In this document: piece by piece, positions 1 through 64,000 of the stretch
How positions within the stretch are numbered: the first letter of the stretch is position 1
Layout of the letters: every line of letters starts with the position of its first letter
Source: Minisyncoccia bacterium
GTDB taxonomy: Bacteria > Patescibacteriota > Minisyncoccia > Phycocordibacterales > UBA9973
DNA: 64,000 nt
Reading direction: 5' to 3'
NCBI GenBank assembly: GCA_038249055.1
Contig: JBBRWS010000005.1
Coordinates: 1,822-65,821, forward strand
The notes under the pieces: generated by a model
What the model saw: only the letters and a program-made list of their open reading frames with translations
Told to the model about the DNA's origin: nothing
Database searches by the model: none
Program-made: the position numbers and the translations under genes

Positions 1-329
1 ATGTTGTCCAACAGCAACTCCAAAAGTACCTAGTACTAATAGAATTATTAATACTCTTTTTTTCATTTTTATAAAGTTTTAGATTGTTTTATTTGCTTCC
101 TATGCGAAAAAATAAGAAATAAATAAAACAACCTAAAACCCGACATTTGTTTAAATAGTATCATATTTAACTAAATTTGTCAATCTCCCAAGAAGGCGCC
201 CTGATATGGTTCGTTTGTCAAAATAATATTATATTAAAAAGGTTTTTATAAAAAAAACAACATATTTTATATGATGAAAATCATACTAAATATCATATTA
301 AATTTTAATTTAATATTTTTTTAATAAAA

Positions 330-366
330 AAAAGAACCTTGATTTTATTAAGGTTCTTTTTTTTAT
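330..366. terminator. Intrinsic terminator hairpin (GAACCTT-loop-AAGGTTC) with A-run upstream and T-run downstream; it serves the minus-strand gene 385..981
   Basis: Perfect 7-bp GC-containing stem followed by TTTTTTTTTATTT; mirrored A-run allows bidirectional use. Confidence 0.55.
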
Positions 367-384
367 TTAATGAAGGATATAAAA

Positions 385-981
385 TTATTTTTGGTTTATA
401 CCTTCAGCATTTTCTTTGATTTCTATTTTTACTTTATCCTCAAAGGAGTAGAAATAGATTCTGCAAATCTCATTTTTTTCAGTTTTTGCTTTAACTGGGT
501 ATTTTTTACCTTTAAATAAAAGAAATGCATTGGGATCAAGAACAAAGGTTGTATCTCTAATATTGAATAAGAAATTTACCTCATAAGTAGCATCTACTTT
601 TGAAAAATTTACGGTCACAGGAGAAGTTGCTCCTTGTCCATTTTTAATTTTAAAAGCACCGGGTGTTTTTAATAAAATGGTTTTTTCCACTGAACAAATA
701 GTGTCTATTAAGTGAACTTCCCCATTTGTAACAAAATACTTCTTTGAAAAGAAATCTCCTTCCATAATTATTTCTTTATCATTATAAAATGATACCGAAT
801 TAATTAAGTCTCCTAATTTTTTATAAAATTTTGGATGCCACGGAATAAAATTATTCTCTTCTGTTTGAATTTGTACTTTTGGGCTTTCAACAACAACTTG
901 GGGTGTTTTACAACTACTGAATATTAAAATATTCAGGCCAAAAATAGAAATCAAAAATAAAATACTCATTTGTTTTTTCAT
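385..981 (-). CDS. Hypothetical secreted lipoprotein
   Basis: 198-aa ORF with N-terminal signal/TM and lipobox-like IFSSC; no recognisable catalytic motif. Confidence 0.45.
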   Translation of the reverse strand: MKKQMSILFLISIFGLNILIFSSCKTPQVVVESPKVQIQTEENNFIPWHPKFYKKLGDLINSVSFYNDKEIIMEGDFFSKKYFVTNGEVHLIDTICSVEKTILLKTPGAFKIKNGQGATSPVTVNFSKVDATYEVNFLFNIRDTTFVLDPNAFLLFKGKKYPVKAKTEKNEICRIYFYSFEDKVKIEIKENAEGINQK

Positions 982-1128
982 CTACTGTCCTCCTTTTTAA
1001 ATTTACATTTTTATTTTTTTCTATATTCGATGAGATGATAGAAAATTATCGATTTAAGCGAACAATATAATCTTTTACGACACTTGTCAAGTATAGATAT
1101 GATTATATATACGTTATAATAAAGGAAT

Positions 1129-1381
1129 ATGAGTCTTGTTAGGAGTCACGGTCTCAGTAAATAACGGAAAAAATGAAATAAAAAAAATTAATTAATTTAA
1201 CACGAGTAGACTGTAGTTAGTTTTAAGCTAACCACTACCTGCTTCTAAATGGGATGAGTCCCTGTTCGCGATGTGCATGTTATACTTCTAACAGAAATTT
1301 CAAATTTTGATAAAATAAATATTATTAACTAAAATTAATCAGATACGTCCCGTCTAAGGAGGGACTATCTCTAACGGGATG
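1129..1381 (+). promoter_or_regulatory. Structured 5'-leader inverted-repeat element, instance 1 (5' arm ATGAGTCTTGTTAGGAGTCACGGTC; 3' arm TATCTCTAACGGG abutting the pilB ATG)
   Basis: Member of a recurring arm pair (see findings); TATAAT-like -10 hexamer ends about 8 nt upstream of the 5' arm; SD-like AAGGAGGG lies about 15 nt upstream of the ATG inside the element. Confidence 0.5.
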
Positions 1382-3079
1382 AGTATTCAATTTGATGACG
1401 AAAAACAGAAAAAAAATCTAATAGACATACGAAGACAAGAGGAAGAAGATTTAGTCCAAGTATTAGCTGAAGCTAGATATGGAATTCTTCCTATAAATCT
1501 AGCGGGGGTAATAATAGACAATAATGCATTGCGCTCTATTCCAGAAAAAGATGCTGTTTCTTTGGAAATAGCTCCTTTTAAGCTCGTGGGTAAAAACATA
1601 CATGTTGCAGTTAGATCTCCACAACCAGAAAAATTGGAGAGTTTAAATAATTATTTTACTGACCATGGATATGTGACTCATTTTTATATGGCTTCTCTTG
1701 CAAGTCTAGAAAAAGCATGGGAAAGATACAAAGAAATATCATATGCATCAGAATCAAAAATGGGAGCTGTTACTGTTTCAGGGGATATCCTAAAGTCACT
1801 CATGGCTGGTATTAAAAATATGGATGATATTAAAAATGCTATTATTGAAGCTGAAAAAGGTAAAACTCATACTACCTCTCATATTCTTGAAATTGTTTTA
1901 GCTGGTGCGATTGCAATAAATGCTTCAGATGTACACTTTGAGCCAGAAGAAAAAACTGTTCGATTAAGATTGAGACTTGATGGTGTTTTACATGAAGTAA
2001 TGGAACTAACTCCTTTTGTTCATAAATTTATAAATTCTAGAATTAAGCTTATCTCTGGGCTTAAAATTACAACTTCAGCAATTGCACAAGATGGGCGTTT
2101 CAGTATATTCTTAGATGAAAGTGAAATAAGTCTTCGTGTTTCTATAATGCCTGGAGCTTATGGGGAATCAATCGTGATGAGAATTCTTAATCCAAAATCA
2201 ATACGGGTAAAATTAGAAGATATGGGAATAGAACCAAAATTATTTGAAATTTTTATGAATGAAATAAAAAAACCAAATGGTCTTATTCTTCTTACTGGAC
2301 CAACTGGATCTGGTAAAACAACCACTCTTTATTCTTTTTTACAGAGAATTTACTCTGAGGAAATAAAAATTATTACAATAGAAGATCCTATTGAATATCA
2401 CCTACCTGGAATATCTCAAACACAAACTGATGAAGAAAAAGGTTATACATTTCTAGAGGGATTGCGTTCAGCTCTGCGCCAAGACCCTGATGTAATAATG
2501 GTGGGAGAAATCAGAGATGCTGAAACAGCCAAGACGGCGGTGGAGTCTGCTCTTACTGGTCACTTGGTTTTTTCAACTCTTCACACAAACAACGCGGCCG
2601 GAGTTATTCCCCGTTTAATTGATCTTGATATAAATCCAAAAACTTTGGTTTCGGCCTTATCTTTATCTATTGCTCAACGTTTAATAAGAAAACTTTGTAA
2701 TGATTGTAAGAAAGAAAAAATAATTTCAGAAAAAGAATCCGTAACAATAAAAAATATTATTGAGGTGGCAAAAAATAATAATAAAGATTTTTCAACTTAT
2801 GGAATAGACTTAAACGCTCCCTTTAAAATATATGAGCCTGTTGGGTGTGAAAAATGTAACAAGACTGGATATAGGGGTCAAATGGGAATATTTGAAGCAA
2901 TTTATAACGATGCGGCAATTGAAGCAATAATTCCACAAAATCCTAGTGAGCGTGAAATTAAAAAAATAGCAGCAAAACAAGGTACTTTAAATATGAAAGA
3001 GGATGGAATTGTTAAGGTGTTAAAAGGGATTACCTCTCTTGAAGAAGTAGGAAGTGTTGTAGACTTACTTGAAGAATAA
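1379..3079 (+). CDS. pilB: Type IV pilus/type II secretion assembly ATPase, PilB/GspE family
   Basis: 566 aa; GspII_E N-terminal-like region, Walker A GPTGSGKTT, Asp/His boxes, C-terminal tetracysteine (CNDCKK...CEKCNKTGYRG) typical of PilB/GspE. Confidence 0.88.
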   Translation: MSIQFDDEKQKKNLIDIRRQEEEDLVQVLAEARYGILPINLAGVIIDNNALRSIPEKDAVSLEIAPFKLVGKNIHVAVRSPQPEKLESLNNYFTDHGYVTHFYMASLASLEKAWERYKEISYASESKMGAVTVSGDILKSLMAGIKNMDDIKNAIIEAEKGKTHTTSHILEIVLAGAIAINASDVHFEPEEKTVRLRLRLDGVLHEVMELTPFVHKFINSRIKLISGLKITTSAIAQDGRFSIFLDESEISLRVSIMPGAYGESIVMRILNPKSIRVKLEDMGIEPKLFEIFMNEIKKPNGLILLTGPTGSGKTTTLYSFLQRIYSEEIKIITIEDPIEYHLPGISQTQTDEEKGYTFLEGLRSALRQDPDVIMVGEIRDAETAKTAVESALTGHLVFSTLHTNNAAGVIPRLIDLDINPKTLVSALSLSIAQRLIRKLCNDCKKEKIISEKESVTIKNIIEVAKNNNKDFSTYGIDLNAPFKIYEPVGCEKCNKTGYRGQMGIFEAIYNDAAIEAIIPQNPSEREIKKIAAKQGTLNMKEDGIVKVLKGITSLEEVGSVVDLLEE

Positions 3080-3087
3080 TAAATAAA

Positions 3088-3117
3088 AAACCCGACTTAA
3101 ATAGTCGGGTTTTTTAT
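3088..3117 (+). terminator. Intrinsic terminator after pilB (CCCGACT-TAAATA-AGTCGGG + T-run)
   Basis: Stem-loop immediately after the pilB stop, followed by TTTTTTATTT. Confidence 0.7.
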
Positions 3118-3345
3118 TTATTTTAAGAAGAAAACATAAATCTCTAAACAATCCTTTGAGAGCATACACTTACAAAGTAATATAGGATTACAGGATAGGC
3201 CCAGTAAATTTGACTAAACCAGATCGTCCTACGCACAGATATAGAGCACGGGGCCGATTGCTTAGAGATTTATATCCTCTTAATTAAAATGCTATAATAA
3301 AAACGTATCAAATTTCTATAAAGAGTATATCATATTAAAAATATA

Positions 3346-4371
3346 ATGTCAAGTACAAATAAAACAAACAAATACATTCGTCCGGAGTCCTCAGTACCTT
3401 CACGGGATGAGGGTTTTTTAGACCAAACACTTCGCCCAGAGGTGTGGGGAGAGTATATTGGCCAAGAAAACATCAAGGCAAACCTCAAAATTCTACTTAC
3501 TGCTGCAGAGGAACGTGCTCATCCCGCTGAGCATATTCTTTTTTATGGTCCGCCAGGACTTGGTAAAACAACACTTGCACATTTAATAGCAAAAGAAACA
3601 CGTAGACAAATAAAAATAACGTCAGGGCCAGCAATAGAAAAAGTGGGAGACCTCGCTTCTATTTTAACAAACCTTTCACCTGGAGATATTGTTTTTATAG
3701 ATGAAATACACAGACTAAATAAGATGGTAGAGGAAATACTTTATCCAGCCATGGAGTCAGGTGTACTTGATATTATTATTGGTAAAGGACCCTCAGCTCG
3801 AACCATACAACTTGAACTTCCTCCCTTTACTCTTATTGCTGCAACAACTCGAATAGCATTGCTTTCGTCCCCTCTTCGTTCTAGATTCTCTGGGGGTGTG
3901 TTTCGTTTAGAATTTTATACTCATGATGAAATTAAAAAAATAATAAAGCGGTCTGCAAAAATCCTTGGCGTGGAATTAGAAGATGAAGCACTTGATGAAA
4001 TAGCAAAACGCTCTCGTTTTACTCCCCGTACTGCAAATTATTTTCTAAAACGCTGTCGTGATTATGCCCAAGTAAACAAAACACCTCTATCAAAAGAAGC
4101 TGTTAAAAAAGCCTTGGCATTACTTGAGATAGACGAGCTTGGGTTATCTTCTTCTGATAGGCGTATTTTAGATATAATAATTTCAAAATTTAACGGGGGT
4201 CCAGTTGGTTTAAAAACAATTGCTGCAGCTACAAGCGAAGAAGAAGCAACAATAGAAGAAGTTGTGGAACCATATTTAATTCAACTTGGGTTATTAGACC
4301 GTACTACACGTGGAAGAATTGTGACTAAAAAGGGTTACGAGCATTTGGGTTATGAGTTTACAGATAATTAA
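3346..4371 (+). CDS. ruvB: Holliday junction branch-migration ATPase RuvB
   Basis: 341 aa; Walker [10 protein letters not shown], Walker B DEIH, sensor motifs and C-terminal winged-helix typical of RuvB. Confidence 0.93.
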
Positions 4372-4465
4372 AAATTAATAATTAACCCAGTAGGTGATTT
4401 TACTAAATCAGAATTAATAATTTAAATACTAAAATACAAATATTTATTTTTAATTTAAATAGTCT

Positions 4466-4564
4466 TATTGTGGGGGCTTGTAAAGCTGTCGAGCTGAGCA
4501 CGAGGAATTTTTCAGCAGAAAGTATTTGATTCAGCTGAATCACCTCACGGGCGTGCCCCACAAG
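4466..4564 (-). repeat. Structured repeat element E1 (outer stem CTTGTGGGGC/GCCCCACAAG enclosing the CCCGTGAGGTGATTCAGCTGAATCA motif) in the ruvB-ruvC intergenic region
   Basis: Shares a 25-nt motif with elements at 5441..5531 and 55718..55745; the inner hairpin shows compensatory base changes between copies. Confidence 0.4.
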
Positions 4565-4599
4565 AAGAGCTATTTAAATTAAAAAATTGAAACTTAATT

Positions 4600-5097
4600 A
4601 TGAAAATTTTATCAATTGATCCGGGATTTGAAAGAATAGGAATAGCTATTATAGAAAAAACTTTTTTAAAAAAAGATATTTTAGTTTATTCAACTTGTTT
4701 TAAGACATCAGCAAAAATTCCATTTCCAGAAAGACTTAAAAACATCGGCAATGAAATTGAAAAAAATATAAAAAAATATAAACCTGAAGCACTTGCGATT
4801 GAAAAATTATATTTTACAACAAACCAAAAAACGGTTATGGGTGTATCTGAAGCTCGTGGAACTATTATTTACGTAGCGGCAAAAAATAATCTCGCTGTTT
4901 ATGAATACACACCTCCACAAATAAAAGTGGCTGTGACGGGGTATGGTAAGGCAAGTAAGGATATGATTATGTCGATGGTTCCAAAACTTATAGATATAAA
5001 AACTACCATAAATTCTGATGACGAAATGGACGCAATAGCTGTTGGTCTTACTTGTCTAGCTTGTAAAAATATTGATTTAATAAAAAAATTATTATAG
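4600..5097 (+). CDS. ruvC: Holliday junction resolvase RuvC
   Basis: 165 aa; N-terminal ILSIDPG(F)ERIGIAI motif and acidic catalytic residues of the RuvC family; follows ruvB. Confidence 0.85.
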   Translation: MKILSIDPGFERIGIAIIEKTFLKKDILVYSTCFKTSAKIPFPERLKNIGNEIEKNIKKYKPEALAIEKLYFTTNQKTVMGVSEARGTIIYVAAKNNLAVYEYTPPQIKVAVTGYGKASKDMIMSMVPKLIDIKTTINSDDEMDAIAVGLTCLACKNIDLIKKLL

Positions 5098-5249
5098 GGC
5101 TATTTATAGCTTGTTTTAAAAGTGTTTTTTAGTGTATAAAATTTTTTATTTTTAATAATTAAACTAAAGGTTATCCACAACCCATAAGGTATTGCAAAGC
5201 AAATTAGATTTTGCTACAAATAGTAAATTATAATTTGCTTAAATTTTTT

Positions 5250-5429
5250 ATGAGCTATATTGACGATGAAGAGTTAAAATTGGGTGACACTGTTGAGGAG
5301 GAAGAATTAGAAGAAGACCTTGATCTTGAAGATGGTCTTGGTGATTTAGTTGATGATGATCTCGAAGAAGATGATCTTGCTGATGATCTTTTTGCTGATG
5401 AAGTAAAAGGGTTAGAAGACACAGAATAA
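5250..5429 (+). CDS. Small extremely acidic protein (D/E-rich), hypothetical
   Basis: ATG at 5250 (the track ORF starts at an upstream TTG at 5211); more than 50% Asp/Glu; a perfect DnaA box TTATCCACA lies at about 5172-5181 upstream. Confidence 0.3.
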   Translation: MSYIDDEELKLGDTVEEEELEEDLDLEDGLGDLVDDDLEEDDLADDLFADEVKGLEDTE

Positions 5430-5440
5430 TATAAACAAAA

Positions 5441-5531
5441 AATAGCCCGTGAGGTGATTCTACTGAATCAAGGTTGTATGTCTACAAGAGACGCTTAACC
5501 TTCAATTACCAAATTGATCTACTGGGCTATT
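5441..5531 (+). repeat. Structured repeat element E2 (outer stem AATAGCCC/GGGCTATT + T-run; contains CCCGTGAGGTGATTCTACTGAATCA) between convergent genes; possible bidirectional terminator or small RNA
   Basis: A-run/T-run-flanked long stem-loop; its motif is shared with E1 and E3. Confidence 0.4.
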
Positions 5532-5541
5532 TTTTTATTAT

Positions 5542-6738
5542 TTATATTATTATTTTACAAAATCTTTTTTTACCTATTCTGTATACACCCTTCTCAACTT
5601 TGTCTGAATGAGAAGAAACTTTTTTGTCTAAATCTAAATTTGTTATTGCCCCTCCATCTACAAGCCTACGAAATTCTCCTTTTGAAGCAACGATTTTATT
5701 TACTAAAAACAAATCAATTAATAAGTCGTTTTTTTCAGCCTTAATATTTTCAATATCATCAGGAATTTCATTTTTTTGAAAAGTATTTACAAAATTTTCC
5801 TCTGCTTGTTTTGCTTTTTTTTCTCCATGATAAATAGAAACAATTTCTCTTGCTAATCTCATTTTGAAATCACGAGGGTTAGCTTTACCAGAAATTATAT
5901 CTTTTTTAATTACTTCAATTTCAGACATCGACACATTTGTGCATAGTTCAAAACCAGAAGCTATTAGTCCGTCAGTCCAACTCATAATCTTTCCATATAT
6001 TTCTTCTGGAGAATCAGAAAGTGCTGCCATATTGCCTTCCGTCTTACCCATCTTTTTTCCAGAGTTATCTTCAAGAAGTTTTACAGCAATAACAAACTTT
6101 TCTTTATTTTTCATTGTCTTCATTAAATCCCGGCCACAAAGCATGTTGAAGGTTTGGTCATTACCCCCAATTTCCCCGTCAACATTCATAGCAACAGAAT
6201 CATAGGCCTGCATGAGTGGATACATAAATTCATTTATATGTATTGGCTTACCTTCTTTCATTCTCTTTTCAAACATGTCGCGTTCGAGCATTTGCTGTAC
6301 TGTCATTTGTGAAGCTAAGTTTAGGACATCTTCGAAATTCATTTTTTTAAGCCAGGTTGAATTAAATTTAAACTGAGCAGGATTTTTACCAGAAAATGAC
6401 AACAATGAACTTGCTTGTTTTTTATAATTTTTTAGGTTGGCCATCACTTCTTTATGTGAAAGCTGTTTTCTTGTAGCACTTTTATCTGTAGGATCCCCAA
6501 TCATTGCAGTAAAATCACCCATCAATAAAACAACATGGTGTCCGGACTTTTGAAAATCACTTAAAATTTTAATAGGAATAGAATGTCCTAAGTGAAGGGT
6601 TGGTCCAGTTGGATCAATCCCTAAATAAAGAGTAAGCTTTTCACCGCGATTCATTTTGCTTAAAATAAAATCTTTAGATGGGTATGTAGCTGAAATACCT
6701 CTAGTTAATAGGTTATTATTTTGTATATTGCTGTTCAT
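5542..6738 (-). CDS. tyrS: Tyrosyl-tRNA synthetase
   Basis: 398 aa; class I HIGH-type motif (GIDPTGPTLHLGH), KMSKS-type KMGKTEGN, C-terminal S4-like domain. Confidence 0.88.
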   Translation of the reverse strand: MNSNIQNNNLLTRGISATYPSKDFILSKMNRGEKLTLYLGIDPTGPTLHLGHSIPIKILSDFQKSGHHVVLLMGDFTAMIGDPTDKSATRKQLSHKEVMANLKNYKKQASSLLSFSGKNPAQFKFNSTWLKKMNFEDVLNLASQMTVQQMLERDMFEKRMKEGKPIHINEFMYPLMQAYDSVAMNVDGEIGGNDQTFNMLCGRDLMKTMKNKEKFVIAVKLLEDNSGKKMGKTEGNMAALSDSPEEIYGKIMSWTDGLIASGFELCTNVSMSEIEVIKKDIISGKANPRDFKMRLAREIVSIYHGEKKAKQAEENFVNTFQKNEIPDDIENIKAEKNDLLIDLFLVNKIVASKGEFRRLVDGGAITNLDLDKKVSSHSDKVEKGVYRIGKKRFCKIII

Positions 6739-6807
6739 AATAATACTTTACCACATTAATAAATCTTTGTCCGCAAAAAATCAAATATTGTGATATGATA
6801 GCAAAAT

Positions 6808-6942
6808 ATGAGTCCCGTTAGAAGCTGCGGTCGCAGTGAAAGGTGGGAAATATAAGTAATTTTAGTAATTTTAGTAATTTAAGTTTAATTTAGCGGGTTG
6901 ATATCATTTTATAAATGAACGCAACCTGTTTCTAATAGGATG
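6808..6942 (+). promoter_or_regulatory. Structured 5'-leader inverted-repeat element, instance 2 (5' arm ATGAGTCCCGTTAGAAGCTGCGGTCGCAGTG; 3' arm CGCAACCTGTTTCTAATAGGA abutting the PBP ATG)
   Basis: Arms pair with G-U wobbles; the loop carries a (TAGTAATTT)x3 microrepeat; extended -10-like TGATATGAT just upstream of the 5' arm; no SD next to the ATG. Confidence 0.5.
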
Positions 6943-9522
6943 AGAAAAAACACAAAAAAAGATTTTATTAAAAAGATTATTTCAATTGTCCGTGGTCTTC
7001 CTCTTTTTATTATAAAAACAACAAAAAAACACTTTAAAAAGGGAACTTTTAAAAATATTATTTTAATTATTTTGGGGCTTGGTCTTGTTTTTACTGGTAT
7101 TTTAATGGTTTGGATTAGTACATTACAAATTCCGGATTTTAAATATTTTAACGAAAGAAGGATTCAAAGTTCAACAAAAATATACGACAGGACTGGAACA
7201 ATACTACTTTATGATGTTCATCAAAACATCAAAAGAACTGTTATTCCTTATGAACAAATAGGAGCAAGTATTTTAAATGCAACAGTCGCGATTGAAGATT
7301 CTGAATTTTACAAACATAATGGTATTCGTATTTCTTCTATAATTAGAGCAACCTTTTGGGCCAAACTAACAGGTAAAAAAGTTCAAGGTGGTTCAACTAT
7401 CACACAGCAATTAATTAAAAATACACTTCTTACTCCGGAGGTATCTCTTTCTCGTAAAATAAAAGAATGGATTTTAGCCGTAAAACTTGAAAAAGTAATG
7501 GGTAAAGATGAAATTTTAACTCTTTATCTTAATGAAGCTCCTTATGGTGGAAATATTTATGGAATAGAAGAAGCAACAAAAGCTTTTTTTGGTAAGACTC
7601 CAAAAGAAATAACTTTAGCAGAGGCTGCTTATTTAGCTGCTATTCCAAATGGTCCAACTTATTATTCTCCTTATCGTAAAAATAAAGACAAACTTGATGA
7701 GCGCAAAAATTTAGTATTAAGAAGAATGCTTGAATTAAATTTTATAAATGAGAGTGATTATAATAATGCCAAAGCTGAAGTAGTAACATTTTTACCAGAA
7801 CAACCTATGCATATTGCAGCTCCTCATTTTGTGTTTTACATAAAGGAATATTTAGAAAATAAATATGGTGTTGATATGGTTGAAGGAGGTGGATTAAAAG
7901 TAATAACTACATTAGATTACGACCTTCAAAAAAAAACTGAGGAAATAGCGGAACAAAAAGCAAAAGAAAACGAAAAAAATTGGGATGGTAAAAATGCGGC
8001 CGTAGTTGTAATAGATCCTAAAACAGGACAAATACTTTCCATGGTTGGTTCTCGAGATTATTTTGATACAACTACAGATGGAAATTTTAATGTGGCAACA
8101 GCGGCAAGACAGCCGGGTTCTTCTTTTAAACCAATTATTTATTCCTTGGCTTTTGAAAAAGGTTACACAGAAAAAACAACATTATTTGATGTTAAAACAG
8201 AATTTAATTCTTCTTGTAACCCATCAGCTTCTTCTACTTCTCAAACATGTTATTCACCAGATAATTATGATAATGCTTTTCGTGGTCCATTAACACTTAG
8301 AGAAGGACTTGCTCAGTCTATCAACATTATTGCTGTAAAGCTTTTATATTTAGTTGGTGTATCAGATTCTATTAAACTAGCACACAATTTAGGTGTTAGT
8401 ACCTTAAAAAATGACCCAAATCAATATGGTTTGACTTTAGTTATTGGAGGTGGAGAAACTACCCTTCTTGATATGACTTCTGTTTATGGTGTTTTTGCTA
8501 ATAATGGAATAAAAAATCCTACCCAGGGTATTTTGTCTGTTGAAGATGGTCTTAATAATATTTTAGAAAAATATGAAAGTAAACCACAACAAATACTACA
8601 ACCAAACACTACGCATATTTTATCTAGTATTTTATCAGATGATATAGCAAGAACTCCTACTTTTGGAGCAAATTCTATTTTAAATATTCCAGGAAGAGAA
8701 GTAGCTGTTAAAACTGGTACTACAAACAACAACAAGGATGCTTGGACTATTGGATATACGCCCTCTGTTGCTGTCGGTGTTTGGGTTGGTAACAATGACA
8801 ACAAACCAATGAAAAAAGGTGGTGCTGCCCTTGCTGGGCCCATCTGGAATGCTGTAATGAGAGAGTCTCTTAAAAATTTACCAGTGGAGTCTTTTGAAAA
8901 ACCAAACGAAACAGACAAATCAATTCCTCCTATTCTTCGTGGTTTTTGGCAAGGAGGAGAAACCTTTACTATGGACTCTGTATTTGGAGGGTTAGCAACT
9001 GAATACACCCCAGAAGCACTAAAGAAAGAAATATCTATAACTAATGTTCATACTATTTTATATTGGATAGATAAGAAAAATCCTCTTCAGCCTTTTATTT
9101 CACCTCAATTAAATGATTCACAATATGAAAATTGGGAATATGGTGTTCAAAAATGGTGGGAGGTTAATAGTTATAAATATAAAATAGTAACATTGCTTGA
9201 TAAACCAACCACATACGACACAATTCACACAGATGAACAAAAACCTATTTTAGAAATAAATGGAATTGAAAATAAAATATATAAAAATGATGAAAATATT
9301 ACAATTTCAATAAATTCAAAAAATATAAACCCTCTTGTAAAAGTAGATGTTTTTATAAATAATATATATTTAACATCATTAAAAACAACTCCTTTTTCTA
9401 CATCTTTTATACCAAATGACATTAATGGTATTTCAAATTTAAATATTATTCGTGTTATGGGTGTTGATACCTTAGGAAACAAAGGGGAGCAAAGTATTTC
9501 TTTTAAAACAGAAAATATATAA
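6940..9522 (+). CDS. mrcA: Class A penicillin-binding protein (bifunctional glycosyltransferase/transpeptidase, PBP1A-like) with C-terminal extension
   Basis: 860 aa; N-terminal TM; GT51 motifs (EDSEFYKHNG, GGSTITQQL); transpeptidase motifs SSFK, SxN-like, KTGTT. Confidence 0.88.
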   Translation: MRKNTKKDFIKKIISIVRGLPLFIIKTTKKHFKKGTFKNIILIILGLGLVFTGILMVWISTLQIPDFKYFNERRIQSSTKIYDRTGTILLYDVHQNIKRTVIPYEQIGASILNATVAIEDSEFYKHNGIRISSIIRATFWAKLTGKKVQGGSTITQQLIKNTLLTPEVSLSRKIKEWILAVKLEKVMGKDEILTLYLNEAPYGGNIYGIEEATKAFFGKTPKEITLAEAAYLAAIPNGPTYYSPYRKNKDKLDERKNLVLRRMLELNFINESDYNNAKAEVVTFLPEQPMHIAAPHFVFYIKEYLENKYGVDMVEGGGLKVITTLDYDLQKKTEEIAEQKAKENEKNWDGKNAAVVVIDPKTGQILSMVGSRDYFDTTTDGNFNVATAARQPGSSFKPIIYSLAFEKGYTEKTTLFDVKTEFNSSCNPSASSTSQTCYSPDNYDNAFRGPLTLREGLAQSINIIAVKLLYLVGVSDSIKLAHNLGVSTLKNDPNQYGLTLVIGGGETTLLDMTSVYGVFANNGIKNPTQGILSVEDGLNNILEKYESKPQQILQPNTTHILSSILSDDIARTPTFGANSILNIPGREVAVKTGTTNNNKDAWTIGYTPSVAVGVWVGNNDNKPMKKGGAALAGPIWNAVMRESLKNLPVESFEKPNETDKSIPPILRGFWQGGETFTMDSVFGGLATEYTPEALKKEISITNVHTILYWIDKKNPLQPFISPQLNDSQYENWEYGVQKWWEVNSYKYKIVTLLDKPTTYDTIHTDEQKPILEINGIENKIYKNDENITISINSKNINPLVKVDVFINNIYLTSLKTTPFSTSFIPNDINGISNLNIIRVMGVDTLGNKGEQSISFKTENI

Positions 9523-9524
9523 AC

Positions 9525-9788
9525 TTATTTAATATCTAAAAAATGGGTGTCGGGTATTAAACTTTCTAATTTTATTAAAATTTGTTTTTTATAAATAAGA
9601 ACCTCACTACGTAAGATGGGGGAACCTTGTATATAAATATAACCTCCTTTTATTTTAATTGCGTCTTTTTCTATTTTATAAGAAATTTGTTCAGATATTA
9701 TTTTAACAACAAGTTCCTTTAATTCTTCTTTTTGATAAATTAGTTGTTTAAATTTATCTAAAAAATTTTTTATGTGATTATAGTCCAT
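9525..9788 (-). CDS. Small DUF721/DciA-like protein (hypothetical)
   Basis: 87 aa, basic; sits next to dnaN, where DUF721/DciA-type genes are commonly found; weak sequence signal only. Confidence 0.3.
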   Translation of the reverse strand: MDYNHIKNFLDKFKQLIYQKEELKELVVKIISEQISYKIEKDAIKIKGGYIYIQGSPILRSEVLIYKKQILIKLESLIPDTHFLDIK

Positions 9789-9830
9789 ATTTTTTAATTA
9801 TTAATTACTAATTAGTAATTAATAATTGTT

Positions 9831-10928
9831 CTACTTATTCATTGGCATAACTAAATACATAAAAGAAGGATCTCCTACTCCTTTAATAATCATTGGTTTA
9901 TTACTTCCATCCAGCTCAATACTTAAACTGTCTCCGGAAATAGATTGAAAGCAGTCTAATATATATTTATAATTAAAATTAGCAGAAACACTGTCTCCTG
10001 ATAATGCTCCAGATATTTGAGTTGTATTTTCTCCTACATCAATATTTTTTGATTCTATTTCAAATACTTTATCATTTGGTTTAATGGTTAAAATAATTTG
10101 ATTATATTTACCCGAAAAAATATTAGATATTTTTAAAGATGAAATAAAGTCTTGTTTTAAAACAATAGCTTGAGTTGTTGGATTTTTAGGAATAATTTGT
10201 TTATAGTCTGGAAAACTTCCATCCACAATGCGTGAGGTTAAATAAATGTTTTCTACAGAAAAAGATATTTGGTTTTTTTGAAGTGTAACTTTAATATCAT
10301 CCTCTATTCCATCAAAAACTTTTATTATTTCAACCACGTTTTTATAAGGTATTAATATACCAGAAAAAGATAGTTTTTGTTTTATTTTTATTTTCTTTTC
10401 TGCTAAACGGAAAGAATCAGTTGAAACAAAAACCAACATATCATCTTCTGGATAAATATAAACACTTCCTATTTCTGGTTTTATTTCTGAAATAGAAGCA
10501 CTATAATAAACTGATTTAATGCCGTCAATAAATTTTTTTGTTTGGATTAAAAAACTTTCTCCCTCCACTATTGGTATAGTTGGAAAGTCTTCATGTGAAA
10601 TACTTTTCAATAAAATTGTACTTGTTTTTGTTTTAACTAATAAGTTTCCATTTATTAATTCAAAACTAACCATTAAGTCTCCTTGTAAAATAGAAAACAA
10701 AGAAGATAAAATATCTCCACGAACAGCAACAACTCCTTCTTTTTCTATTTTAGCAGGAATTTCAATCTCTATTCCTATATTTAAATTTGTAGCCCTAAGT
10801 TTTAATGTTTTACCGGTAGCAACCCATAAAACAGAACCGAGAACAGGGAGTGTTAAATTTTTACCTGTTATTCTTTCTACTGAAACTAATGCTTTTTTAA
10901 TTCTATCTATTGAACATTCTATTTTCAT
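9831..10928 (-). CDS. dnaN: DNA polymerase III beta sliding clamp
   Basis: 365 aa; three-domain clamp-like pattern; immediately downstream of dnaA on the same strand. Confidence 0.9.
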   Translation of the reverse strand: MKIECSIDRIKKALVSVERITGKNLTLPVLGSVLWVATGKTLKLRATNLNIGIEIEIPAKIEKEGVVAVRGDILSSLFSILQGDLMVSFELINGNLLVKTKTSTILLKSISHEDFPTIPIVEGESFLIQTKKFIDGIKSVYYSASISEIKPEIGSVYIYPEDDMLVFVSTDSFRLAEKKIKIKQKLSFSGILIPYKNVVEIIKVFDGIEDDIKVTLQKNQISFSVENIYLTSRIVDGSFPDYKQIIPKNPTTQAIVLKQDFISSLKISNIFSGKYNQIILTIKPNDKVFEIESKNIDVGENTTQISGALSGDSVSANFNYKYILDCFQSISGDSLSIELDGSNKPMIIKGVGDPSFMYLVMPMNK

Positions 10929-11180
10929 AATATTTTTTTTATTAAATGACTAATTGTAATCTACTATTGTTTATAACTTATATATTAATACTTACTATTA
11001 CTATTATAGGTGTGAATATGTGAATTACTAATAAACACAATAAAACTAAACCTTTTTTTATAATTATTAATTTAATTATAATTATAACTTGTTGATTATT
11101 TTTTCTTTTTTAAATTAACAACTATTTTTCCACATTTTTAATTTCTTTAAACACAACTTTTCCACAGACTTATTAGTTTT
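10929..11180. other. oriC segment 1 (dnaA-dnaN intergenic): AT-rich with DnaA-box-like 9-mers (TTTTCCACA x2; TGTGAATAT)
   Basis: 252-nt, about 15% GC, noncoding region between dnaA and dnaN containing 8/9 matches to TTATCCACA. Confidence 0.6.
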
Positions 11181-12554
11181 TTATTTAAACATAATTCTAA
11201 TCTTTTCTATTTCTTGTAATAAAGATGGATCTGTTTTTAAATCCACCTTTATTTTTAAATGAGAGTGGATTACGGTTGTGTGGTCTCTATCCCCTAATTT
11301 TTGACCTATTAATGGATATGAAATATTAAAATCTTCACGAAGTAAATACATTGCAACTTGCCTAGCTCTAACAATTTCTTTTCTTCTTGTTTTTTCATAA
11401 ATAACTTCTTCCGCAAGGCCGTAATGGTCTGCTACAATTTTAACAATATCTTTAATAGCAACAGTTTTTTTAGGTCTAATGTTGTTTTTTATAAGTGTTT
11501 TAACTTCAGATAAAGTTAATGCTCTATTTTTTAATTGAGACTGACAAATAACAGTATTTAAACTACCCTCAAGTTCTCTTATGTTCCCTTCTAGTGATTC
11601 TGCTAAAGAAGAAACTATTTCTGGTTCAATTATACAATTAGTAGATTCAAATTTTGCTTTTATTATAGCAACACGAGATTCATAATCTGGTTCAACTATT
11701 TGAACCGTCATACCAGAAGCAAAACGAGACTGTAATCTGTCCTCAAGTCCTTGAATAAAATTTGGGTGCTTATCAGAAGAAAAAATTATTTGTTTATTGT
11801 TTTCATATAAGGTATTAAAAAGATGAAATAGCTCTTCTTGTGTTTTGTCTTTTCCAGAGATAAATTGAATATCGTCCATTATAATTACATCATATTTTCT
11901 ATATTTTTCTTTAAATGAATTAGGGTTTTTATTTTGAATAGAATTTATATAATCGATAGTAAACCGCTCTAAAGAAACATAATAAACCTTTTTTAAAGGG
12001 TGGTTTATTTTAATAGTATTACCTATTGCTTGAATCATGTGTGTTTTACCCAACCCTGTTCCCCCATAAACAAAAAAAGGATTATAGTTTTGACCAGGGT
12101 TTGTTATTATTGCTTGAGCAACAGCATAAGCAAGCTCATTAAAAGGGCCAACAATAAAAGAATTAAAATTATATTTGGGGTTTAAATTATCTTCTTTGTT
12201 TATATATAAATCATTTAAAGGAAGTTCTTTGTTTATGTTTACGGGTGTTTTTATTATAACCCGATCATTATTTTTAATTTCTTGATCATATTTTGATTCT
12301 TGTTTGTGTATAAAATATTCAACACCACGAATACTATCTTCGTTACCAATAAGAGTTTTTAGAATAAGTTTATGAAATTTATTATAAAGCCAATCTTTAA
12401 CAAATTCATTTGGAACTCCTACGTGAATAACACCTGCATCTTCCTTTATTATATAGGTATTTTTGAACCAAGTTGTAAAATTAGCTTTTGAAATACTTAA
12501 TTCAATTTCTAATAGGCACTTGTTCCAGAGTTCTTTTGTTTCCATAGGGCCCAT
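11181..12554 (-). CDS. dnaA: Chromosomal replication initiator DnaA
   Basis: 457 aa; AAA+ Walker A GGTGLGKTH, Walker B, C-terminal DnaA-box-binding helix-turn-helix. Confidence 0.95.
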   Translation of the reverse strand: MGPMETKELWNKCLLEIELSISKANFTTWFKNTYIIKEDAGVIHVGVPNEFVKDWLYNKFHKLILKTLIGNEDSIRGVEYFIHKQESKYDQEIKNNDRVIIKTPVNINKELPLNDLYINKEDNLNPKYNFNSFIVGPFNELAYAVAQAIITNPGQNYNPFFVYGGTGLGKTHMIQAIGNTIKINHPLKKVYYVSLERFTIDYINSIQNKNPNSFKEKYRKYDVIIMDDIQFISGKDKTQEELFHLFNTLYENNKQIIFSSDKHPNFIQGLEDRLQSRFASGMTVQIVEPDYESRVAIIKAKFESTNCIIEPEIVSSLAESLEGNIRELEGSLNTVICQSQLKNRALTLSEVKTLIKNNIRPKKTVAIKDIVKIVADHYGLAEEVIYEKTRRKEIVRARQVAMYLLREDFNISYPLIGQKLGDRDHTTVIHSHLKIKVDLKTDPSLLQEIEKIRIMFK

Positions 12555-12672
12555 TATACATTGTTTTTGGGTTCTTCAATAATAAAATACCTTAATTAAC
12601 ATGTTGATATCATGTGGATATGTTTTTGTTTTTATGTTGCAATATTGAGTAATATAGTATATATTATCCAAT
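12555..12672. other. oriC segment 2 (dnaA-rpmH intergenic) with DnaA-box-like TGTGGATAT and TTATCCAAT
   Basis: Divergent dnaA/rpmH arrangement; AT-rich; two near-consensus DnaA boxes. Confidence 0.6.
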
Positions 12673-12813
12673 ATGTCTCAAACGTACCAACCAAATAAAA
12701 GAAAAAGAGCAAAAACACATGGCTTTCTTGTTCGAGCTAAAACACCAAACGGCAGAAAAGTAAACACTGCACGACGCCAAAAAGGTAGAGCAAACGTATC
12801 AATAAAGAAATAA
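12673..12813 (+). CDS. rpmH: 50S ribosomal protein L34
   Basis: 46-aa [49 protein letters not shown]; below the ORF-track length cutoff; canonical position before rnpA. Confidence 0.9.
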
Positions 12814-12815
12814 AT

Positions 12816-13136
12816 ATGCTTCCAAAAAAAAAGCGGGTAACAAAAGGGGTTTTTCAAGTCCTATTAAAGGAAGGAAAAACTTTTTCTACCAAGCTTTTTT
12901 TGTTGTATTTTATAAAAAATGAAACCCCTCAATATGCGGTAGTTGCACCCAAAGGGGTGTTTAAAAGTGCAGTAAAAAGAAATAAATTTAGAAGAATTGG
13001 TTATAATATTCTTCGTTCCCTTCCAATAAAGTCAGGTATTGGGGTATTTATGTATAAAAAACAAGCAATTACAGCTGAAAACCTAGAAATAAAGGAAAAT
13101 ATTATATCTTTATTAAAAAAAATAAATATTATTTAA
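12816..13136 (+). CDS. rnpA: RNase P protein component
   Basis: 106 aa basic protein right after rpmH; RnpA-like KKRVTKG...FRRIGY motif region. Confidence 0.8.
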   Translation: MLPKKKRVTKGVFQVLLKEGKTFSTKLFLLYFIKNETPQYAVVAPKGVFKSAVKRNKFRRIGYNILRSLPIKSGIGVFMYKKQAITAENLEIKENIISLLKKINII

Positions 13137-13343
13137 ATGACTAAAATTATTGTTTGGTTAATAAATGTTTATCAAAAAACACCATTAAGGTCTCATTCAT
13201 CCTGTGTTTTTTTGCCAACGTGTTCAGAGTATACAAAACAATCTGTATTAAAATACGGGGCTTTTATGGGCATTACAAGAGGTTTTATAAGGATATTACG
13301 CTGTCATCCTTGGCAAAAGAACCACTATGATCCGGTTAAATAA
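13137..13343 (+). CDS. yidD: Membrane protein insertion efficiency factor YidD
   Basis: 68 aa; conserved C..PTCSEY motif (SCVFLPTCSEYT). Confidence 0.85.
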   Translation: MTKIIVWLINVYQKTPLRSHSSCVFLPTCSEYTKQSVLKYGAFMGITRGFIRILRCHPWQKNHYDPVK

Positions 13344-13437
13344 TTAAGAATTAATAATTAATAATTACGAACTGGAAACAACAAAGGAATAATCACAATC
13401 CTTTCTACTTTTTAACTTCTTATGATACAATAGACGA

Positions 13438-14178
13438 ATGTCAGAACTATGGAATACTGCATTTTACGAGCCAATATATAACATACTTATCTTTATAATT
13501 AACAACGTCACCTTTGGCGATGTTGGTTTTGCTGTTATTTTAGTGACTATTATTGTTAAATTAATACTCTCCCCTCTTACAAAAAAATCTATAAAAAGTC
13601 AGATTCTTATGAAGAGAATGGAGCCTGAAATAAAACAGATTAAAAAAGATTATCCAAACAAAGAAGAACAAGCCAAGCAAACATTTTTATTGTATAAAAA
13701 ATACGGGACAAACCCTTTTTCTGGTTGTTTAGTAATAATTCTTCAGCTACCAATTATTTTTGCTTTGTATTATGTTTTTTATAACGGTCTTTCTATTGAT
13801 GCCACTAAAATATATTCATTTATTCAAATACCCACTAACCTCTATACAAACTTTTTGGGCTTATTGGAAATGGGACAGAAAAGTATCTTTTTAGGATTAT
13901 TGGCTGGAGTAACACAATTTATACAAGGATATCTTGCAATCCCAATAAAAGCGAAGGTTGAAATTGTAACGGGTGCTGATTTAAATACTCCAAAAACTTT
14001 TCAAGAACAACTTTCAGATAGTATGCAAATGAACGTAAAATATATACTCCCTGTGTTTATAGCCTTTATAGCTTGGAAGATTTCTGCAGCAGTAGCATTG
14101 TATTGGGTTACAAGTAACATTTTTACAATTGTTCAAGAATGGTATATTCGAAGACAATTAGAAAAGAATTCAATATAA
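13438..14178 (+). CDS. yidC: Membrane protein insertase YidC (short form)
   Basis: 246 aa; 5 predicted TMs; YidC/Oxa1 core; position after rnpA-yidD. Confidence 0.85.
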   Translation: MSELWNTAFYEPIYNILIFIINNVTFGDVGFAVILVTIIVKLILSPLTKKSIKSQILMKRMEPEIKQIKKDYPNKEEQAKQTFLLYKKYGTNPFSGCLVIILQLPIIFALYYVFYNGLSIDATKIYSFIQIPTNLYTNFLGLLEMGQKSIFLGLLAGVTQFIQGYLAIPIKAKVEIVTGADLNTPKTFQEQLSDSMQMNVKYILPVFIAFIAWKISAAVALYWVTSNIFTIVQEWYIRRQLEKNSI

Positions 14179-14189
14179 ATATTTATTTA

Positions 14190-14292
14190 TCCCGATAGAA
14201 ATTTAACAAACAAACAAAACATGGTAAGTTTTAAAGGGATAAAAATAAAGTAAGTCCAAACCATTAGCAACTAATAAATTTCACACGGGATG
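14190..14292 (+). promoter_or_regulatory. Degenerate instance 5 of the 5'-leader inverted-repeat element (TCCCGATAGAAAT ... ATTTCACACGGG abutting the jag ATG)
   Basis: Outer 5 bp of each arm complementary (TCCCG/CGGGA, GAAAT/ATTTC); weaker than the other instances. Confidence 0.25.
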
Positions 14293-14763
14293 TATAAAAA
14301 TAAAATAAAAGAAACAGTTGAAGAAATTTTTAAACACACAGCATGTACTATTACTAAGTGTGAGTTTTCTGAAGAAAGCGGAATGCTTTGGTGTATGATA
14401 GAAACACCAGATTCAAGTTATATGATTGGAAGAGAAGGAGAAACACTTCGTTCTTTAAATCACGTCGTTCAAAAAATAGTAGAGAAAGATGTAATAAAAA
14501 CAGAGGAAAAAGGGCCAAGTATTTTTATTGATATCAATGGCTATCAAAAAAAACGATTCGAAAATTTAAAAAACATAGCTCACATGATGGCTGAACGCGC
14601 AAGATATTTTAAGAGTAATATTGAAATTGATCCAATGCCAGCATTTGAAAGAAGAATAATACACATGTTTTTAGAAGGAATTAAAGATATAAAAACAGAG
14701 TCAGAAGGATATGGTCCAACAAGAAGAGTGGTTATTAAGTACATCGGTGATAGTAGTATGTAG
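14290..14763 (+). CDS. jag: Jag/KhpB-like RNA-binding protein (KH-like + R3H domains)
   Basis: 157 aa; R3H-like motif near the C-terminus; canonical position after yidC. Confidence 0.75.
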   Translation: MYKNKIKETVEEIFKHTACTITKCEFSEESGMLWCMIETPDSSYMIGREGETLRSLNHVVQKIVEKDVIKTEEKGPSIFIDINGYQKKRFENLKNIAHMMAERARYFKSNIEIDPMPAFERRIIHMFLEGIKDIKTESEGYGPTRRVVIKYIGDSSM

Positions 14764-14802
14764 TAAGTAGTAAGGAAAAAAATAAATTTAATAAATACAA
14801 AA

Positions 14803-14834
14803 CAAAAAACTTAGACATTGTCTAAGTTTTTTGT
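14803..14834. terminator. Bidirectional intrinsic terminator (CTTAGACA-TTG-TCTAAG + T-run)
   Basis: Sits between convergent jag (+) and 14879..16384 (-); A-run on one side and T-run on the other. Confidence 0.65.
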
Positions 14835-14878
14835 TTGATGCTACCCATACTACATATTACTTTCTACCTTATCCCCTA

Positions 14879-16384
14879 TTAATTTAGTTTCAAACTCCAC
14901 AAAGTGGAATCCTTTTTGTTTGTAAAGAATAATGTATTTTCTGATTTATCTAAAAACAAATTAGTACCGTCGACAGATTTTTCATCTGAAGAATTTGCGA
15001 GTGTTTCTACACTACCATCTACTGTGTTTATTTTTATAAAATAATCATCAAAAGAAATAAGCCCTTGATACCAATAATCAGGATATTGATTACCTTTGAT
15101 GACATTTGGTACAGCACAGTAAATATTAACATTATCAATACTCCAAACACATTTTTCTGGTAAACCAAAGGTTTTAAGATCTTTTGTTGTATTTTTTTCA
15201 ATATCAAAAATACCAAGCTTTGGTCCTTCTGTTGTTGATACACTGTATAAAACAATAGAACCACTTTTGTTAATTAAGGTTGTTAGTCCTTCAATTCCAC
15301 CAAATATTTTTGAAATTGTTTTATTTGTTGTATTTAAAATAAACATACTACCAGGAACACTATAAGACGGTTTTGTTGTTAGGTATATTCTTTGGCGATT
15401 ATCCCATTGCGACAACCACTCCGTAAAAGGAGAAGAGAAAACATTATCTTTTCTAGACTCCCCAAAAGTTCCAGTAGTACCAGTTACCCCGTTACTATTT
15501 TCTGTTAAATAAAAGAATTTAGTTTTATCAATCGATATACTTAAATCGGAAATATTTTGTGGTAAAAATTCTCCATTTGAAGTACTTAATGTTGCTAGAT
15601 AAGTGTTTATTAATTTTTCACTAGAAAGATATCTATAGATAACTGTTTGACCCGTTTTATCAAAAAATGCTTCATAAATACTAGGAATTGTTGAGTTTGA
15701 AATTTTTTCCTTTGTTTTTGTGTCTAAAAACATTTTATATATATGACCATTTAACCTTTCTACATATCTTATGGAAGGAGCTTCTTCATAAAGACTTTTT
15801 TCTAAAGAACTTCCATTGGGCTGTACTGTTTTTGTAAAAAAAGGAGCAGTTTCTGTGTCTATTTTACCTGTAATAGTTAAATTATTTAATTTTTGAAAAG
15901 CTTTTATTGCTTCTATTGCTTTTTTACCCAAAGCACCATCTACTACTAATGGTGGCACAAGCGACAATTTTTCATTTAAAATTATTTGGATTTCTTTTCT
16001 TCCTTCTTTTGTCAGTGGATTGATTACTATCTGAATAGGCTCAGGTTGAGCTTCAACTGCAGTGTTTGGGTTGATTTCTATTAACCTTGTATCTTCCATA
16101 AAGGTAGCACCAGCCACAGCAAAATCCGTTATTTGAGAGAATCTTGATATTTGTGGTGTACTTCCGTTTTGGCCAGGTTCTTGACCTCCTGTTGTACCTG
16201 ATGTGTTAACAGGTGGTTCTGTTTGCCCTCCTCCACCAAAAGGATAAAATGTTTGATACCAAGGAACATCAACTTTAGTTGTTCCATCAGTTGGAGTTTT
16301 TTTCCCTAATAAATAAAGTCCAAAAACCATCGCTCCAACGATTGCAAACACTGTTGTAAAAATAATGATTGTTTTTTTAGGCAT
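14879..16384 (-). CDS. Secreted/membrane-anchored protein with peptidoglycan-binding (PG_binding_1-like) domain; last gene of the T4SS-like cluster
   Basis: 501 aa; N-terminal TM; Gly/Thr-rich linker; motif LVVDGALGKKAIEAIKAFQKLNNLTITGKIDTET resembles the PG-binding domain. Confidence 0.5.
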   Translation of the reverse strand: MPKKTIIIFTTVFAIVGAMVFGLYLLGKKTPTDGTTKVDVPWYQTFYPFGGGGQTEPPVNTSGTTGGQEPGQNGSTPQISRFSQITDFAVAGATFMEDTRLIEINPNTAVEAQPEPIQIVINPLTKEGRKEIQIILNEKLSLVPPLVVDGALGKKAIEAIKAFQKLNNLTITGKIDTETAPFFTKTVQPNGSSLEKSLYEEAPSIRYVERLNGHIYKMFLDTKTKEKISNSTIPSIYEAFFDKTGQTVIYRYLSSEKLINTYLATLSTSNGEFLPQNISDLSISIDKTKFFYLTENSNGVTGTTGTFGESRKDNVFSSPFTEWLSQWDNRQRIYLTTKPSYSVPGSMFILNTTNKTISKIFGGIEGLTTLINKSGSIVLYSVSTTEGPKLGIFDIEKNTTKDLKTFGLPEKCVWSIDNVNIYCAVPNVIKGNQYPDYWYQGLISFDDYFIKINTVDGSVETLANSSDEKSVDGTNLFLDKSENTLFFTNKKDSTLWSLKLN

Positions 16385-16393
16385 AACTATTTT

Positions 16394-17875
16394 TTAATTA
16401 AAAGCAGAACCGCAATATCTTTTATCACCAAGCCAAGCACTTTTATTTGCTGTGTATAAACTTTTTGCAATCTCTAAGTTTTTAGTTGAATCTAGTAGTA
16501 TATTTTTACATTTTTCATATAATGCTTCTTTTCCTGGTAGTAAAGAACAACTAAAACCATTATTATATTTTGGCTCTATTGCATCTTTTCCGGCTACTTT
16601 TTTATCAAACAAACCTACACATTCACTTCCCGCAAGTATACCATTTGCAGATAAATTTATTTGAAATAAACCAAAAGAAAAAGGTGTTTTACCTGGATTG
16701 CAAACATCGGTTCCACTGATTGCGTTTGTTCCACTACTTTCCATATTACAAATTTTTGACATTGCTACTGCATCATTCGGAAAATATTTAGTTAAATTTT
16801 GAACGGTGCAAGGAGAGCTAGGAGTTGTAACTGGTGTGCAGCGAATACTTTCACCATTTGAATTTTTGGGATCAGCAATACCTCTATCGTATAAAGGTTC
16901 GATACTCGCATTAACTGATTTAATGTTTATACCACCCTTCCCTAACAAGTCAGGGTTTATAGTATTTAACAAAGCGTAAGAACCAAGAGCAATTAATAAA
17001 CCTAAAATTGCCGAAGTAATTCTACTCTTGGCCTCAGTTTTTCCAAAAATAGATTCATCTCCCATATATTGAACTCCACCAATAACAATCATAATGACAG
17101 CAAGAACTCCACAAAGACCGATGGCCATTAAAAATATAGTATTAAAATATTCACCTATATTTTCAGGTGCAGTAGTTAATTTTCCTATAGGTGCTAGGAG
17201 TTTATATACCGCCGGTGTTTTGTTTGAAATATCTGTTTTAGGTGTTACAACAAAAGGTTTATCGTCTGTTCCAAGAGGTAAAATTTCTAAAAATTTTCCA
17301 TCCTCCAAGCAAGTTGCACCGTCACATTCGTAATATAGATTACCACTGGGTTTATTTAATGACTGATAAACAACACTACCATCTTTGTATAATTTAAAAT
17401 ATAAATTACAATCAAAACCTGGTCCATGTTCGCACACCTCTTCACCCAGTTGAATATGTATTGCAGAGTTGTCTGTTGGAAGTTTAATGTTTTGTTCATA
17501 TAAACCAGAATCAGTTAGAGGGTCATCAAAAGCCAGACCATCAGTTTCATAAACACTAAAAGAGATATCTGGGTAATTAATACAATCTTTTGTCTTAATT
17601 ATAATATCAGCAGTAGTTGTTCCTTCTTTAAAAAATCCATCTGGTTGTTCACCATACGGATCCCACCCAGCTGAATTAATAGTACAATCGGCTGCAGAAA
17701 CAAGGTTTTTTTGAAAAGATAAGTTATTAAAACCACTTAAGACGATATTAAAAGGTAATAAAATATTAAATATTAAAAAAACTATTAATATATAAAATGA
17801 TGTTTTTTTCATCACATTAGAAACTAATGATAATGAATTATTTTTTACTATTATATTTTTTTTATTAATTTTCAT
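16394..17875 (-). CDS. T4SS-associated cell-wall hydrolase candidate: membrane protein with C-terminal VirB1/SLT-like lytic transglycosylase domain
   Basis: 493 aa; signal/TM at N-terminus, two central TMs, C-terminal ESSGTNAISGTDV...FSFGLFQINLS matching the SLT catalytic Glu and GLxQ motif. Confidence 0.5.
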   Translation of the reverse strand: MKINKKNIIVKNNSLSLVSNVMKKTSFYILIVFLIFNILLPFNIVLSGFNNLSFQKNLVSAADCTINSAGWDPYGEQPDGFFKEGTTTADIIIKTKDCINYPDISFSVYETDGLAFDDPLTDSGLYEQNIKLPTDNSAIHIQLGEEVCEHGPGFDCNLYFKLYKDGSVVYQSLNKPSGNLYYECDGATCLEDGKFLEILPLGTDDKPFVVTPKTDISNKTPAVYKLLAPIGKLTTAPENIGEYFNTIFLMAIGLCGVLAVIMIVIGGVQYMGDESIFGKTEAKSRITSAILGLLIALGSYALLNTINPDLLGKGGINIKSVNASIEPLYDRGIADPKNSNGESIRCTPVTTPSSPCTVQNLTKYFPNDAVAMSKICNMESSGTNAISGTDVCNPGKTPFSFGLFQINLSANGILAGSECVGLFDKKVAGKDAIEPKYNNGFSCSLLPGKEALYEKCKNILLDSTKNLEIAKSLYTANKSAWLGDKRYCGSAFN

Positions 17876-17907
17876 ATTTTTTACTATAGTTTCTAACTAG
17901 ACAGATA

Positions 17908-18939
17908 TTACAAATTTATTTTTAATTGATTACTAGCTTTTTGGAATAATTCATTCATGTTTTCCATTGTAAAATTTATAGTCGCATATCCTCCACGTGA
18001 AGCCGGTCTAATGGTTAATTCGTTTCTTTTTGAAGGAGTTAATATATCTTCACTGTTTATTTTCCAATTATAACTAAAATCAGATTCATTTCCTTTTGTT
18101 GAAAAAAAATAAGGTTCAGCAACTACGGTCATTTCATCCTCATTCATAACAGTTTCTTTGTCAAGGGCATTATTATATAATATTCCCTCCGTTGGTGATT
18201 TTTTGTAAAATATTACAGTTGGTTTATACATAGGTATTTCTATTGTATTTTCTGATCCATAATTTCCACCAACAGCAGAAGCAGTTACTGATATTTGACT
18301 TTTTTCATCAAAAATACTATTTTTAAAAACATAAGAATTTTTACCATAACCAGAGGCATCTAGGTTGGTTTGACTATTATTTTTCCAAGTATATGAAATA
18401 TTTCCACTTCCAGATTTTATGCTATTAGTGTTAGGTATTGCTACTGCTCTAACAAGATCACCCATAATCGGTAAGGCTTTACCTTTGTAAAATGGAGGTG
18501 TATATCCATTAATAGATTCCCACATTATTTCAACTTCCGAAGGAATTATAATAATTTTTTTTGTTATTGTATTTAAAGACCCCACTAGCCTAATACTTAT
18601 ATTTATAATACTTGTAACATCTGGACCTTGTGCTTTAAAGGTATAGCTTTTTTTACCGATACCAGAAAGACTTGTAGTAGAGTCGGTTTGCCATGTTATT
18701 ATGGCTTTATTCAAATCAGTTGCGTAACTAGATAGAGTGATTGTCACATCTTGATATGGTTGCGGATTATTTGGAACTGTTTCAACATTAATTTCACCTT
18801 CTTGTACTTCTATTTGTGTCTCCGCAAAAGAAAAACCGGGCATATTTATTATTCCTAGAATAAAAAACCCAATAAGAAAAAATTTTATTTTTATAAATTT
18901 CACTATGTATATTATATAATAATCTTGTAAACCAAACAA
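17908..18939 (-). CDS. Secreted beta-rich protein with N-terminal membrane anchor (possible VirB8/TcpC-like channel component)
   Basis: 343 aa; N-terminal TM then soluble domain; assignment by position and topology only. Confidence 0.3.
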   Translation of the reverse strand: MFGLQDYYIIYIVKFIKIKFFLIGFFILGIINMPGFSFAETQIEVQEGEINVETVPNNPQPYQDVTITLSSYATDLNKAIITWQTDSTTSLSGIGKKSYTFKAQGPDVTSIINISIRLVGSLNTITKKIIIIPSEVEIMWESINGYTPPFYKGKALPIMGDLVRAVAIPNTNSIKSGSGNISYTWKNNSQTNLDASGYGKNSYVFKNSIFDEKSQISVTASAVGGNYGSENTIEIPMYKPTVIFYKKSPTEGILYNNALDKETVMNEDEMTVVAEPYFFSTKGNESDFSYNWKINSEDILTPSKRNELTIRPASRGGYATINFTMENMNELFQKASNQLKINL

Positions 18940-18991
18940 CTAAAGAAAGTAATATGTAGAAAGTAGAAAGAATATAAATCTATAATAAATA

Positions 18992-20824
18992 CTATTTATT
19001 ATTTGAAGCCAATAGTTCACTTTTTGCTTTTTTAATAGCAAGAATTTGAGAAGGGTCTGAGGTTATAATCTGGTCTTCTGTATATGAAGCAATTGTCTTT
19101 ATTGCGACGTGTTTTAAACCAGCAAAGAATATACCCTCCCCCACATTTGCTTCAAGTAATAGATATTTTTCTTCGTCGGTAAGATTGAAGGTTTTTTGGA
19201 GAACATCTATGGTTGCTGGCGATTGCTTTAGGAGTAATTGTATAGATGAGTTTGTAACAATAGGAATACCATACGGGCTTTTCATAAAATCCCCTACGTC
19301 TTGAGTAATAGTAGCAAGTCCTAAATAGTATTTTCTTCCACGTTTTGCAATTGAATATAAGAATGAAGCAGTATCTTCTGATTTCATCATCCACCAAGCC
19401 TCATCAACTACAAGTAATCTTTTTTTAATATTTTTACGAATAGCATTCCATATATAATGAGTAATTATATACATAGCAACAGGTTTAAGTTCGTCTTCCA
19501 TGTCTCTCACAGAGAAAACAATAAATTTTCTATTAATATCTACGTTTGATGGCTGGTTTAAGAAAGCAGACCATGAACCATGTGTATATTTAACTAAACG
19601 TTGCATAAGTGATTCACTCCCCTCCATACCAGAAAGAACAACTTCGAAGTCTGATAACATAGGAGGTTCAATATTCATAAAATCTGAATCAGTAGTAATA
19701 TCTTTTAGAGCGTATGTTTCAGTAATAGCCGCATCAATAATAGAATCTTCTTCTGGAGTAAGACCTCCAAGCATTATACGAAACAACCCAACAAGGTTTA
19801 TTGTGTTTGCTCTTAAAACATCTGCCCCTGTTTCTTCTCCTGTAGGTATTGGTAAATCAAATGGATTTATATGGTGGTCTGAAGATAAGGCAATATTAAA
19901 GTATCTACCTCCTACTGCTTCGGCTAAATATTCATATTCACGTTCAGGGTCTATTACAATAACTTCAGTATCAAACATTAGAGTACGAATTATTTCTAAT
20001 TTTGTTGCATAAGATTTACCCGCACCAGCAGTTGCAAAAGTTATAGAGTTATAGTTAGGTAAAGAAAATCTGTCAAAAAGAATTAAGCTGGAGTTGTGGC
20101 GGTTTACTCCATAGAGTATTCCTTTGTCTTCGGTTAGGTCAAAAGAAACAAAAGGAAAAATACTTGAAAGTGGTTCAGTGTTTAATTTTTGGTGTATACC
20201 TAATAGGTCTGTACCTAGAGGTATTACGCTCTTAAAACCCTCATTTTGCTGGAATAAAGCAGGTTTAAGATAAATAAGTTTTGATTCAAGAAGAGATTTT
20301 ATTTCATTCTCAATTTTAAATAAATCGTTATCATTTTCAGCATAAACTGTAATATAAAGTCCTACATCAAACATTTTTTCTTGGGCTTGCATAAGATTAT
20401 CTCTTAAATCTTCAAGATCTCTATATGCAGTATCAAGCATTGGATCACGAACAAGTCCTTTAGATTCACGAATAGAAATCTGACTTTGTACTTCAGCAAC
20501 CTTTTTTTGAAATGATCTTAATATTTCGGCGGTTTCAATTGGGTGTATAAAAATAGAAATATCAAAAACCTTATCCAAATTAACAATAGGAGAAAACCAA
20601 TTGTCACTCAAATATCTAGGATATGATATAACGAAAAAGGTTCTTGCTATTTTATCTCCAAGATTTAGTGATTTGGGTGTGATTTGAAGAGCAGAAGGTG
20701 CAATAATATCTTGAAGTTCAAGAGTTGCAGCTTTATATATTTCACTCGGCAAAACCGGCATAACCATGCTTTTATGGCTAGATAAATCTTTTTTGCCTCC
20801 AAATAATGATGATAATATTGACAT
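18992..20824 (-). CDS. virB4: VirB4/TraC/TrbE-family conjugal-transfer ATPase, ATPase (C-terminal) portion
   Basis: 610 aa; Walker A FATAGAGKSY, Walker B LLVVDEAWWMM (VirB4-type DEAW), conserved C-terminal motifs. Confidence 0.8.
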   Translation of the reverse strand: MSILSSLFGGKKDLSSHKSMVMPVLPSEIYKAATLELQDIIAPSALQITPKSLNLGDKIARTFFVISYPRYLSDNWFSPIVNLDKVFDISIFIHPIETAEILRSFQKKVAEVQSQISIRESKGLVRDPMLDTAYRDLEDLRDNLMQAQEKMFDVGLYITVYAENDNDLFKIENEIKSLLESKLIYLKPALFQQNEGFKSVIPLGTDLLGIHQKLNTEPLSSIFPFVSFDLTEDKGILYGVNRHNSSLILFDRFSLPNYNSITFATAGAGKSYATKLEIIRTLMFDTEVIVIDPEREYEYLAEAVGGRYFNIALSSDHHINPFDLPIPTGEETGADVLRANTINLVGLFRIMLGGLTPEEDSIIDAAITETYALKDITTDSDFMNIEPPMLSDFEVVLSGMEGSESLMQRLVKYTHGSWSAFLNQPSNVDINRKFIVFSVRDMEDELKPVAMYIITHYIWNAIRKNIKKRLLVVDEAWWMMKSEDTASFLYSIAKRGRKYYLGLATITQDVGDFMKSPYGIPIVTNSSIQLLLKQSPATIDVLQKTFNLTDEEKYLLLEANVGEGIFFAGLKHVAIKTIASYTEDQIITSDPSQILAIKKAKSELLASNNK

Positions 20825-21103
20825 CCCGTTAGAGATAGGAAGCGCCTAATCTATTTTTAAGATAACGCTTTCCCATTCCCGATTTTAAATATAATTCTCT
20901 CGACCGAGATTTTTCTTCGCTCTTACATGCTTCATAATAAATAATTTCAAACGGTCCTCTTCCTTTTGCATAAACAGACAGACCATTGTTGTGTTGTAGA
21001 AGGCGTTTCCGTAAATCTTTTGTACTTCCTGTGTATATATTACCATCTTTTTTACTTTTTAATATATAGGTGTAATAAAACATATATAATCTCTAACGGG
21101 ACC
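20822..21103 (-). promoter_or_regulatory. Instance 3 of the inverted-repeat element: 5' arm GGTCCCGTTAGAGAT directly before the GIY-YIG ATG; 3' arm CTATCTCTAACGGG directly before the virB4(C) ATG; the GIY-YIG ORF occupies the loop
   Basis: Perfect 13-nt arm complementarity (TCCCGTTAGAGAT / ATCTCTAACGGGA); TACAAT -10-like hexamer just upstream of the 5' arm. Confidence 0.5.
20829..21083 (-). CDS. GIY-YIG domain-only endonuclease (UPF0213/YhbQ-like)
   Basis: 84 aa; YTYILKSKKDGNIYTGSTKDLRKRLLQHN matches the GIY-x10-YIG / R / E catalytic layout. Confidence 0.7.
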   Translation of the reverse strand: MFYYTYILKSKKDGNIYTGSTKDLRKRLLQHNNGLSVYAKGRGPFEIIYYEACKSEEKSRSRELYLKSGMGKRYLKNRLGASYL

Positions 21104-21108
21104 AGTTA

Positions 21109-21762
21109 TTATTGTATTTTCATTCCCTGGCTAGTATCTCCTGGGTTAAATGTCTTATAAAAAAGTTCGACAACTTGATCTGTTTTAAGTTCAGATGTTC
21201 TTATTCCAACTCTACCGAGACCACTCATAATAACTCCTACTCTTTGGTCGAGTTGTGTTCTTTTTTCTTCAAAAGAAGCCAAATCCATAGCCTTCTTCGT
21301 ATCCTCTACTTGTTTTTTAGGAGCACTTCCACCAAGGAAACCCTCCATTATTTTATTGCCGGATTTTATTACAGTAGGACTATATGGAACAACAATAAAG
21401 AATGTTTTTGTCATTATGTTTACTTCGTCTGTAAAAGATTTAATAAAATCTATATATTCTTTGGTCTGAATTTTCAAAAGAGGCTCTGCTTGTTCTTTTA
21501 GTCTAACTTCTAGAGTAAGAAGATATGGTCGTATATCTAATCTGCGGGATTGCATACATATTTGAGTAGGAAAATCTAAGCCGTTTATAAAATTTTGGAA
21601 TTCATGTATGATGGCAGCTTGTTCGTCGGATGATTTTAAGGAAAGGTTTAAGGAAGATGCCAATAAAACAGCACGAAGACTACCATCTTTTAAAACAATG
21701 ATACCATTTCGAACTTCTTTTATTGGGACAAACTCTTGTGAACTCTTTGCGCTAATAGCCAT
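21109..21762 (-). CDS. VirB4/TrbE N-terminal domain protein (CagE_TrbE_VirB-like), separate ORF upstream of the ATPase portion
   Basis: 217 aa; IVLKDGSLRAVLLASSLNLSLKSSDEQAAIIHEFQNFINGL resembles the VirB4 N-terminal region (hydrophobic-KDGS-hydrophobic, EE..-rich second block). Confidence 0.5.
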   Translation of the reverse strand: MAISAKSSQEFVPIKEVRNGIIVLKDGSLRAVLLASSLNLSLKSSDEQAAIIHEFQNFINGLDFPTQICMQSRRLDIRPYLLTLEVRLKEQAEPLLKIQTKEYIDFIKSFTDEVNIMTKTFFIVVPYSPTVIKSGNKIMEGFLGGSAPKKQVEDTKKAMDLASFEEKRTQLDQRVGVIMSGLGRVGIRTSELKTDQVVELFYKTFNPGDTSQGMKIQ

Positions 21763-21874
21763 AAATATAATTAACCCATAGGGTGATTCTGTTGAATCAT
21801 AATTAACAATTACTAATTAAAAACAAAATAAGAACTTACTACAAACATTGTATCATAATATTATTAATTCTAAA

Positions 21875-22294
21875 TTATTTACTCCCCTCATCTTTTCCCT
21901 GCACGTCTAAACTCCAAGAAAGATCCTTGATTTTATTAGTTGTTGTCATTGGTACAATAGATACCAACGGCGCAGTCTGTGAATCTTCCTCTTTTTCTTT
22001 GTCACCCGGTTTTACTAGTCTTTGTTTCCATATATATAATTTACTGGACATAAGATAATTAATGCCAGCCTCAAGATAAAAGATAAAAGGTTTTTCATTA
22101 ATTTTATAAAAAACCAGAAGAAAAGATAAAGTTCCTACTATTAGAATCGGAATAAGTCCAAGCCAAAAACCAAGAATTTTATATATAACAAATATTATTC
22201 CTCCCCCACCTAAAAGATATATAAATTGACGAAAAGAAAATGGGCCAAACAGCTTATCTTCGACGTCAATAAATTGTGGAACTTTAAATTGCAT
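21875..22294 (-). CDS. Small two-TM membrane protein, VirB3/PrgI-like candidate
   Basis: 139 aa; hairpin of two TMs at residues about 25-75; directly upstream of the VirB4 N-terminal ORF as in Gram-positive T4SS operons. Confidence 0.35.
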   Translation of the reverse strand: MQFKVPQFIDVEDKLFGPFSFRQFIYLLGGGGIIFVIYKILGFWLGLIPILIVGTLSFLLVFYKINEKPFIFYLEAGINYLMSSKLYIWKQRLVKPGDKEKEEDSQTAPLVSIVPMTTTNKIKDLSWSLDVQGKDEGSK

Positions 22295-22338
22295 AATTAT
22301 TTTTTTATTTCAATAACACTTCCTACTTCCTACTTATC

Positions 22339-23394
22339 CTAAAACGCTTCTCGATATGGGTCGTGTGATTTTAGAGGCTGTTTTAATTTATCTCCTGTGT
22401 CATTTGCAGAAGGGGTCGTCATTTTTGTGGCAGTATAATCAGATACTGTGTGATCACTCATGGTCACACTTTTTAATTTCTCTTCCAAAATACTCATTGG
22501 AATATCTTTTGGCATACTATCTATACCGGGAGTAGTTTCGATTTTTTTTATTGGCCAAGAATCTTTTAATTCATCTTTTGTGGTGAGAGGTAATTCTATC
22601 CCTTCTGTTTCCATATTGGTTTGCTTGGTTTTTTCTTCAATTTCTGGAGCACTGCTTATTTTAGCTTCTTTTTTTGCATAAGGAGGAAGAGGTACATCTT
22701 CTCCACTTTCAACTTCTAGTGGTGCACTTTTTGTTATCTCATCTCCTTTATGTAACATTAAATCTCTAATATTTTTTAAAATATTTTCATTTACATCTTT
22801 TACAAGATTTGTAAGATTTTCTTTTGAAAGGACTATTTTAGAGTTTATACCACCTTCATATTCATCTGGGTGTATTTTATTTTGAATTAAACTAACCGTA
22901 AGGTCCTCCAAAATACCCTGCTGTTCAATATTGAGTTTATATTCTTTTGATATTTCGTAAAGTTTAATTCTCCAATCAGAGATGGCTATTGCTTCTTGAA
23001 TATCTTTTGGCATGCTAATAAAACGAGGGTCAAGAATTAATGGCTTGTTAACAAAGACTACTTTTTCTTTTTCAAAAATCTTTTTTTCTAACCCTGATTG
23101 TATTTTTTTGAAGATTTGCCTATCTAATTCATTTAATAGGTCAGACACTTCATTTTTTGATAACAATAATCTTTTTTCCAGTTCACTCTCATACTCATCA
23201 GGGTTTAAAATTCCGCAAAGAAGAAGCTCTGTTTCTGTTGTTAGGTTGTCAATTTGTTCGACTGTATATTTATCGTTCATCCCTTCTATAACATATTTCC
23301 AATTTACAGCATCAATAGCCTCCTTGCTTTCTTTTGTAAGTAGTTTTTTTGCTTCATCTATTTTAATTTGTAATATGTCTGTTGTGTAATCCAT
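22339..23394 (-). CDS. Hypothetical acidic coiled-coil protein (paralogous N-terminal domain shared with 23409..23861)
   Basis: 351 aa; N-terminal approx. 100 aa align with the neighbouring ORF (ILQxKI, AIxxVxW, IxxLxxETxLxLxGxxN). Confidence 0.45.
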   Translation of the reverse strand: MDYTTDILQIKIDEAKKLLTKESKEAIDAVNWKYVIEGMNDKYTVEQIDNLTTETELLLCGILNPDEYESELEKRLLLSKNEVSDLLNELDRQIFKKIQSGLEKKIFEKEKVVFVNKPLILDPRFISMPKDIQEAIAISDWRIKLYEISKEYKLNIEQQGILEDLTVSLIQNKIHPDEYEGGINSKIVLSKENLTNLVKDVNENILKNIRDLMLHKGDEITKSAPLEVESGEDVPLPPYAKKEAKISSAPEIEEKTKQTNMETEGIELPLTTKDELKDSWPIKKIETTPGIDSMPKDIPMSILEEKLKSVTMSDHTVSDYTATKMTTPSANDTGDKLKQPLKSHDPYREAF

Positions 23395-23408
23395 TTTTTT
23401 ATTTTTGT

Positions 23409-23861
23409 TTATAAACGATTATTTAAAGACGGAAGTTTAATATTTGTATTATTTTCTTCGTTTAAAAAAGCTGAATAATCTCCACCCGAAATAATAAAAT
23501 TTATTGTTTGCTTCCAATTTAATTGTTTGCTTCCTAAATTATTTCTTATATCGTCTTCAATTTTTATTGCTACTGGTTTAAATATTTTTTCAGTAATTTC
23601 ATCCGTTATTTTTTTGAGATCATCCTCTTTTAATTGAATCTCGTTTTGAATATTAAAAGAAAAATTATTTAAATTAACTAAACCCGTTAAAATTAATCCT
23701 GTTTCTACTTGTAATCTTTCTATCTCTTCATCAATAAGTCCAAATTTTATTCCAACCTCTTCAGTTTTTTTAACCCAGTCAACAGAATTAATAGCATCCC
23801 GATTTATTTTTGGAAGCTTTAATATTTCATCTTTAATTTTTTGTTGTAATATTTCTGTCAT
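23409..23861 (-). CDS. Hypothetical protein, paralog of the N-terminal domain of 22339..23394
   Basis: 150 aa; see alignment above. Confidence 0.45.
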   Translation of the reverse strand: MTEILQQKIKDEILKLPKINRDAINSVDWVKKTEEVGIKFGLIDEEIERLQVETGLILTGLVNLNNFSFNIQNEIQLKEDDLKKITDEITEKIFKPVAIKIEDDIRNNLGSKQLNWKQTINFIISGGDYSAFLNEENNTNIKLPSLNNRL

Positions 23862-23870
23862 AAATTTATA

Positions 23871-26621
23871 TTAATGAGTTGGTGCGTGCCCAGCACTTGC
23901 GGGGGCTGTTCCTGCTGGTTTTGCTGCTGCTGCAGGTGTTGGGTGTGCAGGCGCAGGACTTCCCCCTCCTCCATGTGAACTAACACTTTTGGTTACAATA
24001 CCTAATCTTATATTATCTACGGCTTCATCGGTACCCTTTCTTGTACTTCCTGCAGATAAAATATTAGCCCATTTGTTTAAATTACTGCCAAGCATTGTCG
24101 CGTATTCTTTTGCAAGCTGATTACTGTCGTGTTCAATTTTGTGATCAATATCTTTAATTTCTTTGGTAACACCTATTATATTTTTACCGTTTTGTGCACC
24201 TGTATCAGTATAATAATTATTCGTTCCAGCAATTTGACCACCAGATTTAATATTACTTAATTTACTATTTTCTACTCTAATTTCAGTAGAAATTCTAGCC
24301 CTTTCACCTGGGTCTGCTTCATCACTTAGTTGTTGTCTTAGTCTAACTAGGTTAGCGTCAATATCATGAATATCTTTTGAGTATTTATCCTCAATAATTT
24401 TTTTATCAACATTTGCCTTTCTTTTTTTGATTTCACTATCTTTATTAACAATTTTCTTGAGGTCTTCTGCTCTCTTTGTTCTTTTTGCAAGTTTATCTTC
24501 TTCTGCTTTTTTATAGCCACCCTCTTTTGGCTTACCGAGACTCTTTAATCCAGTATCAGAGAGACCTTTACCTGCAATTTTTACTCCACGAAGGTCCATA
24601 CTTCCACTACCCGCAGCTGCTCCACCCTTCAATAACATTTTAGCCCCAAATCCCTTAATTCCACCTTTTGATTCAATCTCAGCTAATTTACTTGAACTGG
24701 CCATTTTACTACCCAATCTACCAAGTGTTGCCCTTCCAGCTATTGCTGCTCCTCCAGTTGCTACTCCAAGAGCAAGTCCTCCTGCAACTGCTCCAACTTT
24801 TGATATAGCAGCACCTACTTCTCCAGACATATCTACAGCGATACTTTTTGCTTTCATTAGAAGAATCATTATAAAAGCGAAAGGAACTACGATAGCAATA
24901 ACAAAAGTCAATCCACCCTTACCTGTTTTCATACTAGCATCAATGATACCAAGTCCTTTATCCATAAATCCCACAATAATATACATAAAAAATGCAAACA
25001 CAGGAGCAACAAAAGCCATTTTTAAAGTATCTGGCCACCATTTTTTCCACCCTATCATTTTTATATCTTGAAGTTGGGGTACTATATAACTAAAAAATGC
25101 GAGAGGTGCCAAAATCATTGCTAGCCATAGTCCGACAACTCTTGCTATAAAAACAAAAGCGGAAGACAAAAAAGCTATAGTTCCAACGATGTTTACGGCC
25201 GTTGCAAGGAAAATAACTATTATAAAAGTACCAGTTGAAATACCCTGTTTTGTTTTTGTTTGGTCTTCACCGGTCATAGTTCCTCTAATTGGTATAGACT
25301 CAACTTCACTGGCTCTCATTATAAGTTCTTGTGGATTTACTTTTGAAACAATAGCTTCAGATAATTTAATTTCTCCAAAATCACCCAATTCACTTTTAGT
25401 TGGAAGAGGGTTACCACTAGCATCTTTTTGGGCAGTACCAGTAACAATTGTTTTTTGATTATAAAATACTCGAGTTAAAATATTTGAAGCATCTATTATT
25501 ACTTGGGTTGCAAACAAACTAAAATTTATCAAAAGCCCGATAATAACAACATTTATTATCATTTCTTTTGTTTTGACATTGTGTAAATTTAAAATAGTTC
25601 CAAATGCAATATAGAGCAAAACGAAAATAAAGAACATATTACAAAAATCTTTTACTATTCCCCATCCTTCTACAACAAAAGATGAACGATAAGAAGTGTC
25701 ACTAATAGAATACATCAATGTAAAGTCTAATGCTTTTCCAGAAAGACCAAAAACAAATGAAGATGTTTTAAAAAATAAGTAATATAGAGCTTGAGCAATA
25801 CAACCTGAAAACCAAGAACTTGGGCTAGTAACATCACAAGTTGGAAGATCTCCAGCATTGCTTCCTTCTGATATTTTAACTTCACCACTACCCAGAGCAC
25901 CTATATTTTGTTGTATTTTGTTTGCAGTTGTTAAAGGATTTAATGTTGCTGCAGGAAAGTAACTTTTTTCTTCTGTAACTCCAGAAATTGATTCTCCATT
26001 ACCCTCCGCACTTCCGCACTGCGACGCCGTACAAGCAAGATAGTATAATGTTGTTTTATAAGAAGTATCTGGTTCCAATTGTGTAAAGTCGCCATTTATA
26101 TTTTTTCTAATAGAAATATCCAACTCTATACTAGTAGGCATTGTAGATTCCCCTCTCATTTCTGTATAATTTTTACCAGGTGGAGTTAAAATAAATGAAG
26201 TAGCATCTAACCACCCAACTTTATTTGTTTTTAAATTTTCAAATTTTAAAATAAAAGTATTAGGAGTTTCAAAATTTTTACAAGCACCCCCTAAAGTAAG
26301 AACACACGTCGCAATATTACCTGAAGTTGCTACATATTTCCAAGCATCGCTTGCGTTGGAATTTTTAGGTAATCCCGTATCTAATATAAGATGTAGGTCT
26401 GCAGTTGCCAGTGTTTCATCTACGTAAGTTGTATTATTGCGACTTAAAATACTAGCTGAAAAGTTTTGAGTGAATGCTTCTTTTGAGCCATCTCTTTCTA
26501 CTGCTTCTGCTTTTGAACTTTTTATTTCTATACTTTTTCCATCTAACCCAACACTAATAGGCGCGAAGAGATTCGCGAAGATGATAAAAGATATTAAAGT
26601 ATATGATAAAACTTTTTTCAT
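23871..26621 (-). CDS. Large polytopic membrane protein with signal peptide and Pro/Ala-rich C-terminal tail; VirB6/TrbL-like candidate
   Basis: 916 aa; N-terminal signal; about 300-aa periplasmic region; at least 6 TMs between residues about 290-620; coiled-coil; C-terminus GGGGSPAPAHPTPAAAAKPAGTAPASAGHAPTH encoded by a locally GC-rich segment. Confidence 0.35.
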   Translation of the reverse strand: MKKVLSYTLISFIIFANLFAPISVGLDGKSIEIKSSKAEAVERDGSKEAFTQNFSASILSRNNTTYVDETLATADLHLILDTGLPKNSNASDAWKYVATSGNIATCVLTLGGACKNFETPNTFILKFENLKTNKVGWLDATSFILTPPGKNYTEMRGESTMPTSIELDISIRKNINGDFTQLEPDTSYKTTLYYLACTASQCGSAEGNGESISGVTEEKSYFPAATLNPLTTANKIQQNIGALGSGEVKISEGSNAGDLPTCDVTSPSSWFSGCIAQALYYLFFKTSSFVFGLSGKALDFTLMYSISDTSYRSSFVVEGWGIVKDFCNMFFIFVLLYIAFGTILNLHNVKTKEMIINVVIIGLLINFSLFATQVIIDASNILTRVFYNQKTIVTGTAQKDASGNPLPTKSELGDFGEIKLSEAIVSKVNPQELIMRASEVESIPIRGTMTGEDQTKTKQGISTGTFIIVIFLATAVNIVGTIAFLSSAFVFIARVVGLWLAMILAPLAFFSYIVPQLQDIKMIGWKKWWPDTLKMAFVAPVFAFFMYIIVGFMDKGLGIIDASMKTGKGGLTFVIAIVVPFAFIMILLMKAKSIAVDMSGEVGAAISKVGAVAGGLALGVATGGAAIAGRATLGRLGSKMASSSKLAEIESKGGIKGFGAKMLLKGGAAAGSGSMDLRGVKIAGKGLSDTGLKSLGKPKEGGYKKAEEDKLAKRTKRAEDLKKIVNKDSEIKKRKANVDKKIIEDKYSKDIHDIDANLVRLRQQLSDEADPGERARISTEIRVENSKLSNIKSGGQIAGTNNYYTDTGAQNGKNIIGVTKEIKDIDHKIEHDSNQLAKEYATMLGSNLNKWANILSAGSTRKGTDEAVDNIRLGIVTKSVSSHGGGGSPAPAHPTPAAAAKPAGTAPASAGHAPTH

Positions 26622-26654
26622 TTATTATCTAACAAAACCATTATAGCATTTTAA

Positions 26655-26690
26655 TTTAATATTAAATTAAAATGCTAATTTTTTAAACAA
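26655..26690. repeat. Perfect AT-only palindrome TAGCATTTTAATTTAAT/ATTAAATTAAAATGCTA between two co-oriented cluster genes
   Basis: 16-bp perfect inverted repeat; candidate operator or weak attenuator. Confidence 0.4.
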
Positions 26691-26800
26691 AAACTTAACT
26701 AAAAACTTCAGATTCATTTCATCTCCACTTCCTAATTTAATTATTAATTAGTAGTTTTGATTTAATAAAATCTCTCCTAGATTAATTATTAATTAAACCA

Positions 26801-29800
26801 CTACCAAATATTTAAAATTCTTTCTGTGCTATTCATATCTATGCTATCTACCCATTTACAACCCCTATCTATATTTTGATAATAATTACTAGGAAGTCCT
26901 CCCTCTGATCCTGTTTTTAATCCAGTTCCCCATGCCCAACAGTTTGAATATTCATTATTACCTATATTAAAGTTATTAAAGGTATCACAATCAATTCCGT
27001 CTGTAGTTTTACCTGTAAAATATCCAGATGCAACCCTGCATGATACATTTCTACCACTAGCATTATATATAGGTTCTAATAAACCAACTTCAGTGTAGCC
27101 AAATTGATCAGTGTCGGTGTCTGCTATTTTGTAAGGGTATGAACCATTTGTTCCTTTTGTATACCATGGATTTCCATGTCTAATTCCTGTAAAACCATTA
27201 GCATAAGGATTCGTTCCAAGATTAAATACAAAATTACTGTTTGCTTCTCTTGCAAATTCTGCTCCAGAATTAGCTTCACACAAATCTTTGTTACGTGAGC
27301 AAAAATCATTAAAACCACTATTATCATTTAGTTCCAAGTAGCATTTTTTTGTTAGGTTATCAATTTGACTAGCAAAATTTGTATTCTGTTCAATCTCATT
27401 ATATATTGTTGAAATATCTTCTACTGTTTTAAGGGATGATGATATTAGATAAAATTTGCGAAGCAATATGTCCAGTTGTGCTTTTTCTGCATCGTTAAAT
27501 GTTAAAGGGTTTTGTTCTATTAATAAACATTTATTGGCTCCACCACTTTCACATTTGTCCCCGTTTACAACTTTAGGTGGCTTACAGTCAGATTTATTTA
27601 TACATGCTTTTGTCTCAGTATCAGTTATCATCGGAGAAACACAAGGTCCAGGAACTTCACACTTGTCCCCAATTACAATTTTAGGTGACTTACAATCAGA
27701 TTTATTTATACATGCTTTTGTCTCAGTATCAGTTATCATCGGAGAAACACAAGGTCCAGGAACTTCACACTTGTCCCCAATTACAATTTTAGGTGACTTA
27801 CAGTCAGATTTATTTATACACAGTTTAGTTTCAGTGTCTGTGATTTTTGGAGAAAGACAAGGTACTGGTAATGAACTTGTTACTGTAAATGTTGTCCAGG
27901 CTCCACAGTTATTGTTTTCATTTACTTCTGTAATTAATCCATCGTCTACTGCTGATTTTTTATCTGCACAGGCACGTATATAATATGTACCCGCAGAAGT
28001 AAATTTATATGAAACTTTTGCAGTGTTACTAGTTTTTGGTGACATTATTGGAATAGTAACATCAAGCGACACCAGAGAAGAAGAGTTAGATGAGCTACTT
28101 GTACCAGGATTACTTTGAGTTATTGCAAAGAAAGATGAAAATGTTTTTAAAGTAGAACCACCCCCAATATTTGTTATTGTTGAGGAAAGCGTTGTTTGTG
28201 TATTTATAAGAGAGCTTGCAGGAGTAACATTTCCAGCTGTTAAATCAGGTTCTGTTCCTGAAGGAGAAGTTGATTCTGAGTTGTGTTCAGCTACATATTC
28301 TTTATTTAAATCCCCATTAACGTGACACTCAGGATCCGCATTGTCTATTAGTAAGTCGTTGTCGTTATTATTTATTTTATCGTTACATTCATATTTTGTT
28401 TCACCAAATCCACTTACAAAAATATTTACAAAACCAGCACCTGAGCCGAGATCTCCTTTACAGGTTACAGAGTATGAAGTATTTTCTGTAAGTGGTCCTG
28501 TTTCAAAAGAGCCAGCAGTAGCAGTTCCTCTTCCAGTTCCTGCATCACAAGATGTACTGTTTGTTGAGGTCCAATTAATAGTTGAAGAAGCTCCAAGTGC
28601 AACTGAACTCGGACTGGCAGTAACTTTGACTGTTGGAAAAGTATTACTTCCACCGGTAACAAAAACATAAACACTATTGTTGCTTGAACCGTTTAATCCC
28701 GTACATGTTACTGAATATGAATTACTGTCTTTGAGTGGTCCTGTTTCAAAAGAACCAGAAGTTCCAGACCCCCTTCCAGTTCCTGCGTCACAAGACGTAC
28801 TGTTTGTGGAAGTCCAACTTATAGTTGAAGATGCACCAGGAGCAACTGAACTTGGGCTAGCTGTAACACGGACTGTTGGAAATTTATTTCCAAAACCAAA
28901 ATCGTCACAAGTAGGAGGATTTATTGCTCCGTTTATACATTTATTAGAATCAATAGGACCAGTAGTACAAACAGGAGGATTTGTTGCTCCATTTATACAT
29001 TTATTAGAATCAATAGGACCAGTAGTACAAACAGGAGGATTTGTTGTTCCATTTATACACTTGTTGTCGGTACCCACGTTACAAATCTCAGGATTTATTG
29101 CTCCATTTAGACATTTATTATCAGAAGTAATAGTACAAAGCGGAGGATTAATTGTTCCATTTATACACTTATTGTCAGAAGTAATAGTACAAAGCTGAGG
29201 ATTTGTTGCCCCATTGAGACACTTGTTGTCAGAGCCAATAGTACAAAGCTGAGGATTTGTTGCCCCATTGAGACACTTGTTGTCAGAGCCAATAGTACAA
29301 AGCTGAGGATTTGTTGCCCCATTAAGACATTTATTATCGGAGCCCACAGTACAAATTGGAGGATTAATTGTTCCATTTATACATTTATTATCAGAAGTAA
29401 TAGTACAAAGTGGAGGATTAATTGTTCCATTCACACATTTATTTTCAGAACCTATAGTACAAAGCGGAGGATTAATAGCTCCATTAATACATTCACTTTC
29501 TAAAATACTATCGCAAAGAGGAGGGTTGTTTGCTTTGTTTAGACACGTATTGTCAGAGTTAATAGTACAAAGCGGAGGATTAATTGTTCCATTTATACAT
29601 TTATTATCAGACCCTACAGTACAAAGCGGAGGATTAATTGTTCCATTTAAACATGAACCATTTACTAAAATAGTACAAAGTGGAGGATTAATTGTTTCGT
29701 TTAAACATAAATTACGTGAAACTGTAGTACAATTTGGGGGGTTGTTTGCCCCATTTAAACATAAATTATTTGAGTCTATAGTACAAAGTGGAGAATTAAC

Positions 29801-30775
29801 CGCTCCGTTTACGCATGCTTTTTTAGAGGGAGTCACGTTAAATAAATTATTTAAAAATCTAGAGAAAGAATCAAAAAAAGTATTTGTAGCTCCACTGTTT
29901 CTTATTGTAATTCTACCACTACCCTCATTGGATATATTTTCATTTGCGATACCGAATACCGAACTTCCTGCGGTTGTTTTTATTATTGTAGGATTGAAAA
30001 GAGATACGCCATCACCTTTTTTAAGATCTTCACCTGCTTGAGCTATTATTTTTAAAGAATTACCAAAAAGATTTTCGTCTCCTGGAGAACCCCAAGCTCT
30101 TGTGTTGGGATTAAACAACCACTCTCCTCCACTAGGATTCAATGTCCAAACTTTTGTATTTGAATCATAAACCCAACCACCTGTTGGTGGTACAGGGACG
30201 GTCTCAGGTGAAACCCAGGCTCTAGCTGTTGAATCATAAACCCAACCTCCGCCAGTTGTACTTAGTGTCCATTTTCTTGTATCGGAACTGTATATCCATC
30301 CACCTACTGGCTGTGATGGAATACCTTGCGGTGCAATCCATTTTCCTGAATTAGAATTAAATACCCACTCTCCTTTGTTTGGATTAAGTGTCCATTCGCC
30401 TTTTCCTGGGTTAAATTTCCAACCCCCAATATTTAAGGTATTGTTATTTATTAAAATTTCCCCTTTATCATTATATTTTATGTCACTTAATGCAAAACCA
30501 AACACATCCGTGCCCCCGGTTGCTTTTATTACAATTGGATTTACTAGAGATACCTCATCCCCCTTTTTTATATCACCACCTGCTTTAGTTGTTATAGATA
30601 CACCTTTTGAGTTACTTGATGGTAACAAAGGAGAAAATATTTTAGCAATAGTGTTTGAAGTTTTTACACCAAAAATATCTCGATTTTTGATTAATAAATA
30701 TCCCAAAATCAAAAGAAATAGAATAACAATCAATGTTATTATTAGCGCTTTACTTTTTTTGGGTTTATTTTCCAT
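26801..30775 (-). CDS. Giant repeat-rich cell-surface protein (1324 aa) with Trp-repeat region, about 12 Cys-containing 19-20-aa repeats (CxNGxxNPPxCTxxSDNK), two ~75-aa Ig-like repeats and three ~40-aa CxSPxITDTETKxCINKSDCK repeats
   Basis: N-terminal TM/signal; internal periodicity visible at protein level and as perfect DNA repeats (e.g. 57-60-nt units at about 28.96-29.32 kb; ~120-nt units at about 27.6-27.85 kb). Confidence 0.55.
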   Translation of the reverse strand: MENKPKKSKALIITLIVILFLLILGYLLIKNRDIFGVKTSNTIAKIFSPLLPSSNSKGVSITTKAGGDIKKGDEVSLVNPIVIKATGGTDVFGFALSDIKYNDKGEILINNNTLNIGGWKFNPGKGEWTLNPNKGEWVFNSNSGKWIAPQGIPSQPVGGWIYSSDTRKWTLSTTGGGWVYDSTARAWVSPETVPVPPTGGWVYDSNTKVWTLNPSGGEWLFNPNTRAWGSPGDENLFGNSLKIIAQAGEDLKKGDGVSLFNPTIIKTTAGSSVFGIANENISNEGSGRITIRNSGATNTFFDSFSRFLNNLFNVTPSKKACVNGAVNSPLCTIDSNNLCLNGANNPPNCTTVSRNLCLNETINPPLCTILVNGSCLNGTINPPLCTVGSDNKCINGTINPPLCTINSDNTCLNKANNPPLCDSILESECINGAINPPLCTIGSENKCVNGTINPPLCTITSDNKCINGTINPPICTVGSDNKCLNGATNPQLCTIGSDNKCLNGATNPQLCTIGSDNKCLNGATNPQLCTITSDNKCINGTINPPLCTITSDNKCLNGAINPEICNVGTDNKCINGTTNPPVCTTGPIDSNKCINGATNPPVCTTGPIDSNKCINGAINPPTCDDFGFGNKFPTVRVTASPSSVAPGASSTISWTSTNSTSCDAGTGRGSGTSGSFETGPLKDSNSYSVTCTGLNGSSNNSVYVFVTGGSNTFPTVKVTASPSSVALGASSTINWTSTNSTSCDAGTGRGTATAGSFETGPLTENTSYSVTCKGDLGSGAGFVNIFVSGFGETKYECNDKINNNDNDLLIDNADPECHVNGDLNKEYVAEHNSESTSPSGTEPDLTAGNVTPASSLINTQTTLSSTITNIGGGSTLKTFSSFFAITQSNPGTSSSSNSSSLVSLDVTIPIMSPKTSNTAKVSYKFTSAGTYYIRACADKKSAVDDGLITEVNENNNCGAWTTFTVTSSLPVPCLSPKITDTETKLCINKSDCKSPKIVIGDKCEVPGPCVSPMITDTETKACINKSDCKSPKIVIGDKCEVPGPCVSPMITDTETKACINKSDCKPPKVVNGDKCESGGANKCLLIEQNPLTFNDAEKAQLDILLRKFYLISSSLKTVEDISTIYNEIEQNTNFASQIDNLTKKCYLELNDNSGFNDFCSRNKDLCEANSGAEFAREANSNFVFNLGTNPYANGFTGIRHGNPWYTKGTNGSYPYKIADTDTDQFGYTEVGLLEPIYNASGRNVSCRVASGYFTGKTTDGIDCDTFNNFNIGNNEYSNCWAWGTGLKTGSEGGLPSNYYQNIDRGCKWVDSIDMNSTERILNIW
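27560..29720. repeat. Intragenic perfect and near-perfect tandem DNA repeats inside the giant surface-protein gene
   Basis: Identical 57-60-nt units in tandem (x2 and x3) and ~120-nt units; all in-frame coding repeats. Confidence 0.7.
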
Positions 30776-30801
30776 AATTTATTTAATATATTAACTATTT
30801 A

Positions 30802-33800
30802 TTATCTTCGATATCCACTACCACCACTAACAGATGTTCTTGTTCCACTAGTACCTGGATTTACATAACCAGGACAAGTTGGGTCGTTCTTGTCTGCTAA
30901 TCCATTTAAGTCATCATCTATTCCGTTAAAACATCTTTCAAAATCAACAGATATATTTGAAATAGAGCTTGCATCATAAACTTGAATATTTTCTTCAGCA
31001 AAACATTCCTTATATTCTTTTAAGTAGTCTTCCTTAGATAGAATTTTACCAGTAGTTACTAATTCATTTATACATGCGTAATATTCTCTATCACAAGCGA
31101 CAGTACCACGTTCATTTTCCATACACTCAGTTTTAGCATCTTCACATGTTGATGTTGCGGTTGAATTAATTTTATTTATTTGTAGTAATAAATTAGCATC
31201 GCGTCTGTTTTGAGCGGCCACAATTATTTTACTAACTTCAGTTCTAATAGATTCAAGTTTAGAAATATTTATTTTTGCCTGAGCGACAGAATCACTGTAT
31301 TCTTGTTTTGATTTATAAATCTCATTATCATAAAAGATAATGTCTTTTGTTAAATCATAACCACCTGCAGCCATTGGCATATATGATGGATTTTTATAAG
31401 TATTTGCGGGTTCAGATTCTACTTCAACGTATTCCTTAGTTACATTATTGAAATATAGTCTATTGATCATTTTATCAAATGAGTCATAAAACCCCTGGAA
31501 CAAGAAATTGTTTACATAATCTGTAAAGCTGTCTTTATATCTTGTCCTCAATTGTATTCTGTCGTCTTCATCTGAACTTAATTTAGAATTATTGTCGTAA
31601 GTATAACTTCCCCCACTAGCATCCCAAAATCTAGTAAAAGTCCATATCAAATTCCATTGAGATTTCCACCCAGTTAAAAGTGTTGCCCATACTTTTTGGT
31701 TATCTTTATAAATATTTTGCAAATTATCATATGTCCATTGACCAGGACCATCTATTTTTACTCCAAATCTTTTATTTGAGCTATCGATTGCACCCACAAA
31801 TATTGAACCAACCCAATTTTGATATGCACTTTGTGCCTCAGCTGAATTTGATTTGTAGCTTGGATTTGGGCCAGGAAGACAGTAATCTAACTCTCCTAGT
31901 TTTGGCATTACTGTGGGTAAAACTTTTAGTATTTCAGTTGCAGCAACTACATAATCTTGTTGTATTTGAATGACACCACGGTTTTTTATAGGACTAGGTT
32001 GTCCTTTTTTCCAGTTTTGCCACTCATATCCATTCCAGAAAGCTCTATCGCCAACTTGCCATCCGTTATATCCATTATCAACAATCTTTGTGTTTCCTGG
32101 AGTTGTTACTTCCCAATATATATTTGTAGATATTTGGTTTTTGTTGTCATCATATACTGGAGGCAGATAACCACTCATTATTTGATCAAATTTGTCTGTT
32201 CTATTTATACTAGAATTTGCATTCCAAGTTCCTGCTTTATATGTATTTTCGTGTATATAAGTATTTCCTAAATCTCTGGTTAAATTAAACCCATCATAAG
32301 CGCCGTTGTTATCATATGGAGTGTTTCCATCTAAACTAGTAAAACTATTTATGTTGTCAGTCCAATTTGATGTATTTTCTACTTTATCTGAAAGCCCAGA
32401 AAGACCACCACCTTCTAGTTTTGAAATTAAAATAGAAAATAAAGCATTTAGCGAGTCATTTATGGTTTTTGCAAGTTCGAGCTGGCGTTCTGGGGAGTTT
32501 AGATAATTGGTTGTCTTATCTCGGATAATGCTTCCTGGTGTTGTTATTTTCCAATCAACACACTTGTCGAAATTTGGAGTTGTTGTACTTTTTGTTGGTT
32601 TAAATACCGATGTGGTCATAGTTTTTAAACCAGCAGCGGCAGATTTGGCAGAGATGGATGGAGTTTCTTTAAGAGGGTCACCTTCTTTGTCGTACCACTG
32701 CCACAATATGCACTCCTTTTGACTTAAAAATCCATTATTTTCAGCGAGTTGAGATTTTTGTTCCGTAACCTGTTGGACTTGGGTGTTTGTTAAATATTGA
32801 TTAGCAAGCATACTAAAACCCAAAGGATTGTTTTGGTCTCTTTGTGTTAATGCCATATACCCATCCCAACCACCCACAGAAAAATCATTTTGAAAATTAT
32901 TGTTTGCTTGTTGAGCTCTTTGAAGAGCTGTTTGAGTATTGTCTACTTGGTTTAATTGATCATTTGAATAAAAAGATTTTGGGTCTGAAATAAAAGCTCC
33001 TAAATCAGATTGAAGTCCCCCAAGAAAACCAGAGGAACTTGCCCCCACTCCTAAATTGCTTCGACTACTTGTTATTTTTGTTTCAGCAAATTCTCTAGCA
33101 TATGGATTTCCAAAAGCTTTATCAAGAAGGATGTCTGTTCCTGTTTCGATTACATTTCTTTCAATACTATTTGTAAAATTACGCATATTTTGAACGAAGA
33201 AGGGGTTACCTCCATATCCAGAATTCACCCAATTCATTGCACTACGAGTCATAGCGGTAAGTTGATTCTTTGCAAGAGTAATAGCAATTCCATCTAAACA
33301 TTGCTCCTTTGTGGATGTTTCAGCTGCTTGCTCATTTGCCTTATTTAATTCTTGGATAGTTTCTTTGCTTGTTGCATCAACGGCAGCTTTACACGCGTCT
33401 TCTCCTCCAATTTTTAATTCTTCAAGCCCTGTTTTTAATGCAGTAACTAAATCATTAACAAAAGGAATTGAACCTACTCCTGCTTCAGCACCTGTCTTTA
33501 TTCCAGCACAGGCTGTTCTAAGTTGTTCCCTTGTTTTTTTTATTTTATCTGCAGCAGCAAGTGCTGTTTTTTTAGGAGATTGTATAAATTTAATCATCCA
33601 AGTTGAAACTTTGTTTACAATACCTGTACACCCAACAACGTTTGTAAGTAAGTTTGAATTTACAACATCACTAATTTTAAATTTGTATGGATTGCTGCCT
33701 CCTTGGTTTGGGTTAGAATAAAGGTCGGACATATTAGTGGCTGCATATGTAGGTAAAGCAAATTGAAAAATAGATACTATAAATACAAACATAATCAATC

Positions 33801-33834
33801 CTGAAATTATTTTTGTGATAGTTTGTTTATTCAT
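30802..33834 (-). CDS. Large secreted protein (1010 aa), hypothetical; Cys-rich C-terminal module
   Basis: Cleavable-looking signal (..FALPTYAATN); no recognisable enzymatic motif. Confidence 0.45.
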   Translation of the reverse strand: MNKQTITKIISGLIMFVFIVSIFQFALPTYAATNMSDLYSNPNQGGSNPYKFKISDVVNSNLLTNVVGCTGIVNKVSTWMIKFIQSPKKTALAAADKIKKTREQLRTACAGIKTGAEAGVGSIPFVNDLVTALKTGLEELKIGGEDACKAAVDATSKETIQELNKANEQAAETSTKEQCLDGIAITLAKNQLTAMTRSAMNWVNSGYGGNPFFVQNMRNFTNSIERNVIETGTDILLDKAFGNPYAREFAETKITSSRSNLGVGASSSGFLGGLQSDLGAFISDPKSFYSNDQLNQVDNTQTALQRAQQANNNFQNDFSVGGWDGYMALTQRDQNNPLGFSMLANQYLTNTQVQQVTEQKSQLAENNGFLSQKECILWQWYDKEGDPLKETPSISAKSAAAGLKTMTTSVFKPTKSTTTPNFDKCVDWKITTPGSIIRDKTTNYLNSPERQLELAKTINDSLNALFSILISKLEGGGLSGLSDKVENTSNWTDNINSFTSLDGNTPYDNNGAYDGFNLTRDLGNTYIHENTYKAGTWNANSSINRTDKFDQIMSGYLPPVYDDNKNQISTNIYWEVTTPGNTKIVDNGYNGWQVGDRAFWNGYEWQNWKKGQPSPIKNRGVIQIQQDYVVAATEILKVLPTVMPKLGELDYCLPGPNPSYKSNSAEAQSAYQNWVGSIFVGAIDSSNKRFGVKIDGPGQWTYDNLQNIYKDNQKVWATLLTGWKSQWNLIWTFTRFWDASGGSYTYDNNSKLSSDEDDRIQLRTRYKDSFTDYVNNFLFQGFYDSFDKMINRLYFNNVTKEYVEVESEPANTYKNPSYMPMAAGGYDLTKDIIFYDNEIYKSKQEYSDSVAQAKINISKLESIRTEVSKIIVAAQNRRDANLLLQINKINSTATSTCEDAKTECMENERGTVACDREYYACINELVTTGKILSKEDYLKEYKECFAEENIQVYDASSISNISVDFERCFNGIDDDLNGLADKNDPTCPGYVNPGTSGTRTSVSGGSGYRR

Positions 33835-33869
33835 AAATAATTATTTATAGTATATCATTTTTATGTCTT

Positions 33870-34763
33870 TTATTGCAAAATTAAAGAAATTTTTTCTAGG
33901 TCAGAAGCAAGGGCGTCGCTATAATTCTTATAATTTAAAATTGCTTTCATTCCAAGAATTGGATCAGATAACACTTTTGATAAATCTAATATTGATTGAC
34001 CAGTTTTTTCATAATTATTTGCAGCACTTAAATGAGCAGGAATTAAAGATCTAGGAACAGATAATCCTATCATATTGTCACCAAAAGATTGATATGCACG
34101 AGCTACTGTAATTGCTGCATATAGTGCCTGTTCGTCTTGATTACTTATTCCCTGGATAATAAATGTTAGTTCACTGCCTATATCAGAATTAGAATATTTG
34201 CTTACAAGACCACCCAATTCATCATGATATGTGTTAAAAGATTCTTCTGAATCACTTACTACTGTTAGCATTTTTACTTCATACATATCAGGAATAGGAG
34301 TAGGTGAAACATTTTGTCCCAAAGCTTCTGAAACCGAGTTCATTGATTCCTCGTTTAATTCTCCTGTTTGTTGTAGTGAAATAATTGTTGCAAAAAATTG
34401 CCTAGAAAGTAAATCATTGTCGGTTATTGATTCTGAATCATCCATGTTTGTTATTATCCCATTTTGTTCAAGAGTTTTTTTCTTTGCTAGTATAAACTCT
34501 TTATTTTCGGGGCCACTTTTAGTAGGATCTAATCCCCATAAGTATTCCTCATAATCCGGAATACCATTTTTATTACTATCCTTTTGTGAAATACTTTCAG
34601 GAGTTCCAATAGTTAGTTTTATCGGTTCATTGTTTGTGGTATTTTTATTATTAAAAAAAGAAATTATTCCTCTAACTGTGAAAAATAAGATTATAATTAC
34701 AGCAATAATTAGGATTAATGTTATGAATTTTTTACTTGGAAGATAATTTTTATAATTATTCAT
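33870..34763 (-). CDS. Membrane-anchored hypothetical protein (first gene of the minus-strand cluster)
   Basis: 297 aa; single N-terminal TM. Confidence 0.4.
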   Translation of the reverse strand: MNNYKNYLPSKKFITLILIIAVIIILFFTVRGIISFFNNKNTTNNEPIKLTIGTPESISQKDSNKNGIPDYEEYLWGLDPTKSGPENKEFILAKKKTLEQNGIITNMDDSESITDNDLLSRQFFATIISLQQTGELNEESMNSVSEALGQNVSPTPIPDMYEVKMLTVVSDSEESFNTYHDELGGLVSKYSNSDIGSELTFIIQGISNQDEQALYAAITVARAYQSFGDNMIGLSVPRSLIPAHLSAANNYEKTGQSILDLSKVLSDPILGMKAILNYKNYSDALASDLEKISLILQ

Positions 34764-34850
34764 ATTATGATTAGCTCTAGAAAAAATAAAGAAAAGTAGT
34801 AAATTTCAGAAGTTTTACTACTTGATTATACAACTTAATATTTAAATATC

Positions 34851-35711
34851 CTAAATATCTGTGGATAAATAGCGTGATATTTCAAGCCAAATTTCAAATT
34901 TTATATCTTCAGCGCGGGCTTTTGAGTTTATTTTTAATTTTTCAAAAATTTCATCTATTTGACCGGGGGTTTTTTGAAAAAATTCAAGATTTTTACGAAG
35001 AACTTTTCTTTTGTGCGCAAAACCCGCTTTAATTATATTAAAAAAGTTTTTTTCATCGTAATTATCCTTAAAATTAGCCTTAGAAATATTGGTTATTGCG
35101 ATAATTGCAGAATCCACCTTTGGTGCCGGGTTAAAAAATCTTTTGGCTACTTTCATCATATACTTTGGGGTTCCATAGGTTTTTACGCTTAAAGACAAGA
35201 TACTTTCTTTCCCGTTACGCGCAACAATACGCTCGGCAACCTCTTTTTGCACCAAAAGCACCATTGTTTTTGGTTGTTCTGTTGAAGATAAAAACTTTTT
35301 GAAGATTGCCCCCGTAATATTGTACGGGATGTTTGCAATTATTTTATATTGCCCACTTTTTAAACCATAATTTTTTACATCTATTTCTAAAATATCTCCA
35401 TTTATAAGTTCTAGTTTTCCGCTTTTTATTTCTGATGAAAATTTTTCTTTTAAAAAATCAAAGAGTTCCCTGTCTTTTTCTATTGCTAAAACTTTTTGAG
35501 CAACAAGGAGAAGTTTTGTTGTTAGTGCACCTTTACCGGGACCGATTTCGAGAACCACATCATGGTTGTTCACTTCTCCTGCTTCACACATTTTTTTAAG
35601 AGCAGGTTCAGATTTTAGAAAATTTTGTCCCAAAGACTTTTTAGCGTGAAAAGAAGAAGTTTCGTTGTGAAACTTTTTTATTTCAAATGACTTTTTTTCT
35701 TTGTGAAACAT
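34851..35711 (-). CDS. rsmA: 16S rRNA (adenine1518/1519-N6)-dimethyltransferase KsgA/RsmA
   Basis: SLGQNFL motif near the N-terminus when started at MFHKEKK (ATG at 35711); SAM-binding VLEIGPGKGALT; the track ORF extends 12 codons further to 35747. Confidence 0.8.
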   Translation of the reverse strand: MFHKEKKSFEIKKFHNETSSFHAKKSLGQNFLKSEPALKKMCEAGEVNNHDVVLEIGPGKGALTTKLLLVAQKVLAIEKDRELFDFLKEKFSSEIKSGKLELINGDILEIDVKNYGLKSGQYKIIANIPYNITGAIFKKFLSSTEQPKTMVLLVQKEVAERIVARNGKESILSLSVKTYGTPKYMMKVAKRFFNPAPKVDSAIIAITNISKANFKDNYDEKNFFNIIKAGFAHKRKVLRKNLEFFQKTPGQIDEIFEKLKINSKARAEDIKFEIWLEISRYLSTDI

Positions 35712-35732
35712 AATTATATAGTAGCACTTTTG

Positions 35733-35769
35733 GAGGTCCAACCTCAAATTGGCTTCGGAGGTTGTACCT
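35733..35769 (-). other. 13-bp imperfect stem-loop (GAGGTACAACCTC ... GAGGTTGGACCTC on the minus strand) between the uvrD stop and the rsmA start
   Basis: Not followed by a U-run; more likely a processing or attenuation structure than an intrinsic terminator. Confidence 0.35.
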
Positions 35770-37719
35770 CTATAAATAAACTATTTTTTCTCGGCCAGAA
35801 TTGTGTGCTTGTTCAAAGACCGTGAGATGTGCAGGAATGTCATAAATAAATTCACTGGGTTGATTTACTTGTTTCATTCCATAAATTGTACGGAGGGTGG
35901 CGTAAGATAAAAATAATTTTTCTCTTGCACGAGTGATGGCTACATAAAATAATCTTCTCTCTTCTTCTGTGTCCTCTTTTCTTTTCATACGATCTTTAAT
36001 ATGAGGAAAAAGATCTTGTTCTAATCCAGTAATAAAAACATATTTAAATTCTAATCCCTTTGAAGCATGAACAGTCATTAGTCTCACACCCCTACCTTTA
36101 TTTTCATGCATAAGTGTATCTTGATCACTTGATAAAGATGCATCTTCGAGAAGTTTTTCCATTCCTATTCCATCTGGTAAATTATCATATTTAATAGCTA
36201 GAGTTACTAATTCCATCATATTTTCCAAGCGTTCTTGCTCGTCTGTAGTACCATGAGATAATTCATCTTTTATTCCACTTTTTTCTATTACGTATCTAAT
36301 TGATTCCGAAGGTTTGTGTGTTTCTACATAATTATGAATATCATCAACTATTTTATAAAAATTATTAATTTTTTCTTGAGTACCACGTGGTAACTCATTC
36401 ATTTGGTTTGCAAAAAGTTTTGCAATTGTAACCTTACCTATTCCTCGAGCGGGAATATTTATTATTCTTTTAATGTCCGATAAACCCTCCTTGTTATAAG
36501 AGACACGTATATATGCAAGTACATCTTTAATCTCTTTACGTTCAAAAAACTTAACACCAAGAACTTGATAAGGAATTTGTTTATCAAGTAGTGCTTCTTC
36601 TATTACTCGGGATTGGAAGTTGGCACGATAAAGAATTGCAATATTTTCAGGGTCATTATTTTTTAATAATTCATCTATTTTTGATGCAACAAAAGAAGCT
36701 TCACTTTGTTCGTCAAAAGCTTCACAAATACTAATCTCTTCACCTGCGACATTTTCTGTAAATAAAATTTTAGGAACACGATATTGATTCTTTTCTATAA
36801 TACTATTTGCAGCCTCAATAATATTTTTTGTTGAACGATAATTTTGTTCTAATAAAATTATTTTTGCTGTAGGAAAATCTTTTTCAAAATGAAGCATGTT
36901 TTTAATATTTGCTCCACGCCAGCTATAAATGTTTTGGTCAGTATCACCAACAACACAAATATTTTCCTCTTTTCCTACTAATAGTTTTGTCATCTCATAT
37001 TGAACTTCATTTGTATCCTGATACTCATCAATATGAAGATACTTCCATCTAGCTTGATAGCGAAGTTTTACTTCCGGATATTTTTTTAGTATTAAAACAC
37101 TTTCAAGTAATAAATCATCAAAATCTAAAGCCTTTTCTTTTTTGAGCTGAGCTTCATAATCACGCCATATAACAGATACAATACTCTGCACTGCACTATT
37201 CACATTATCACTAAAAGTATCTACAGTTATAAAATCACCTTTTGATTTAGAAATAATAGATTTGATTTTTCTTGGCTCGTGTTGTTTTGGGTCAATGTCA
37301 CGCACCTTCATAATATTTTTAATAATACTCAAAGCACCACCTTCATCCATAATTGTAAAGTATTTATTTAATCCAATTAAATGAGAATTTTCTTTTATTA
37401 TATGCACCCCAAGAGAATGAAAAGTAGAGACAAATGGCACATTATCTGTATTACCAAAATTATCTTTTTTGATATCATTTCCATGAATTGGCTCGTTTAA
37501 CATAGTCATTATTCTATCCCGCATCTCCTTTGAAGCTTTATTTGTGAATGTTACTGCCAGAATGGACTGTGGATCTATTCCCTTGTGTATAAGGTGTATT
37601 ATTCGATGAGTTATTGTTTTAGTTTTTCCTGCCCCTGCTCCAGCTACAATTAAAAGTGGTCCTTCTGTGTAAAGAACGGCTTCTTTTTGTTTTTCATTTA
37701 AAGAATCAAGATATTTCAT
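35770..37719 (-). CDS. pcrA: UvrD/PcrA/Rep-family DNA helicase
   Basis: 649 aa; Walker A AGAGAGKT, helicase motifs II-VI (DEYQDT, ..GDTDQNIYSWRGA, VTFHSLG...), C-terminal motif region. Confidence 0.88.
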   Translation of the reverse strand: MKYLDSLNEKQKEAVLYTEGPLLIVAGAGAGKTKTITHRIIHLIHKGIDPQSILAVTFTNKASKEMRDRIMTMLNEPIHGNDIKKDNFGNTDNVPFVSTFHSLGVHIIKENSHLIGLNKYFTIMDEGGALSIIKNIMKVRDIDPKQHEPRKIKSIISKSKGDFITVDTFSDNVNSAVQSIVSVIWRDYEAQLKKEKALDFDDLLLESVLILKKYPEVKLRYQARWKYLHIDEYQDTNEVQYEMTKLLVGKEENICVVGDTDQNIYSWRGANIKNMLHFEKDFPTAKIILLEQNYRSTKNIIEAANSIIEKNQYRVPKILFTENVAGEEISICEAFDEQSEASFVASKIDELLKNNDPENIAILYRANFQSRVIEEALLDKQIPYQVLGVKFFERKEIKDVLAYIRVSYNKEGLSDIKRIINIPARGIGKVTIAKLFANQMNELPRGTQEKINNFYKIVDDIHNYVETHKPSESIRYVIEKSGIKDELSHGTTDEQERLENMMELVTLAIKYDNLPDGIGMEKLLEDASLSSDQDTLMHENKGRGVRLMTVHASKGLEFKYVFITGLEQDLFPHIKDRMKRKEDTEEERRLFYVAITRAREKLFLSYATLRTIYGMKQVNQPSEFIYDIPAHLTVFEQAHNSGREKIVYL

Positions 37720-38120
37720 GAGTAGTATTGTAGCATTTTATTTGTGAATTTAGTTTTGATTTAAAAATATTTTATTGCTTTACCCTTTTTTGAATTTTTG
37801 GCTAAATTTTTCATATGTGTTCTAATAAATAAACTGTGGATTACTTTATTGACTATGAAACTTATCTGAGATACCCTTATATGTAGGACCTCTAACAAGG
37901 GTTCTAAAGTACTGAAATCTCATAAAAAGCTTTATATTATAAGCTTTCTCAGAAAAGATTGTAACAATTATACTAACTTTACTTACAATTACAGCTCTCG
38001 CTTATAGCGGTCGCACTGTGATTCCTAATCGAGGGGTAGGATAGTACAATTACTTAACTTAGGCTTATTCAACAAAAAATAAAAGATTCTAAAGACAGTC
38101 CCTATAGAGGATATCTTAAG

Positions 38121-39233
38121 ATGAAAATATCGTTATTTTCCAAGCCTTATATCAATAAGGTCTATTCTTTTTTATTAATGATTACTTTGATGAGTGGTAC
38201 TCCTTTGTTCGCTAGTGCAAACTGGATTTCCGATTTTTTTACAGGAGAACAAGTCCAAGCTAGTGATGAAGTTGTGGATATAGATAATACCGGTACAGAT
38301 TCAAATTTACAAAATATGGACCTATTTAATTCTGAATCATCGGTTAATCCTGACAGAAAAAATATTGATGAACAAAAAGATAAAGTTATAGTTCAAGAAG
38401 ATTCTTTTATCTACAGTGATGGATTGTTTGGTTCAGATGTAAGTTTTGAGAAAAGTCCACTTTCTGACCAAATTAACGTCTATACAGTAAAAGAAGGCGA
38501 TACTATATCTGAGATAGCAGAATTATTTAACATATCTATAAATACTATCCGCTGGGAAAACAATATATCTGGTCAAAATATCTCAGTTGGACAGAAACTC
38601 AACATTCTACCAGTTACCGGTGTTAAATATATTATAAAAAGTGGTGATACTATAAGTAAAATAGCAGATATACATGAGGCGGAAACAGAGGATATTTATA
38701 TCTTTAATGATATAACAAAAGATAGTGTTCTTAAAAAAGGAGATGTCATCTTTGTGCCAAACGGTATTATTAAGCCAGTTGTTGTAAAGAAGACACCTTC
38801 TACTACTCCAAGTAAGGTATCCCCTTCAAATACTAAAATTCAATCAGGTTATTATATGAGGCCAGTTGTTGGAATTACCACCTCACCATATGGCTCAAGA
38901 CGTGGAGGATTCCATGCAGGAGTTGATATTGGGAACAAGAGAGGAACACCGGTAGTAGCTGCTGCTTCAGGTTTAGTTGTTAAGGTTGTAAGTGGTTGTG
39001 TAGAAGGAAGAACAAGTTGTGGTGGACGTTACGGAAATTATATTGAGATAGAACATTCAAATGGTACTAAAACCATTTATGCTCACCTAAGTAAGGTCTC
39101 TGTAAGGGTAGGCCAAACAGTTTCAGCAGGTTCACATATTGGTTCTCTCGGTAATACAGGTAGGTCTACCGGCCCACACCTACACTTTGAAATAGAAAAT
39201 TCAAATGGTTCAAAGATGAGACCTTCATTTTAA
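38121..39233 (+). CDS. Cell-wall endopeptidase: two LysM domains + M23 (LytM) peptidase domain
   Basis: 370 aa; signal/TM; LysM repeats (YTVKEGDTISEIA..., YIIKSGDTISKIA...); M23 motifs HAGVDIG ... HSNG...YAHL ... GNTGRSTGPHLHFE. Confidence 0.88.
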   Translation: MKISLFSKPYINKVYSFLLMITLMSGTPLFASANWISDFFTGEQVQASDEVVDIDNTGTDSNLQNMDLFNSESSVNPDRKNIDEQKDKVIVQEDSFIYSDGLFGSDVSFEKSPLSDQINVYTVKEGDTISEIAELFNISINTIRWENNISGQNISVGQKLNILPVTGVKYIIKSGDTISKIADIHEAETEDIYIFNDITKDSVLKKGDVIFVPNGIIKPVVVKKTPSTTPSKVSPSNTKIQSGYYMRPVVGITTSPYGSRRGGFHAGVDIGNKRGTPVVAAASGLVVKVVSGCVEGRTSCGGRYGNYIEIEHSNGTKTIYAHLSKVSVRVGQTVSAGSHIGSLGNTGRSTGPHLHFEIENSNGSKMRPSF

Positions 39234-39256
39234 TTCTAAATTTTAAATACAAATAA

Positions 39257-39287
39257 ATCCCCCGAAGTGAAGTCTCGGGGGATTTTG
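39257..39287 (+). terminator. Intrinsic terminator after the LysM-M23 gene (ATCCCCCGA-loop-TCGGGGGAT + T-run)
   Basis: 9-bp GC-rich stem followed by TTTTG. Confidence 0.7.
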
Positions 39288-39349
39288 ATAGGGCTATCTC
39301 TTTGGTTGTGTTTTTGTCATAGAGGTTTATTTTCAACCTCAGACCTCTT

Positions 39350-39949
39350 TTAAAGAGCGCTTGTTTTTTTTCTTTTACAAATTTTTTCAATCATAGATAT
39401 TCTCTTTTTAAGAATTGGGTGCAAGATTTCATTACGATAAGAATTAATAAAATCTTGAGCAAAAACTTTTTCCCAATTATCTTCATAAAAGAAGGCCTGT
39501 TCAATTGATTGGTATTTGTCTATTTCTTTAGCAAAGATGGAATTTTTGTCTTCTCCTTTTTCAAACCGAAGCCAGAGATTAAACATTTCTTTTCCCTTAA
39601 ATCCAAGCGGCTTTGTAATTTCAAGCATGGCAGCAAATTCACGTTTGAATTTTTCAGCTTTTAGACGTTTCTTTTCTTCAGGGTCATTAGTTACAATAAC
39701 TTCATCCCCGTTAATTTTTTCTGGATAATCATGAACTTCAAGTATATCTAGAATTTCTGAAATATCATTATTTGAAAATTCTGTAAGATAAATTATTAGT
39801 TCACAAACTAATTCTCTACAAGAGGTGGTGTGTTTTTGGACTGATTCAGGGTTTTTGACTCCTCTTCTTACCCAACCCTCTCTATGTATTTCGTCTAGAG
39901 CATTCCAAACATCAGGAACAATTTTTGCGTACTTAAGTTCAGAGTTCAT
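39350..39949 (-). CDS. HD-domain phosphohydrolase (YfbR-like 5'-deoxynucleotidase family)
   Basis: 199 aa; H...H ... HD..E ... D spacing (QKHTTS ... EVHDYPEKINGD). Confidence 0.55.
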   Translation of the reverse strand: MNSELKYAKIVPDVWNALDEIHREGWVRRGVKNPESVQKHTTSCRELVCELIIYLTEFSNNDISEILDILEVHDYPEKINGDEVIVTNDPEEKKRLKAEKFKREFAAMLEITKPLGFKGKEMFNLWLRFEKGEDKNSIFAKEIDKYQSIEQAFFYEDNWEKVFAQDFINSYRNEILHPILKKRISMIEKICKRKKTSAL

Positions 39950-40045
39950 AAAGATAAATTTTAATGATTTTTCTTTAGATTACTTTTTACTAAACAATTT
40001 GTCAATTGAATGTTTTAGTTTATTTTGTCTGTGTTTTAATTGTTA

Positions 40046-41635
40046 TTAATTTATTTCTCTTGGTCTATATTGAAGTGCTTCTAGTATATGTGATGTTAAA
40101 ATATTTTCACTTCCAGATAAATCTGCAATAGTACGAGCAAGTTTTATTGTGCGATGATATGCACGGGCAGAAAGTTGTAAACGCTCCGCACTTTGATTTA
40201 GTATTTTTTTTGTTTCATCAGAAAGAGGAGCATATATATTTAATTCCTTAACATTAATTTCACTATTGGTATTTATTTTTCTTGTAGAACCTTTAAATCT
40301 TTTTGTTTGAATATCTCGGGCATTTTTTACTCTTTCTTTTATTGTTTCTGTTTTATCACCTTCTTGAATATTACTTGAAAGTTTTTCATAATCTACATTT
40401 CCAACTGTGACCCAGATATCAATGCGGTCCATAATGGGACCTGAAAGTTTTCTTTTATATCTATCTAAATCATTGGGTTTACAAATACAATCTTTTTGTT
40501 TACTTCCCTTATTGCCACAAGGGCACGGATTCATAGCTGCAACTAAAATAAAATTTGATGGGAAAATAGCTGAACCCCGAGCACGGGAAATGGAAACAAT
40601 ATTATCTTCAAGGGGTTGGCGTAATGATTCTAAAACTCTTTTTTCAAATTCAGGAAATTCATCAAGAAAAAGAACTCCCTTGTGAGCAAGGGTTACTTCT
40701 CCCGGTTTTGGGTTTGCTCCACCACCAATCATCGATACATAGCTCGCGGTGTGATGAGGGGCACGAAATGGTGATTCGGTTAGAAGCGTGTCTTCTAACA
40801 GCCCCACAATTGAATGTATCCCAGTAACTTCAAGACAGTCCTCTGTATTTAAATCTGGAAGTATATGAGAAAAAACACGAGCCAGCATTGTTTTACCAGT
40901 TCCTGGAGGCCCAGACATTGCAATATTATGACCACCTGCTGCAGCAATTTCTAATCCACGTTTTGCACCTTCTTGACCTTTAATATCAGAAAAATCTATA
41001 TTACTATTTTTTTCCTTCCTTTTAATTTCTGTTTTTGGAAATGGTGATAATTTTGGTTTTTCTTTTTCTAATAAATTTCCATTTCTATCTTTTTTGCAAA
41101 TATAAATATGATCTATTACTTCTTTTAAATTTTTAGCACCATAAATTGTTATCCCTTCTACAAGAGCAGCTTCATTAGCATTTTCATATGGTAAAAATAT
41201 TTCTTTATAACCCAATTTTTTGGCTTCTTGAGTAAGAGGTAATGCTCCTTTTATTGGACGTAATTCACCATTGAGGGATAACTCCCCCAAGAAAATTCTT
41301 CCTTCCGGGTTAAAATTTATATCTTCTGCTGAAAGAAGGTATGCAAGAGCGATAGCTAAATCAAAATAAGGACCTTCTTTTTTAAGGTCGGCAGGAGAAA
41401 GAGAAATAACTATTTTTTGATTCTGATTTTTAGGAGAATTAAACCCAGAATTTTTTAAAGCAGAACTCATTCGGTCTTTTGATTCATCGACAGCTTTATC
41501 TGGTAGACCAACAAGAGTAAAAGAATGCAAAGTTTTTTTGGTAATATCTATTTCAACAGTAACGATTTTGCCTTTTAATAAATTTGTTTGAGCCGAGTAT
41601 ATTCTTGAAAATGACATGTAAATATAAAAACCCAA
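40046..41635 (-). CDS. comM: Mg-chelatase-family AAA+ protein ComM/YifB (Lon-like N-terminal domain + ChlI ATPase)
   Basis: 529 aa; Walker A MSGPPGTGKTMLAR, Walker B LFLDEFPEF, C-terminal ChlI-like region. Confidence 0.85.
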   Translation of the reverse strand: MGFYIYMSFSRIYSAQTNLLKGKIVTVEIDITKKTLHSFTLVGLPDKAVDESKDRMSSALKNSGFNSPKNQNQKIVISLSPADLKKEGPYFDLAIALAYLLSAEDINFNPEGRIFLGELSLNGELRPIKGALPLTQEAKKLGYKEIFLPYENANEAALVEGITIYGAKNLKEVIDHIYICKKDRNGNLLEKEKPKLSPFPKTEIKRKEKNSNIDFSDIKGQEGAKRGLEIAAAGGHNIAMSGPPGTGKTMLARVFSHILPDLNTEDCLEVTGIHSIVGLLEDTLLTESPFRAPHHTASYVSMIGGGANPKPGEVTLAHKGVLFLDEFPEFEKRVLESLRQPLEDNIVSISRARGSAIFPSNFILVAAMNPCPCGNKGSKQKDCICKPNDLDRYKRKLSGPIMDRIDIWVTVGNVDYEKLSSNIQEGDKTETIKERVKNARDIQTKRFKGSTRKINTNSEINVKELNIYAPLSDETKKILNQSAERLQLSARAYHRTIKLARTIADLSGSENILTSHILEALQYRPREIN

Positions 41636-41665
41636 AATAATAAATACTTTGGGTTTTTAATAAAG

Positions 41666-42028
41666 TTAAATAATTTTATCCATACACTCTTTACAAGTTT
41701 TTGAAGCTGGGTTTACTTCTAAACGATCTTCTTCAATTTCTTTTTTACAATTTTCACAAATTCCAAAATTTTCTCCGCTAATCTTTCCTAGAGCTTTGTT
41801 TATATCTTCAAGTCTTGTTTCAAGAGAATTTAATTTAAGAGAACGTTCCTCGTAATCTTCGGCCCGCTCTGCCATGTCAGCCTCATCTTGTACTTCCTGA
41901 GTACTCATATCAGCTTCTGGGGTTGCTTCCCAATCACCAGTTTTATCTACCTTGCCAAGAGAGCTTAGCTCATCTTCTAGTAATTTCTTTTCTTCTTCTA
42001 ATTTTGTTTTGTAATTATTTGCATTCAT
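41666..42028 (-). CDS. DksA/TraR-family C4 zinc-finger protein (general stress protein 16O-like)
   Basis: 120 aa; N-terminal coiled coil; C-terminal CENCKK...CKEC four-Cys finger. Confidence 0.6.
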   Translation of the reverse strand: MNANNYKTKLEEEKKLLEDELSSLGKVDKTGDWEATPEADMSTQEVQDEADMAERAEDYEERSLKLNSLETRLEDINKALGKISGENFGICENCKKEIEEDRLEVNPASKTCKECMDKII

Positions 42029-42171
42029 TCTGTAGTGAAAAATGGATTATAGATTTCCCATTTTTTATTAATATTAATAGACTTTAAATTTATTCCTAAA
42101 ATTTTTAATCCCATTTTTTACTAAAGGATTAACATTTATATATTAACAATTTATAAAATAAATAACAATAA

Positions 42172-43077
42172 TTACAATACTGGAGCATTTTTTGTAATCA
42201 GTCTTGTAATTATTTCTCTTAATGTTTCTATGTTGTTAGTAATTACGAAATTATTTTTATTAACAAAAGTATAATAAAGTATTCCTTCCCCGCTCTCTCC
42301 ATATAGGACACGAGCATCTTTGTTGTTTACTATAATATCCTTCCATTCTTTTTCAAATAACTCAGAGTTTGATTCTGGTATATTAATATTAAAAAGAATA
42401 TATAAATCACTTAACATATTTTTTTCCCAATCGAGCATAGACGCATAAGCAAGACTGTAGTCAGTAGTTTGAAAAATTAAAAATATAGTTGACTCACTAT
42501 TTAAAGCGCCAACATTCATATTTGAATATTTACCAACAAGATATTTATCTGATAGCGACCTTGTTAGTGCCCCAGGAGCACGGGCCCCAATTAATGAAAG
42601 AAAATTATTAGACGTTATTATTTCTGATAAGCCGTTTATTTTTTTTATAGGGAATAATGCTTTTACTAAACCAGGCCCAGCTAAAGATGATTGTTTGATT
42701 GTGTTTGAAATCTCACTAATATTTTTTGAATTAGTTATATCTATATTTTCATGAGAATCATAAGCAATGAAAGTATCGATGTCTTTTGTAATGCTTACTG
42801 GGGTTTCCTCGGCCTTCTTTTTTTGAATTAAAAAATAAGAACCAAATAGAGCTGCTGCGATTAAAATAACTCCTCCTATTATTAGGAAAATTTTTGAAGT
42901 GTTTGTTCCCTCTGCCTCTTTGTAGATTTCTTCTCGTTCTCTTTTATCTTTTTCAGCGAGGGCAATTTTAATAACAGATACTTCATTGGTTCTGATTACA
43001 TCTGCCATATCTGAAGTATAGGTTCTTAGGGTTTTTATATCTTTTTCGCTATTTAGTTGTGTTTTATTTTCTTCCAT
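42172..43077 (-). CDS. Membrane-anchored hypothetical protein
   Basis: 301 aa; single TM at residues about 62-85. Confidence 0.4.
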   Translation of the reverse strand: MEENKTQLNSEKDIKTLRTYTSDMADVIRTNEVSVIKIALAEKDKREREEIYKEAEGTNTSKIFLIIGGVILIAAALFGSYFLIQKKKAEETPVSITKDIDTFIAYDSHENIDITNSKNISEISNTIKQSSLAGPGLVKALFPIKKINGLSEIITSNNFLSLIGARAPGALTRSLSDKYLVGKYSNMNVGALNSESTIFLIFQTTDYSLAYASMLDWEKNMLSDLYILFNINIPESNSELFEKEWKDIIVNNKDARVLYGESGEGILYYTFVNKNNFVITNNIETLREIITRLITKNAPVL

Positions 43078-43263
43078 ATTGTAGTAAAAATGAAATTATC
43101 TCTTTATCATTTTAATTATTTTTTTAACAATAATTTACTTTATTTGTTAAAACAAAACTTACATCCCTATTCTAACATAATTGTAATTGTTTTTTATTTT
43201 TAAATTTAATTTTTATTAATTTAAATTACTTTATAAGCAGTTTAAATTGATAAAATAATTAAT

Positions 43264-45402
43264 TTATATTTTTAGTGGTTCTTCTTTTTTAAAGAAGTTT
43301 GCGTTTGCTTCCTTTATAGATAAATTTAGGCGTCCTCTTTCATCCACCTTTATAACTTTTACTGGAACAATTGCTCCTTCTTTAAGGATGTCAGTAACTT
43401 TTTCTACGCGAAATGGTGCAATTTCAGAAATATGAACTAGTCCTTCTGTGTCATGTCCTATTTTTACAAAAGCTCCAAAATCCATAATTTTTACAACTTC
43501 ACCTTCTGCTGTGTCACCAATTTTATATTCATGAGTCATGCTTTCAATGATAGCTACGGCTTTTTCTGCTCCACCATTTTTACCTGTTACAAAAACAGTT
43601 CCATCTTCTTCTATTGTTATTTCTGTTCCTGTTTGTTCACGAATAGCATTTATATTTTTTCCACCTGGTCCGATAACCATTCCTATTTGATCTTTTTTAA
43701 TTTTAACAGTCAAAATCATTGGAGCATTTGGAGAAATATTTGCACGTGGTGTTGAAATTTCAGCTGTGATTGCTTCAAGAATTTTTAGACGTGCTACTTT
43801 TGCACGACCTAGAGCCTCCTTTAGTATAGATAGTTTAACGCCATCAACTTTAACATCTAGCTGAATAGCAGTGATTCCATTTTTAGTTCCGGCAACTTTA
43901 AAGTCCATATCACCATAATGGTCTTCTGGTCCTTGAATGTCCGATAGAAGCACATATTTATTTGTGTCCTTTTCATCTGACATTAGTCCGATAGAAATTC
44001 CAGCCACAGGAGTTTTGATTGGCACACCACCATCCATAAGAGCAATAGTTGCTGCACAAATAGAAGCTTGAGAGGTAGAACCATTTGATGCAGTTGATTC
44101 TGATACTACGCGAATAGTATAAGGGAATAAACTTTTTTCTGGAATAACAGGAGTGAGTGCTTTCTCAGCTAAAAATCCATGACCCATTTCTCTTCTGTTT
44201 ATTCCACCAACACGACCTGTTTCACCGCCAGAGTATGGAGGGAAATTGTAGTGATGCATGAAACGTTTCTTTGATTCCGACTCCATTCCTTGAACAGCCA
44301 ACATATCTTCTGGTCCTCCTAGTGCAAGAACTGAAAGAACATGAGTTTCACCTCTGTAGAAAATTCCAGAACCGTGTAACACATCGGAGATACCTCCAGC
44401 CTTAGCATAAAGAGATCTAATTTCATCTACAGCTCTTCCATCTGCACGAATTCCTTGAAGCAAAGCCATCTTGTGAAACGCACCGTCTAAGTAATGATGT
44501 AGATAATCTTCGGCAACAGCTTTTTCTTTACTATCTTCATCGTCTTTGTATTTTTCATCTAATATTTCATTCCAAAGAGTTTCAGCTTCGCTTGTAACCT
44601 TTTTACTTTCTTTTGAAAAAAGTTTTTCTTCAAGCATTGGTCTTATTTTTGCATCAAAAATAGATACGATGTCCGTGTCCATTTGAGTTTTTGGAAATAG
44701 TAGTTTTTCTTTACCAAGTTCAGTTGATAATGTCTTTTGGAAGTCTTCCCATTTTGAAATTTCAATTGATGCTAAATCAAAACATTGACCCATTTCTTCA
44801 TCAGACAATTCAAAGGCCATAGCCTCAATCATGTTGATTGTTTTGTCTTTTCCACAAACAAGTAAATCTAGTTCATAAACCGCCTCGTCCGCGTTTGGAA
44901 TATAATTGTTAACTTTTATTGTTTGGTCTTCTTTTGTTTTACTTATTTGAATAGCACCAATTGGTCCATTCCAAGGAATATCTGATGTATGAAGTGCAAT
45001 TGAAACCGCATTTATTCCTAAAGTTTTTGGGTCTGTATTCCCAACTGCAATAACAGTGACAATAACTTGTACAGCATTTTTTATATGCTGATCGAAAAGA
45101 GGTCGGATTGTGCGGTCTATCATACGAGCAGCCAATATAGATTGGTCACTTGGACGGCCCTCTCTCTTATTGTATTGACCTCCTAGTATTTTACCGGCAG
45201 CATAAAACTTTTCTAAATACTCAACAGTTAGATTGAAGTAGCCCATGTTTTTACTTCCATCTTTTGAAATCACAGCTGTTGCCATAACTACTGTTCCCTC
45301 ACTTTTTAAAATTACAGAGCCATTTGCCTGGTTTGCTAAATCTGAAAAAATTGCGGTAATAGTTTTTCCGCCTATTTCTACTTCGTATTCTTTACTTTGC
45401 AT
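43264..45402 (-). CDS. pnp: Polyribonucleotide nucleotidyltransferase (PNPase)
   Basis: 712 aa; two RNase PH domains, KH and S1 domains (FGAFVKIGHDTEGLVHISEI). Confidence 0.95.
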   Translation of the reverse strand: MQSKEYEVEIGGKTITAIFSDLANQANGSVILKSEGTVVMATAVISKDGSKNMGYFNLTVEYLEKFYAAGKILGGQYNKREGRPSDQSILAARMIDRTIRPLFDQHIKNAVQVIVTVIAVGNTDPKTLGINAVSIALHTSDIPWNGPIGAIQISKTKEDQTIKVNNYIPNADEAVYELDLLVCGKDKTINMIEAMAFELSDEEMGQCFDLASIEISKWEDFQKTLSTELGKEKLLFPKTQMDTDIVSIFDAKIRPMLEEKLFSKESKKVTSEAETLWNEILDEKYKDDEDSKEKAVAEDYLHHYLDGAFHKMALLQGIRADGRAVDEIRSLYAKAGGISDVLHGSGIFYRGETHVLSVLALGGPEDMLAVQGMESESKKRFMHHYNFPPYSGGETGRVGGINRREMGHGFLAEKALTPVIPEKSLFPYTIRVVSESTASNGSTSQASICAATIALMDGGVPIKTPVAGISIGLMSDEKDTNKYVLLSDIQGPEDHYGDMDFKVAGTKNGITAIQLDVKVDGVKLSILKEALGRAKVARLKILEAITAEISTPRANISPNAPMILTVKIKKDQIGMVIGPGGKNINAIREQTGTEITIEEDGTVFVTGKNGGAEKAVAIIESMTHEYKIGDTAEGEVVKIMDFGAFVKIGHDTEGLVHISEIAPFRVEKVTDILKEGAIVPVKVIKVDERGRLNLSIKEANANFFKKEEPLKI

Positions 45403-45548
45403 ATATTGATGTCTAGTCTCCAGACTCTAGTTTTGAAACTCATATTTATGGCTTCAACTCTAATTGTCCGGAGATTAGAAATTAAACTATTAATACCTAG
45501 AGCATAGCAAAAATCCCTCCTTTTTCAAAGAGAGATTTAATAGGTAGT

Positions 45549-45740
45549 TTATTTATCTTTTTCGTTTCGCCCAATAGAATAAGCAATCAGTGCTATTCCA
45601 AAAATAAGACATATCCAAGAATAATTATCTTGAGCATGAAATTCTGGCATATTTATTTCCATCTTTCTGTATGAAAATAAAGTTATTATAGAACCAATAC
45701 TTACAATAATTCCGATAATTAAGGAAGATTTTTCTTTCAT
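45549..45740 (-). CDS. Small two-TM membrane protein, hypothetical
   Basis: 63 aa; two hydrophobic helices; between the NYN gene and pnp. Confidence 0.25.
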   Translation of the reverse strand: MKEKSSLIIGIIVSIGSIITLFSYRKMEINMPEFHAQDNYSWICLIFGIALIAYSIGRNEKDK

Positions 45741-45840
45741 GATTGTTTTACTTTTTGTTTTTTTGAGTATGATATTTATTTAATAAATTGTCAAATAAAA
45801 AACCTAGAGAATAATCTAGGTTTTTTATTAAATTTATTTT

Positions 45841-46347
45841 TTAGTATATTAAATACTTTCTGTAGTTGTTCGATAAATCTAAGAAATCATCTGCTTGTTC
45901 TTTTAGTTTCATAGATGCACTTTTTCCAAAAGATACTACTTCTACTTGAACTCCAGATGTACTTTGCAAATATTCTACTAGTGGTACGAAATCTCCATCT
46001 CCTGCGACTAAAATAACCGCATCAAGTTTTGGGGCCATCTTCATTGCATCAACTGCAAGTCCAACATCCCAATCCCCCTTTTTGGCTCCACCAGCAAAGA
46101 TTTGTAAATCTTTTGTCCTTGTTTCTATTCCAAGTTTTGTTAATGCTTCAAAAAAATTTTTCTCTTCACCTCCTTCACTTGTAATAACATAAGCAATTGC
46201 ACGAACGAGTTTACGTCCAGCAACTGCATCTTTTAAAACTGCTCCAAAGTTTACTTTTCTTTTATATAAATTTTTAGCAGAGTGATATAGATTTGATGTA
46301 TCTATAAAAACTCCCACTCTTTGTTCTTTGTGTTTGATTACACTCAT
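45841..46347 (-). CDS. NYN/LabA-like domain protein (predicted RNase)
   Basis: Start taken at ATG 46347 (MSVIKHKEQRVGVFID...), which directly follows the element's 3' arm; NYN motifs GVFIDTSN ... VLVAGDGDF; the track ORF begins at an upstream GTG (46383) inside the element. Confidence 0.65.
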   Translation of the reverse strand: MSVIKHKEQRVGVFIDTSNLYHSAKNLYKRKVNFGAVLKDAVAGRKLVRAIAYVITSEGGEEKNFFEALTKLGIETRTKDLQIFAGGAKKGDWDVGLAVDAMKMAPKLDAVILVAGDGDFVPLVEYLQSTSGVQVEVVSFGKSASMKLKEQADDFLDLSNNYRKYLIY

Positions 46348-46468
46348 CCCGTTAGAAGCAGGTCGTGGTCTTTTAAAACTCACATACCTACCTAATTAAA
46401 TTGTTATATTATATGAACCCGCCATATTTTCTATAGATGCCATGACCACGGCTTCTAACGGGACTCAT
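46345..46468 (-). promoter_or_regulatory. Instance 4 of the inverted-repeat 5'-leader element (5' arm ATGAGTCCCGTTAGAAGCCGTGGTC; 3' arm GACCACGACCTGCTTCTAACGGG + ATG) between rpsO and the NYN gene
   Basis: About 22-bp near-perfect long-range stem enclosing about 65 nt; the start codon immediately follows the 3' arm. Confidence 0.55.
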
Positions 46469-46576
46469 ATTTTTTATTCTTTGTATTAAAAATTAATCAT
46501 CGACCATTGTTAGGTTAACAATATTGTTATTATATAACAAAAGACCCTCCCGAGTAAGTCTCAGAAGGGAATTTTG

Positions 46577-46837
46577 TTATGATTTTAATTTTTTAGTTTC
46601 AGTTGCAAATCTTTCTTTATCTGTCTTTTCTAGGTATTTTAAATGATTTCTGCGATCAGCAACCATTTTAATAAGTCCACGGCGTGAGTGATTGTCTTTC
46701 TTGTGTTCTTTTAAGTGACCTGCAAGTTCGTCGATTCTTTTGCTTAAAATAGCAATCTGCACTTCTGGACTACCTGTATCTGTAGCGTGCAATTGACTCT
46801 TTTTTATAATATTTTGCTTTTTCTTTGTTGTTAACAT
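46577..46837 (-). CDS. rpsO: 30S ribosomal protein S15
   Basis: 86 aa; conserved S15 sequence ([34 protein letters not shown]); classical rpsO-pnp neighbourhood. Confidence 0.9.
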
Positions 46838-46994
46838 TGTGCGTGTATATTAGCATAAATTATTAAATAATGCAAGAGCTCCCCCGTAGGCCTATTTTTA
46901 GGGTCTTTTTTCCTGTTTTTAAAAATTTTATAAAAATATAGTTATCCACATACTTTACTTGACTAAAGTACTTTACTAAGATAAAGTATAGAGT

Positions 46995-47315
46995 ATGAAA
47001 GAATTAAATTGGGACACAAAAGAAAATCGACAACTGATAGATGCTTTACTTTCTATTAAAAATAAAGACGAAGCAAGTCGATTTTTACGCGATCTCATGA
47101 CTCAAGGTGAAATTGAAGAATTTTCAAATAGACTAGAAGCTGCTCGCCTACTTATGAATAATACCCAGTACGCTGCAATTATAGAAAGGACAGGTCTTTC
47201 TTCTACAACAATTGCTAGAATCTCAAAATGGCTAAAAGGTCCACTTGGTGGATATCGTTTGATTTTAAATAAACTACATCATCCTATCTCAAAAACTGAG
47301 AAAGGGTTGTCTTGA
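46995..47315 (+). CDS. YerC/YecD-family TrpR-like DNA-binding protein
   Basis: 106 aa; helix-turn-helix region STTIARISKWLKG; a perfect DnaA box TTATCCACA at about 46943-46951 upstream. Confidence 0.6.
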   Translation: MKELNWDTKENRQLIDALLSIKNKDEASRFLRDLMTQGEIEEFSNRLEAARLLMNNTQYAAIIERTGLSSTTIARISKWLKGPLGGYRLILNKLHHPISKTEKGLS

Positions 47316-47346
47316 TGTGTGTAATTAATTTTTTATATAAAGCCAA

Positions 47347-47380
47347 CCCCTTCTCAATTTTTGAGGAGGGGTTTTATTTA
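47347..47380 (+). terminator. Intrinsic terminator (CCCCTTCTC-AATTTTT-GAGGAGGGG + T-run)
   Basis: 9-bp stem with one G-U pair; followed by TTTTATTTATT; it overlaps the TTG start of track ORF 47361, so ATG 47400 is the likelier start. Confidence 0.6.
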
Positions 47381-47399
47381 TTATTCTTATATAAAAATT

Positions 47400-47936
47400 A
47401 TGAAAACAAATCAAAAAATTCAAATAGGTGTTATGGGCTCAGCTAGCGACCTTGGTTATTCTGAAAAGATTGCCATTCTTGCGGAGGAAGTAGGTTTTTG
47501 TGTAGCTCAAAAAGGAGCAGCTCTTATTTTTGGAGCTGAGAAAGATTGTGACTCTCTATCTACCTCTGCTTGTCGTGGAGCTAAAAAAGCAGGTGGTCTA
47601 ACTGTCGGTGTTACTTATGGAAAAGGAAAAGATGTATATGAGAAGGAAACAGCAGATATTATTATATCAAGTGGACTTGAGAGAGGTGGTGGCAGAGAGC
47701 TGACATTAGTGCTTAGTTGTGATGGCATTATCACAATTGGAGGAGGTTCAGGAACTCTTACGGAGATGGCAATTGCATATCAGGCTAACATTCCAATTGT
47801 CGCAATTGAAGATACTGGAGGGTGGAGTGATAAGTTGGCAGGAGAGTATATAGACGAAAGAAAGAGGTTTAAGGTCGAAAAAGCCAAGACGCCAAAAGAA
47901 GCCGTTGATTTATTATTAGAATTAATCAACGAATAA
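47400..47936 (+). CDS. LOG/TIGR00725-like Rossmann-fold nucleotide-binding protein
   Basis: 178 aa from ATG 47400; GxMGSAS N-terminal motif, GGGSGTLTEM motif typical of LOG/SLOG superfamily. Confidence 0.55.
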   Translation: MKTNQKIQIGVMGSASDLGYSEKIAILAEEVGFCVAQKGAALIFGAEKDCDSLSTSACRGAKKAGGLTVGVTYGKGKDVYEKETADIIISSGLERGGGRELTLVLSCDGIITIGGGSGTLTEMAIAYQANIPIVAIEDTGGWSDKLAGEYIDERKRFKVEKAKTPKEAVDLLLELINE

Positions 47937-47938
47937 TT

Positions 47939-48624
47939 ATGAAAAATATTTCTAACATAGATAAAAATAAGCCGACAATATTTTTAGATCTAGATGGAAC
48001 TTTATATCTTTTTAAAAGTGGCAGTTTTTCTAAATCAAATCTAAAAAAATAGTTATCAAAAATGCAAAACTTTTTATAATGAATAAATTAAAAGTAAATT
48101 CTGCTGAATCAAATAAAGTATTAATAAATATAAATAATTTATATGGAGAAAATATTAGTACTGGATTGGAGGAGTTATATCAAATACCTAAAAAAACATA
48201 TTTTGATAATGTTTGGAATATTAAAGCAAAAAATATCATTAAATATGATAAGAGACTGAATAATTTAGTAACAAAACTAAAAATTAAATTTAATGTTTTG
48301 GTTGTTTCTGATGCACCTATAGTTTGGATTATAAATGCTCTTAAGGAAATGAAGATATATTCATTATTAAAAAATAACATAATTTCAGGTGAAGGAAAAT
48401 ATCGTAAAGGTCTGGGTAATCAGTTTGCAAGAATATTAAAAATTTATAATTTAAAACCAGATAAATGTATTGCTGTAGGAGATCAAGAAAAAAGTGATAT
48501 TATACCAGCTTATAATTTGGGGATAAGAACAATATTTGTGAGTAAGGTACAAAGTGAATATGCAGATTATACTACTTTAAATATCAATAATATTTATAAA
48601 ATAATTACAAAACTAAATATATGA
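47939..48624 (+). pseudogene. HAD-superfamily hydrolase interrupted by a frameshift at an A7 run (N-terminal 37-codon ORF with DxDGT motif I; remainder in another frame)
   Basis: 47939..48052 encodes MKNISNIDKNKPTIFLDLDGTLYLF... then TAG; the frame carrying 48079..48624 is open back to about 48034; motif AVGDQEKSDI in the downstream part; shift site within CTAAAAAAAT. Confidence 0.55.
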
Positions 48625-48905
48625 AAAAAATTAACTACAAAAATAACATCAAACACCATATAAACCTTTTCTTAGAAGAGGCTTGTTGTAGATAGAATTA
48701 ATTTTCTCTACAGAATACCTCTTCTCGGAAGAGGTATTTCTTTTGAAGAAGAGTAGTTAGTTCTTTAACAATTAAATAAATATTATTTTGATGAATTAAT
48801 TTAATTAAAATAAAGATATTTTTTCAACAGACATTTATCTACTCTTACTAAGAGATTAAAGTAGATTCAGTTGTTATAATTTTTTAACCAATTAATAACT
48901 TTAAA

Positions 48906-49769
48906 ATGAAAACAAAATCTTATGTTGTTTCAGCAGATATCTATCTGCTTCTTACTAAGTGGGCAAAAGAAAAAAATTTCATTTTGCCGAGTAAAGAATT
49001 CTTTGATAAATTAAGAAAAGAATTCTCTCTCTACATGCTTCAAATTTTTTCTTCTTTTGAATTTATTTCAGAAGAAGAAATTTTGAAGCACATGCAAAGT
49101 GTTACAATAGAAAGTTTTCTTCCTGTTGTAACACTCGATTAAGTTTATTGCCCTTCTGTTTATGGTATAGATCTTACTAGGAAAGTAGATTTAAAGGGTG
49201 TAGACAAGGGTCTCTATGGCCGTTTTGGTAGCCCATCATTTTTGAAACAAATTAATGATTTAAAAATGAAAGGCATAAGACAAATTTGTTTAGTTGATGA
49301 TGTCATTTTTTCTGGAGTACTCATTGATAGGTTGATAAAGGTGCTTTGTGGTTATGGAATAACTGTTCCCCTAGTGTGTGCAGGTATAGGAATAATAGAA
49401 GGCATAGATCGTATCACAAATGGGAAAAAGATTAAAATTGATTGTGCAAAAGTTTATGATGATGTAATTGATGAAGTATGTGAAAGAGATTTTTATCTTG
49501 GCGTACCTTATTCTGGAAGATCAGTAATAGATAACGAGAATATCAGTATTCCTTATTTTCTTCCTTATGGTAAACCAGGAGATTGGGCATCTATTCCAAT
49601 CCCCTTTGAAATTGAGTTTTCAAAATTTTGCATAGGCCAATCAATTTCTTTATTTGAAGAAATAGAGATAGTGTCAAAAAGAAAAGTTTGCTGTTCAGAT
49701 ATTGAACGCAAAATACCAAAACAACCTAAAGTAGGGAATTATGTTGATTTCTTAAAAAGTATTATTTAA
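48906..49769 (+). pseudogene. Phosphoribosyltransferase (PRT)-type protein interrupted by a single in-frame TAA (49140-49142)
   Basis: ORFs 48906..49142 and 49242..49769 are in the same frame with no other stop between; PRPP-binding-like CLVDDVIFSGVL would lie at residue about 130 of the fused 288-codon frame. Confidence 0.5.
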
Positions 49770-49847
49770 ATTTATTAAAACCTTGGATTAAGCGATTCAA
49801 GGTTTTTATTTTACGACATTAAAAAATAAAATGATATAATCTATCAT

Positions 49848-50783
49848 ATGGTAAGTGAACTAGAACAACTAAAAAGGGAATTTCTTGAACACGTTGAAAT
49901 AGAAAAAGGAAACAGCCTAAAAACTGTAAATAATTATAATTATTACATTTCGCGATTTTTTGAATTTGCAAAAATATCGGAACCAAAAGAAATAACTGAT
50001 GAAAAAATTCGTGAGTTCAGGTTGTATTTGAATCGTCAACCGGGTGTAAAAATAAAAGGTCAACAATCAGGTACTCTTAAAAAAAATACTCAGAATTATC
50101 ATTTGATTGCTCTCCGAACTTTTCTTAAATATCTAATGAAAAGAGGCATTACTTCTCTCTCCCCCGAACGTATAGACTTGGCTAAAATAAAAGAGCGCTC
50201 GCTTGATTTGATTTCGTCTGCAGAATTAAATAGATTATTGAATGCACCGATGACACAACCCATTACAGATAAGAAATTTGATAATCAAAAAAGATTAAGA
50301 GACAAAGCAATTTTAGAATTATTTTTTTCAACAGGATTACGTTTGTCTGAACTTTGCTCTATTAATAGAGATTTGGATTTATCAAAAGATGAATTTTCAA
50401 TTCGTGGAAAAGGAGAAAAAGTGAGAGTTGTGTTTTTATCTGATTCAGCAAAAGAGGCAATTCGTGAATATTTAAAAAGTCGTAAAGATATGGATGAACC
50501 CCTATTTATTCAATATTCAAGTAATGTAGGAGAAAGTAATAGACTGACACCTCGTTCGATAGAAAGAATTGTAAAATATTATGCTATTGTAGCTGGTATC
50601 TCAAAAAAGGTTACACCTCATATTATTCGTCACTCTTTTGCTACAGATTTACTTTCAAATGGTGCGGATATACGTTCTGTTCAGATGATGCTCGGACATG
50701 CAAATATAGCAACCACACAAATCTATACACATATTACTGATAAGCAACTTAAAGATGTTCATAAAAAATTTCACAGTAAATAA
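49848..50783 (+). CDS. xerD: Tyrosine site-specific recombinase, XerC/XerD-like
   Basis: 311 aa; N-terminal SAM-like domain; C-terminal R..HxxR..Y catalytic set (RHSFATDLL ... LGHANIATTQIYTH). Confidence 0.8.
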   Translation: MVSELEQLKREFLEHVEIEKGNSLKTVNNYNYYISRFFEFAKISEPKEITDEKIREFRLYLNRQPGVKIKGQQSGTLKKNTQNYHLIALRTFLKYLMKRGITSLSPERIDLAKIKERSLDLISSAELNRLLNAPMTQPITDKKFDNQKRLRDKAILELFFSTGLRLSELCSINRDLDLSKDEFSIRGKGEKVRVVFLSDSAKEAIREYLKSRKDMDEPLFIQYSSNVGESNRLTPRSIERIVKYYAIVAGISKKVTPHIIRHSFATDLLSNGADIRSVQMMLGHANIATTQIYTHITDKQLKDVHKKFHSK

Positions 50784-50792
50784 ATATAAAAC

Positions 50793-50826
50793 GCTCACAG
50801 GTTTTTAATCTGTGAGCATTTTTTAT
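50793..50826. terminator. Bidirectional intrinsic terminator (GCTCACAG-loop-CTGTGAGC) between convergent xerD and 50823..51356
   Basis: 8-bp stem, A-run upstream, T-run downstream. Confidence 0.65.
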
Positions 50827-51356
50827 TTTATGTTTATTAAATTGGGATTTTGTAATACAATATCCCAAAGTCCATTATACCCCATTTTTTCAGGGTATGA
50901 GACTGCTTCTTCTGCAGAAAGAGCAAAAATAAAATTTTTAATGTCTTCTCCTTTAATAACAAGTCCCCAAAAATGATTACAGTTAATTTTCTTTGCAATT
51001 TCTAATTTTTCTTCGGGTCCTTTGTCTTTTAGAAATAGCTCAGTTTTTGAGGTTAGAGCGCCAGAAATCATTTTCCAAAAACCATGATGGTTTATTTTTT
51101 CTATTATATTAAAGGCGGTCACAACATCTGTGTCCTCTCTTGTAATGTAACTTATTGGAACTTTCCAGCTATCTCCCTCATAAGCAAAAGCAATAATTTC
51201 AGCTTCTCTGTTGGTTAATTTTGGGTTTAAAATTTCTGAAACCCATAATTCCAAATCGTTAATTTTTTTTAGAAGATGAACTTTATCTACCAACTGCTTG
51301 TCCTCGGCTCCGTTTGAGCCTTCATCAAAATTTTTTTTAAAGTCAAAATTTTTCAT
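50823..51356 (-). CDS. Hypothetical protein
   Basis: 177 aa; no recognisable motif. Confidence 0.35.
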   Translation of the reverse strand: MKNFDFKKNFDEGSNGAEDKQLVDKVHLLKKINDLELWVSEILNPKLTNREAEIIAFAYEGDSWKVPISYITREDTDVVTAFNIIEKINHHGFWKMISGALTSKTELFLKDKGPEEKLEIAKKINCNHFWGLVIKGEDIKNFIFALSAEEAVSYPEKMGYNGLWDIVLQNPNLINIK

Positions 51357-51442
51357 TTCAGGCCTCCTTTAATTTAAATGATTTTATCTTTTTCACATTA
51401 TAACACTTTTTAATAGTCAACGTATTTTTTATAATATATAAT

Positions 51443-52237
51443 ATGACAATGAAGATTATATCTTGGAATACAAATGGATTACGAGCAACAGTAAAACAAG
51501 GGAACTTTATTCCCCTCTTTGCTTTTAATAACCCAGATATTGTTTGTTTTCAGGAAACCAAATGTGAAAAAGATCAGCTTGACGAAAAAACGAGAAATTT
51601 AAATGGTTATAATTCATATTTTTCACATTCAAAAGACAAAAAAGGCTATAGTGGTGTAGCTATATATTCAAAATTAAAACCAGACAATGTAGAATATGGG
51701 ATTGGAATTCCTAAATTTGATGACGAAGGAAGAACAATCGTCGCATATTATAAAGATTTTATTTTAATAAACTGTTATTTTCCTAATGGAGGTGGGGGCC
51801 CAGAACGGTTAAAATATAAATTGGAATTTTATGACGCTTTTTTGTTGTTTATTAATAAATTAAAGGATGAAAAGAAAAATGTAATATTTTGTGGTGATGT
51901 GAATACTGCTCACGAAGAAATAGATTTAGCACGTCCAAAAGCAAACGAAGATAATACCGGTTTTCTTCCTGTGGAGCGTGCTTGGCTTGATGAAGTTATA
52001 AATAATGGATGGGTAGATATATTTCGAAATTTTTATCCAGAAAAAAGAGAAGTTTATACTTATTGGGATATGAAAACTCGGGCACGAGATAGAAATGTAG
52101 GATGGAGGATAGATTATTTTTTTACCAACCAGTCTTTTGTAAAAAATATAAAAAGTTTTAAAACAATGTCAGATTATTATGGATCAGATCATTGCCCTAT
52201 AATGATTGACATTAAACTCCAATCGGGCGTACAATAG
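51443..52237 (+). CDS. xth: Exodeoxyribonuclease III / AP endonuclease
   Basis: 264 aa; MKIISWNTNGLRA start, EEP-fold catalytic residues (FQETK, NGGG, SDHCP). Confidence 0.88.
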   Translation: MTMKIISWNTNGLRATVKQGNFIPLFAFNNPDIVCFQETKCEKDQLDEKTRNLNGYNSYFSHSKDKKGYSGVAIYSKLKPDNVEYGIGIPKFDDEGRTIVAYYKDFILINCYFPNGGGGPERLKYKLEFYDAFLLFINKLKDEKKNVIFCGDVNTAHEEIDLARPKANEDNTGFLPVERAWLDEVINNGWVDIFRNFYPEKREVYTYWDMKTRARDRNVGWRIDYFFTNQSFVKNIKSFKTMSDYYGSDHCPIMIDIKLQSGVQ

Positions 52238-52454
52238 AACTATATTTGTCCTTTGTGATTGATTGCACTATATATTGATTGATTGTATTTGATCCTGCCT
52301 TTGTTGGCGATTTAATTCTCATTGGTTAATAATAATGGTTTTCTTTCTTGTTTTTAAATGGAAAATAGGCTTAGTTTATCTAAGCCTATTTTTATTTGAC
52401 TAAATTCGTTATAAGTCGTAATATCAAGAAAAAATATACCTAAAATTTATAACT

Positions 52455-52910
52455 ATGAGTTTTGAAGAAGATGAAGAAGTATTTGATGTTGAAATATTAA
52501 ATACTGATATGCCTGAAGATTTGAAGGTTTTTATGGAAAAATGGGAGTTATCCTTACAAGATGAATTACCTCTAATTAGCCCTGGATTTAAAAAACTGGG
52601 ATTAAAAAATATTTCTATGAAACTGTCTGAAATTTATTTATATTTAGACCAAATTTCTTCTCAGGCGGACACGGCAAATGCCTGTCATCTTGGTTTTGCG
52701 TATGGTCTTTTGAATAACAAAGAAAAAATTCCTAAAGAACTAAAAGAATACATTCTTATTTTTAAGACAATCTTTGTAGACAAGCAAGGTCTTAAATCTT
52801 TTATGTGCTTAGATTGTGCTTATGGAAAAAAAGAATGGGGTTTTAATTTTATTGCTGAAGGTTTTATTACCCCACCAGAAAGAGCCCGTTTTCTTTGTTG
52901 TATTGAATAG
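52455..52910 (+). CDS. Hypothetical protein
   Basis: 151 aa; acidic N-terminus; no motif. Confidence 0.3.
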   Translation: MSFEEDEEVFDVEILNTDMPEDLKVFMEKWELSLQDELPLISPGFKKLGLKNISMKLSEIYLYLDQISSQADTANACHLGFAYGLLNNKEKIPKELKEYILIFKTIFVDKQGLKSFMCLDCAYGKKEWGFNFIAEGFITPPERARFLCCIE

Positions 52911-52956
52911 TATAAAAATAATAATTTAAAACCAGAACGATTTTTTCGCTCTGGTT

Positions 52957-53952
52957 TTAATTTTTTTCGGCTATTTTTTGTAGTGCTTTTTCTTGTTCCT
53001 CGTTTAGTAATCCATTAAAGAGATTTTTGAATACACTTTTTTTAATTTCAGGAGATAAATATTTCCATGGGCCAGCAAGTGGTTTTCCGGACTTTTCCCA
53101 TTTTGTAAATACATCTTGTAAAACATTATTGTTTATTTCCACATATATAATATCATCCACCTCAACACCACGCATTTTTGCTTTATTTATTTGCTCCATT
53201 TTGTGTTCTGATTTGCTTGTGTTTGTAGTAAATTGAACACCGATTGATTTTTCTTCAAATTGACTTTCAAGTTTATTTATACCCACTCCACGTTTTTTCT
53301 GTTTAGTATTAATAATAAAATCTATTTTATTATTAACATCCTGATATGCATTTGCTTCTAATATTGTAAAACCTAAGTCTGAGTGGTCTATAGATAAACC
53401 TTCAAGAACTCCGATAATAATTTGTTCAGCAATAACTCCAAATTGTTTACTTTCAACACCCGAACGAATCGCGATTTGATTATAAGCTTCAGCCTTTAGC
53501 GCATCATCATTTTTTGTTGTTTTTGAAAGACTTGAAGCTAATTCCTTGTTTAATTTCTGATATAAATGGTCATTTAATATAGATTCTGTCATCAATTTAC
53601 GAATTTTTTTGCCATCACCTGATGACTCTATTGATTCAGGTATTGTAAATTGTATACCTAATCTTCTTGCGCTAACAATATTACCAATACTTACATCTTT
53701 TTCACTTCCAGCAGAGAAGGTTTTTTTATATTTGTCATATCCTACTAGTCTACCTTCTTGTGTTTCCATAGTTTCTTTTATTTGTGGAATTTCTTTTTCA
53801 ATGTCTTTAATTATGCCAGAGATAGTATTTTGTTCAATAAATATAGACTCATCGCCCAAAAATGAATTGGCATTTTGATTTGAATTATAAAAATTAATAT
53901 TTTCTTTGGAAATATTGTTTTTTGTGGGGTTTGTTTCCATTTTAAATTCCAT
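52957..53952 (-). CDS. Hypothetical protein
   Basis: 331 aa; no motif recognised. Confidence 0.35.
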   Translation of the reverse strand: MEFKMETNPTKNNISKENINFYNSNQNANSFLGDESIFIEQNTISGIIKDIEKEIPQIKETMETQEGRLVGYDKYKKTFSAGSEKDVSIGNIVSARRLGIQFTIPESIESSGDGKKIRKLMTESILNDHLYQKLNKELASSLSKTTKNDDALKAEAYNQIAIRSGVESKQFGVIAEQIIIGVLEGLSIDHSDLGFTILEANAYQDVNNKIDFIINTKQKKRGVGINKLESQFEEKSIGVQFTTNTSKSEHKMEQINKAKMRGVEVDDIIYVEINNNVLQDVFTKWEKSGKPLAGPWKYLSPEIKKSVFKNLFNGLLNEEQEKALQKIAEKN

Positions 53953-53972
53953 AGGCCTATTATATCATTCTT

Positions 53973-55520
53973 TTAAACACCGTGCTTTTTATGTAACTTT
54001 TCAACTTCTTCTTCTTCCATTTTGTCTTTTTTCTCTTTACCCCTCTCCCCTAGAACTTTTAGTTCAGCATCTCCAAGCATATTTAGTGATTTTACTAATT
54101 CAGATAAGTGAATTTCTGTATTTTTGGATGGGTCATCTAGAACTTCTTCAAGAAGTGCACTTAAAATCCAGCCCATACGAGGAGATGGTTTCACATGTAA
54201 CGTTTTAATCATATATTCCCCATCTATAGCTAATTGGCCTACAGATATTGGATCATGTAGAACCTCTTCAATCATAGCGTGATATTTACGTAAGCGATAT
54301 GGGGCCTCTTTCTTTTTCATACCAACCCTATCACATTCTCGTACATTCATAAGTTCCCAAATATGTTCCTTCCCTACATTTTGAACAACACGACGGACTG
54401 CGGAAAGAGTGATTGTTTCTGTATCTGAGAAAAACATATGACCACGAACCAATTTCAACACCAAGTCGGTTGTTTTTTGGGGAAATTTTAATCTATCCAT
54501 TATTTGTTTCGTCATTCTGGCTCCAACAACTTCATGTCCGTAAAATGTATATTTCCCTTTTCCACCAGCTTTTGTTCCGTCCCAGCGTCTTGTTTTAGGT
54601 TTACCGACATCGTGAAACAGCGCCGCTAATCGAATTTCTAGAGACCAACTTTTTTTTACCGCATGGCCAAGAGCATGAAGTAAATGTTCCCATACGTCAT
54701 AAATATGCTCACCTTTTTGCTCACATCCAATTCCCTCTTCCAGTTCAGGAATTATATATTTAAGAAGATTAAGTTTAGAAAGAAGACTAAGGCCAAGAAC
54801 TGAGTCATCTGACATAATGATTTTTATAAATTCATCTCTAATGCGTTCAAAAGATATATTCTTGATTAATTCTGAATTATCAACAATTGCTCGTGTTATA
54901 TCACTAGATAATATAAATCCCAGTTGAGCTGAAAAACGGATAGCGCGAATCATTCGAAGGGCATCCTCATTAAATCTATCTTCGGGATTTCCGACTGCTC
55001 TTATAATTTTGTCCTTTATGTCCTTTTGTCCATTAAAATAATCAACAATTTGTCCTTTTCCTGGATTATATGCTAAAGCGTTTATTGTAAAATCACGTCT
55101 TTTAAGATCATCTTCTAAATTATTACTAAATTTTACATCATCTGGATGTCTAAAATCACTATATTTTGCTTCAATTCTATATGGAGTTACTTCAATTATA
55201 TAATACTTTGTTTCAGGTGAAACAATATTTTTACTCATTTCTGATGTTTCACATGTAACATTATTTAATTCCTTTGGTATACACACACCAACTGTGCCAA
55301 ATTTGTTCTCGTATATAGTCTTTTCAAATAATGAAATAATTTCGTCTGGTTTTGCGTTTGTAGTAATATCCCAATCGTTTGGTTCCCTGTTCATTATAAG
55401 ATCACGGACACAACCCCCGACTAAAAAAACTTGAAATCCGGATTTTTCAAGTGTTTCTGTTACACGTGTAACATATTTTGGGATTAAATTATTATTTATA
55501 GTCGTTAGTTTTTTTTCCAT
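53973..55520 (-). CDS. cca: CCA-adding tRNA nucleotidyltransferase with HD domain
   Basis: 515 aa; Pol-beta-type head FLVGGCVRDLIM..DWD; RNA-binding body; C-terminal HD (HDVGK). Confidence 0.82.
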   Translation of the reverse strand: MEKKLTTINNNLIPKYVTRVTETLEKSGFQVFLVGGCVRDLIMNREPNDWDITTNAKPDEIISLFEKTIYENKFGTVGVCIPKELNNVTCETSEMSKNIVSPETKYYIIEVTPYRIEAKYSDFRHPDDVKFSNNLEDDLKRRDFTINALAYNPGKGQIVDYFNGQKDIKDKIIRAVGNPEDRFNEDALRMIRAIRFSAQLGFILSSDITRAIVDNSELIKNISFERIRDEFIKIIMSDDSVLGLSLLSKLNLLKYIIPELEEGIGCEQKGEHIYDVWEHLLHALGHAVKKSWSLEIRLAALFHDVGKPKTRRWDGTKAGGKGKYTFYGHEVVGARMTKQIMDRLKFPQKTTDLVLKLVRGHMFFSDTETITLSAVRRVVQNVGKEHIWELMNVRECDRVGMKKKEAPYRLRKYHAMIEEVLHDPISVGQLAIDGEYMIKTLHVKPSPRMGWILSALLEEVLDDPSKNTEIHLSELVKSLNMLGDAELKVLGERGKEKKDKMEEEEVEKLHKKHGV

Positions 55521-55832
55521 AAGAAAATTAGACTACGATATTTTTGTGCGATAGATATCTAGGAGAATCGCGAGATACTCTAGCTGGTACTTTTCTATCT
55601 TCGATAAGGAAAAGTCTTCCGATTCTCCTATGAGAGCAAAACTATTTGCTCTCTATCCCGCACAAAAAGCTTAGCTTATTTTTGTGCGGGATACCCAGTA
55701 GGTCATTTTGCTAAATGACCCGTGAGGTCATTCTACTGAATGAGGATCATCAATTCCGATTCTCCTATTAAATTTAACCTGCAATATCGTTCTACTTGTT
55801 AACTTATACATAATAACCGTATATTTTTTTTG

Positions 55833-55903
55833 TGCGGGATAGGAGAATCGGACTCCTGTCTCATCCTTGGCAAGGACGTGTTCTACCACTAAACCAATCC
55901 CGC
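55833..55903 (-). tRNA. tRNA-Gly (anticodon GCC)
   Basis: Cloverleaf folded by hand: acceptor GCGGGAT/ATCCCGC, D-stem GTTT/GAAC, anticodon stem CGTCC/GGATG, loop TTGCCAA, T-arm AGGAG-TCCGATT-CTCCT; close to E. coli tRNA-Gly(GCC); no encoded CCA. Confidence 0.85.
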
Positions 55904-56034
55904 AACCATAAAATAACTTATAAAGTATAATCATTTTTAGTAAAAAATGCAATTATGAATAAATGCTTATTTTAAAAGCTGATTTACTAAAAAATAAAAT
56001 TAGTATACAATAATATTAATCAAATATTGTATAT

Positions 56035-56106
56035 GCGCCCGTAGCTCAACGGATAGAGTACTTGTCTTCGGAACAAGTGATGTGGGTTCGATTCCTGCCG
56101 GGCGCA
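56035..56106 (+). tRNA. tRNA-Arg (anticodon UCG)
   Basis: Acceptor GCGCCCG/CGGGCGC, D-arm GCTC-AACGGAT-AGAG(T), anticodon stem CTTGT/ACAAG, loop CTTCGGA (U33, UCG, G37), T-loop TTCGATT; no encoded CCA. Confidence 0.8.
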
Positions 56107-56310
56107 CAAAAAGCCCGAGCTCCGTCCCTGCGGACGGAGCGTGCAGGAATCGAAAGATTTTTCGATGTCGAGCTTGTGAGACCGAAAAATACCAGACTAA
56201 GTAATAGTCGATTCCTGCCGGGCTAAATCAAAATCTTAAACTTATTTTAAAATGTGAAATGTACACTGAGAATGGTAAATAATTCTACTCGCGGTCCTGC
56301 CGGGCGCACC
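56107..56310 (+). repeat. tRNA-Arg 3'-end-derived copies (TCGATTCCTGCCGGGC at 56208-56223; GGTCCTGCCGGGCGCACC at 56293-56310) plus structured module X1 (CTGCGGACGGAGCGT + expanded T-arm-like stem GCAGGAATCGAAAGATTTTTCG ... TCGATTCCTGC)
   Basis: Direct repeats of the last 16-18 nt of the adjacent tRNA; 11-bp stem that mimics and extends the tRNA-Arg T-stem. Confidence 0.55.
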
Positions 56311-56719
56311 CTATATTTCCTGAATATACAAATTAAATACGAGACCTTACTTTTGACCTTTATGCGTCCTTTATCCCCACAAAAAAGCCTTAAAAATTAA
56401 TAATTTTGTGGATAACTATGTGTGTATTGTTTATAAAAGACAATTATGTCATAGTAGTTTTGAAAGACATTATTTTAAAATTCAATAATATATGTTGTTA
56501 TATAAAGATATTTTTAGATTTGAGTCCTTAATCGAAGATTTTTGTCCATTAAAGACAAAATCGTTTCACGTGAAACGATTTAATTTGTTACACATGTAAC
56601 AAAGCTGTTAAATATATGAATTTACAAAAATTTTTTAATAAACATAGATTATTAGTAATATATTTTACACAATTCTATTATTTTAAATATAAAAATGAAT
56701 TGAGTAAATAATTTGGCTG

Positions 56720-57115
56720 ATGAAGAATTTTATATCTGGTACACAAAAAATAGGAGAATTAGGTGAAGGAGTTGCCTGTATGTTTCTTGTGAAACATGGT
56801 TTTGATATTTTGGAAAGAAATTATACTAAAAAATGGGGAGAAATTGATATTATTGCTCAAAAAGGTGATAAAAGATACTTTATTGAAGTTAAATCTAAAA
56901 GTGTACTAAGTTTAGATTTTGTATCAAATAATGAAGGAAGACCCGAAGAAAATATGCATCCATGGAAGATGAAGAGACTAAGAAGGGTAGTTGAAACGTA
57001 TTTAATCAGTCAAAGACTTGGGTATGTTGATTGGCAGTTTGATCTATTTGTAGTGTATTTGGATATAGATGGTAGAAAAGCGAGAGTTAAGGTGATGGAG
57101 AATATAATATTGTAA
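56720..57115 (+). CDS. yraN: YraN-family (UPF0102) PD-(D/E)xK-fold endonuclease-like protein
   Basis: 131 aa; GELGEGVACMFL...GEIDIIA..YFIEVKS pattern typical of YraN. Confidence 0.65.
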   Translation: MKNFISGTQKIGELGEGVACMFLVKHGFDILERNYTKKWGEIDIIAQKGDKRYFIEVKSKSVLSLDFVSNNEGRPEENMHPWKMKRLRRVVETYLISQRLGYVDWQFDLFVVYLDIDGRKARVKVMENIIL

Positions 57116-57164
57116 GATATTATTTGAGTTTTTATCAATTTTAGTGTATATTATTATGGTATTT

Positions 57165-57235
57165 GCGGGATTAGTTTATCGGTAAAATAACAGTTTTCCA
57201 AACTGTGGTGAAGGGTTCGACTCCCTTATCCCGCA
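57165..57235 (+). tRNA. tRNA-Gly (anticodon UCC)
   Basis: Acceptor GCGGGAT/ATCCCGC, D-stem GTTT/AAAT, anticodon stem ACAGT/ACTGT, loop TTTCCAA, T-arm AAGGG-TTCGACT-CCCTT. Confidence 0.8.
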
Positions 57236-57242
57236 CAATTAT

Positions 57243-57267
57243 AAAAACCAGCTTCGGCTGGTTTTTA
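57243..57267. terminator. Intrinsic terminator (CCAGC-TTCG-GCTGG) flanked by A5/T5
   Basis: GC stem with stable TTCG tetraloop immediately after tRNA-Gly(UCC). Confidence 0.7.
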
Positions 57268-57268
57268 T

Positions 57269-57492
57269 GTGCGGGATAGGAAGCAGACTACTCTGCTTCC
57301 GTAAGGGAGTCAAAGGGCTTTTCATTATAAATTTAGACCCTGTCTAAATTTATTGAAAAGGCATACTGTCCTCGTAGAGGAAGGCTCCCTTTGTTTTTAT
57401 CTGCGGACGGAGCGTAAGGGAGTCGAAAGATTTTTCTTTATTTTGATATTAATCAAAATAGAAAAATACCCGAATAGGTTGTATTCGACTCC
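57269..57492 (+). repeat. tRNA-derived fragments and module X2 (inverted copy of the tRNA-Gly(GCC) 3' end GTGCGGGATAGGA; CTGCGGACGGAGCGT + expanded T-arm-like stem AAGGGAGTCGAAAGATTTTTC ... TTCGACTCCCT mimicking the tRNA-Gly(UCC) T-arm)
   Basis: Shares the 15-nt CTGCGGACGGAGCGT block and the GAATCGAAAGATTTTTCG-type hairpin with X1. Confidence 0.5.
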
Positions 57493-57754
57493 CTAATTTA
57501 ATTTATCTGGATGCCATATTTTATTAAACCTGGACTATGAGTAGAACCGGGATATATTCCTGTATTCATGGCCGGGACCGGCATTAGCCTTATCGAAAAT
57601 TACAGGAATATTTGAATAGGGTCCGGGATCGTGAGTACACTTATCGACGATTACATCGTCAGGTACTTTTCGCTCTGGCTAATGCCAGAGAACGAAAAAT
57701 CTTTCGATTCCCGGGCACGAGTGAAGCAGTTCACTCGTTCACCCCGACAATAAG

Positions 57755-57788
57755 TAAAAACCACAATAATAAATTATTGTGGTTTTTA
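57755..57788. terminator. Bidirectional terminator (CCACAATAA-TAAA-TTATTGTGG) flanked by A5/T5
   Basis: 9-bp stem; downstream of tRNA-Pro on the minus strand. Confidence 0.6.
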
Positions 57789-57795
57789 CTTATTG

Positions 57796-57866
57796 TCGGG
57801 GTGCCGGGAATCGAACCCGGCCCTTATGTTCCCAAAACATAGATACTACCGATATACTACACCCCG
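57796..57866 (-). tRNA. tRNA-Pro (anticodon UGG)
   Basis: Acceptor CGGGGTG/CACCCCG, D-stem GTAT/GTAT (two G-U pairs), anticodon stem TATGT/ACATA, loop TTTGGGA (UGG, G37), T-arm CCGGG-TTCGATT-CCCGG. Confidence 0.75.
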
Positions 57867-57934
57867 ATGTAATTTATCTATCTTAGCATATTTTGTACTA
57901 AAAACAATTTTTAATATTTTGACAAATTTGTTAA

Positions 57935-58414
57935 TTGCAAGTGACTTGCATTTGTGATAAACTAAATATTGTGAAAAATACAAATGATAATATATTTAAT
58001 ATTGATAATTTATTAAAGGAGAAAGGATATAAAGTTACCCAAGCTCGAATCGCTATCTTAAATTTGTTTTTAAAAAGTAAATTTCCACTTAGTGCACTAG
58101 ATATTTATAAAGAAATAATTAAAAATAATAAAATAAAAAAAATTAATGAGGTTACAATATATAGAACTTTATCATCATTAGAAAAAAGTGAAATTTTAAA
58201 AAAAATAAACTTAAGAAGAGATTCAGTATATTTTGAATTAAATAATGATCATCATCACCATATTATTTGTACCAGCTGCGGGCTCCTTGAGGATTTTAAA
58301 GAAAATAAAGATATAGAAAAATTATTGGAAAATATTATAGAAAAGTCGACTAAGTTTAAAAAAGTAAAAGAGCACTCCTTGGAATTATTTGGGATTTGTA
58401 AGGTTTGTAATTAA
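57935..58414 (+). CDS. zur: Fur-family metalloregulator (Zur-like)
   Basis: 159 aa; winged-helix N-terminus; HHHHxxC..C and C..C metal sites; precedes a ZIP transporter. Confidence 0.8.
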   Translation: MQVTCICDKLNIVKNTNDNIFNIDNLLKEKGYKVTQARIAILNLFLKSKFPLSALDIYKEIIKNNKIKKINEVTIYRTLSSLEKSEILKKINLRRDSVYFELNNDHHHHIICTSCGLLEDFKENKDIEKLLENIIEKSTKFKKVKEHSLELFGICKVCN

Positions 58415-58419
58415 TAAAA

Positions 58420-59169
58420 ATGATAATAAATTATTTATATGCAATTATTAGTGTTGTCGCGGTGAGCCTTGTCTCACTCATAGGAGTATTTTCTCTTTCT
58501 TTAAAGGAAGATATTTTAAAGAAATATATTAATTTGTTTATTAGTTTAGCAATTGGAGCTTTGTTGGGAGACGCTTTTATACACATTATTCCTGAAGCTT
58601 TTGAGAGTAGACTCGGATCTAATCTAGCCAGTATTTTAGTTATTATTGGAATCTTATTATTTTTTATAATAGAGAAATTTATTCATTGGCATCACCACGG
58701 AGAAGATACAGAAGAAAGTCATGTACATCCAGTTGGTAAATTAGTTTTATTTACAGATGGATTTCACAATTTTATTGATGGCGTTATTATAGGAGCTAGT
58801 TTTATTGTTAGTATTCCAGTTGGGATTGCTACGACCCTCGCTGTTATTTTACACGAGATCCCGCAAGAAATAGGGGATTTCGCTGTTTTGATTCATGCTG
58901 GATATACAAAAAAACGTGCTCTATGGTTGAATTTGATTTCAGCTCTTGCTTCTGTTTTAGGATTAATTGTAGTTTTTATTTTTGGAAATATTATTGATGA
59001 TATTGCATTGTGGTTTATACCTATTGCAGCTGGTGGTTTTATATATATTGCAGTTGCAGATTTAATTCCAGAGCTTCATAAAACAAAAAATATCAAACAT
59101 TCATTTATCCAGTTGTCAGTAATAATGATTGGCGTTATGTCTATGGTTGCACTAACATTTTTAGAATAG
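58420..59169 (+). CDS. zupT: ZIP-family zinc transporter (ZupT-like)
   Basis: 249 aa; 8 TMs; HEIPQEIGDF signature in TM5; His-rich loop. Confidence 0.82.
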   Translation: MIINYLYAIISVVAVSLVSLIGVFSLSLKEDILKKYINLFISLAIGALLGDAFIHIIPEAFESRLGSNLASILVIIGILLFFIIEKFIHWHHHGEDTEESHVHPVGKLVLFTDGFHNFIDGVIIGASFIVSIPVGIATTLAVILHEIPQEIGDFAVLIHAGYTKKRALWLNLISALASVLGLIVVFIFGNIIDDIALWFIPIAAGGFIYIAVADLIPELHKTKNIKHSFIQLSVIMIGVMSMVALTFLE

Positions 59170-59271
59170 AATTGTTTGCTGATAATTTAATTATAAAAAG
59201 AAAAAAACCACTCATAGATAGAATAGAGTGATTTTTTTCTTAGATTTAATTGCTTTATAATAACAATCAAA

Positions 59272-59544
59272 TTATTTAACAGCGTCTTTAAGAGCCTTTG
59301 CTGCTCTAAACTTTGGAACTGTTGTTGCGGCTACTTTAACTTGTTCTCCTGTTTTAGGATTACGAGCCATACGTGCTGCACGTGCTTTTACTGAAAATAT
59401 TCCAATACCTGCTATTGATACTTCGCCTCCCTTTTTCAAGGTAGCAACGATTGCATCAAATATTCCATTCACAACTTCTTCGGCTTGAACTTTTGTTCCA
59501 CCAATTTTTTCATGAACGAGTTCTACTATTGCTTGTTTATTCAT
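59272..59544 (-). CDS. hup: Nucleoid-associated protein HU
   Basis: 90 aa; conserved HU arm RNPKTGE and GIGIFSV motif. Confidence 0.9.
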   Translation of the reverse strand: MNKQAIVELVHEKIGGTKVQAEEVVNGIFDAIVATLKKGGEVSIAGIGIFSVKARAARMARNPKTGEQVKVAATTVPKFRAAKALKDAVK

Positions 59545-59704
59545 TATTTATGTTCTGTATTTTTAAAGATACAGAATATTATTTGAATAATAATTCGACC
59601 GTTTTCAAACGATCCCTAATAAATAGGTATAATGTTATTATATACCAAGCCAATATTAATACAAGGGTTTTAGGTGTTTGACAAAATTACTCTTTGTGTT
59701 TAAT

Positions 59705-60496
59705 TTATTCACTAATTTTGTCGCTTGCTTGATTCCACGCGATCTCAAACATCATTTTCATAAAATCAGCTATAGATTTATTTGTAATAATTATTGAATG
59801 AAGTCCTTGATCCCAGATAGTAAAGACTGTATGATTTTTCCATGTAGAAAAATTTAAATTTGGATTTAATATTGATTTTGAAATAACCCTCGTTTCTCTC
59901 ATTTTTATTCTAGCTTCATTTAGTTCATCTATAGCAAGAGGAGAATCTGTTATTATGTTTCTAGAACGTATCCCTTTTTTTCTGCGAGCTACCCCGTAAC
60001 CCTTTAATCTATTGCGAGCTACGGTGAAAGTCTCTACATCTCCAGACATTCTTACAACTTCACCCCCTTTTTCTTGCTCTAGTGACCTAAAATATGTTTC
60101 AATAAACCCATCTTCTCCTTCTAAATACTCAACATCAATCTTTTCACTTTCACCACGAAGAGCAAAAAATGCTCTTAAGTCTGGAAGTACGGATTCAAGC
60201 TCAAGCATCTTATTATTCACAATATTTTGCTCGTATTCAACTAATTTCTTTATTTTTTCAGGCTTTTCGATATATATCATTCTCCTTTTACCTAATATTG
60301 TTATACCGAGAACATTTTTTGCAATTAGATTCTCTACTGCCAAGTGTATGGTGGAGCGAGGAAGTTTGACTCCTTGTGCAATATCAGCAATATTTGAAAC
60401 TCCATTTTTGAATAAGTAAAAAATAACCTGTTGTTCTGCCATATCTAGGCCGATATTCTTTAAAGTTTTTTTAATTTCTTGAGATATTTCTATCAT
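59705..60496 (-). CDS. Transcriptional regulator with N-terminal winged HTH (TrmB-like)
   Basis: 263 aa; N-terminal 70 aa helix-turn-helix (LDMAEQQVIFYLFKNGVSNIADIAQGVKLPRSTIHLAV). Confidence 0.45.
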   Translation of the reverse strand: MIEISQEIKKTLKNIGLDMAEQQVIFYLFKNGVSNIADIAQGVKLPRSTIHLAVENLIAKNVLGITILGKRRMIYIEKPEKIKKLVEYEQNIVNNKMLELESVLPDLRAFFALRGESEKIDVEYLEGEDGFIETYFRSLEQEKGGEVVRMSGDVETFTVARNRLKGYGVARRKKGIRSRNIITDSPLAIDELNEARIKMRETRVISKSILNPNLNFSTWKNHTVFTIWDQGLHSIIITNKSIADFMKMMFEIAWNQASDKISE

Positions 60497-60950
60497 AAAT
60501 GGATTATATCATATACATTAAAAATGACAAATATTTATGACAAAAATATGAAATATCTATATTTTACTTATATATTTAGACAAAATACACACAGAGTATC
60601 AAAATACCTTGTCAAAATACTTGACTATACATTAAATTATGTTAATCTATGCAAATAGTAATGAAAGACAATAATTCATTATATAAGTGTTCGTTAAAAG
60701 TTCTTGAAAGGTAGATTTTAGGTATTATTTTAATAAATGATACTCAAGATCTTCCTTTTAAGGATAAAGATGAGGCGGTGGCAACCGACGATCAGGGTTT
60801 ATTTACATAAGTGCACGCGTGTAATATAAACTACAAGCCTGGGTTATAGAGACTAGATAAAACTGAACATTAAAAATCGGAACAATTTTTAATGGACCAT
60901 TGTAGGTATGGAAAGTAGGCAGAGTCTACCCAACAAAATGTCTCAAAACA

Positions 60951-61085
60951 AAGGAGAAACAAATGCTTAGGCAAATGTTTCTCCTCATTATTCAGTTCGT
61001 AAGCGTGTCCCGTAGTGAGCTTTACTCTACTACCAGGATAATTTTGTGGATTGATAGTTAAATTGTTCTTTTAAATCACATGATA
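60951..61085 (+). repeat. Repeat unit R1 (copy a): terminator-like hairpin GGAGAAACA...TTTCTCC + conserved block TCATTATTCAGTTC...TTTGTGGATTGATAGT.A.ATTGTTCTTT.AAA preceding a small-peptide gene
   Basis: About 85% identical to 61575..61680. Confidence 0.55.
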
Positions 61086-61246
61086 TGAAAAAAATTAGAG
61101 AATTTGTGAGAGATTTTGCTGATAATTATCCATGGTTGACTGCGATTATAACCATTTGTTTGGTGATTTATTTGCTTCAGATTTCCGGATTTGTCGCTTG
61201 GCACCAACATTTTTTGGATTCTTTTTGGGAGAATAAAAGATTCTAG
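61085..61246 (+). CDS. Small hydrophobic peptide (53 aa, one TM), hypothetical
   Basis: MKKIREFVRDFADNYPWLTAIITICLVIYLLQISGFVAWHQHFLDSFWENKRF; follows repeat R1a; below the ORF-track cutoff. Confidence 0.35.
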   Translation: MKKIREFVRDFADNYPWLTAIITICLVIYLLQISGFVAWHQHFLDSFWENKRF

Positions 61247-61301
61247 GAAAATAAGTGAGCCTAATAGTAAAATCACTTACAATTAATTTAATTTTTTATA
61301 A

Positions 61302-61541
61302 ATGAAAAAACTGAAGTTGGCGATTGGACAAAAAGTATTTGTTGTAAACTTAATTCATGGGGTTGTAAGAAATAGTGAGTATGGAAAGTTATCGGAAGTT
61401 AACGAACCTAACAACATTATTTTATCATTACAACCTTTTGGTGAAAGTATTATCCCTATTGATAATGGGAGCGACAAGATACTTAAAATTTATGACAAAC
61501 AAGGATATGTCATTTATGATGCCGAAACCAGTATTAAATAA
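61302..61541 (+). CDS. Hypothetical small protein (79 aa)
   Basis: Track ORF; followed by the conserved GAGCCTnATAGTAAAATCA block and a palindromic terminator GGAGAAGAATTCTTCTCC. Confidence 0.35.
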   Translation: MKKLKLAIGQKVFVVNLIHGVVRNSEYGKLSEVNEPNNIILSLQPFGESIIPIDNGSDKILKIYDKQGYVIYDAETSIK

Positions 61542-61574
61542 TCCTGAAGGAAATGGATGAGCCTCATAGTAAAA

Positions 61575-61680
61575 TCATCTACAAACAGGAGAAGAATTCT
61601 TCTCCTCATTATTCAGTTCATAAATTAATTTGTGGATTGATAGTGAGATTGTTCTTTAAAACAAATTTAATTGGTTCCCA
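61575..61680 (+). repeat. Repeat unit R1 (copy b) preceding a second small-peptide gene
   Basis: See 60951..61085. Confidence 0.55.
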
Positions 61681-61723
61681 TAGTTTCTATTTGGAGGTTA
61701 TGGAAACCAATTAAATTTTAAAT

Positions 61724-61882
61724 ATGAAAAAGTTTTTTCTTCGAGCACTCATTTTAATTGTGTTACTGGTGGCGTATTTTATTAATCCTGGAGCAGCTCT
61801 ATTTTTAGCAGTCTATGTTTCATTGAGATTATTATCACCAACTATTGCCGTATTTCTATCTAATCATTTTAGAAAAAAAGTA
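61724..61882 (+). CDS. Small hydrophobic peptide (52 aa, two TMs), hypothetical
   Basis: MKKFFLRALILIVLLVAYFINPGAALFLAVYVSLRLLSPTIAVFLSNHFRKKVK; follows repeat R1b. Confidence 0.35.
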
Positions 61883-61908
61883 AAGTAGTCAGTTAAACAA
61901 TCATTAAG

Positions 61909-62202
61909 ATGTATGTGTGCCTTGAGGGCTATCAAACACCTCGTGAAATCGTGGAGCATGACGGAAAACTGTATTTTGAAGTGGCGGAACAAGGTCACTG
62001 CAGTATCTGTCAGTCACGAATCAGTCACATATATGGTGTTGTTGCTCGTAAGAAATTACAAGTAACATACGGCCATTTAATGGACCGATTCCCGCGTGAT
62101 GCGAGGACCTTATGGGTCGGGTTAGAAAAATCTAAGGTCGAGATGAGTAATGAAGAGATTAAAAACCTTTTCCGTGAAACTCTCGAGCTTCCGATATTCT
62201 AA
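61909..62202 (+). CDS. Hypothetical protein encoded in a GC-rich islet
   Basis: 97 aa; local GC visibly higher (about 43-45%) than the about 30% background. Confidence 0.4.
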   Translation: MYVCLEGYQTPREIVEHDGKLYFEVAEQGHCSICQSRISHIYGVVARKKLQVTYGHLMDRFPRDARTLWVGLEKSKVEMSNEEIKNLFRETLELPIF

Positions 62203-62518
62203 TCTATGCTGATAGCCTGGAAAAATCCAAACAAGGAAAACCGAAGTAAAGTAAGTAATCCGCTGGTTCTAGATTCTCATCTGGATTTGTCTTATAGACA
62301 TGAGAATAGTGTTTTGTCCCCATTTGTCACAGTAACAAAAGGAGAGCCTAGAGAAAGCAGAGTCTCAAAAGTCACGAGGAGAGATTAACTCTCTCCTCAC
62401 TATAACAAGATGAATGTCTTGTCTGATGAGTCCAAAAGGACGAAATAGTAAATAGTTCATTCATAATATAAATATATTTAATTTAAAACTGGGGACAGGG
62501 AACTGAACAAAATTTGAG

Positions 62519-63046
62519 ATGGAAAGTAACATTATTGGTCAAATCCAGAATAATGAAGGAATTAACGACACGCAAATTCTTAAATTGGTTAAAAACAAGA
62601 AATCACTTCTAGTTCATGCTGTTAATGGTTCTTTGTTTTTTACTTTATATCACGAAGAGATGGATATGAGAATTATCGGCTCTTGTATAAATGAAATTAA
62701 TATCAATGTACGAAGTTTACCAACCAAGCAAGCCCTTGTTGATATATACGACATAAAAAAAGACTACCCACAAGAAGATACTTTTAAATCCCTTGGAGTT
62801 AGTCTTGATGATTTGTGTTTAAATCAACATCAGATTATTGATTTTATTTATTCAAACCAAAAAAGAATTTGTAGCGAAAGACAAACTTACATCCCTTTTA
62901 AAATAGAAGATAATTTCTTTTTTGTTTCGGTCAAGAAATATAAAATGAAGGGAGTTTTTGCTCCTGTGCTCTGGTTTGGTGTTCTTAATAATGAATCGCG
63001 ATTCTTTAAAATGGATAATCCTCGTATTCTTGTTAAACACATATAG
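62519..63046 (+). CDS. Hypothetical protein
   Basis: 175 aa; no motif. Confidence 0.35.
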   Translation: MESNIIGQIQNNEGINDTQILKLVKNKKSLLVHAVNGSLFFTLYHEEMDMRIIGSCINEININVRSLPTKQALVDIYDIKKDYPQEDTFKSLGVSLDDLCLNQHQIIDFIYSNQKRICSERQTYIPFKIEDNFFFVSVKKYKMKGVFAPVLWFGVLNNESRFFKMDNPRILVKHI

Positions 63047-63101
63047 TTTATATATTTAATTGTGTTCAATAAGATTAGAACCCTGTCTGTAAAGATGGGG
63101 T

Positions 63102-63866
63102 TTGTTTTATTTAGTTTATAAATATTATTGGGAGTTGTTAACCAATTGTGAGATAATATATAGTATGAATTTTAATCCAAATAAATGGAACACAGTAGAT
63201 GATAATAAAAAAAATCAATTGAATAATAAACTTATTGATCATGAGTATAAAAGAAAAGATAATATTGAGTTTAAACTTGGAGATACAGATATAAAATTAA
63301 AATATTCTTCTCCTGATTTTAGTTATTTATTTAAGATGCTTTTTAAAAAACCAGCTAGTTTTGAACCATCTATTGGAAATTTAAACATATTAATAAATTT
63401 AAGAAAAATAGATGAATTAATTATTGAGAATTCTTCCGATACATATTCAACAAAAGATATTTTAACAAAAGATTGGCAAATATTTTTTTGGACAATTAAA
63501 AATATAAACTTTAGAAGTTCTATAAGTTTAGAGGAAAAAATAATTTTTTTAGAAGAAGATCCCTTAACCTCAAAAGGAATATTACAGCTGGCTCATGAAA
63601 TTGGCCATTTTGAGCAAGATCAAATTTTATCAAAAGAAGAAAAGAAAATAAGAGAAAATATTAGAGTTGGACTCAACTTAGGAATAGTTGATAATGAAAG
63701 TAAGGGTATTATTATCCAAGAAGAAAGAACCGCTTGGGCATATGCTTTAAATCATTTTAGGCATTTTAATAAAGATTTAAATATTTCCAACAATGATATT
63801 GAAGAAACTGTTCACAGAGAATGTCTTAAAAGTTATGAGGAAAATATTGAGAATTTAAACAATTAA
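63102..63866 (+). CDS. Putative zinc metallopeptidase (HExxH; ImmA/IrrE-like candidate)
   Basis: 254 aa; LQLAHEIGHFEQD HExxH motif, with a Glu about 20 residues downstream. Confidence 0.4.
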   Translation: MFYLVYKYYWELLTNCEIIYSMNFNPNKWNTVDDNKKNQLNNKLIDHEYKRKDNIEFKLGDTDIKLKYSSPDFSYLFKMLFKKPASFEPSIGNLNILINLRKIDELIIENSSDTYSTKDILTKDWQIFFWTIKNINFRSSISLEEKIIFLEEDPLTSKGILQLAHEIGHFEQDQILSKEEKKIRENIRVGLNLGIVDNESKGIIIQEERTAWAYALNHFRHFNKDLNISNNDIEETVHRECLKSYEENIENLNN

Positions 63867-63877
63867 TATAAAAAATA

Positions 63878-63918
63878 AAATCCCCCACATATTAAATATG
63901 TGGGGGATTTTATTTTTT
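63878..63918 (+). terminator. Intrinsic terminator (TCCCCCACATATT-AAA-TATGTGGGGGA + T-run)
   Basis: 12-bp stem followed by TTTTATTTTTTT. Confidence 0.75.
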
Positions 63919-64000
63919 TCTATCTTGCGTATTCTATAATTCTATTTTCTCTTATCATTGTAACTCTGATTTCACCTGGGTAGGTGAGCTCTTGTTCTAT

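Follow-up and report, generated by a model that had tools for sequence, protein, structure and literature searches.

The GIY-YIG gene lying between the two virB4 genes on the minus strand of the window (the whole 64,000-nt stretch of DNA analyzed) belongs to an inserted unit, as evidenced by its presence in some close relatives and absence from others. Our preferred reading, to which we assign a probability of roughly 0.65, is that this unit is a transposon-like element of approximately 277 bp, mobilized by its own UPF0213-type GIY-YIG nuclease, targeted to host start codons and tolerated there because translation termination on the nuclease ORF would be coupled to initiation on the host gene. 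Within this reading, we infer both that the nuclease is the mobilizing enzyme and that the stop-start coupling operates. An earlier, sequence-only reading of the locus had described a two-ORF VirB4, a UPF0213-type GIY-YIG gene, two bracketing arms and an insertion, all of which stood; neither of the two causes it had offered, invasion of a pre-existing leader by a cassette or splitting of a continuous virB4, was upheld.

The element and its insertion sites

Three ORFs run on the minus strand as originally proposed, from 21762 to 21109 (217 aa), from 21083 to 20829 (84 aa) and from 20824 to 18992 (610 aa). The middle one, the GIY-YIG nuclease ORF, is enclosed in a mobile element at 20825–21101 (minus strand; 277 bp including a leading T, or 276 bp when measured from CCCG to CGGG), which was delimited by the same ends and size at 69 sites. 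At its ends, (T)CCCGTTAGAGAT...ATCTCTAACGGG, the GIY-YIG unit carries terminal inverted repeats of its own. The arms that had been said to bracket the ORF were found as a perfect 13-nt inverted repeat, TCCCGTTAGAGAT / ATCTCTAACGGGA, at 21101–21089 and 20836–20824. The 5' repeat (21089–21101, minus strand) has a mean column entropy of 0.11 across 27 distinct elements and ends 5 nt before the GIY-YIG ATG, while the 3' repeat, ATCTCTAACGGG(A) (20824–20836, minus strand), holds the nuclease stop codon and reaches into the ATPase ATG, the A of which is its last base. By a rough estimate, about 0.002 such 13-nt repeat pairs are expected by chance in this 550-nt region, and the arrangement recurs at 69 other places.

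The 69 insertion sites are distinct and have the same ends and size. At 53 of the 69, the element adjoins the start codon of a host ORF that runs in the same direction and has 60 codons or more; at no site does a host gene diverge from the 5' end, and the opposite orientation was found at none. An exact target duplication of 4–6 bp is present at 46 sites, 40 of which have a duplication starting with ATG, and is absent at the other 23, the copy in the window included. The target consensus is ATGRA and the duplication, of about 5 bp, begins with ATG. The host genes include bipA, a 6PGD gene, HAD and Fic protein genes, the prgI-like gene (where, at the start codon, the element stands before ATGCAATTCAAAGTTCCACAA in L115, L134 and L135) and both virB4 genes, that for the N-domain and that for the ATPase. 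Nuclease proteins of identical sequence were found at different loci. In the related pair L061 (filled) and L062 (empty), with flanks 93–96% identical, the empty allele reads TAATATGGGAATT and the filled allele TAAT-ATGGG-[116 nt]-ATGGG-AATT, i.e., an insertion with duplication of ATGGG. The features expected of a transposon, namely terminal inverted repeats, target duplications, many unrelated sites and filled and empty alleles, are present.

At the virB4 junction, empty-site alleles were looked for and found: GIY-bearing genomes are scattered in the tree beside empty-site relatives, and the virB4 junctions that contain the GIY-YIG gene fall at three or more separate positions in the tree. 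The empty site of L001 reads TATACTAT-ATGGGA, and the filled site of L003 at the same place TATACTGG-[element]. In the window, the N-domain gene stop is followed by the element after the spacer TAACTGG (7 nt; 21102–21108, minus strand). The copy is flanked by ACTGG on the 5' side and ATGTC on the 3' side without an exact duplication, and ACTGG is probably a degenerate remnant of the upstream target copy, judging from the comparison of L001 with L003. In the mechanism we propose, the unit would comprise the 13-bp terminal inverted repeats and the single 84-aa nuclease ORF; the family would integrate at start codons (ATGRA), duplicating about 5 bp from the ATG and always in the orientation of the host gene.

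The nuclease and the movement of the element

The assignment of the 84-aa ORF (20829–21083, minus strand; terminated by a TAA within the 3' repeat) to the UPF0213/YhbQ type was borne out by a match to Pfam PF01541 (E=7e-17) and by the nearest solved relatives in the PDB, BH0048 (1zg2, E=7.6e-9) and EF2693 (1ywl, 0.005), with SLX1 as a weak match at 0.35. The GIY-YIG domain, residues 3–69, is the sole domain of the protein. Residues Y6, Y17, G19, R27, H31 and E63 are invariant in all 53 sequences, K67 is invariant as well, and the catalytic residues are common to the 84-aa protein, the UPF0213/YhbQ proteins and the SLX1 nuclease domain. The ORF is under purifying selection (median dN/dS 0.11; 24 of 27 ORFs intact), and such selection may also stem from an advantage that the host gains. 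The terminal repeats have an entropy of about 0.1 vs. 0.99 at third codon positions, and arm positions 10–12 show 15 compensating changes vs. one one-sided change. Because dS within the nuclease family is high (0.81), we regard the GIY-YIG element family as old. To our knowledge, UPF0213/YhbQ proteins have been treated as single-copy cellular genes, with no report of mobility.

None of the known transposase classes (DDE, DEDD, HUH, serine, tyrosine) is represented in the element, the only ORF of which is the GIY-YIG nuclease; no second ORF fits within 276 bp. SLX1 requires SLX4 and acts in repair. The SLX1 relatives of the nuclease cut branched DNA; by analogy, the nuclease perhaps cuts a hairpin or cruciform formed by the repeats. 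The further proposal that the 84-aa nuclease is itself the transposase of the 277-bp element, binding its own repeat hairpin or cruciform, integrating at ATGRA with a termination-reinitiation design and having populated the Paceibacteria (CPR) with derivatives, is advanced tentatively.

The rival that survives best, and which we still consider unlikely, is that a transposase encoded elsewhere moves the repeat-bounded units and that the GIY-YIG ORF is a passenger, e.g., a selfish or host-useful nuclease. We know of no prokaryotic GIY-YIG transposase, and literature searches for one were likewise empty; the protein consists of a catalytic domain only, lacking a DNA-binding domain; the non-coding copies described below clearly move although they contain no ORF; and, as the search covered 0.98 Mb of flanking DNA, a transposase could be encoded elsewhere in the genome. 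Evidence against a passenger comes from the GIY-YIG gene being the only cargo at 69 sites, from the fixed position and orientation of the ORF and of its stop inside the repeat, and from the strong purifying selection on the nuclease. Unit sizes in the 0.98 Mb are bimodal (about 100–150 and 250–300 bp), and no larger same-ended unit with a plausible transposase was found there, one 3,961-nt pair in L025 being left out of this count. A few repeat pairs of 700–880 nt were considered as larger elements and rejected: all of them end at the 3' arm of a GIY-YIG element, and they probably represent that arm joined with the 5' arm of a neighboring copy.

Much less probable is a free-standing GIY-YIG homing endonuclease gene, similar to Seg and Mob of phage T4, that spreads by cutting empty alleles followed by double-strand-break repair. 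The GIY-YIG domain, the location between conserved genes with presence or absence varying among relatives, and a low-scoring hit to TIGR01453, a model of group I intron endonucleases, are in line with it, and the free-standing enzymes of T4-like phages (Seg, Mob, and mobE, which splits nrdA in phage Aeh1) are likewise inserted between adjacent conserved genes, co-transcribed and variably present. The phage enzymes, however, are of at least 200 aa, carry DNA-binding modules, recognize one long target each and move by break repair, a process that makes no target duplications and needs no terminal repeats. The unit described here, in contrast, encodes 84 aa without a DNA-binding domain and has 13-bp repeats, duplications of about 5 bp, dozens of unrelated targets with only ATGRA in common, and non-coding derivatives that have spread to the same kind of target; moreover, the TIGR01453 match reached 25.5 bits vs. 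a cut-off of 56. The single domain, this sub-threshold match and the 69 different targets agree with the earlier remark that the protein is not an obvious homing endonuclease.

Residence in a self-splicing intron found no support, since terminal repeats and duplications are present and no Rfam intron or other RNA family matched. At the gathering threshold, Rfam returned only tRNAs, and at E<=1 neither the element nor one of its non-coding relatives gave a credible hit; a group I intron was set aside on account of the small size of the unit and the sub-threshold TIGR01453 score. As to carriage by phages, CCTATCTCTAACGGGATG had no exact match in viral_contigs. The IS200/IS605 elements resemble the present one in being very small and in having hairpin ends and short specific targets; they differ in using a HUH (Y1) transposase, in lacking terminal inverted repeats and a duplication, and in exceeding 600 bp.

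Non-coding relatives and the nature of the arms

The repeated "leader element" copies in the window are non-coding derivatives or relatives of the GIY-YIG mobile family. These derivatives, six of which are in the window, are of 89–127 bp and have the same ends as the GIY-YIG element; being short, non-coding and multicopy, with terminal repeats, target duplications and ends common to a coding element, they have the properties of MITEs. Copies L048b, L061b, L062b and L065b carry the TCCTATCTCTAACGGG end of the GIY-YIG elements. Two of the window copies have the target duplication ATGAG: one of 116 nt before a NYN-domain gene (46348–46463, minus strand), the RNA hairpin of which has a folding energy of -43.6 kcal/mol (z = -5.35), and one of 127 nt before a PBP1A-type gene with its ATG at 6940 (6813–6939, plus strand). 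A third, with a 3' end like that of the GIY-YIG element and ATGAG on both sides (1259–1378, plus strand), precedes the ATG (1379) of a pilB-type ATPase gene that matches T2SSE, in tandem with a more degenerate copy (1134–1253, plus strand), giving three ATGAG in all (1129, 1254 and 1379). The remaining two are a degenerate copy before a 157-aa ORF with its ATG at 14290 (14190–14289, plus strand) and a degenerate MITE-like hairpin (17813–17901, minus strand) before the internal ATG 17812 of a T4SS-pilin-like ORF (T4SS_pilin match), for which this ATG is probably the true start. In the proposed scheme, such ORF-less copies, with the same ends and targets, would be the non-autonomous members of the family.

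Copies in L007, L010, L055, L057 and L061 contain a mini-ORF of about 24–38 codons ending in ...IAIYF or ...ICF. A conserved mini-ORF ending at the same TAA was dropped as a general feature of the MITEs, as the copies at 46348–46463 and at 7812–7918 of L002 lack it.

The Correia/NEMIS elements of Neisseria and the Rickettsia palindromic elements are likewise short palindromes with terminal repeats and target duplications that often lie in transcription units and form RNA hairpins. Those families, however, rely on classical transposases or lack a known parent element, and start codons are not their targets. In the present family, the sole coding member encodes a GIY-YIG nuclease, and the duplicated bases start with the ATG of the host gene.

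Alternatively, the arms would form a regulatory leader hairpin of the host that serves as a translational operator, and a GIY-YIG cassette would have invaded its loop. This view would account for the same 3' arm standing ahead of the start codons of several unrelated window genes and for the stability of the hairpins as RNA. We nevertheless judge it highly improbable: in most relatives the orthologous junctions have no hairpin at all, the empty sites consisting of TAA-t-ATG only; the hairpins are flanked by duplications of host start codons; two copies stand in tandem before the pilB-type gene; and no Rfam family was matched. Because the arms always accompany the GIY-YIG ORF, to 69 sites and with target duplications, they are the terminal repeats of the element itself, and the claim that a cassette had entered a pre-existing leader is not sustained.

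The two-gene virB4 and life at start codons

Two ORFs encode VirB4 here, one for the N-domain and the other for the ATPase. The 217-aa protein (21109–21762, minus strand), a stand-alone TrsD/TraD-like VirB4 N-terminal domain, matches the NCBIfam profiles CD1110 (positions 2–119) and VirB4_plasma (positions 102–233) as well as TrsD/TraD, and a PDB sequence search with it gave no significant match. The 610-aa protein (18992–20824, minus strand), the start codon of which was the insertion target, is a VirB4-family T4SS ATPase as claimed, with GAGKS and VVDEAWW motifs, 369.5 bits against NF045971 (NCBIfam VirB4-like CD1110; cut-off 325; positions 183–734 of 752) and a match to the VirB4-like protein of PDB 4ag5 (E=4e-39). 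As a reference for collinearity we used P0332, a single-chain VirB4 homologue of 797 aa. Residues 1–208 of the 217-aa protein align to P0332 residues 1–210 (37% identity, E=1e-48), confirming it as the VirB4 N-terminal domain, and residues 37–597 of the 610-aa protein to residues 230–791 (56% identity); since the alignments cover these two stretches, the ORFs are collinear with a single-chain VirB4 with nothing missing, in agreement with their coverage of the 752-position CD1110 profile (2–119 and 183–734). Upstream, in the same operon, lies a PrgI/VirB3-like membrane protein gene (21875–22294, minus strand; Pfam PrgI). A terminator scan found no terminator-like sites between the three ORFs, and a promoter scan gave fewer promoter-like sites than in shuffled sequence. 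The locus is on a Paceibacteria chromosome, near dnaA and dnaN.

The virB4 N-domain and ATPase genes are separate in all 79 related Paceibacteria/Nomurabacteria loci that have both genes. In 66 of them the stop-to-start gap, free of any GIY-YIG gene, is from -8 to +15 nt, i.e., an overlap or 1–15 nt, and usually 1–6 nt (TAA t ATG). A GIY-YIG gene occurs at this junction only in L002 and L003, and the 77 loci without one, inspected for an uninterrupted virB4, still have two ORFs. The best 120 homologues of the N-domain protein are all stand-alone proteins of 215–219 aa; only two fused VirB4 proteins (797 and 898 aa) are among the 150 best representatives, and single-chain VirB4 is found only in distant relatives, stand-alone forms dominating down to about 35% identity. 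In staphylococcal conjugative plasmids of the pSK41/pGO1 type (TrsD/TraD and TrsE/TraE; NF041427), the VirB4 N-domain is likewise a separate protein of about 200 aa, encoded directly upstream of the ATPase gene. Those systems are on plasmids whereas the host here is a chromosome, and membership of the 217-aa ORF in the TrsD subfamily proper is not established, because its match to the TrsD/TraD model (E=8e-6) reached 25.8 bits vs. a family cut-off of 200.

Thus, although both ORFs are collinear with single-chain VirB4, an ATG-regenerating element could in principle split a gene at an internal Met with both halves expressed, and phage genes are known that have been split by GIY-YIG homing endonuclease genes, the idea that the element and its GIY-YIG gene entered a continuous virB4 and made two ORFs of it is next to impossible in view of the 79 loci, the uniform N-domain homologues, the same split without any GIY-YIG gene in the staphylococcal systems and the patchiness of the insertion within the clade. 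The element did not split virB4, because all 79 related loci already have two pieces, and these comparisons indicate that the split predates the GIY-YIG insertion. The element would have landed on the start codon of an ATPase gene already separate from the N-domain gene and, given the ancestral junction TAA-t-ATG, translationally coupled to it before the insertion.

Returning to the mobile element mobilized by its nuclease, the latter is probably expressed from host transcription, because the element has no recognizable promoter of its own. Between the nuclease stop and the regenerated host ATG lie 4 nt (TAA CGGG ATG), and in a sister subfamily a TGA stop overlaps that ATG (ATGA). On reaching the end of the nuclease ORF, ribosomes would have opened the terminal hairpin and could start again at the host gene, and the insertion would therefore be tolerated. 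Such coupling cannot be the sole way in which host genes stay expressed, because in many non-coding copies no ORF runs through the 3' arm.

Our literature searches found no published description of a GIY-YIG start-codon element; one Patescibacteria paper lists GIY-YIG genes only as horizontally transferred. If the nuclease moves the element, a new kind of transposase would be added to the prokaryotic repertoire and, at about 277 bp, the element would set a new lower size limit as the smallest autonomous transposable element known. The nuclease and its 13-bp repeat, targeting start codons, could also be of interest as a tool. For annotation, the copies produce false N-terminal extensions or "leaders" (e.g., the ORFs called from 17875 and 46383, and 92-aa versions of the nuclease) and can suggest gene splits that they did not cause. 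In the type IV secretion-like apparatus of Paceibacteria, VirB4 is as a rule encoded by two genes, one for the N-domain and one for the ATPase. Landing on a start codon, regenerating the ATG and ending the ORF 4 nt upstream of it or in an ATGA overlap would be how a parasite lives in the compact operons of ultra-small CPR bacteria.

The GIY-YIG unit and its insertion sites

Three ORFs were found on the minus strand in the arrangement that the sequence-only reading had described: a VirB4 N-terminal-domain ORF of 217 aa (21762 to 21109), a GIY-YIG ORF of 84 aa (21083 to 20829) and a VirB4 ATPase ORF of 610 aa (20824 to 18992). The 84-aa ORF encodes a GIY-YIG domain (PF01541, E=7e-17) whose assignment to the UPF0213 type was upheld: its nearest solved relatives are BH0048 and EF2693, both UPF0213 proteins, and SLX1 comes third with a weak match. 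The ORF is indeed bracketed by two arms, which form a perfect 13-nt inverted repeat, TCCCGTTAGAGAT / ATCTCTAACGGGA, at 21101-21089 and 20836-20824; the first arm ends 5 nt upstream of the GIY-YIG ATG and the second extends into the ATPase ATG.

Paceibacteria have a great many close homologues of the 84-aa protein (77-95% identical, 83-92 aa), the contexts of which yielded 69 non-redundant sites with a unit of the form (T/C)CCCGTTAGAGAT ... ATCTCTAACGGG, 272-284 bp and mostly 276 bp long. At 53 of the 69 sites the unit adjoins the ATG of a host ORF of 60 codons or more in the same orientation, and at none of the 69 does a divergent gene start at its other end. An exact duplication of 4-6 bp flanks the unit at 46/69 sites (5 bp in 38 cases); 40 of the 46 begin with ATG (ATGAA, ATGGA, ATGAG, ATGGG, ATGCA and others), and those beginning otherwise include GTAAA, GCTGG, ATAAA and ATATG. 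In the reconstructed targets no conservation was seen 5' of the ATG, and A was in excess at position +5 (37/40 sites vs. 30/46 ORF starts in the window). Unrelated genes serve as hosts, among them bipA and genes for 6-phosphogluconate dehydrogenase, a HAD hydrolase, a Fic protein and a 196-aa protein, and one nuclease protein occurs with identical sequence at different loci (P0177). The arms thus belong to the GIY-YIG unit, not to a host leader, and move together with the ORF. We conclude that this is a mobile, repeat-bounded unit making target duplications at start codons (probability over 0.9). Since the start codon of a prgI-like gene (ATGCAATTCAAAGTTCCACAA) carries the element in loci L115, L134 and L135 (1184-1459), and that of the virB4 N-domain gene (ATGGCAATTAGTGCAAAA) in L138 (1184-1459), three consecutive operon genes, the ATPase gene included, are independent targets across genomes.

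Repeat positions 1-9 (CCCGTTAGA) are nearly invariant, and positions 10-12 displayed 15 compensating changes vs. one one-sided change; hence arm pairing, or symmetric recognition of both ends, is under selection. The element's first base and that of the 3' flank vary together (T/A at 58 sites, C/G at nine), so that the duplication may be 4 bp plus a shared base. Elements starting with C (CCCCGTTAGAG...CGGGG) in L165, L167, L181 and L183 are located outside start codons, and their duplications begin with G (GTAAA, GCTGG).

The window copy lacks a clean duplication, with ACTGG as its 5' flank and ATGTC as its 3' flank. At about 10 sites the 5' flank consists of A, then one or two pyrimidines, then TG(G), namely ACTGG, ACTTGG, ATCTG, ACCTG or ATTGG, which looks as if an upstream ATG copy had been interrupted; comparison with the empty-site locus L001 (TATACTAT-ATGGGA) suggests that a small deletion took out the upstream ATG. 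In locus L108 the 5' flank is that of the Fic-site copy but the 3' flank is that of the HAD-site copy (compare L109/L118 and L136), which reflects either recombination between two copies of the element or a chimeric assembly across the repeat. Some elements are directly followed by another 5' repeat (L102-L104, 1984-2290; L171, about 1457-1470), and these copies are therefore nested or tandem.

Non-coding copies with the same ends

Units of 89-127 nt with the ends of the GIY-YIG element and with host-ATG duplications are present in related loci and in the window, and meet the definition of MITEs. In the window, a minus-strand copy (46348-46463) precedes an NYN-domain gene and a plus-strand copy (6813-6939) a PBP1A-type gene, both with the duplication ATGAG. 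Two tandem plus-strand copies (1134-1253 and 1259-1378) lie before a pilB-type ATPase gene with ATGAG at 1129, 1254 and 1379; apparently the regenerated start codon was hit twice (1129-1383). Two further copies, at 14190-14289 (plus strand) and 17813-17901 (minus strand), are degenerate. The repeated copies that had been read as instances of a leader element are these MITEs. The GIY-YIG copy in L102 likewise adjoins an NYN-domain gene.

The longest ORFs at 16394-17875 and 45841-46383 (both minus strand) start inside MITE copies, their true starts probably being the ATGs at 17812 and 46347, right behind the 3' repeats. In the same way, the 92-aa nuclease versions P0144 and P0226 begin at the duplicated host ATG.

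A clean allele pair was provided by L061 (filled) and L062 (empty), with flanks 93-96% identical: the empty allele reads TAATATGGGAATT and the filled allele TAAT-ATGGG-[TCCCG...116 nt...ACGGG]-ATGGG-AATT. The TCCTATCTCTAACGGG end of the GIY-YIG units was found in one MITE subtype (L048, L061, L062, L065 and window 1259-1378), which fits a derivation of this subtype from GIY-YIG units.

A candidate enzyme for moving the element

The nuclease ORF is intact in 24 of 27 distinct 276-nt units collected from different sites. The median pairwise dN/dS was 0.11 (dS 0.81); column entropy was 0.55, 0.59 and 0.99 at codon positions 1, 2 and 3, and ~0.1 in both repeats. The canonical GIY-YIG residues Y6, Y17, G19, R27, H31 and E63, together with K67, are invariant in 53 aligned sequences. 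Because the nuclease is the sole cargo ever seen, in a fixed position and under purifying selection, we tentatively propose it as the enzyme moving the element, a proposal to which we give slightly less than an even chance. As the protein is no more than a catalytic domain with SLX1 among its relatives, the most plausible mode of action would be structure-specific cleavage at the base of a hairpin or cruciform made by the repeats.

The main alternative, that another transposase mobilises the repeat-bounded units, we consider unlikely. Distances between paired ends in 0.98 Mb of sequence were bimodal, at about 100-150 and 250-300 nt, and among the larger pairs other than one of 3,961 nt (L025) no unit with a plausible transposase was found; the few pairs of 700-880 nt all terminate at a GIY-YIG element's own 3' arm. 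Lacking a DDE, HUH, serine or tyrosine enzyme, the element is to our knowledge unlike all known IS families. The nuclease is of the UPF0213/YhbQ branch of the GIY-YIG family. Homing by break repair fits the data poorly and is improbable: in contrast to Seg/Mob homing endonuclease genes the element has no DNA-binding domain, and has many targets, repeats and duplications. No more credible is the invasion of a pre-existing host leader by a GIY-YIG cassette, as once suggested, since the arms accompany the ORF to all 69 sites.

The two-gene virB4 and its junction

The 610-aa protein is a VirB4 ATPase, scoring 369.5 bits against NF045971 (cut-off 325; profile positions 183-734 of 752) and matching PDB 4ag5 (E=4e-39). 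The 217-aa protein matches full-length VirB4 profiles N-terminally (CD1110 2-119, VirB4_plasma 102-233), and the TrsD/TraD model as well. A search of 1.84 billion representative proteins returned mostly stand-alone relatives of the latter, ~195-260 aa long, and only two of full length, P0332 (797 aa) and P0367 (898 aa); these are rare single chains with the N domain fused to the ATPase, ~37% identical in the N domain. Residues 1-208 of the 217-aa ORF align to P0332 1-210 (E=1e-48) and residues 37-597 of the 610-aa ORF to P0332 230-791 (56% identity). The ORFs are therefore collinear with a single-chain VirB4 with no part missing, which bears out the proposed VirB4 N-terminal domain and the contiguity of the two parts.

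Among 80 related loci, with N proteins 59-88% identical to that of the window, 79 carry both genes, and in all 79 a stop codon closes the N gene. The junction gap is -8 to +15 nt in 66, typically CAA TAA t ATGGGAATATTTTCA and sometimes an ATGA overlap; a GIY-YIG gene occupies it in two (L002, L003), a 115-120-nt non-coding insert with element-like ends in six (L007, L010, L048, L055, L057, L061) and other spacers of 26-84 nt in four, and one is anomalous. All of the 120 closest homologues of the N protein in the database have lengths of 215-219 aa. In a tree built from the concatenated N and ATPase sequences, GIY-bearing junctions do not group together: L003 is the sister of the window, the empty-site L001 stands beside this pair, L002 lies elsewhere in their clade, and L081 falls in a different clade beside the empty-site L044. 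The ancestral state of the group is thus a tightly coupled two-gene form, which, judged from these comparisons, was anciently established before the GIY-YIG insertion. It resembles TrsD/TrsE, and the TrsD/TraD and TrsE/TraE proteins of staphylococcal plasmids (NF041427) have likewise a two-gene VirB4 architecture. The proposal that the insertion split a continuous virB4 is accordingly refuted and very improbable, the pattern being the one set out as a refutation in the sequence-only reading: the parts are separate and GIY-YIG mostly absent, and none of the 79 loci has an uninterrupted virB4, the empty sites being two-gene as well.

Judged by the window's homologues, the source is a Paceibacteria/Nomurabacteria (CPR) bacterium; the window has 31% G+C, and Shine-Dalgarno sequences are absent from most genes in this genome. 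The dnaN and dnaA genes (9831-12554, minus strand) lie ~6-10 kb from the secretion-like cluster, which is therefore chromosomal and near the likely replication origin. The minus-strand surroundings of virB4 (16394-18939 and 22339-33834) encode one T4SS-pilin-like protein, several large proteins without a Pfam match (916, 1010 aa) and a 1324-aa protein whose sole Pfam match is a weak CARDB; they are probably poorly characterised surface components of a CPR secretion-like apparatus.

In the window copy's subfamily, a TAA within the 3' repeat closes the nuclease ORF 4 nt upstream of the host ATG (TAA CGGG ATG). In a sister subfamily (~65-70% identical; many of L142-L191, e.g. L146 1180-1454) the ORF runs through the repeat to a TGA overlapping the host start (ACGGGATGA), on sequence a second stop-start design in one element family. 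In RNA folds the repeats close a hairpin with its 3' arm ending at the host ATG (GIY-YIG region, -66 kcal/mol, z = -3.25; MITE before the NYN gene, -43.6 kcal/mol, z = -5.35), and no terminator-like site was found between the three ORFs. Ribosomes on the nuclease ORF may unfold the hairpin before they stop and start again on the host gene, and the ancestral TAA-t-ATG coupling of the virB4 junction would then have given way to a two-step relay. Since the 3' arm of many non-coding copies is not crossed by an ORF, stop-start coupling is not the whole explanation.

We found no description of such a GIY-YIG element in our incomplete coverage of the literature, and a small start-codon-targeting GIY-YIG element with MITE relatives is apparently undescribed. 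Copies of the element produce false N-terminal extensions, and the fused homologues P0332 and P0367 could date the VirB4 fission event.

What the first reader, a model, noticed from the sequence alone, without database searches (positions are those of the whole stretch)
26801..30775. Giant surface protein with perfect intragenic DNA repeats: candidate for recombinational length variation
There are at least four repeat families at protein level: a W-containing ~24-aa repeat near the N-terminus, ~12 Cys-pair 19-20-aa repeats (C-x-NG-x-x-NPP-x-CT), two ~75-aa Ig-like modules and three ~40-aa CxSPxITDTETKxCINKSDCK modules. Several units are 100% identical at DNA level (e.g. 57-60-nt units around 28.96-29.32 kb; ~120-nt units around 27.62-27.85 kb). 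That implies very recent duplication or gene conversion and a capacity for copy-number switching, which is typical of adhesins under antigenic or host-range selection.
Basis: seen in the sequence. Interest (0 to 1): 0.55.

Follow-up and report, generated by a model that had tools for sequence, protein, structure and literature searches.

The report
Repeat-built surface protein of a Patescibacteria T4SS operon
This is a real 1324-residue, membrane-anchored, cysteine-rich surface protein built from tandem repeats; it is the fastest-evolving and most length-variable gene in a conserved type IV secretion operon of an ultra-small (Patescibacteria) bacterium, so it is a candidate host-contact part of a machine whose function is still unknown.

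Summary
ORF 26801-30775 (-) encodes 1324 aa with five internal repeat families. It holds exact in-frame DNA duplications of 107, 87 and 55 nt. It has 33 direct-repeat pairs of at least 16 nt, all in frame, against none in six other large genes.

The gene sits in a fixed slot of a chromosomal, oriC-proximal, Gram-positive-type T4SS operon (PrgI/VirB3, TrsD, VirB4, pilin) of a Paceibacteria-like bacterium. Twenty-one related loci keep the same gene order. VirB4 stays about 91% identical, while this protein drops to about 26% and ranges from 295 to 1652 aa.

The N-terminal anchor and a C-terminal ~240-aa domain that matches no described family are conserved. The middle is a swappable stalk. Each close relative has amplified a different unit variant.

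Length change by recombination is supported on evolutionary time. Rapid switching or antigenic variation is untested. An adhesin or spacer role for the T4SS is inferred, not shown. The closest analogue is H. pylori CagY. Assembly may under-count the perfect units.

The parts
26801..30775 (-). Whole gene, 1324 aa
   Evidence: ORF. An identical protein is in the public collection (P0001, NCBI, 81.7-kb contig). Orthologues sit in 21 syntenic loci.
30689..30745 (-). N-terminal signal-anchor helix (aa 11-29), preceded by MENKPKKSK
   Evidence: Hydropathy peak 3.26, the only TM-like segment. The N-terminus is identical or near-identical in P0002, P0003 and L023-L030.
30428..30607 (-). Membrane-proximal small beta-domain, copy 1 (aa 57-116; motif AGxDIKKGDxV...G.A..DI..G..GEI)
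   Evidence: Conserved in about 40 homologues. It has weak, sub-threshold similarity to the Phage_cement_2 family, to a phage Gp34.65 protein and to the phi29 capsid fibre.
30059..30427 (-). Three 41-aa W-rich blocks (aa 117-239)
   Evidence: Present in only about 11 homologues. Duplicated as a second block in P0002.
29816..30058 (-). Small beta-domain copy 2 plus linker (aa 240-320)
   Evidence: It aligns with copy 1 in alignment A3.
28886..29815 (-). Array of 17 Cys-pair units (CxNGxxNPPxC + 7-9 aa linker), 54-nt period; holds 34 Cys
   Evidence: The consensus C-[LTI]-N-G-A-T-N-[PY]-P-x-C-T was built from 461 units in 77 homologues. No Pfam or NCBIfam match. The AF2 model failed, pLDDT 42.
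29183..29323 (-). 141-nt tract that is exactly periodic at 54 nt (units aa 483/501/519)
   Evidence: 87-nt exact match at offset 54.
28932..29046 (-). Two 60-nt units, 59/60 identical (aa 573 and 593)
   Evidence: 55-nt exact match at offset 60.
28397..28885 (-). Two Ig-like beta-sandwich modules (aa 631-793)
   Evidence: 81% DNA identity. Partial Pfam NOMO1-like_9th hit. Four copies each in P0003 and P0002.
28325..28387 (-). Degenerate acidic double-disulfide motif CNDKINNNDNDLLIDNADPEC (aa 797-817)
   Evidence: Regex match. Clearer copies occur in orthologues. The neighbouring 1010-aa protein hits NF033662.
27905..28249 (-). CARDB domain (aa 843-957)
   Evidence: Pfam PF07705, 32.5-38.2 bits against a cut-off of 22.7.
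27536..27859 (-). Three 36-aa four-Cys modules (CxSPxITDTETKxCINKSDCKxPKxVxGDKCE)
   Evidence: Includes the 107-nt exact duplication, 27588-27694 and 27696-27802.
26804..27529 (-). Conserved C-terminal 'head' domain (aa 1083-1324): helical half (LLRKFYLI...), GNPWY, variable Cys-containing half, terminal ...ERILNIW
   Evidence: Alignment A1. 209 representatives among 1.84 billion proteins, and in the listed full-length matches it lies at the protein's C-terminus. AF2 gives the first ~100 aa as helical with pLDDT 64-92 and the rest as poor. No Pfam, NCBIfam or PDB match.
30802..33834 (-). Upstream operon neighbour: 1010-aa secreted protein (signal peptide, 14 Cys, acidic disulfide repeat at the C-terminus)
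   Evidence: Syntenic in all loci; median 40% identity.
23871..26621 (-). Downstream neighbour: 916-aa polytopic membrane protein in the VirB6/PrgH position
   Evidence: Signal peptide plus at least 6 TM-like segments. Syntenic. No HMM or PDB support for VirB6 homology.
14879..23861 (-). Rest of the T4SS cluster. In transcription order: 150-aa and 351-aa proteins, PrgI/VirB3 (21875-22294), TrsD/TraC-like (21109-21762), VirB4-type ATPase (18992-20824), 343-aa protein, pilin-like protein (16394-17875), PG-binding protein (14879-16384)
   Evidence: Pfam and NCBIfam hits. Synteny.

Best explanation
The gene encodes a single-pass, N-terminally anchored extracellular protein of a Paceibacteria-type (Patescibacteria/CPR) bacterium. 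It is probably stapled by up to 31 disulfides.

It has three conserved parts: a membrane anchor, a membrane-proximal beta-domain, and a C-terminal ~240-aa 'head' that ends in ...ILNIW. Between them lies a stalk assembled from interchangeable modules: W blocks, Cx9C units, Ig-like modules, a CARDB domain and four-Cys modules.

It occupies a fixed slot in the chromosomal, oriC-proximal, Gram-positive-type T4SS operon. That slot lies between a secreted 1010-aa protein and the polytopic membrane protein at the VirB6 position. I infer that it is the exposed accessory of this machine, a spacer or adhesin that holds the conserved head at a lineage-specific distance from the cell.

Its length and composition change through in-frame unequal recombination or slippage between repeat units. 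That produces lineage-specific amplification and homogenisation of the array.

Shown: the gene, its repeats, the topology signals, the synteny, the extreme divergence and length range, and the concerted evolution of units.

Inferred: physical association with the T4SS, an adhesin or spacer role, disulfide bonding, and the recombination mechanism.
For: Gene and repeats.

Topology: one N-terminal TM segment. Cys count is 0 in aa 1-320 and 62 after that. Cytoplasmic operon proteins have 0-1 Cys.

T4SS neighbours: PrgI, TraG-P-loop VirB4, T4SS_pilin, PG_binding and TrsD. dnaA and dnaN lie 2-5 kb beyond the cluster, and no relaxase or coupling protein was found among the ORFs scanned. This matches the published description of Patescibacteria T4SS (PMC12102498).

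Synteny: identical gene order in L001, L003-L021 and L031.

Divergence: median global identity to the window is VirB4 90.7%, TrsD 83.9%, PrgI 66.9% and this protein 25.8%. Its length coefficient of variation is 0.24.

Conserved ends, variable middle.

Minimal forms: 295-316-aa members carry an anchor, a G/S/T/P-rich linker and the helical head. One of them (P0157) was checked and sits in the same slot.

Repeat turnover: the Cys-unit count is 0-23 among homologues. Exact repeats of 60-117 nt occur in orthologues L003, L004, L009, L010, L020 and L022. Central units are more alike within a gene than between orthologues, while edge units are orthologous. The window, P0002 and L023 each amplified a different unit.
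Against: No experiment or structure links this protein to the T4SS. The link is conserved position only.

No known T4SS or adhesin HMM matches it. It has no LPXTG and no RGD.

The head model is only half confident, and the Cys-array model failed.

The conserved head could bind a self component rather than a host.

Only 2-3 units per family are near-identical, so turnover may be slow.

The neighbour called 'VirB6-like' has no sequence support.
Confidence: 0.55

Rival explanations
1. Contingency locus. The perfect repeats drive frequent, reversible copy-number switching within a population, giving antigenic or host-range variation. pylori cagY behaves.
For: There are exact in-frame repeats of 87-107 nt, and all 33 repeat pairs of at least 16 nt are in frame. 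Each close relative carries a different amplified unit. RuvB and RuvC are encoded in the window. The CagY precedent is documented in PMC2194252, PMC3585145 and PMC5954226.
Against: Only 2-3 near-identical units exist per family, and the other Cys units are 50-94% identical. There are 33 potential events here against more than 300 per strain in cagY. In-frame offsets are expected for any coding repeat. No second allele of this strain exists in the collections searched.
Confidence: 0.2
2. Assembly artefact. The repeat region is mis-assembled, with collapsed, expanded or chimeric units, so the unit counts and perfect copies are not biological.
For: The closest relative's contig (L023) ends inside a perfectly periodic 54-nt tract. 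The window's perfect 54-nt tract is exactly 141 nt long. From my own knowledge, not checked here, 141 is the largest k-mer of a widely used metagenome assembler, so identical units could have been collapsed.
Against: The ORF is intact and in frame across 3975 nt. The units differ by scattered substitutions. Independent assemblies from other projects show the same kind of array in the same gene. The exact tracts (115-215 nt) are short enough to be spanned by ordinary reads. At most the copy number is under-counted; the feature itself is real.
Confidence: 0.1
3. A general envelope or surface-layer protein that merely travels with the T4SS genes. In this reading it has no role in secretion and serves cell-wall architecture or environmental binding.
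For: No homology to any T4SS subunit. It has CARDB and Ig-like modules. The Cys-pair repeat also occurs in other Paceibacteria-named proteins that lack the head domain. The whole block UvrD-KsgA-...-VirB4 is syntenic, so conserved gene order alone does not prove a functional link.
Against: The slot is kept in every locus examined, even when the protein shrinks to 295 aa. In the 21 loci examined the head domain always lies in this slot. The gene is co-oriented with its upstream neighbour and only 26 nt downstream of it.
Confidence: 0.15

Closest known systems
Helicobacter pylori CagY (VirB10 orthologue with a middle repeat region)
   Same: It is a surface-exposed component encoded in a T4SS locus, with many direct intragenic DNA repeats whose recombination always keeps the frame and changes protein length (PMC2194252, PMC3585145, PMC5954226). 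Here all 33 repeat pairs of at least 16 nt are in frame.
   Different: There is no sequence homology and this is not a VirB10. The organism belongs to a monoderm-type lineage (PMC12857230) and the T4SS is of Gram-positive type. There are far fewer perfect repeats (33 pairs against more than 300). No within-population variation has been shown. The modules are Cys-pair, Ig-like and CARDB rather than the CagY motifs.
Enterococcus pCF10 surface proteins PrgA/PrgB/PrgC (MPF-FATA conjugation adhesins)
   Same: Per PMC12102498, Gram-positive T4SS classes rely on surface-exposed adhesins for cell-cell contact, and the Patescibacteria T4SS is related to this class. From my own knowledge, not checked here, prgA, prgB and prgC lie upstream of the VirB6/VirB3/VirB4-like genes, which is the same relative position as this gene.
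   Different: It has no LPXTG sortase signal, no RGD and no PrgB-type adhesin domain. It is anchored by an N-terminal TM helix instead. The published survey found no PrgB-like adhesins in Patescibacteria.
Tandem-repeat surface proteins of Gram-positive bacteria (Alp/Rib, SasG/Aap, Bap type)
   Same: They have a conserved anchor and a conserved end domain separated by a stalk of near-identical in-frame tandem repeats, and the repeat number varies between strains. This comparison is from my own knowledge, not tested here.
   Different: They have a different anchor, different folds, and often dozens of identical repeats. Here several unrelated repeat families are mixed and only a few copies are near-identical.
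Large Cys-rich extracellular proteins of CPR bacteria and DPANN archaea
   Same: They are membrane-anchored, Cys-rich, sometimes calcium-binding large surface proteins proposed to mediate symbiont-host contact (PMC6792436). CPR encode MdbA/VKOR-type disulfide machinery (bioRxiv 10.1101/335083).
   Different: Those reports are generic. I found no description of this family, of its head domain or of its T4SS slot in the papers I read.
Extended VirB6 proteins of Rickettsiales
   Same: They are T4SS components enlarged by big hydrophilic domains of unknown role (PMC12857230; PMC7648143 abstract).
   Different: In those the extension is fused to the polytopic VirB6 itself. Here the variable protein is a separate single-pass gene upstream of the polytopic protein.

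Membership tests
Patescibacteria MPF-FATA-like T4SS gene cluster (as defined in PMC12102498) | Encoded within 20 CDS of a virB4 gene and co-oriented with it | tested here: met
   VirB4-type ATPase is at 18992-20824 (-). Five ORFs of at least 100 aa on the same strand lie between it and this gene.
Patescibacteria MPF-FATA-like T4SS gene cluster (as defined in PMC12102498) | Other recognisable T4SS subunits present (VirB3/PrgI, TrsD, VirB2-like pilin); chromosomal and near dnaA; no relaxase | tested here: met
   PrgI, TrsD and T4SS_pilin hits. dnaA is at 11181-12554. No relaxase or T4CP among the ORFs scanned.
Patescibacteria MPF-FATA-like T4SS gene cluster (as defined in PMC12102498) | The protein itself is homologous to a described T4SS subunit | tested here: not met
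   No Pfam, NCBIfam or PDB match to any T4SS component. It is linked to the cluster only by conserved position in 21 loci.
PrgB-type conjugation adhesin | Cleavable signal peptide plus C-terminal LPXTG sortase anchor | tested here: not met
   No C-terminal LPXTG. The protein ends ...ERILNIW, and its only hydrophobic segment is N-terminal.
PrgB-type conjugation adhesin | PrgB adhesin or polymer-binding domain | tested here: not met
   No such Pfam hit, even at E<=1 on sub-segments.
CARDB-domain protein (Pfam PF07705) | Match above Pfam's gathering score | tested here: met
   32.5 bits for the whole protein and 38.2 bits for the segment, against a cut-off of 22.7; aa 843-957.
CagY-like recombining T4SS component / repeat-mediated contingency gene | Excess of direct DNA repeats of at least 16 nt, all giving in-frame products | tested here: met
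   33 pairs, all 33 in frame. None in six other large genes.
CagY-like recombining T4SS component / repeat-mediated contingency gene | Length variants observed within one strain or population | not testable with these tools
   No reads are available, and no near-identical contig exists in the collections. Only between-species variation was seen.
CagY-like recombining T4SS component / repeat-mediated contingency gene | VirB10 homology | tested here: not met
   No VirB10/TrbI hit.
Acidic double-disulfide repeat protein (NCBIfam NF033662) | HMM match | tested here: not met
   No NCBIfam hit for this protein at E<=0.01. Only a degenerate motif appears by regex at aa 797-817. The neighbouring 1010-aa protein has a sub-threshold hit (19.7 bits against a cut-off of 41).
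Phage_cement_2 / DUF2190-like beta-domain (PF09956) | HMM match above threshold | tested here: inconclusive
   E=0.007 and 17.1 bits against a cut-off of 24 for aa 57-107. Four of 28 family members hit at E<=0.05. The profile matches PDB Gp34.65 (E 0.014) and the phi29 capsid fibre (E 0.057). These agree with one another, but all are below significance.
Diversity-generating retroelement target | Nearby reverse transcriptase and a template repeat matching the variable region | tested here: not met
   No RT among the scanned ORFs. No copy of any part of the gene elsewhere in the window.

The most novel reading that the evidence does not exclude
The protein family in this slot is the missing host-contact subunit of the Patescibacteria T4SS. 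In this reading, a conserved C-terminal head docks the secretion or pilus apparatus, or the host envelope. It is carried on a stalk whose length and module content are re-tuned by intragenic recombination to match each host's surface. That would make it a main determinant of host range in these obligate epibionts, and a functional parallel to CagY evolved from unrelated parts.
Probability: 0.25. Interest if true: 0.65.

Novelty: new variant of a known kind. Interest (0 to 1): 0.42.

Why it matters
Two reviews describe the T4SS of Patescibacteria as essential in the one species tested, with a function that is 'completely unknown' (PMC11665869, PMC12857230). The one systematic survey reported that no adhesins were found with it (PMC12102498).

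This gene shows that the Paceibacteria version of the operon carries, in a fixed slot, an extracellular protein. That protein is about the most divergent and among the most length-variable genes of the cluster. It has a conserved head domain with no described relatives.

That gives a concrete candidate for host recognition or reach. It also gives a simple comparative handle, stalk length and module content against host or habitat.

The repeat architecture by itself is ordinary for surface proteins.

Tried and rejected
- AF2 model of eight Cys-pair units, using an alignment of arrays: pLDDT 41.8, unusable. MAFFT slid the self-shifted rows onto each other, so they added no information.
- PDB sequence and profile searches for the whole protein, the head and the N-terminal domain: nothing significant. 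The nanobody and SH3 hits at E>0.05 are chance.
- Pfam at E<=1 and NCBIfam on sub-segments: no family for the Cys repeat, the W blocks, the 36-aa modules or the head. The collection's precomputed annotation lists PF27509.1 for this protein. That model did not appear in my Pfam scans and may be missing from the local copy, so I could not identify it.
- VirB6 homology of the 916-aa neighbour: no support. I kept it only as 'in the VirB6 position'.
- DGR hypothesis: rejected.
- Promoter and terminator scan inside and around the gene: promoter-like sites were at background level. The terminator-like sites lie inside the coding sequence, three of them as copies in the 54-nt repeat units, so I do not read them as signals. 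Rfam found nothing in the region.
- Search for the same strain elsewhere, to look for length alleles: an exact 27-mer scan of metagenome contigs found nothing. The protein cluster has a single member. The exact look-up found no contig on record.
- The antisense ORFs of 109-175 aa inside the gene I regard as by-products of stop-free periodic sequence, not genes. I did not search for homologues of them.

Full report
THE OBSERVATION

The ORF at 26801-30775 on the minus strand runs from ATG to stop and encodes 1324 aa. Tandem Repeats Finder and the repeat finder report arrays with periods of 54 and 108 nt, and a 243-nt-spaced pair.

Reading the protein and comparing units at DNA level gives this layout:
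- an N-terminal hydrophobic helix (aa 11-29);
- a small beta-domain (aa 57-116), repeated at aa 240-296;
- three 41-aa W-rich blocks between the two copies (aa 117-239);
- seventeen Cys-pair units C-x-N-G-x-x-N-P-P-x-C with an 18-aa period (aa 321-630; two units are 20 aa);
- two Ig-like modules of 81-82 aa (aa 631-793);
- a degenerate acidic disulfide motif (aa 797-817);
- a CARDB domain (aa 843-957; Pfam 32.5-38.2 bits against a cut-off of 22.7);
- three 36-aa four-Cys modules (aa 973-1080);
- a non-repetitive C-terminal domain (aa 1083-1324).

The longest exact DNA duplications are 107 nt (offset 108), 87 nt (offset 54) and 55 nt (offset 60).

The gene contains 33 maximal direct-repeat pairs of at least 16 nt, all with in-frame offsets. 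Six other large genes of the window contain none, and the longest such repeat in the other 60 kb is 20 nt.

The unit counts and lengths need correcting, and 'giant' is too strong.

WHERE IT SITS

The window is low-GC (about 31%). It carries dnaA, dnaN, yidC, jag, rnpA, RuvB/C, a PBP, UvrD, KsgA, ComM and PNPase, so this is core chromosome next to the replication origin.

On the same strand as the gene lies a Gram-positive-type T4SS set. It comprises PrgI/VirB3, a TrsD/TraC-like protein, a TraG-P-loop VirB4 ATPase, a pilin-like protein and a peptidoglycan-binding protein. No relaxase or coupling protein was found among the ORFs scanned.

This is the arrangement described for Patescibacteria by Quinonero-Coronel et al. 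(PMC12102498). It is MPF-FATA-like, chromosomal, often near dnaA and without a relaxase. That paper states that no adhesins such as PrgB were detected.

All 77 homologues found in 5.8 billion proteins come from metagenomes or MAGs. The sources that give a name call them Paceibacteria, Nomurabacteria or Minisyncoccia.

THE FAMILY AND ITS SLOT

About 48 of the homologues share the C-terminal domain. It starts NKC.LIEQNPLTFTD.EKA.L..LLRKFYLI, contains GNPWY, and ends GCKW..G....ERILNIW.

A profile of this domain finds only 209 cluster representatives among 1.84 billion proteins. In the listed full-length matches it lies at the C-terminus of its protein.

In 19 species-representative genomes, two metagenome contigs (L001, L002) and one locus of a distant member, the gene order is the same wherever the flanks are long enough. 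It runs UvrD, KsgA, a 297-aa anchored protein, a ~1000-aa secreted protein, this protein, and a polytopic membrane protein. It continues with a 150-aa protein (not always present), a 351-aa protein, PrgI, TrsD, VirB4, a 343-aa protein, the pilin-like protein and the PG-binding protein.

Median global identity to the window across these loci:
- VirB4: 90.7%
- TrsD: 83.9%
- PrgI: 66.9%
- the 1010-aa neighbour: 39.8%
- the polytopic protein: 36.7%
- this protein: 25.8%

This protein's length ranges from 529 to 1262 aa in those loci (coefficient of variation 0.24). It reaches 1652 aa in P0002. It drops to 295 aa in P0157, which sits in the same slot and consists of an anchor, a G/S/T/P-rich linker and the helical half of the head.

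The anchor and juxtamembrane motif, the small beta-domain and the head are the conserved parts. Everything between them is replaceable.

REPEAT DYNAMICS

The number of Cx9C units among homologues ranges from 0 to 23. The syntenic orthologue P0003 has none, but it has four Ig-like modules. P0002 has a second W block and a second Cys array.

Exact intragenic repeats of 60-117 nt recur in the orthologous gene of L003, L004, L009, L010, L020 and L022.

In the window and in P0002, central Cys units are more similar within a gene than between the two genes, whereas the first and last units pair up as orthologues. This is the pattern expected of unequal exchange in a tandem array.

Each of the three closest sequences has amplified a different unit:
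- the window: CLNGATNPQLCTIGSDNK
- P0002: CLNGTTNPPLCTLTSGGS
- L023: CLNGTVNPPLCTTTSSGS

Length change by intragenic recombination is therefore well supported on evolutionary time.

It is not shown within a population. No second copy of this strain exists in the collections I could search. In the window only two or three units per family are near-identical, and the other Cys units are 50-94% identical.

ASSEMBLY CAVEAT

The contig of the closest relative (L023) ends inside a perfectly periodic 54-nt tract. Assemblers do break in these arrays.

The perfect 54-nt tract of the window is exactly 141 nt long. From my own knowledge, not checked here, that equals the largest k-mer of a common metagenome assembler. 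A collapse of further identical units cannot be excluded.

The feature itself is not an artefact. The frame is intact, the units differ by scattered substitutions, and independent assemblies show the same architecture.

HOW IT PROBABLY WORKS

Topology signals are clear. There is a Lys-rich N-terminus followed by one hydrophobic helix. There are no Cys in aa 1-320 and 62 after that. The cytoplasmic proteins of the operon have 0-1 Cys.

CPR bacteria are reported to carry MdbA/VKOR-type disulfide machinery. None is encoded in this window.

I infer an N-in, C-out protein whose ectodomain is a disulfide-stapled chain of small modules carrying the conserved head at its far end. The minimal 295-aa relatives replace the modules by a low-complexity linker. 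The core function therefore lies in the anchor and the head, and the middle acts as a spacer.

The helical half of the head is strongly conserved across the family, which suggests a conserved partner, possibly another part of the T4SS. The second half is full of insertions between the conserved GNPWY, SGYYYG and GCKW motifs, and could face the host. These last points are inference.

The small membrane-proximal domain shows convergent but sub-threshold similarity to phage cement and fibre-base domains. I treat this as a lead only.

COMPARISON WITH KNOWN SYSTEMS

The closest functional analogue is H. pylori CagY. It is a surface-exposed T4SS subunit whose direct repeats recombine in frame and change its size and function (PMC2194252, PMC3585145, PMC5954226).

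This protein passes the repeat-excess and in-frame test. It is not a VirB10 homologue, has about ten-fold fewer repeat pairs, and has no demonstrated within-strain variation.

It resembles the PrgA/B/C adhesins of Gram-positive conjugation systems in role and, from my own knowledge, in position. It lacks LPXTG and any PrgB domain.

It fits the general notion of large Cys-rich surface proteins of CPR and DPANN. I found no description of this family or of its T4SS slot in the papers I read.

VERDICT

This is a real, repeat-built surface protein. The repeat phenomenon is ordinary. The context is modestly new: it is the hypervariable, fixed-slot extracellular member of a Patescibacteria T4SS operon, and its conserved head matches no described family.

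Interest is 0.42. Novelty is a new variant of a known kind.

Noticed in passing
window 9831-34763: The whole T4SS-like cluster (14.9-34.8 kb) lies directly next to dnaN, dnaA, rnpA, yidC and jag (9.8-14.8 kb). This reproduces the published observation that Patescibacteria T4SS genes sit near the replication origin (PMC12102498).
   Followed up: partly
homologues P0045, P0046, P0050-P0052, P0058, P0060, P0061, P0065, P0066: A second set of homologues carrying the same Cys-pair repeat lacks the head domain. They end instead in a conserved short C-terminal motif (K)KP-I/T/N-[FY]-[IK]-E-[NDR], for example KKPIFIEN and PIYKER. This might be a lineage-specific sorting or anchoring signal.
   Followed up: no
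L023 5593-5716 (contig end): The contig of the closest relative stops inside a 124-nt perfectly periodic 54-nt tract of the orthologous gene. This is an assembly break caused by identical units.
   Followed up: yes
window 29183-29323: The perfectly periodic 54-nt tract is exactly 141 nt long. From my own knowledge, not checked here, that equals the largest k-mer of a common metagenome assembler. This may be coincidence, or it may be a trace of collapsed identical units.
   Followed up: no
L031 8001-8888 (P0157); also P0154, P0170: Minimal 295-316-aa members of the family have an anchor, a G/S/T/P-rich low-complexity linker and only the helical half of the head. P0157 occupies the same operon slot.
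   Followed up: partly
window 30802-33834 (-): The upstream 1010-aa secreted neighbour is also fast-evolving (median 40% identity). It ends in an acidic double-disulfide-type motif (NF033662, sub-threshold). The same motif type recurs, often in several copies, in orthologues of the studied protein.
   Followed up: partly
window 26640-26648 (-), in the 179-nt gap after the gene: TGCTATAAT, an extended -10-like element, lies 19 nt upstream of the ATG of the 916-aa membrane protein. The studied gene may therefore end a transcription unit, with the core T4SS genes starting a new one. A gap of about 60-360 nt is present at this position in the related loci too.
   Followed up: no
window 14879-34763, operon proteins: Cys content separates compartments sharply. 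VirB4, PrgI and the 150-aa and 343-aa proteins have 0 Cys. TrsD and the 351-aa protein have 1. The pilin-like protein has 15, the 1010-aa protein 14 and the studied protein 62.
   Followed up: partly
window 27456-30794 (+): Five antisense ORFs of 109-175 aa lie inside the gene, and their translations are themselves periodic. They look like by-products of stop-free repeat sequence rather than genes.
   Followed up: no
window 1379-3079 (+) and 49848-50783 (+): A PilB/T2SSE-type ATPase (type IV pilus or competence) and a tyrosine recombinase (Xer-like or integrase) are encoded elsewhere in the window. Four tRNA genes cluster at 55.8-57.9 kb.
   Followed up: no

Follow-up and report, generated by a model that had tools for sequence, protein, structure and literature searches.

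Bacterial genomes hold several kinds of repeats that resemble the unit described here. MITEs, Correia elements, Rickettsia palindromic elements and REP/BIME are, like it, small (100-170 nt), ORF-less, structured and intergenic, multicopy, variable among relatives, rearrangement-promoting and possible terminators. Our unit, a conserved module of 110-170 nt lying downstream of each of four tRNA genes, and in the same orientation, in the window (the whole 64-kb stretch of DNA analyzed), departs from them in having no fixed terminal inverted repeats: its arms are copy-specific and reproduce the adjacent tRNA 3′ end in sense and antisense, only tRNA-like 3′ ends are targeted, the duplication is 18 bp, and copies within a genome are diverged. 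Integrative elements that target tRNA or tmRNA genes, and CIMEs, derived from them but lacking the integrase, likewise leave the tRNA intact, show T-loop-to-3′-end direct repeats, use tmRNA and accrete in tandem, but the module is ~100 nt rather than kilobases long, has no integrase, was not found in viral contigs, and carries a conserved structured core and a hairpin-split antisense copy of its target. An internal target-complementary segment, with folded hairpins around guide-like segments, is shared with IS110 bridge RNA, IS200/IS605 guide-target pairing, TnpB omega RNA and group II intron EBS/IBS; in the module, however, the complementarity is ~20 nt, split 9+12 by a hairpin, no gene for a recombinase or TnpB stands next to it, its 18-bp duplication sets it apart from IS110 and IS605, and Rfam models of guide-bearing element RNAs gave no match.

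Other parallels lie among RNAs. The tmRNA tRNA-like domain, YrlA, viral TLS, mascRNA and plant mitochondrial t-elements also combine an acceptor-like and a T-stem-like helix with an arm between, and the module, too, could be excised by tRNA-processing enzymes, yet a conserved three-way junction takes the place of its T-loop, which is paired, its stems are exact Watson-Crick copies of the neighboring tRNA, one version per tRNA, and it is dispensable. The primer-binding site of retroviral/LTR elements has a similar 18-20-nt complementarity to a tRNA 3′ end, and 18-nt tRF-3 fragments match the duplicated 18-nt unit, from T-loop to 3′ end; the module's complementarity, in contrast to that of a primer-binding site, runs into the trailer and not CCA, and no RT was found. 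TIGR-Tas units are 36 nt long, bear box C/D-like motifs and form arrays beside a Tas gene, and resemble the module in occurring in CPR and in having short dual guide-like segments around a hairpin with matches on both strands (PMC12045711). The module differs in being a 110-170-nt unit tied to a tRNA, with no array, no Tas gene and no box C/D motifs identified in it.

A full module follows one plan. The tRNA is followed by an optional trailer and bidirectional terminator hairpin, an antisense acceptor strand (the reverse complement of tRNA positions 66-74 plus trailer), an A, hairpin A (9 bp, loop ~CUGC, inserted exactly at tRNA position 65/66), a GU, and an antisense T-stem and T-loop (the reverse complement of positions 54-65). 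The core, AAGAYTTTTC-variable hairpin-GAAAARTACC (AGAYUUUUC..GAAAARUACC in RNA form), a small GTA-loop hairpin and a sense tRNA copy, from position 57 to 74 or beyond, complete the unit. Junction nucleotides (A; GU; GAAAG; ACC; GUA) are conserved, and no copy contains a protein gene. The core pattern matches four times in the window against 0.00 expected, far more than chance would give. A covariance model (R1) trained on 52 copies finds four window copies with scores of 71-104 bits, while elsewhere in the 64 kb nothing rises above noise. Three helices covary strongly: of the helix cells, 91.5% are paired, a share that is 70.5% in shuffled and 35-47% in slid controls, and double-change cells number 262 versus 82. 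Folding z-scores are -4 to -7. The features are listed in the table.

Features of the tRNA cluster and its modules in the window
Feature	Position	Strand	Basis
CCA-adding enzyme ORF (cca)	53973-55520	-	Pfam
Complete tRNA-Gly(GCC) module	55541-55668	-	pattern match; covariance model 89.5 bits; fold z=-6.4; syntenic module in L044
Gly-GCC module, proximal: antisense acceptor; hairpin A; antisense T-arm	55654-55668; 55632-55653; 55619-55630	-	
Gly-GCC module, distal: core; hairpin C; degenerate sense copy X2	55586-55618; ~55571-55585; 55541-55570	-	
Sense copy, Gly-GCC acceptor 3′ strand + trailer (ATCCCGCACAAAAA)	55679-55692	-	inverted repeats I2/I18; fold
Remnant antisense T-arm copy (AATAGGAGAATCGGAA on - strand), older/partial module	55754-55769	-	sequence
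tRNA-Gly(GCC)	55832-55903	-	ARAGORN; Rfam 64.8 bits; sequence
tRNA-Arg(UCG)	56035-56107	+	ARAGORN + Rfam
tRNA-Arg module	56108-56223	+	pattern match; covariance model 94.6 bits; repeat D19; fold
Arg module, proximal: antisense acceptor GCCCG; hairpin A; antisense T-arm	56113-56117; 56119-56140; 56142-56153	+	
Arg module, distal: core; small hairpin; perfect 16-nt sense copy X2	56154-56193; ~56194-56209; 56208-56223	+	
Third, isolated Arg 3′-end copy (GGTCCTGCCGGGCGCACC, T-loop deleted)	56292-56309	+	repeat D6; comparison with L062, L022, L049
tRNA-Gly(UCC)	57165-57236	+	ARAGORN + Rfam
Gly-UCC unit 1	57237-57382	+	fold z=-5.8; same variant core in L153, L166, L004
Gly-UCC unit 1, proximal: trailer + bidirectional terminator; antisense acceptor; hairpin A	57237-57268; 57269-57278; 57279-57300	+	
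Gly-UCC unit 1, distal: antisense T-arm; variant core AGGGCTTTTC..GAAAAGGCATAC; hairpin C	57302-57313; 57314-57366; 57367-57382	+	
Gly-UCC unit 2	57383-57495	+	pattern match; covariance model 71.3 bits; L087 and L154 comparisons
Gly-UCC unit 2, proximal: degenerate hairpin A; antisense T-arm	57383-57413; 57415-57426	+	
Gly-UCC unit 2, distal: core; hairpin C; sense copy X2	57427-57470; 57471-57487; 57484-57495	+	
Degenerate sense Pro T-arm copies (GATCCCGGAC, GGTCCCGGCC) + duplicated 33-nt segment	57572-57631	-	repeat D4; sequence
tRNA-Pro module	57620-57794	-	inverted repeat I1; pattern match; covariance model 103.9 bits; fold
Pro module: hairpin A; antisense T-arm; core	57717-57738; 57704-57715; 57662-57703	-	
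Pro module, distal: hairpin C; extension GATAAGTGTACTCAC	57646-57661; 57631-57645	-	
tRNA-Pro(UGG)	57795-57866	-	ARAGORN + Rfam

The copies differ in detail. tRNA-Gly(GCC), with the T-loop TCCGATT and no encoded CCA, is followed on the same strand by cca, and its module ends 20 nt before the cca start codon; the sense copy between tRNA and module is the left arm of a palindrome whose partner is 55654-55668. The Arg module, which has no terminator, folds at -54 kcal/mol (z=-7.0). Ahead of the isolated Arg copy farther downstream stands TACTCGCGG, similar to the GYGTACTCRCGG extension of other modules; the copy is likely the footprint of an older unit. Gly-UCC unit 1 goes undetected by model R1, and unit 2 is the ortholog of the single module in L087 and L154. 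In the Pro module, the terminator lies within a 31-bp perfect palindrome (57740-57770 / 57773-57803), as does the antisense acceptor (+ strand 57740-57749), and the sense T-arm copies and the duplicated 33-nt segment sit at the distal end.

The initial annotation of this locus, which reported four intact tRNAs amid 3′-end fragments and beside a cca gene, was largely accurate on the parts: ARAGORN and Rfam bear out the tRNAs (Gly-GCC, Arg-UCG, Gly-UCC, Pro-UGG), and Pfam identifies the CCA-adding enzyme. The two Arg repeats are there, TCGATTCCTGCCGGGC at 56208-56223 as a 16/16 direct repeat of 56088-56103 and TCCTGCCGGGCGCAC at 56295-56309 with a 15/15 match, as are the Gly-GCC T-arm and acceptor copy with its hairpin insert (GAGAGCAAA..TTGCTCTC, ~55619-55668), the hairpin-bearing Pro fragment (ACGAGTGAA-GCAG-TTCACTCGT, 57704-57749) and the inverted repeat ATCCCGCACAAAAA/TTTTTGTGCGGGAT (55653-55668 / 55679-55693). 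Only one fragment, a second Gly-GCC T-arm copy, had been misplaced, by ~15 nt (55754-55769, not 55770-55790); GTGCGGGATAGGA at 57269-57281 is present as described but belongs to the adjacent tRNA-Gly(UCC), whose acceptor sequence is common to tRNA-Gly(GCC), to which it had been assigned. What changes is the meaning of the parts. The hairpin-bearing fragments on the opposite strand are the module's own antisense arm in tRNA orientation rather than independent inverted scars, and the tRNA 3′ fragments of the window are arms of a conserved module, not random scars. The alternative offered at the time, a family of tRNA-mimicking RNA modules, was nearer the truth as regards a module family.

The arms match the adjacent tRNA in every case. 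Exact antisense matches typically span 12 nt in the T-arm (54-65) and 5-23 nt in acceptor plus trailer; sense copies are up to 35 nt long. In a comparison of 50 copies at 7 tRNA-specific positions, antisense arm and own tRNA agree at 6.38, as opposed to 3.71 +/- 0.15 when pairings are shuffled. In 31 of 32 cases of a difference between tRNA and distal sense copy, the antisense arm sides with the tRNA, and in none with the distal copy; the sense copy decays without compensatory change in its partner. Because antisense complementarity extends into the genomic trailer, not the post-transcriptional CCA, and native flank rather than CCA follows the sense copies, their source is DNA or a primary transcript, not mature tRNA.

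The module was recovered from one group of bacteria only. Among 123 core-pattern matches in a one-genome-per-species collection, 48 follow a same-strand tRNA at a distance of 37-265 nt, and every one of these 48 loci whose record names a phylum is from Patescibacteria, Saccharibacteria, Paceibacterota and Nomurabacteria included; the remainder are labeled just "bacterium". The tRNAs of the 48 loci are of at least 15 types (Asp, Ser, Arg, Thr, Leu, Gly, Pro, Ile, Cys, His, Phe, Ala, Gln, Val and a UUA-anticodon tRNA). One copy follows a tmRNA gene, and in all more than 90 copies are known from many genomes. All 33 pattern matches in the viral contigs of IMG/VR fail the covariance model, and the 17 checked are without a tRNA; no match to the module was found in Rfam 15, IMG/VR or the literature searched.

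Locus content differs among relatives, as the initial annotation had predicted. Occupied and empty orthologous sites (L180 versus L185/L204; L154 versus L166) differ by ~100 nt of inserted module plus an 18-bp direct duplication of tRNA positions 57-74 (GATTC...GCAC). In 80 cca-syntenic relatives, model matches number 23, most sites are empty, and the tRNA-to-cca spacer is mostly 2-60 nt; L087, with ~80% DNA identity, lacks both the Pro and the Gly-GCC modules. Units stand in tandem in L102, L091, L022 and at Gly-UCC of the window, a 22-nt footprint in L164 is absent from L175, and orphan modules preserve the sequence of a lost tRNA. Core subtypes are exchanged between tRNAs: one is common to Arg-UCG (L154), Gly-GCC (window, L044), Pro (L035) and Gln (L094).

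We lean, with moderate confidence, toward miniature non-autonomous elements, a family aimed at tRNA and tmRNA 3′ ends with arms mimicking the target. Such an element could recognize its target by base pairing of the split antisense arm with the continuous T-stem/acceptor 3′ strand; hairpin A would then emerge at the point from which the D and anticodon domains of a real tRNA depart, and the complex would thereby copy a tRNA's acceptor/T-arm helix. Once displaced, the distal sense copy could decay freely; the antisense arm would stay matched to the functional tRNA through selection or palindrome-templated correction. Mobilization would depend on an enzyme supplied in trans from elsewhere. Several points count against mobility. 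Neither beside any copy nor anywhere in the 64-kb window is there a transposase, integrase, reverse transcriptase or HUH enzyme, the sole tyrosine recombinase (Xer-like) lies ~5 kb off, and no autonomous version of the element was found. tRNA-Cys-module-tRNA-Leu (L036, L023, L084) looks vertically inherited over long distances, as does tRNA-Gly(GCC)-module-cca (window, L044, L015); copies in one genome are diverged, so nothing points to a recent burst of the kind typical of MITEs; and precise loss between the 18-bp repeats could alone produce the patchy distribution.

Unlikely, though deserving serious thought, is a host function, in which the module is an RNA "shadow" of each tRNA, transcribed with or beside it and spread through duplication and gene conversion, not transposition. 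The RNA would form a tRNA-like three-way junction made of an acceptor-like stem, a T-stem that continues into the conserved core, and hairpin A in lieu of the D and anticodon arms. Enzymes that act on tRNA, for example RNase P, RNase Z or the CCA-adding enzyme, would process or bind it, and it might serve in pre-tRNA 3′ processing, quality control or termination, or as a decoy or regulator. The exact placement of hairpin A, the conserved junctions and the maintained complementarity of the antisense arm suit such an RNA, as does the strong covariation. The helices are, however, almost purely Watson-Crick, with G-U pairs equally rare on either strand, unlike long-lived functional RNAs. Some copies stand without a terminator between co-oriented tRNAs (e.g., Cys-module-Leu), and in several genomes the module lies within the cca leader; where a terminator is present, it separates tRNA and module, so that co-transcription would require read-through. 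The Gly-UCC module is far better conserved between window and L087 (96.5% identity over 86 nt) than its flanks (78-82%), which host function would also fit, yet the module is dispensable: most orthologous tRNAs in the 80 relatives lack it, and there are clean empty sites. The acceptor-like stem is often absent or longer than 7 bp, and the uncompensated decay of the distal copy also speaks against this role.

Evolution in place, with terminator hairpins extended outward by template switching at quasi-palindromes and the core a gene-converted terminator/3′-end cassette, would require no insertion mechanism; we think it improbable. Near-perfect 19-30-bp hairpins centered on the terminator loop do reach into the acceptor strand, trailers vary among relatives but stay self-complementary, and L159 and L165 have an antisense acceptor arm beside the terminator without a module; L155, however, retains one half of hairpin A, which marks at least part of the "antisense arm only" cases as deletion remnants. 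Left unexplained are the 18-bp duplication with its ~100-nt insert at terminator-less sites, the recurrence of hairpin A and the conserved core after tRNAs of at least 15 types, and tandem units in which the terminator is repeated as well (L102). Very improbable, and largely refuted, is the initial annotation's main reading, decayed attL/attR scars of integrase-bearing islands or prophages after repeated integration and excision: 3′-end direct repeats do flank inserted DNA and span T-loop to tRNA 3′ end, the classical integrase crossover sublocation, tmRNA is targeted too, and nested copies, tandem units and footprints exist, but the repeats enclose a conserved, covarying module of ~100 nt, present in >90 copies, rather than the debris of a decayed island, antisense copies are not a product of integrase attachment sites, the modules have no integrase next to them, and IMG/VR lacks the module.

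If the modules are indeed miniature elements aimed at tRNA and tmRNA 3′ ends, their side effects on the host would be twofold: (i) the tRNA gene would gain a very long terminator hairpin, and (ii) the dispersed repeats would promote local inversions. The family is specific to Patescibacteria (CPR) and seems not to have been described before.

Each of the four tRNA genes in the window, all named in the initial annotation and confirmed by ARAGORN and Rfam, is followed by a region with one common architecture when read in the orientation of its own tRNA. None of the four genes encodes CCA. The 3'-end fragments that had been reported around them are all found in the window sequence, with two corrections: the second T-arm copy of tRNA-Gly(GCC) exists but had been placed at 55770-55790, and GTGCGGGATAGGA, which had been ascribed to the same tRNA, belongs to the adjacent tRNA-Gly(UCC). 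Because the four downstream regions share one architecture, the opposite-strand fragments with hairpin insertions, present as described, can be identified as the antisense arm of a module, a structured element that lies downstream of a tRNA gene in the same orientation and carries sense and antisense copies of that tRNA's 3' end. Behind Pro and Gly-UCC the module opens with a trailer and a bidirectional terminator hairpin. A full copy then continues, in order, with an antisense acceptor segment (complementary to the acceptor 3' strand and, in copies with a trailer, to that as well), a single A, hairpin A (8-9 bp, its sequence particular to each copy), G or GU, and an antisense T-arm complementary to T54-65. 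The core hairpin, which is conserved, comes next, followed by hairpin C, which is small and has GTA as its loop, and by a distal sense copy of the tRNA starting at about position 57. Hairpin A is inserted exactly at the T-stem/acceptor junction, 65/66. The best-conserved part, AAGAYTTTTC-N13-24-GAAAARTACC, has four matches in 64 kb, one behind each tRNA and on the tRNA's strand, against 0.00 expected, and a covariance model (R1) built from 52 module copies finds these four copies in the window and nothing else. Units are paired in tandem behind Gly-UCC, and extra partial copies lie behind Gly-GCC and Arg. Two tandem 25-nt repeats, each able to form a small hairpin, lie downstream of tRNA-Gly(GCC) between a remnant antisense T-arm and a sense acceptor copy, outside the module consensus.

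Features of the window and of related loci (L numbers) compared with it
Feature	Sequence	Position	Strand	Basis
dnaN and dnaA	window	9831-12554		
Large ORFs	window	14879-34763	-	
TraG/VirB4-like ATPase	window	18992-20824		
CCA-adding enzyme ORF (cca)	window	53973-55520	-	Pfam
Tandem repeats ACCCAGTAGGTCATTTTGCTAAATG / ACCCGTGAGGTCATTCTACTGAATG	window	55693-55742		
Second Gly-GCC T-arm copy	window	55754-55769		
tRNA-Gly-GCC	window	55832-55903	-	ARAGORN, Rfam
tRNA-Arg-UCG	window	56035-56107	+	ARAGORN, Rfam
Divergent Gly-GCC/Arg-UCG pair	window	55832-56107		
Palindrome AAATCGTTTCACGTGAAACGATTT	window	56558-56581		
Palindrome, counterpart of AAATCGTTTCACGTGAAACGATTT	L087	7530-7552		
tRNA-Gly-UCC	window	57165-57236	+	ARAGORN, Rfam
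Gly-UCC fragment GTGCGGGATAGGA	window	57269-57281		
Variant core AGGGCTTTTC..GAAAAGGCATAC	window	57314-57366		
Variant core AGGGCTTTTC..GAAAAGGCATAC	L153, L166, L004			
tRNA-Pro-UGG	window	57795-57866	-	ARAGORN, Rfam
GAGYCGGGGTCGCGAGATTTTTC..GAAAAATACTTGTGACC element	L003	~6290-6390		
GAGYCGGGGTCGCGAGATTTTTC..GAAAAATACTTGTGACC element	L022	~2310-2420		
GAGYCGGGGTCGCGAGATTTTTC..GAAAAATACTTGTGACC element	L006	~3030-3330		
GAGYCGGGGTCGCGAGATTTTTC..GAAAAATACTTGTGACC element	L158, L157	Arg-to-cca spacers		
GAGYCGGGGTCGCGAGATTTTTC..GAAAAATACTTGTGACC element	L161, L109			
UUA-anticodon tRNA	L118	3834-3907		ARAGORN
UUA-anticodon call	L205	504-573		ARAGORN
Insertion aatatttttCCTACTCCGCAC	L164 vs L175	339-387 vs 295-321		

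The arms of the module follow the tRNA beside which it lies. The antisense T-arm typically matches exactly over 12 nt (T54-65), the antisense acceptor match spans 5-23 nt and continues through the trailer into the terminator arm, and the sense copy matches over up to 35 nt. At the tRNA-specific positions 59-65, 6.38 of 7 nucleotides are identical to the module's own tRNA, against 3.71 ± 0.15 in shuffled pairings; the corresponding values for the sense copy are 10.2 of 14 and 7.35 ± 0.17. The distal sense copy decays. Among 32 modules in which it has diverged, the antisense arm is closer to the tRNA in 31 and to the distal copy in none, so what is maintained is the match of the antisense arm to the functional tRNA. 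Two forms of the module recur. One has no terminator, a short or degenerate antisense acceptor arm and an intact distal copy of 57-74; in the other, a near-perfect palindrome of 19-30 bp is built from the acceptor strand, trailer and terminator together with the complementary trailer and antisense acceptor, and what there is of the distal copy is short or has decayed. Trailers vary in sequence between relatives while keeping their self-complementarity.

The structure is supported by folding and by covariation. Each window module folds with a z of -4.2 to -7.0 relative to shuffled sequence, and the predicted fold consists of an acceptor-like stem, hairpin A and a T-arm-like stem within which a three-way junction lies; both tRNA-like helices form in the computed folds of the window Arg and Pro copies. 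Standard pairs make up 91.5% over hairpins A and C and the core stem; the share is 70.5% when columns are shuffled and 35-47% in the slid controls. Double-change cells number 262 where 82 are expected, and 16 of 22 base pairs have compensatory changes. Conserved unpaired nucleotides comprise the A and GU beside hairpin A, the CUGC loop of hairpin A, GAAAG, ACC and the GUA loop. Kissing between the loops of hairpins A and C was rejected on visual inspection, the latter loop being a 3-nt GUA and the two loops showing no consistent covariation. G-U pairs are scarce on both strands alike (5.6% vs 5.9%), and neither G-U counts nor folding energies, evaluated in both orientations for the module and the long palindromes, gave a significant strand preference. 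Promoter-like sites found by a promoter scan downstream of some modules, on the opposite strand, are uninformative given the A+T-rich background.

A core-pattern scan of one genome per species (GTDB) gave at least 119 stretches with at least 123 matches. Among the matches listed, 48 have a tRNA on their own strand 37-265 nt upstream, and all of these share the one architecture; those of the 48 loci with a named phylum are all Patescibacteria (CPR) MAGs, the others carrying only the label 'bacterium'. Nearly all other matches listed come from non-CPR phyla, have no tRNA nearby and are chance occurrences, and a few CPR matches without a detectable tRNA are orphan copies. The tRNAs bearing a module include at least Asp, Ser, Arg, Thr, Leu, Gly, Pro, Ile, Cys, His, Phe, Ala, Gln and Val, and one tmRNA gene (Rfam 125 bits) is followed by a module whose arms match the tmRNA 3' end. 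Model R1 gives 76 matches across 54 CPR loci, with a module within 330 nt downstream of 66 of 99 tRNA or tmRNA genes, an occupancy biased upward because the loci were picked for bearing a module. Occupancy in general is underestimated, since the model misses both a second, more divergent tRNA-downstream element containing GAGYCGGGGTCGCGAGATTTTTC..GAAAAATACTTGTGACC and a variant core, AGGGCTTTTC..GAAAAGGCATAC. A normal module lies behind a tRNA in L118 that ARAGORN assigns the anticodon UUA, which reads the stop codon UAA; a like call in L205 falls at the site of its relatives' tRNA-Gly(UCC), and these may be suppressor tRNAs or miscalls.

Relatives contain both occupied and empty sites, the comparison proposed in the initial annotation, and content varies among cca-syntenic loci. 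A metagenome scan with the CCA-adding enzyme recovered 80 syntenic loci (61-86% protein identity), almost all with the same tRNA cluster, and just 23 covariance-model matches in them. In most loci the co-oriented tRNA that precedes cca has 2-60 nt behind it, a clean empty site; in a few a module lies there. In L180, ...GATTCTCTCTGGCCGCAC is followed by the module, a second GATTCTCTCTGGCCGCAC and the native flank, where relatives have one GATTCTCTCTGGCCGCAC copy. The 3' end of the Arg-UCG gene of L154 is likewise duplicated around a module; its distal copy retains the natively encoded CCA and is followed by a conserved palindrome, as in the empty L166. Comparison of these two loci with empty relatives therefore defines the event as insertion of ~100 nt with an 18-bp direct duplication of 57-74. 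L087, 78-82% identical to the window in DNA, has an orthologous Gly-UCC module (96.5% identity over 86 nt) and no module at Pro or Gly-GCC. Turnover is also indicated by tandem units in L102, L091 and L022, by remnants with half of hairpin A or the antisense acceptor alone in L155, L159 and L165, and by orphan modules, with arms that record a tRNA now missing upstream. Behind Gly-UCC the window has the counterpart of the one module of L154 and, in addition, a 113-nt unit between antisense-T-arm direct repeats, as would be expected from recombination with a second unit. Core subtype is independent of tRNA identity: the CCTTATCGAAGATGG type is found with Arg-UCG (L154), Gly-GCC (window, L044), Pro (L035) and Gln (L094), and the window Pro core is ~90% identical to the Arg-GCG core of L062. 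Copies within a single genome have diverged, so there was no recent burst. A 22-nt insertion in L164, aatatttttCCTACTCCGCAC, absent from L175, duplicates the last 12 nt of tRNA-Gly(GCC) with no module and looks like an excision or deletion footprint.

The locus lies in ordinary chromosome near dnaA/dnaN, genes that place the window close to the origin of replication; the series of large ORFs that follows on the minus strand (up to 1324 aa, mostly without Pfam matches), together with a TraG/VirB4-like ATPase, is typical CPR surface or type-IV-like machinery. An exact look-up of the YraN protein sequence gave no record. In close relatives (L153-L232) the divergent tRNA-Gly(GCC)/tRNA-Arg(UCG) pair that precedes cca is found either way round (Gly- Arg+ cca+ or Arg- Gly+ cca+), switching many times when relatives are ranked by identity; order and orientation are variable for the Gly-UCC/Pro pair too, and breakpoints between the window and L087 fall at tRNA 3' ends, the module sites. 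The perfect palindrome AAATCGTTTCACGTGAAACGATTT, whose version in relatives is gtttcaYatgaaac (upstream of cca in L154, L157, L158, L159, L165 and L166), persists whichever tRNA adjoins and resembles an operator or bidirectional terminator. The tRNA-Gly(GCC) T-loop is TCCGATT, with C at position 55, in the window and in L155, L156, L161, L174, L196 and L213, and TTCGATT in other relatives; to our knowledge, U (pseudouridine 55) is nearly universal at this position. The C is copied in module arms.

Of the two readings in the initial annotation, nested attL/attR scars or a family of tRNA-mimicking RNA modules, neither is quite the one best supported here: a family of structured elements, miniature and non-autonomous, which insert at tRNA-like 3' ends and whose arms mimic the target. 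We posit that the split antisense arm finds its target through pairing, which would give a tRNA-shaped three-way junction, that this arm could be kept matched by selection or by correction templated on the palindrome, and that the element may be moved by an enzyme encoded elsewhere. A serious rival is a host-function RNA, a tRNA mimic or 3'-processing RNA. The precise 65/66 geometry, positions conserved over long range (Cys-module-Leu and Gly-GCC-module-cca) and the high conservation of the Gly-UCC module favor such a role, but the module is dispensable in most relatives, which counts against an essential one. A tRNA-like substrate of RNase P/Z or the CCA-adding enzyme would be expected to stack a 7-bp acceptor stem on its T-stem and to end freely after the discriminator; such stems form in the window Arg and Pro copies, and many other copies have a paired T-loop and an acceptor-like stem that is absent, degenerate or longer. 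Decay of integrase scars explains only part of the data. As at att sites and in CIME, direct repeats of the tRNA 3' end flank the insert (18 bp in L180 and L154, 16 nt in the window), but no tyrosine or serine recombinase adjoins a module, the sole recombinase in the 64-kb window being Xer-like and 5 kb away. Viral contigs (IMG/VR) gave 33 chance pattern matches, of which none passes the covariance model, and the module is therefore not a phage attP. In-place terminator extension is also partial as an explanation; an intrinsic terminator (a G+C-rich hairpin with a T-run after and an A-run before) does sit at the long-palindrome tip in Pro, Gly-UCC and most palindromic copies, but it is just one part of the element. 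Retro-origin from mature tRNA is rejected because sense copies are followed by native flank, not CCA; a retroelement primer-binding site complements the mature 3' end including CCA, whereas the antisense arm enters the genomic trailer and complements CCA solely where it is encoded.

Set beside known mobile elements, the module is like a MITE in being multicopy, ORF-less and polymorphic for presence, but MITE copies share terminal inverted repeats and a short fixed target duplication, whereas its inverted arms vary by copy, equal the local tRNA and end without a shared terminal repeat. Palindrome elements derived from IS200/IS605 have subterminal hairpins at both ends, insert 3' of a fixed tetra- or pentanucleotide without duplication and occur in genomes with TnpA/TnpB; the module has hairpins at both ends and a right junction at T-loop C56/G57, after GTTC, but shows an 18-bp duplication, and the 64-kb window has no TnpA/TnpB. 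Pfam searches of 40 window proteins found no transposase, integrase, RT, HUH or Cas1. IS110 bridge RNA presents target and donor guides in two internal loops beside a DEDD/Tnp recombinase gene, of which the window has none; the guide-like arms of the module, 9+12 nt, are complementary to the distal copy. A TIGR-Tas array, with 36-nt repeat units and box C/D-like motifs beside a Tas (Nop-domain) gene (PMC12045711), is ruled out by unit size, motifs and gene context. A motif comparison with known self-cleaving ribozymes, together with the Rfam result, gave no match. Rfam release 15 returned only the four tRNAs at gathering score and nothing credible over the modules at E<=10, tRNA and tmRNA alone in related loci, and no family for the module, of which the full-text literature searched gave no description either. 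The module shares features with MITE-like repeats, tRNA-targeting integrative elements, guide-bearing elements and tRNA-like RNAs and has the full defining set of none; we rate it a site-specific miniature insertion element, and the principle by which it is targeted may well be new.

A bolder reading, which we consider unlikely, is that the split antisense arm is a true programmable guide and that the tRNA-shaped junction is used to insert the element or to process or modify the tRNA. The arm, whether RNA or single-stranded DNA, would base-pair to the 3' strand of the T-stem/acceptor in a tRNA gene or pre-tRNA, hairpin A would substitute for the D and anticodon domains, and a host tRNA-recognizing or other enzyme would act on the three-way junction. 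This could amount to guide-directed transposition by a 100-nt element that copies its guide afresh from every target it enters, or to a bacterial guide RNA that directs the processing or modification of tRNA. Were the arm a guide, few known target-programmed elements would be smaller than these modules, which could also lead to the enzyme reading the guide.

As insertion elements, the modules represent a new way for a mobile element to occupy an essential gene harmlessly, by duplication of the 3' end, with the element carrying a hairpin-split antisense copy that reproduces the tRNA acceptor/T-arm helix. They account for a large part of the unusual intergenic sequence and local inversions near CPR tRNA genes, can confound the annotation of tRNAs, terminators and att sites, and provide an easily searched, phylum-specific marker. 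Patescibacteria have tiny genomes, yet carry dozens of copies of this 110-170-nt structured element at their tRNA and tmRNA genes.
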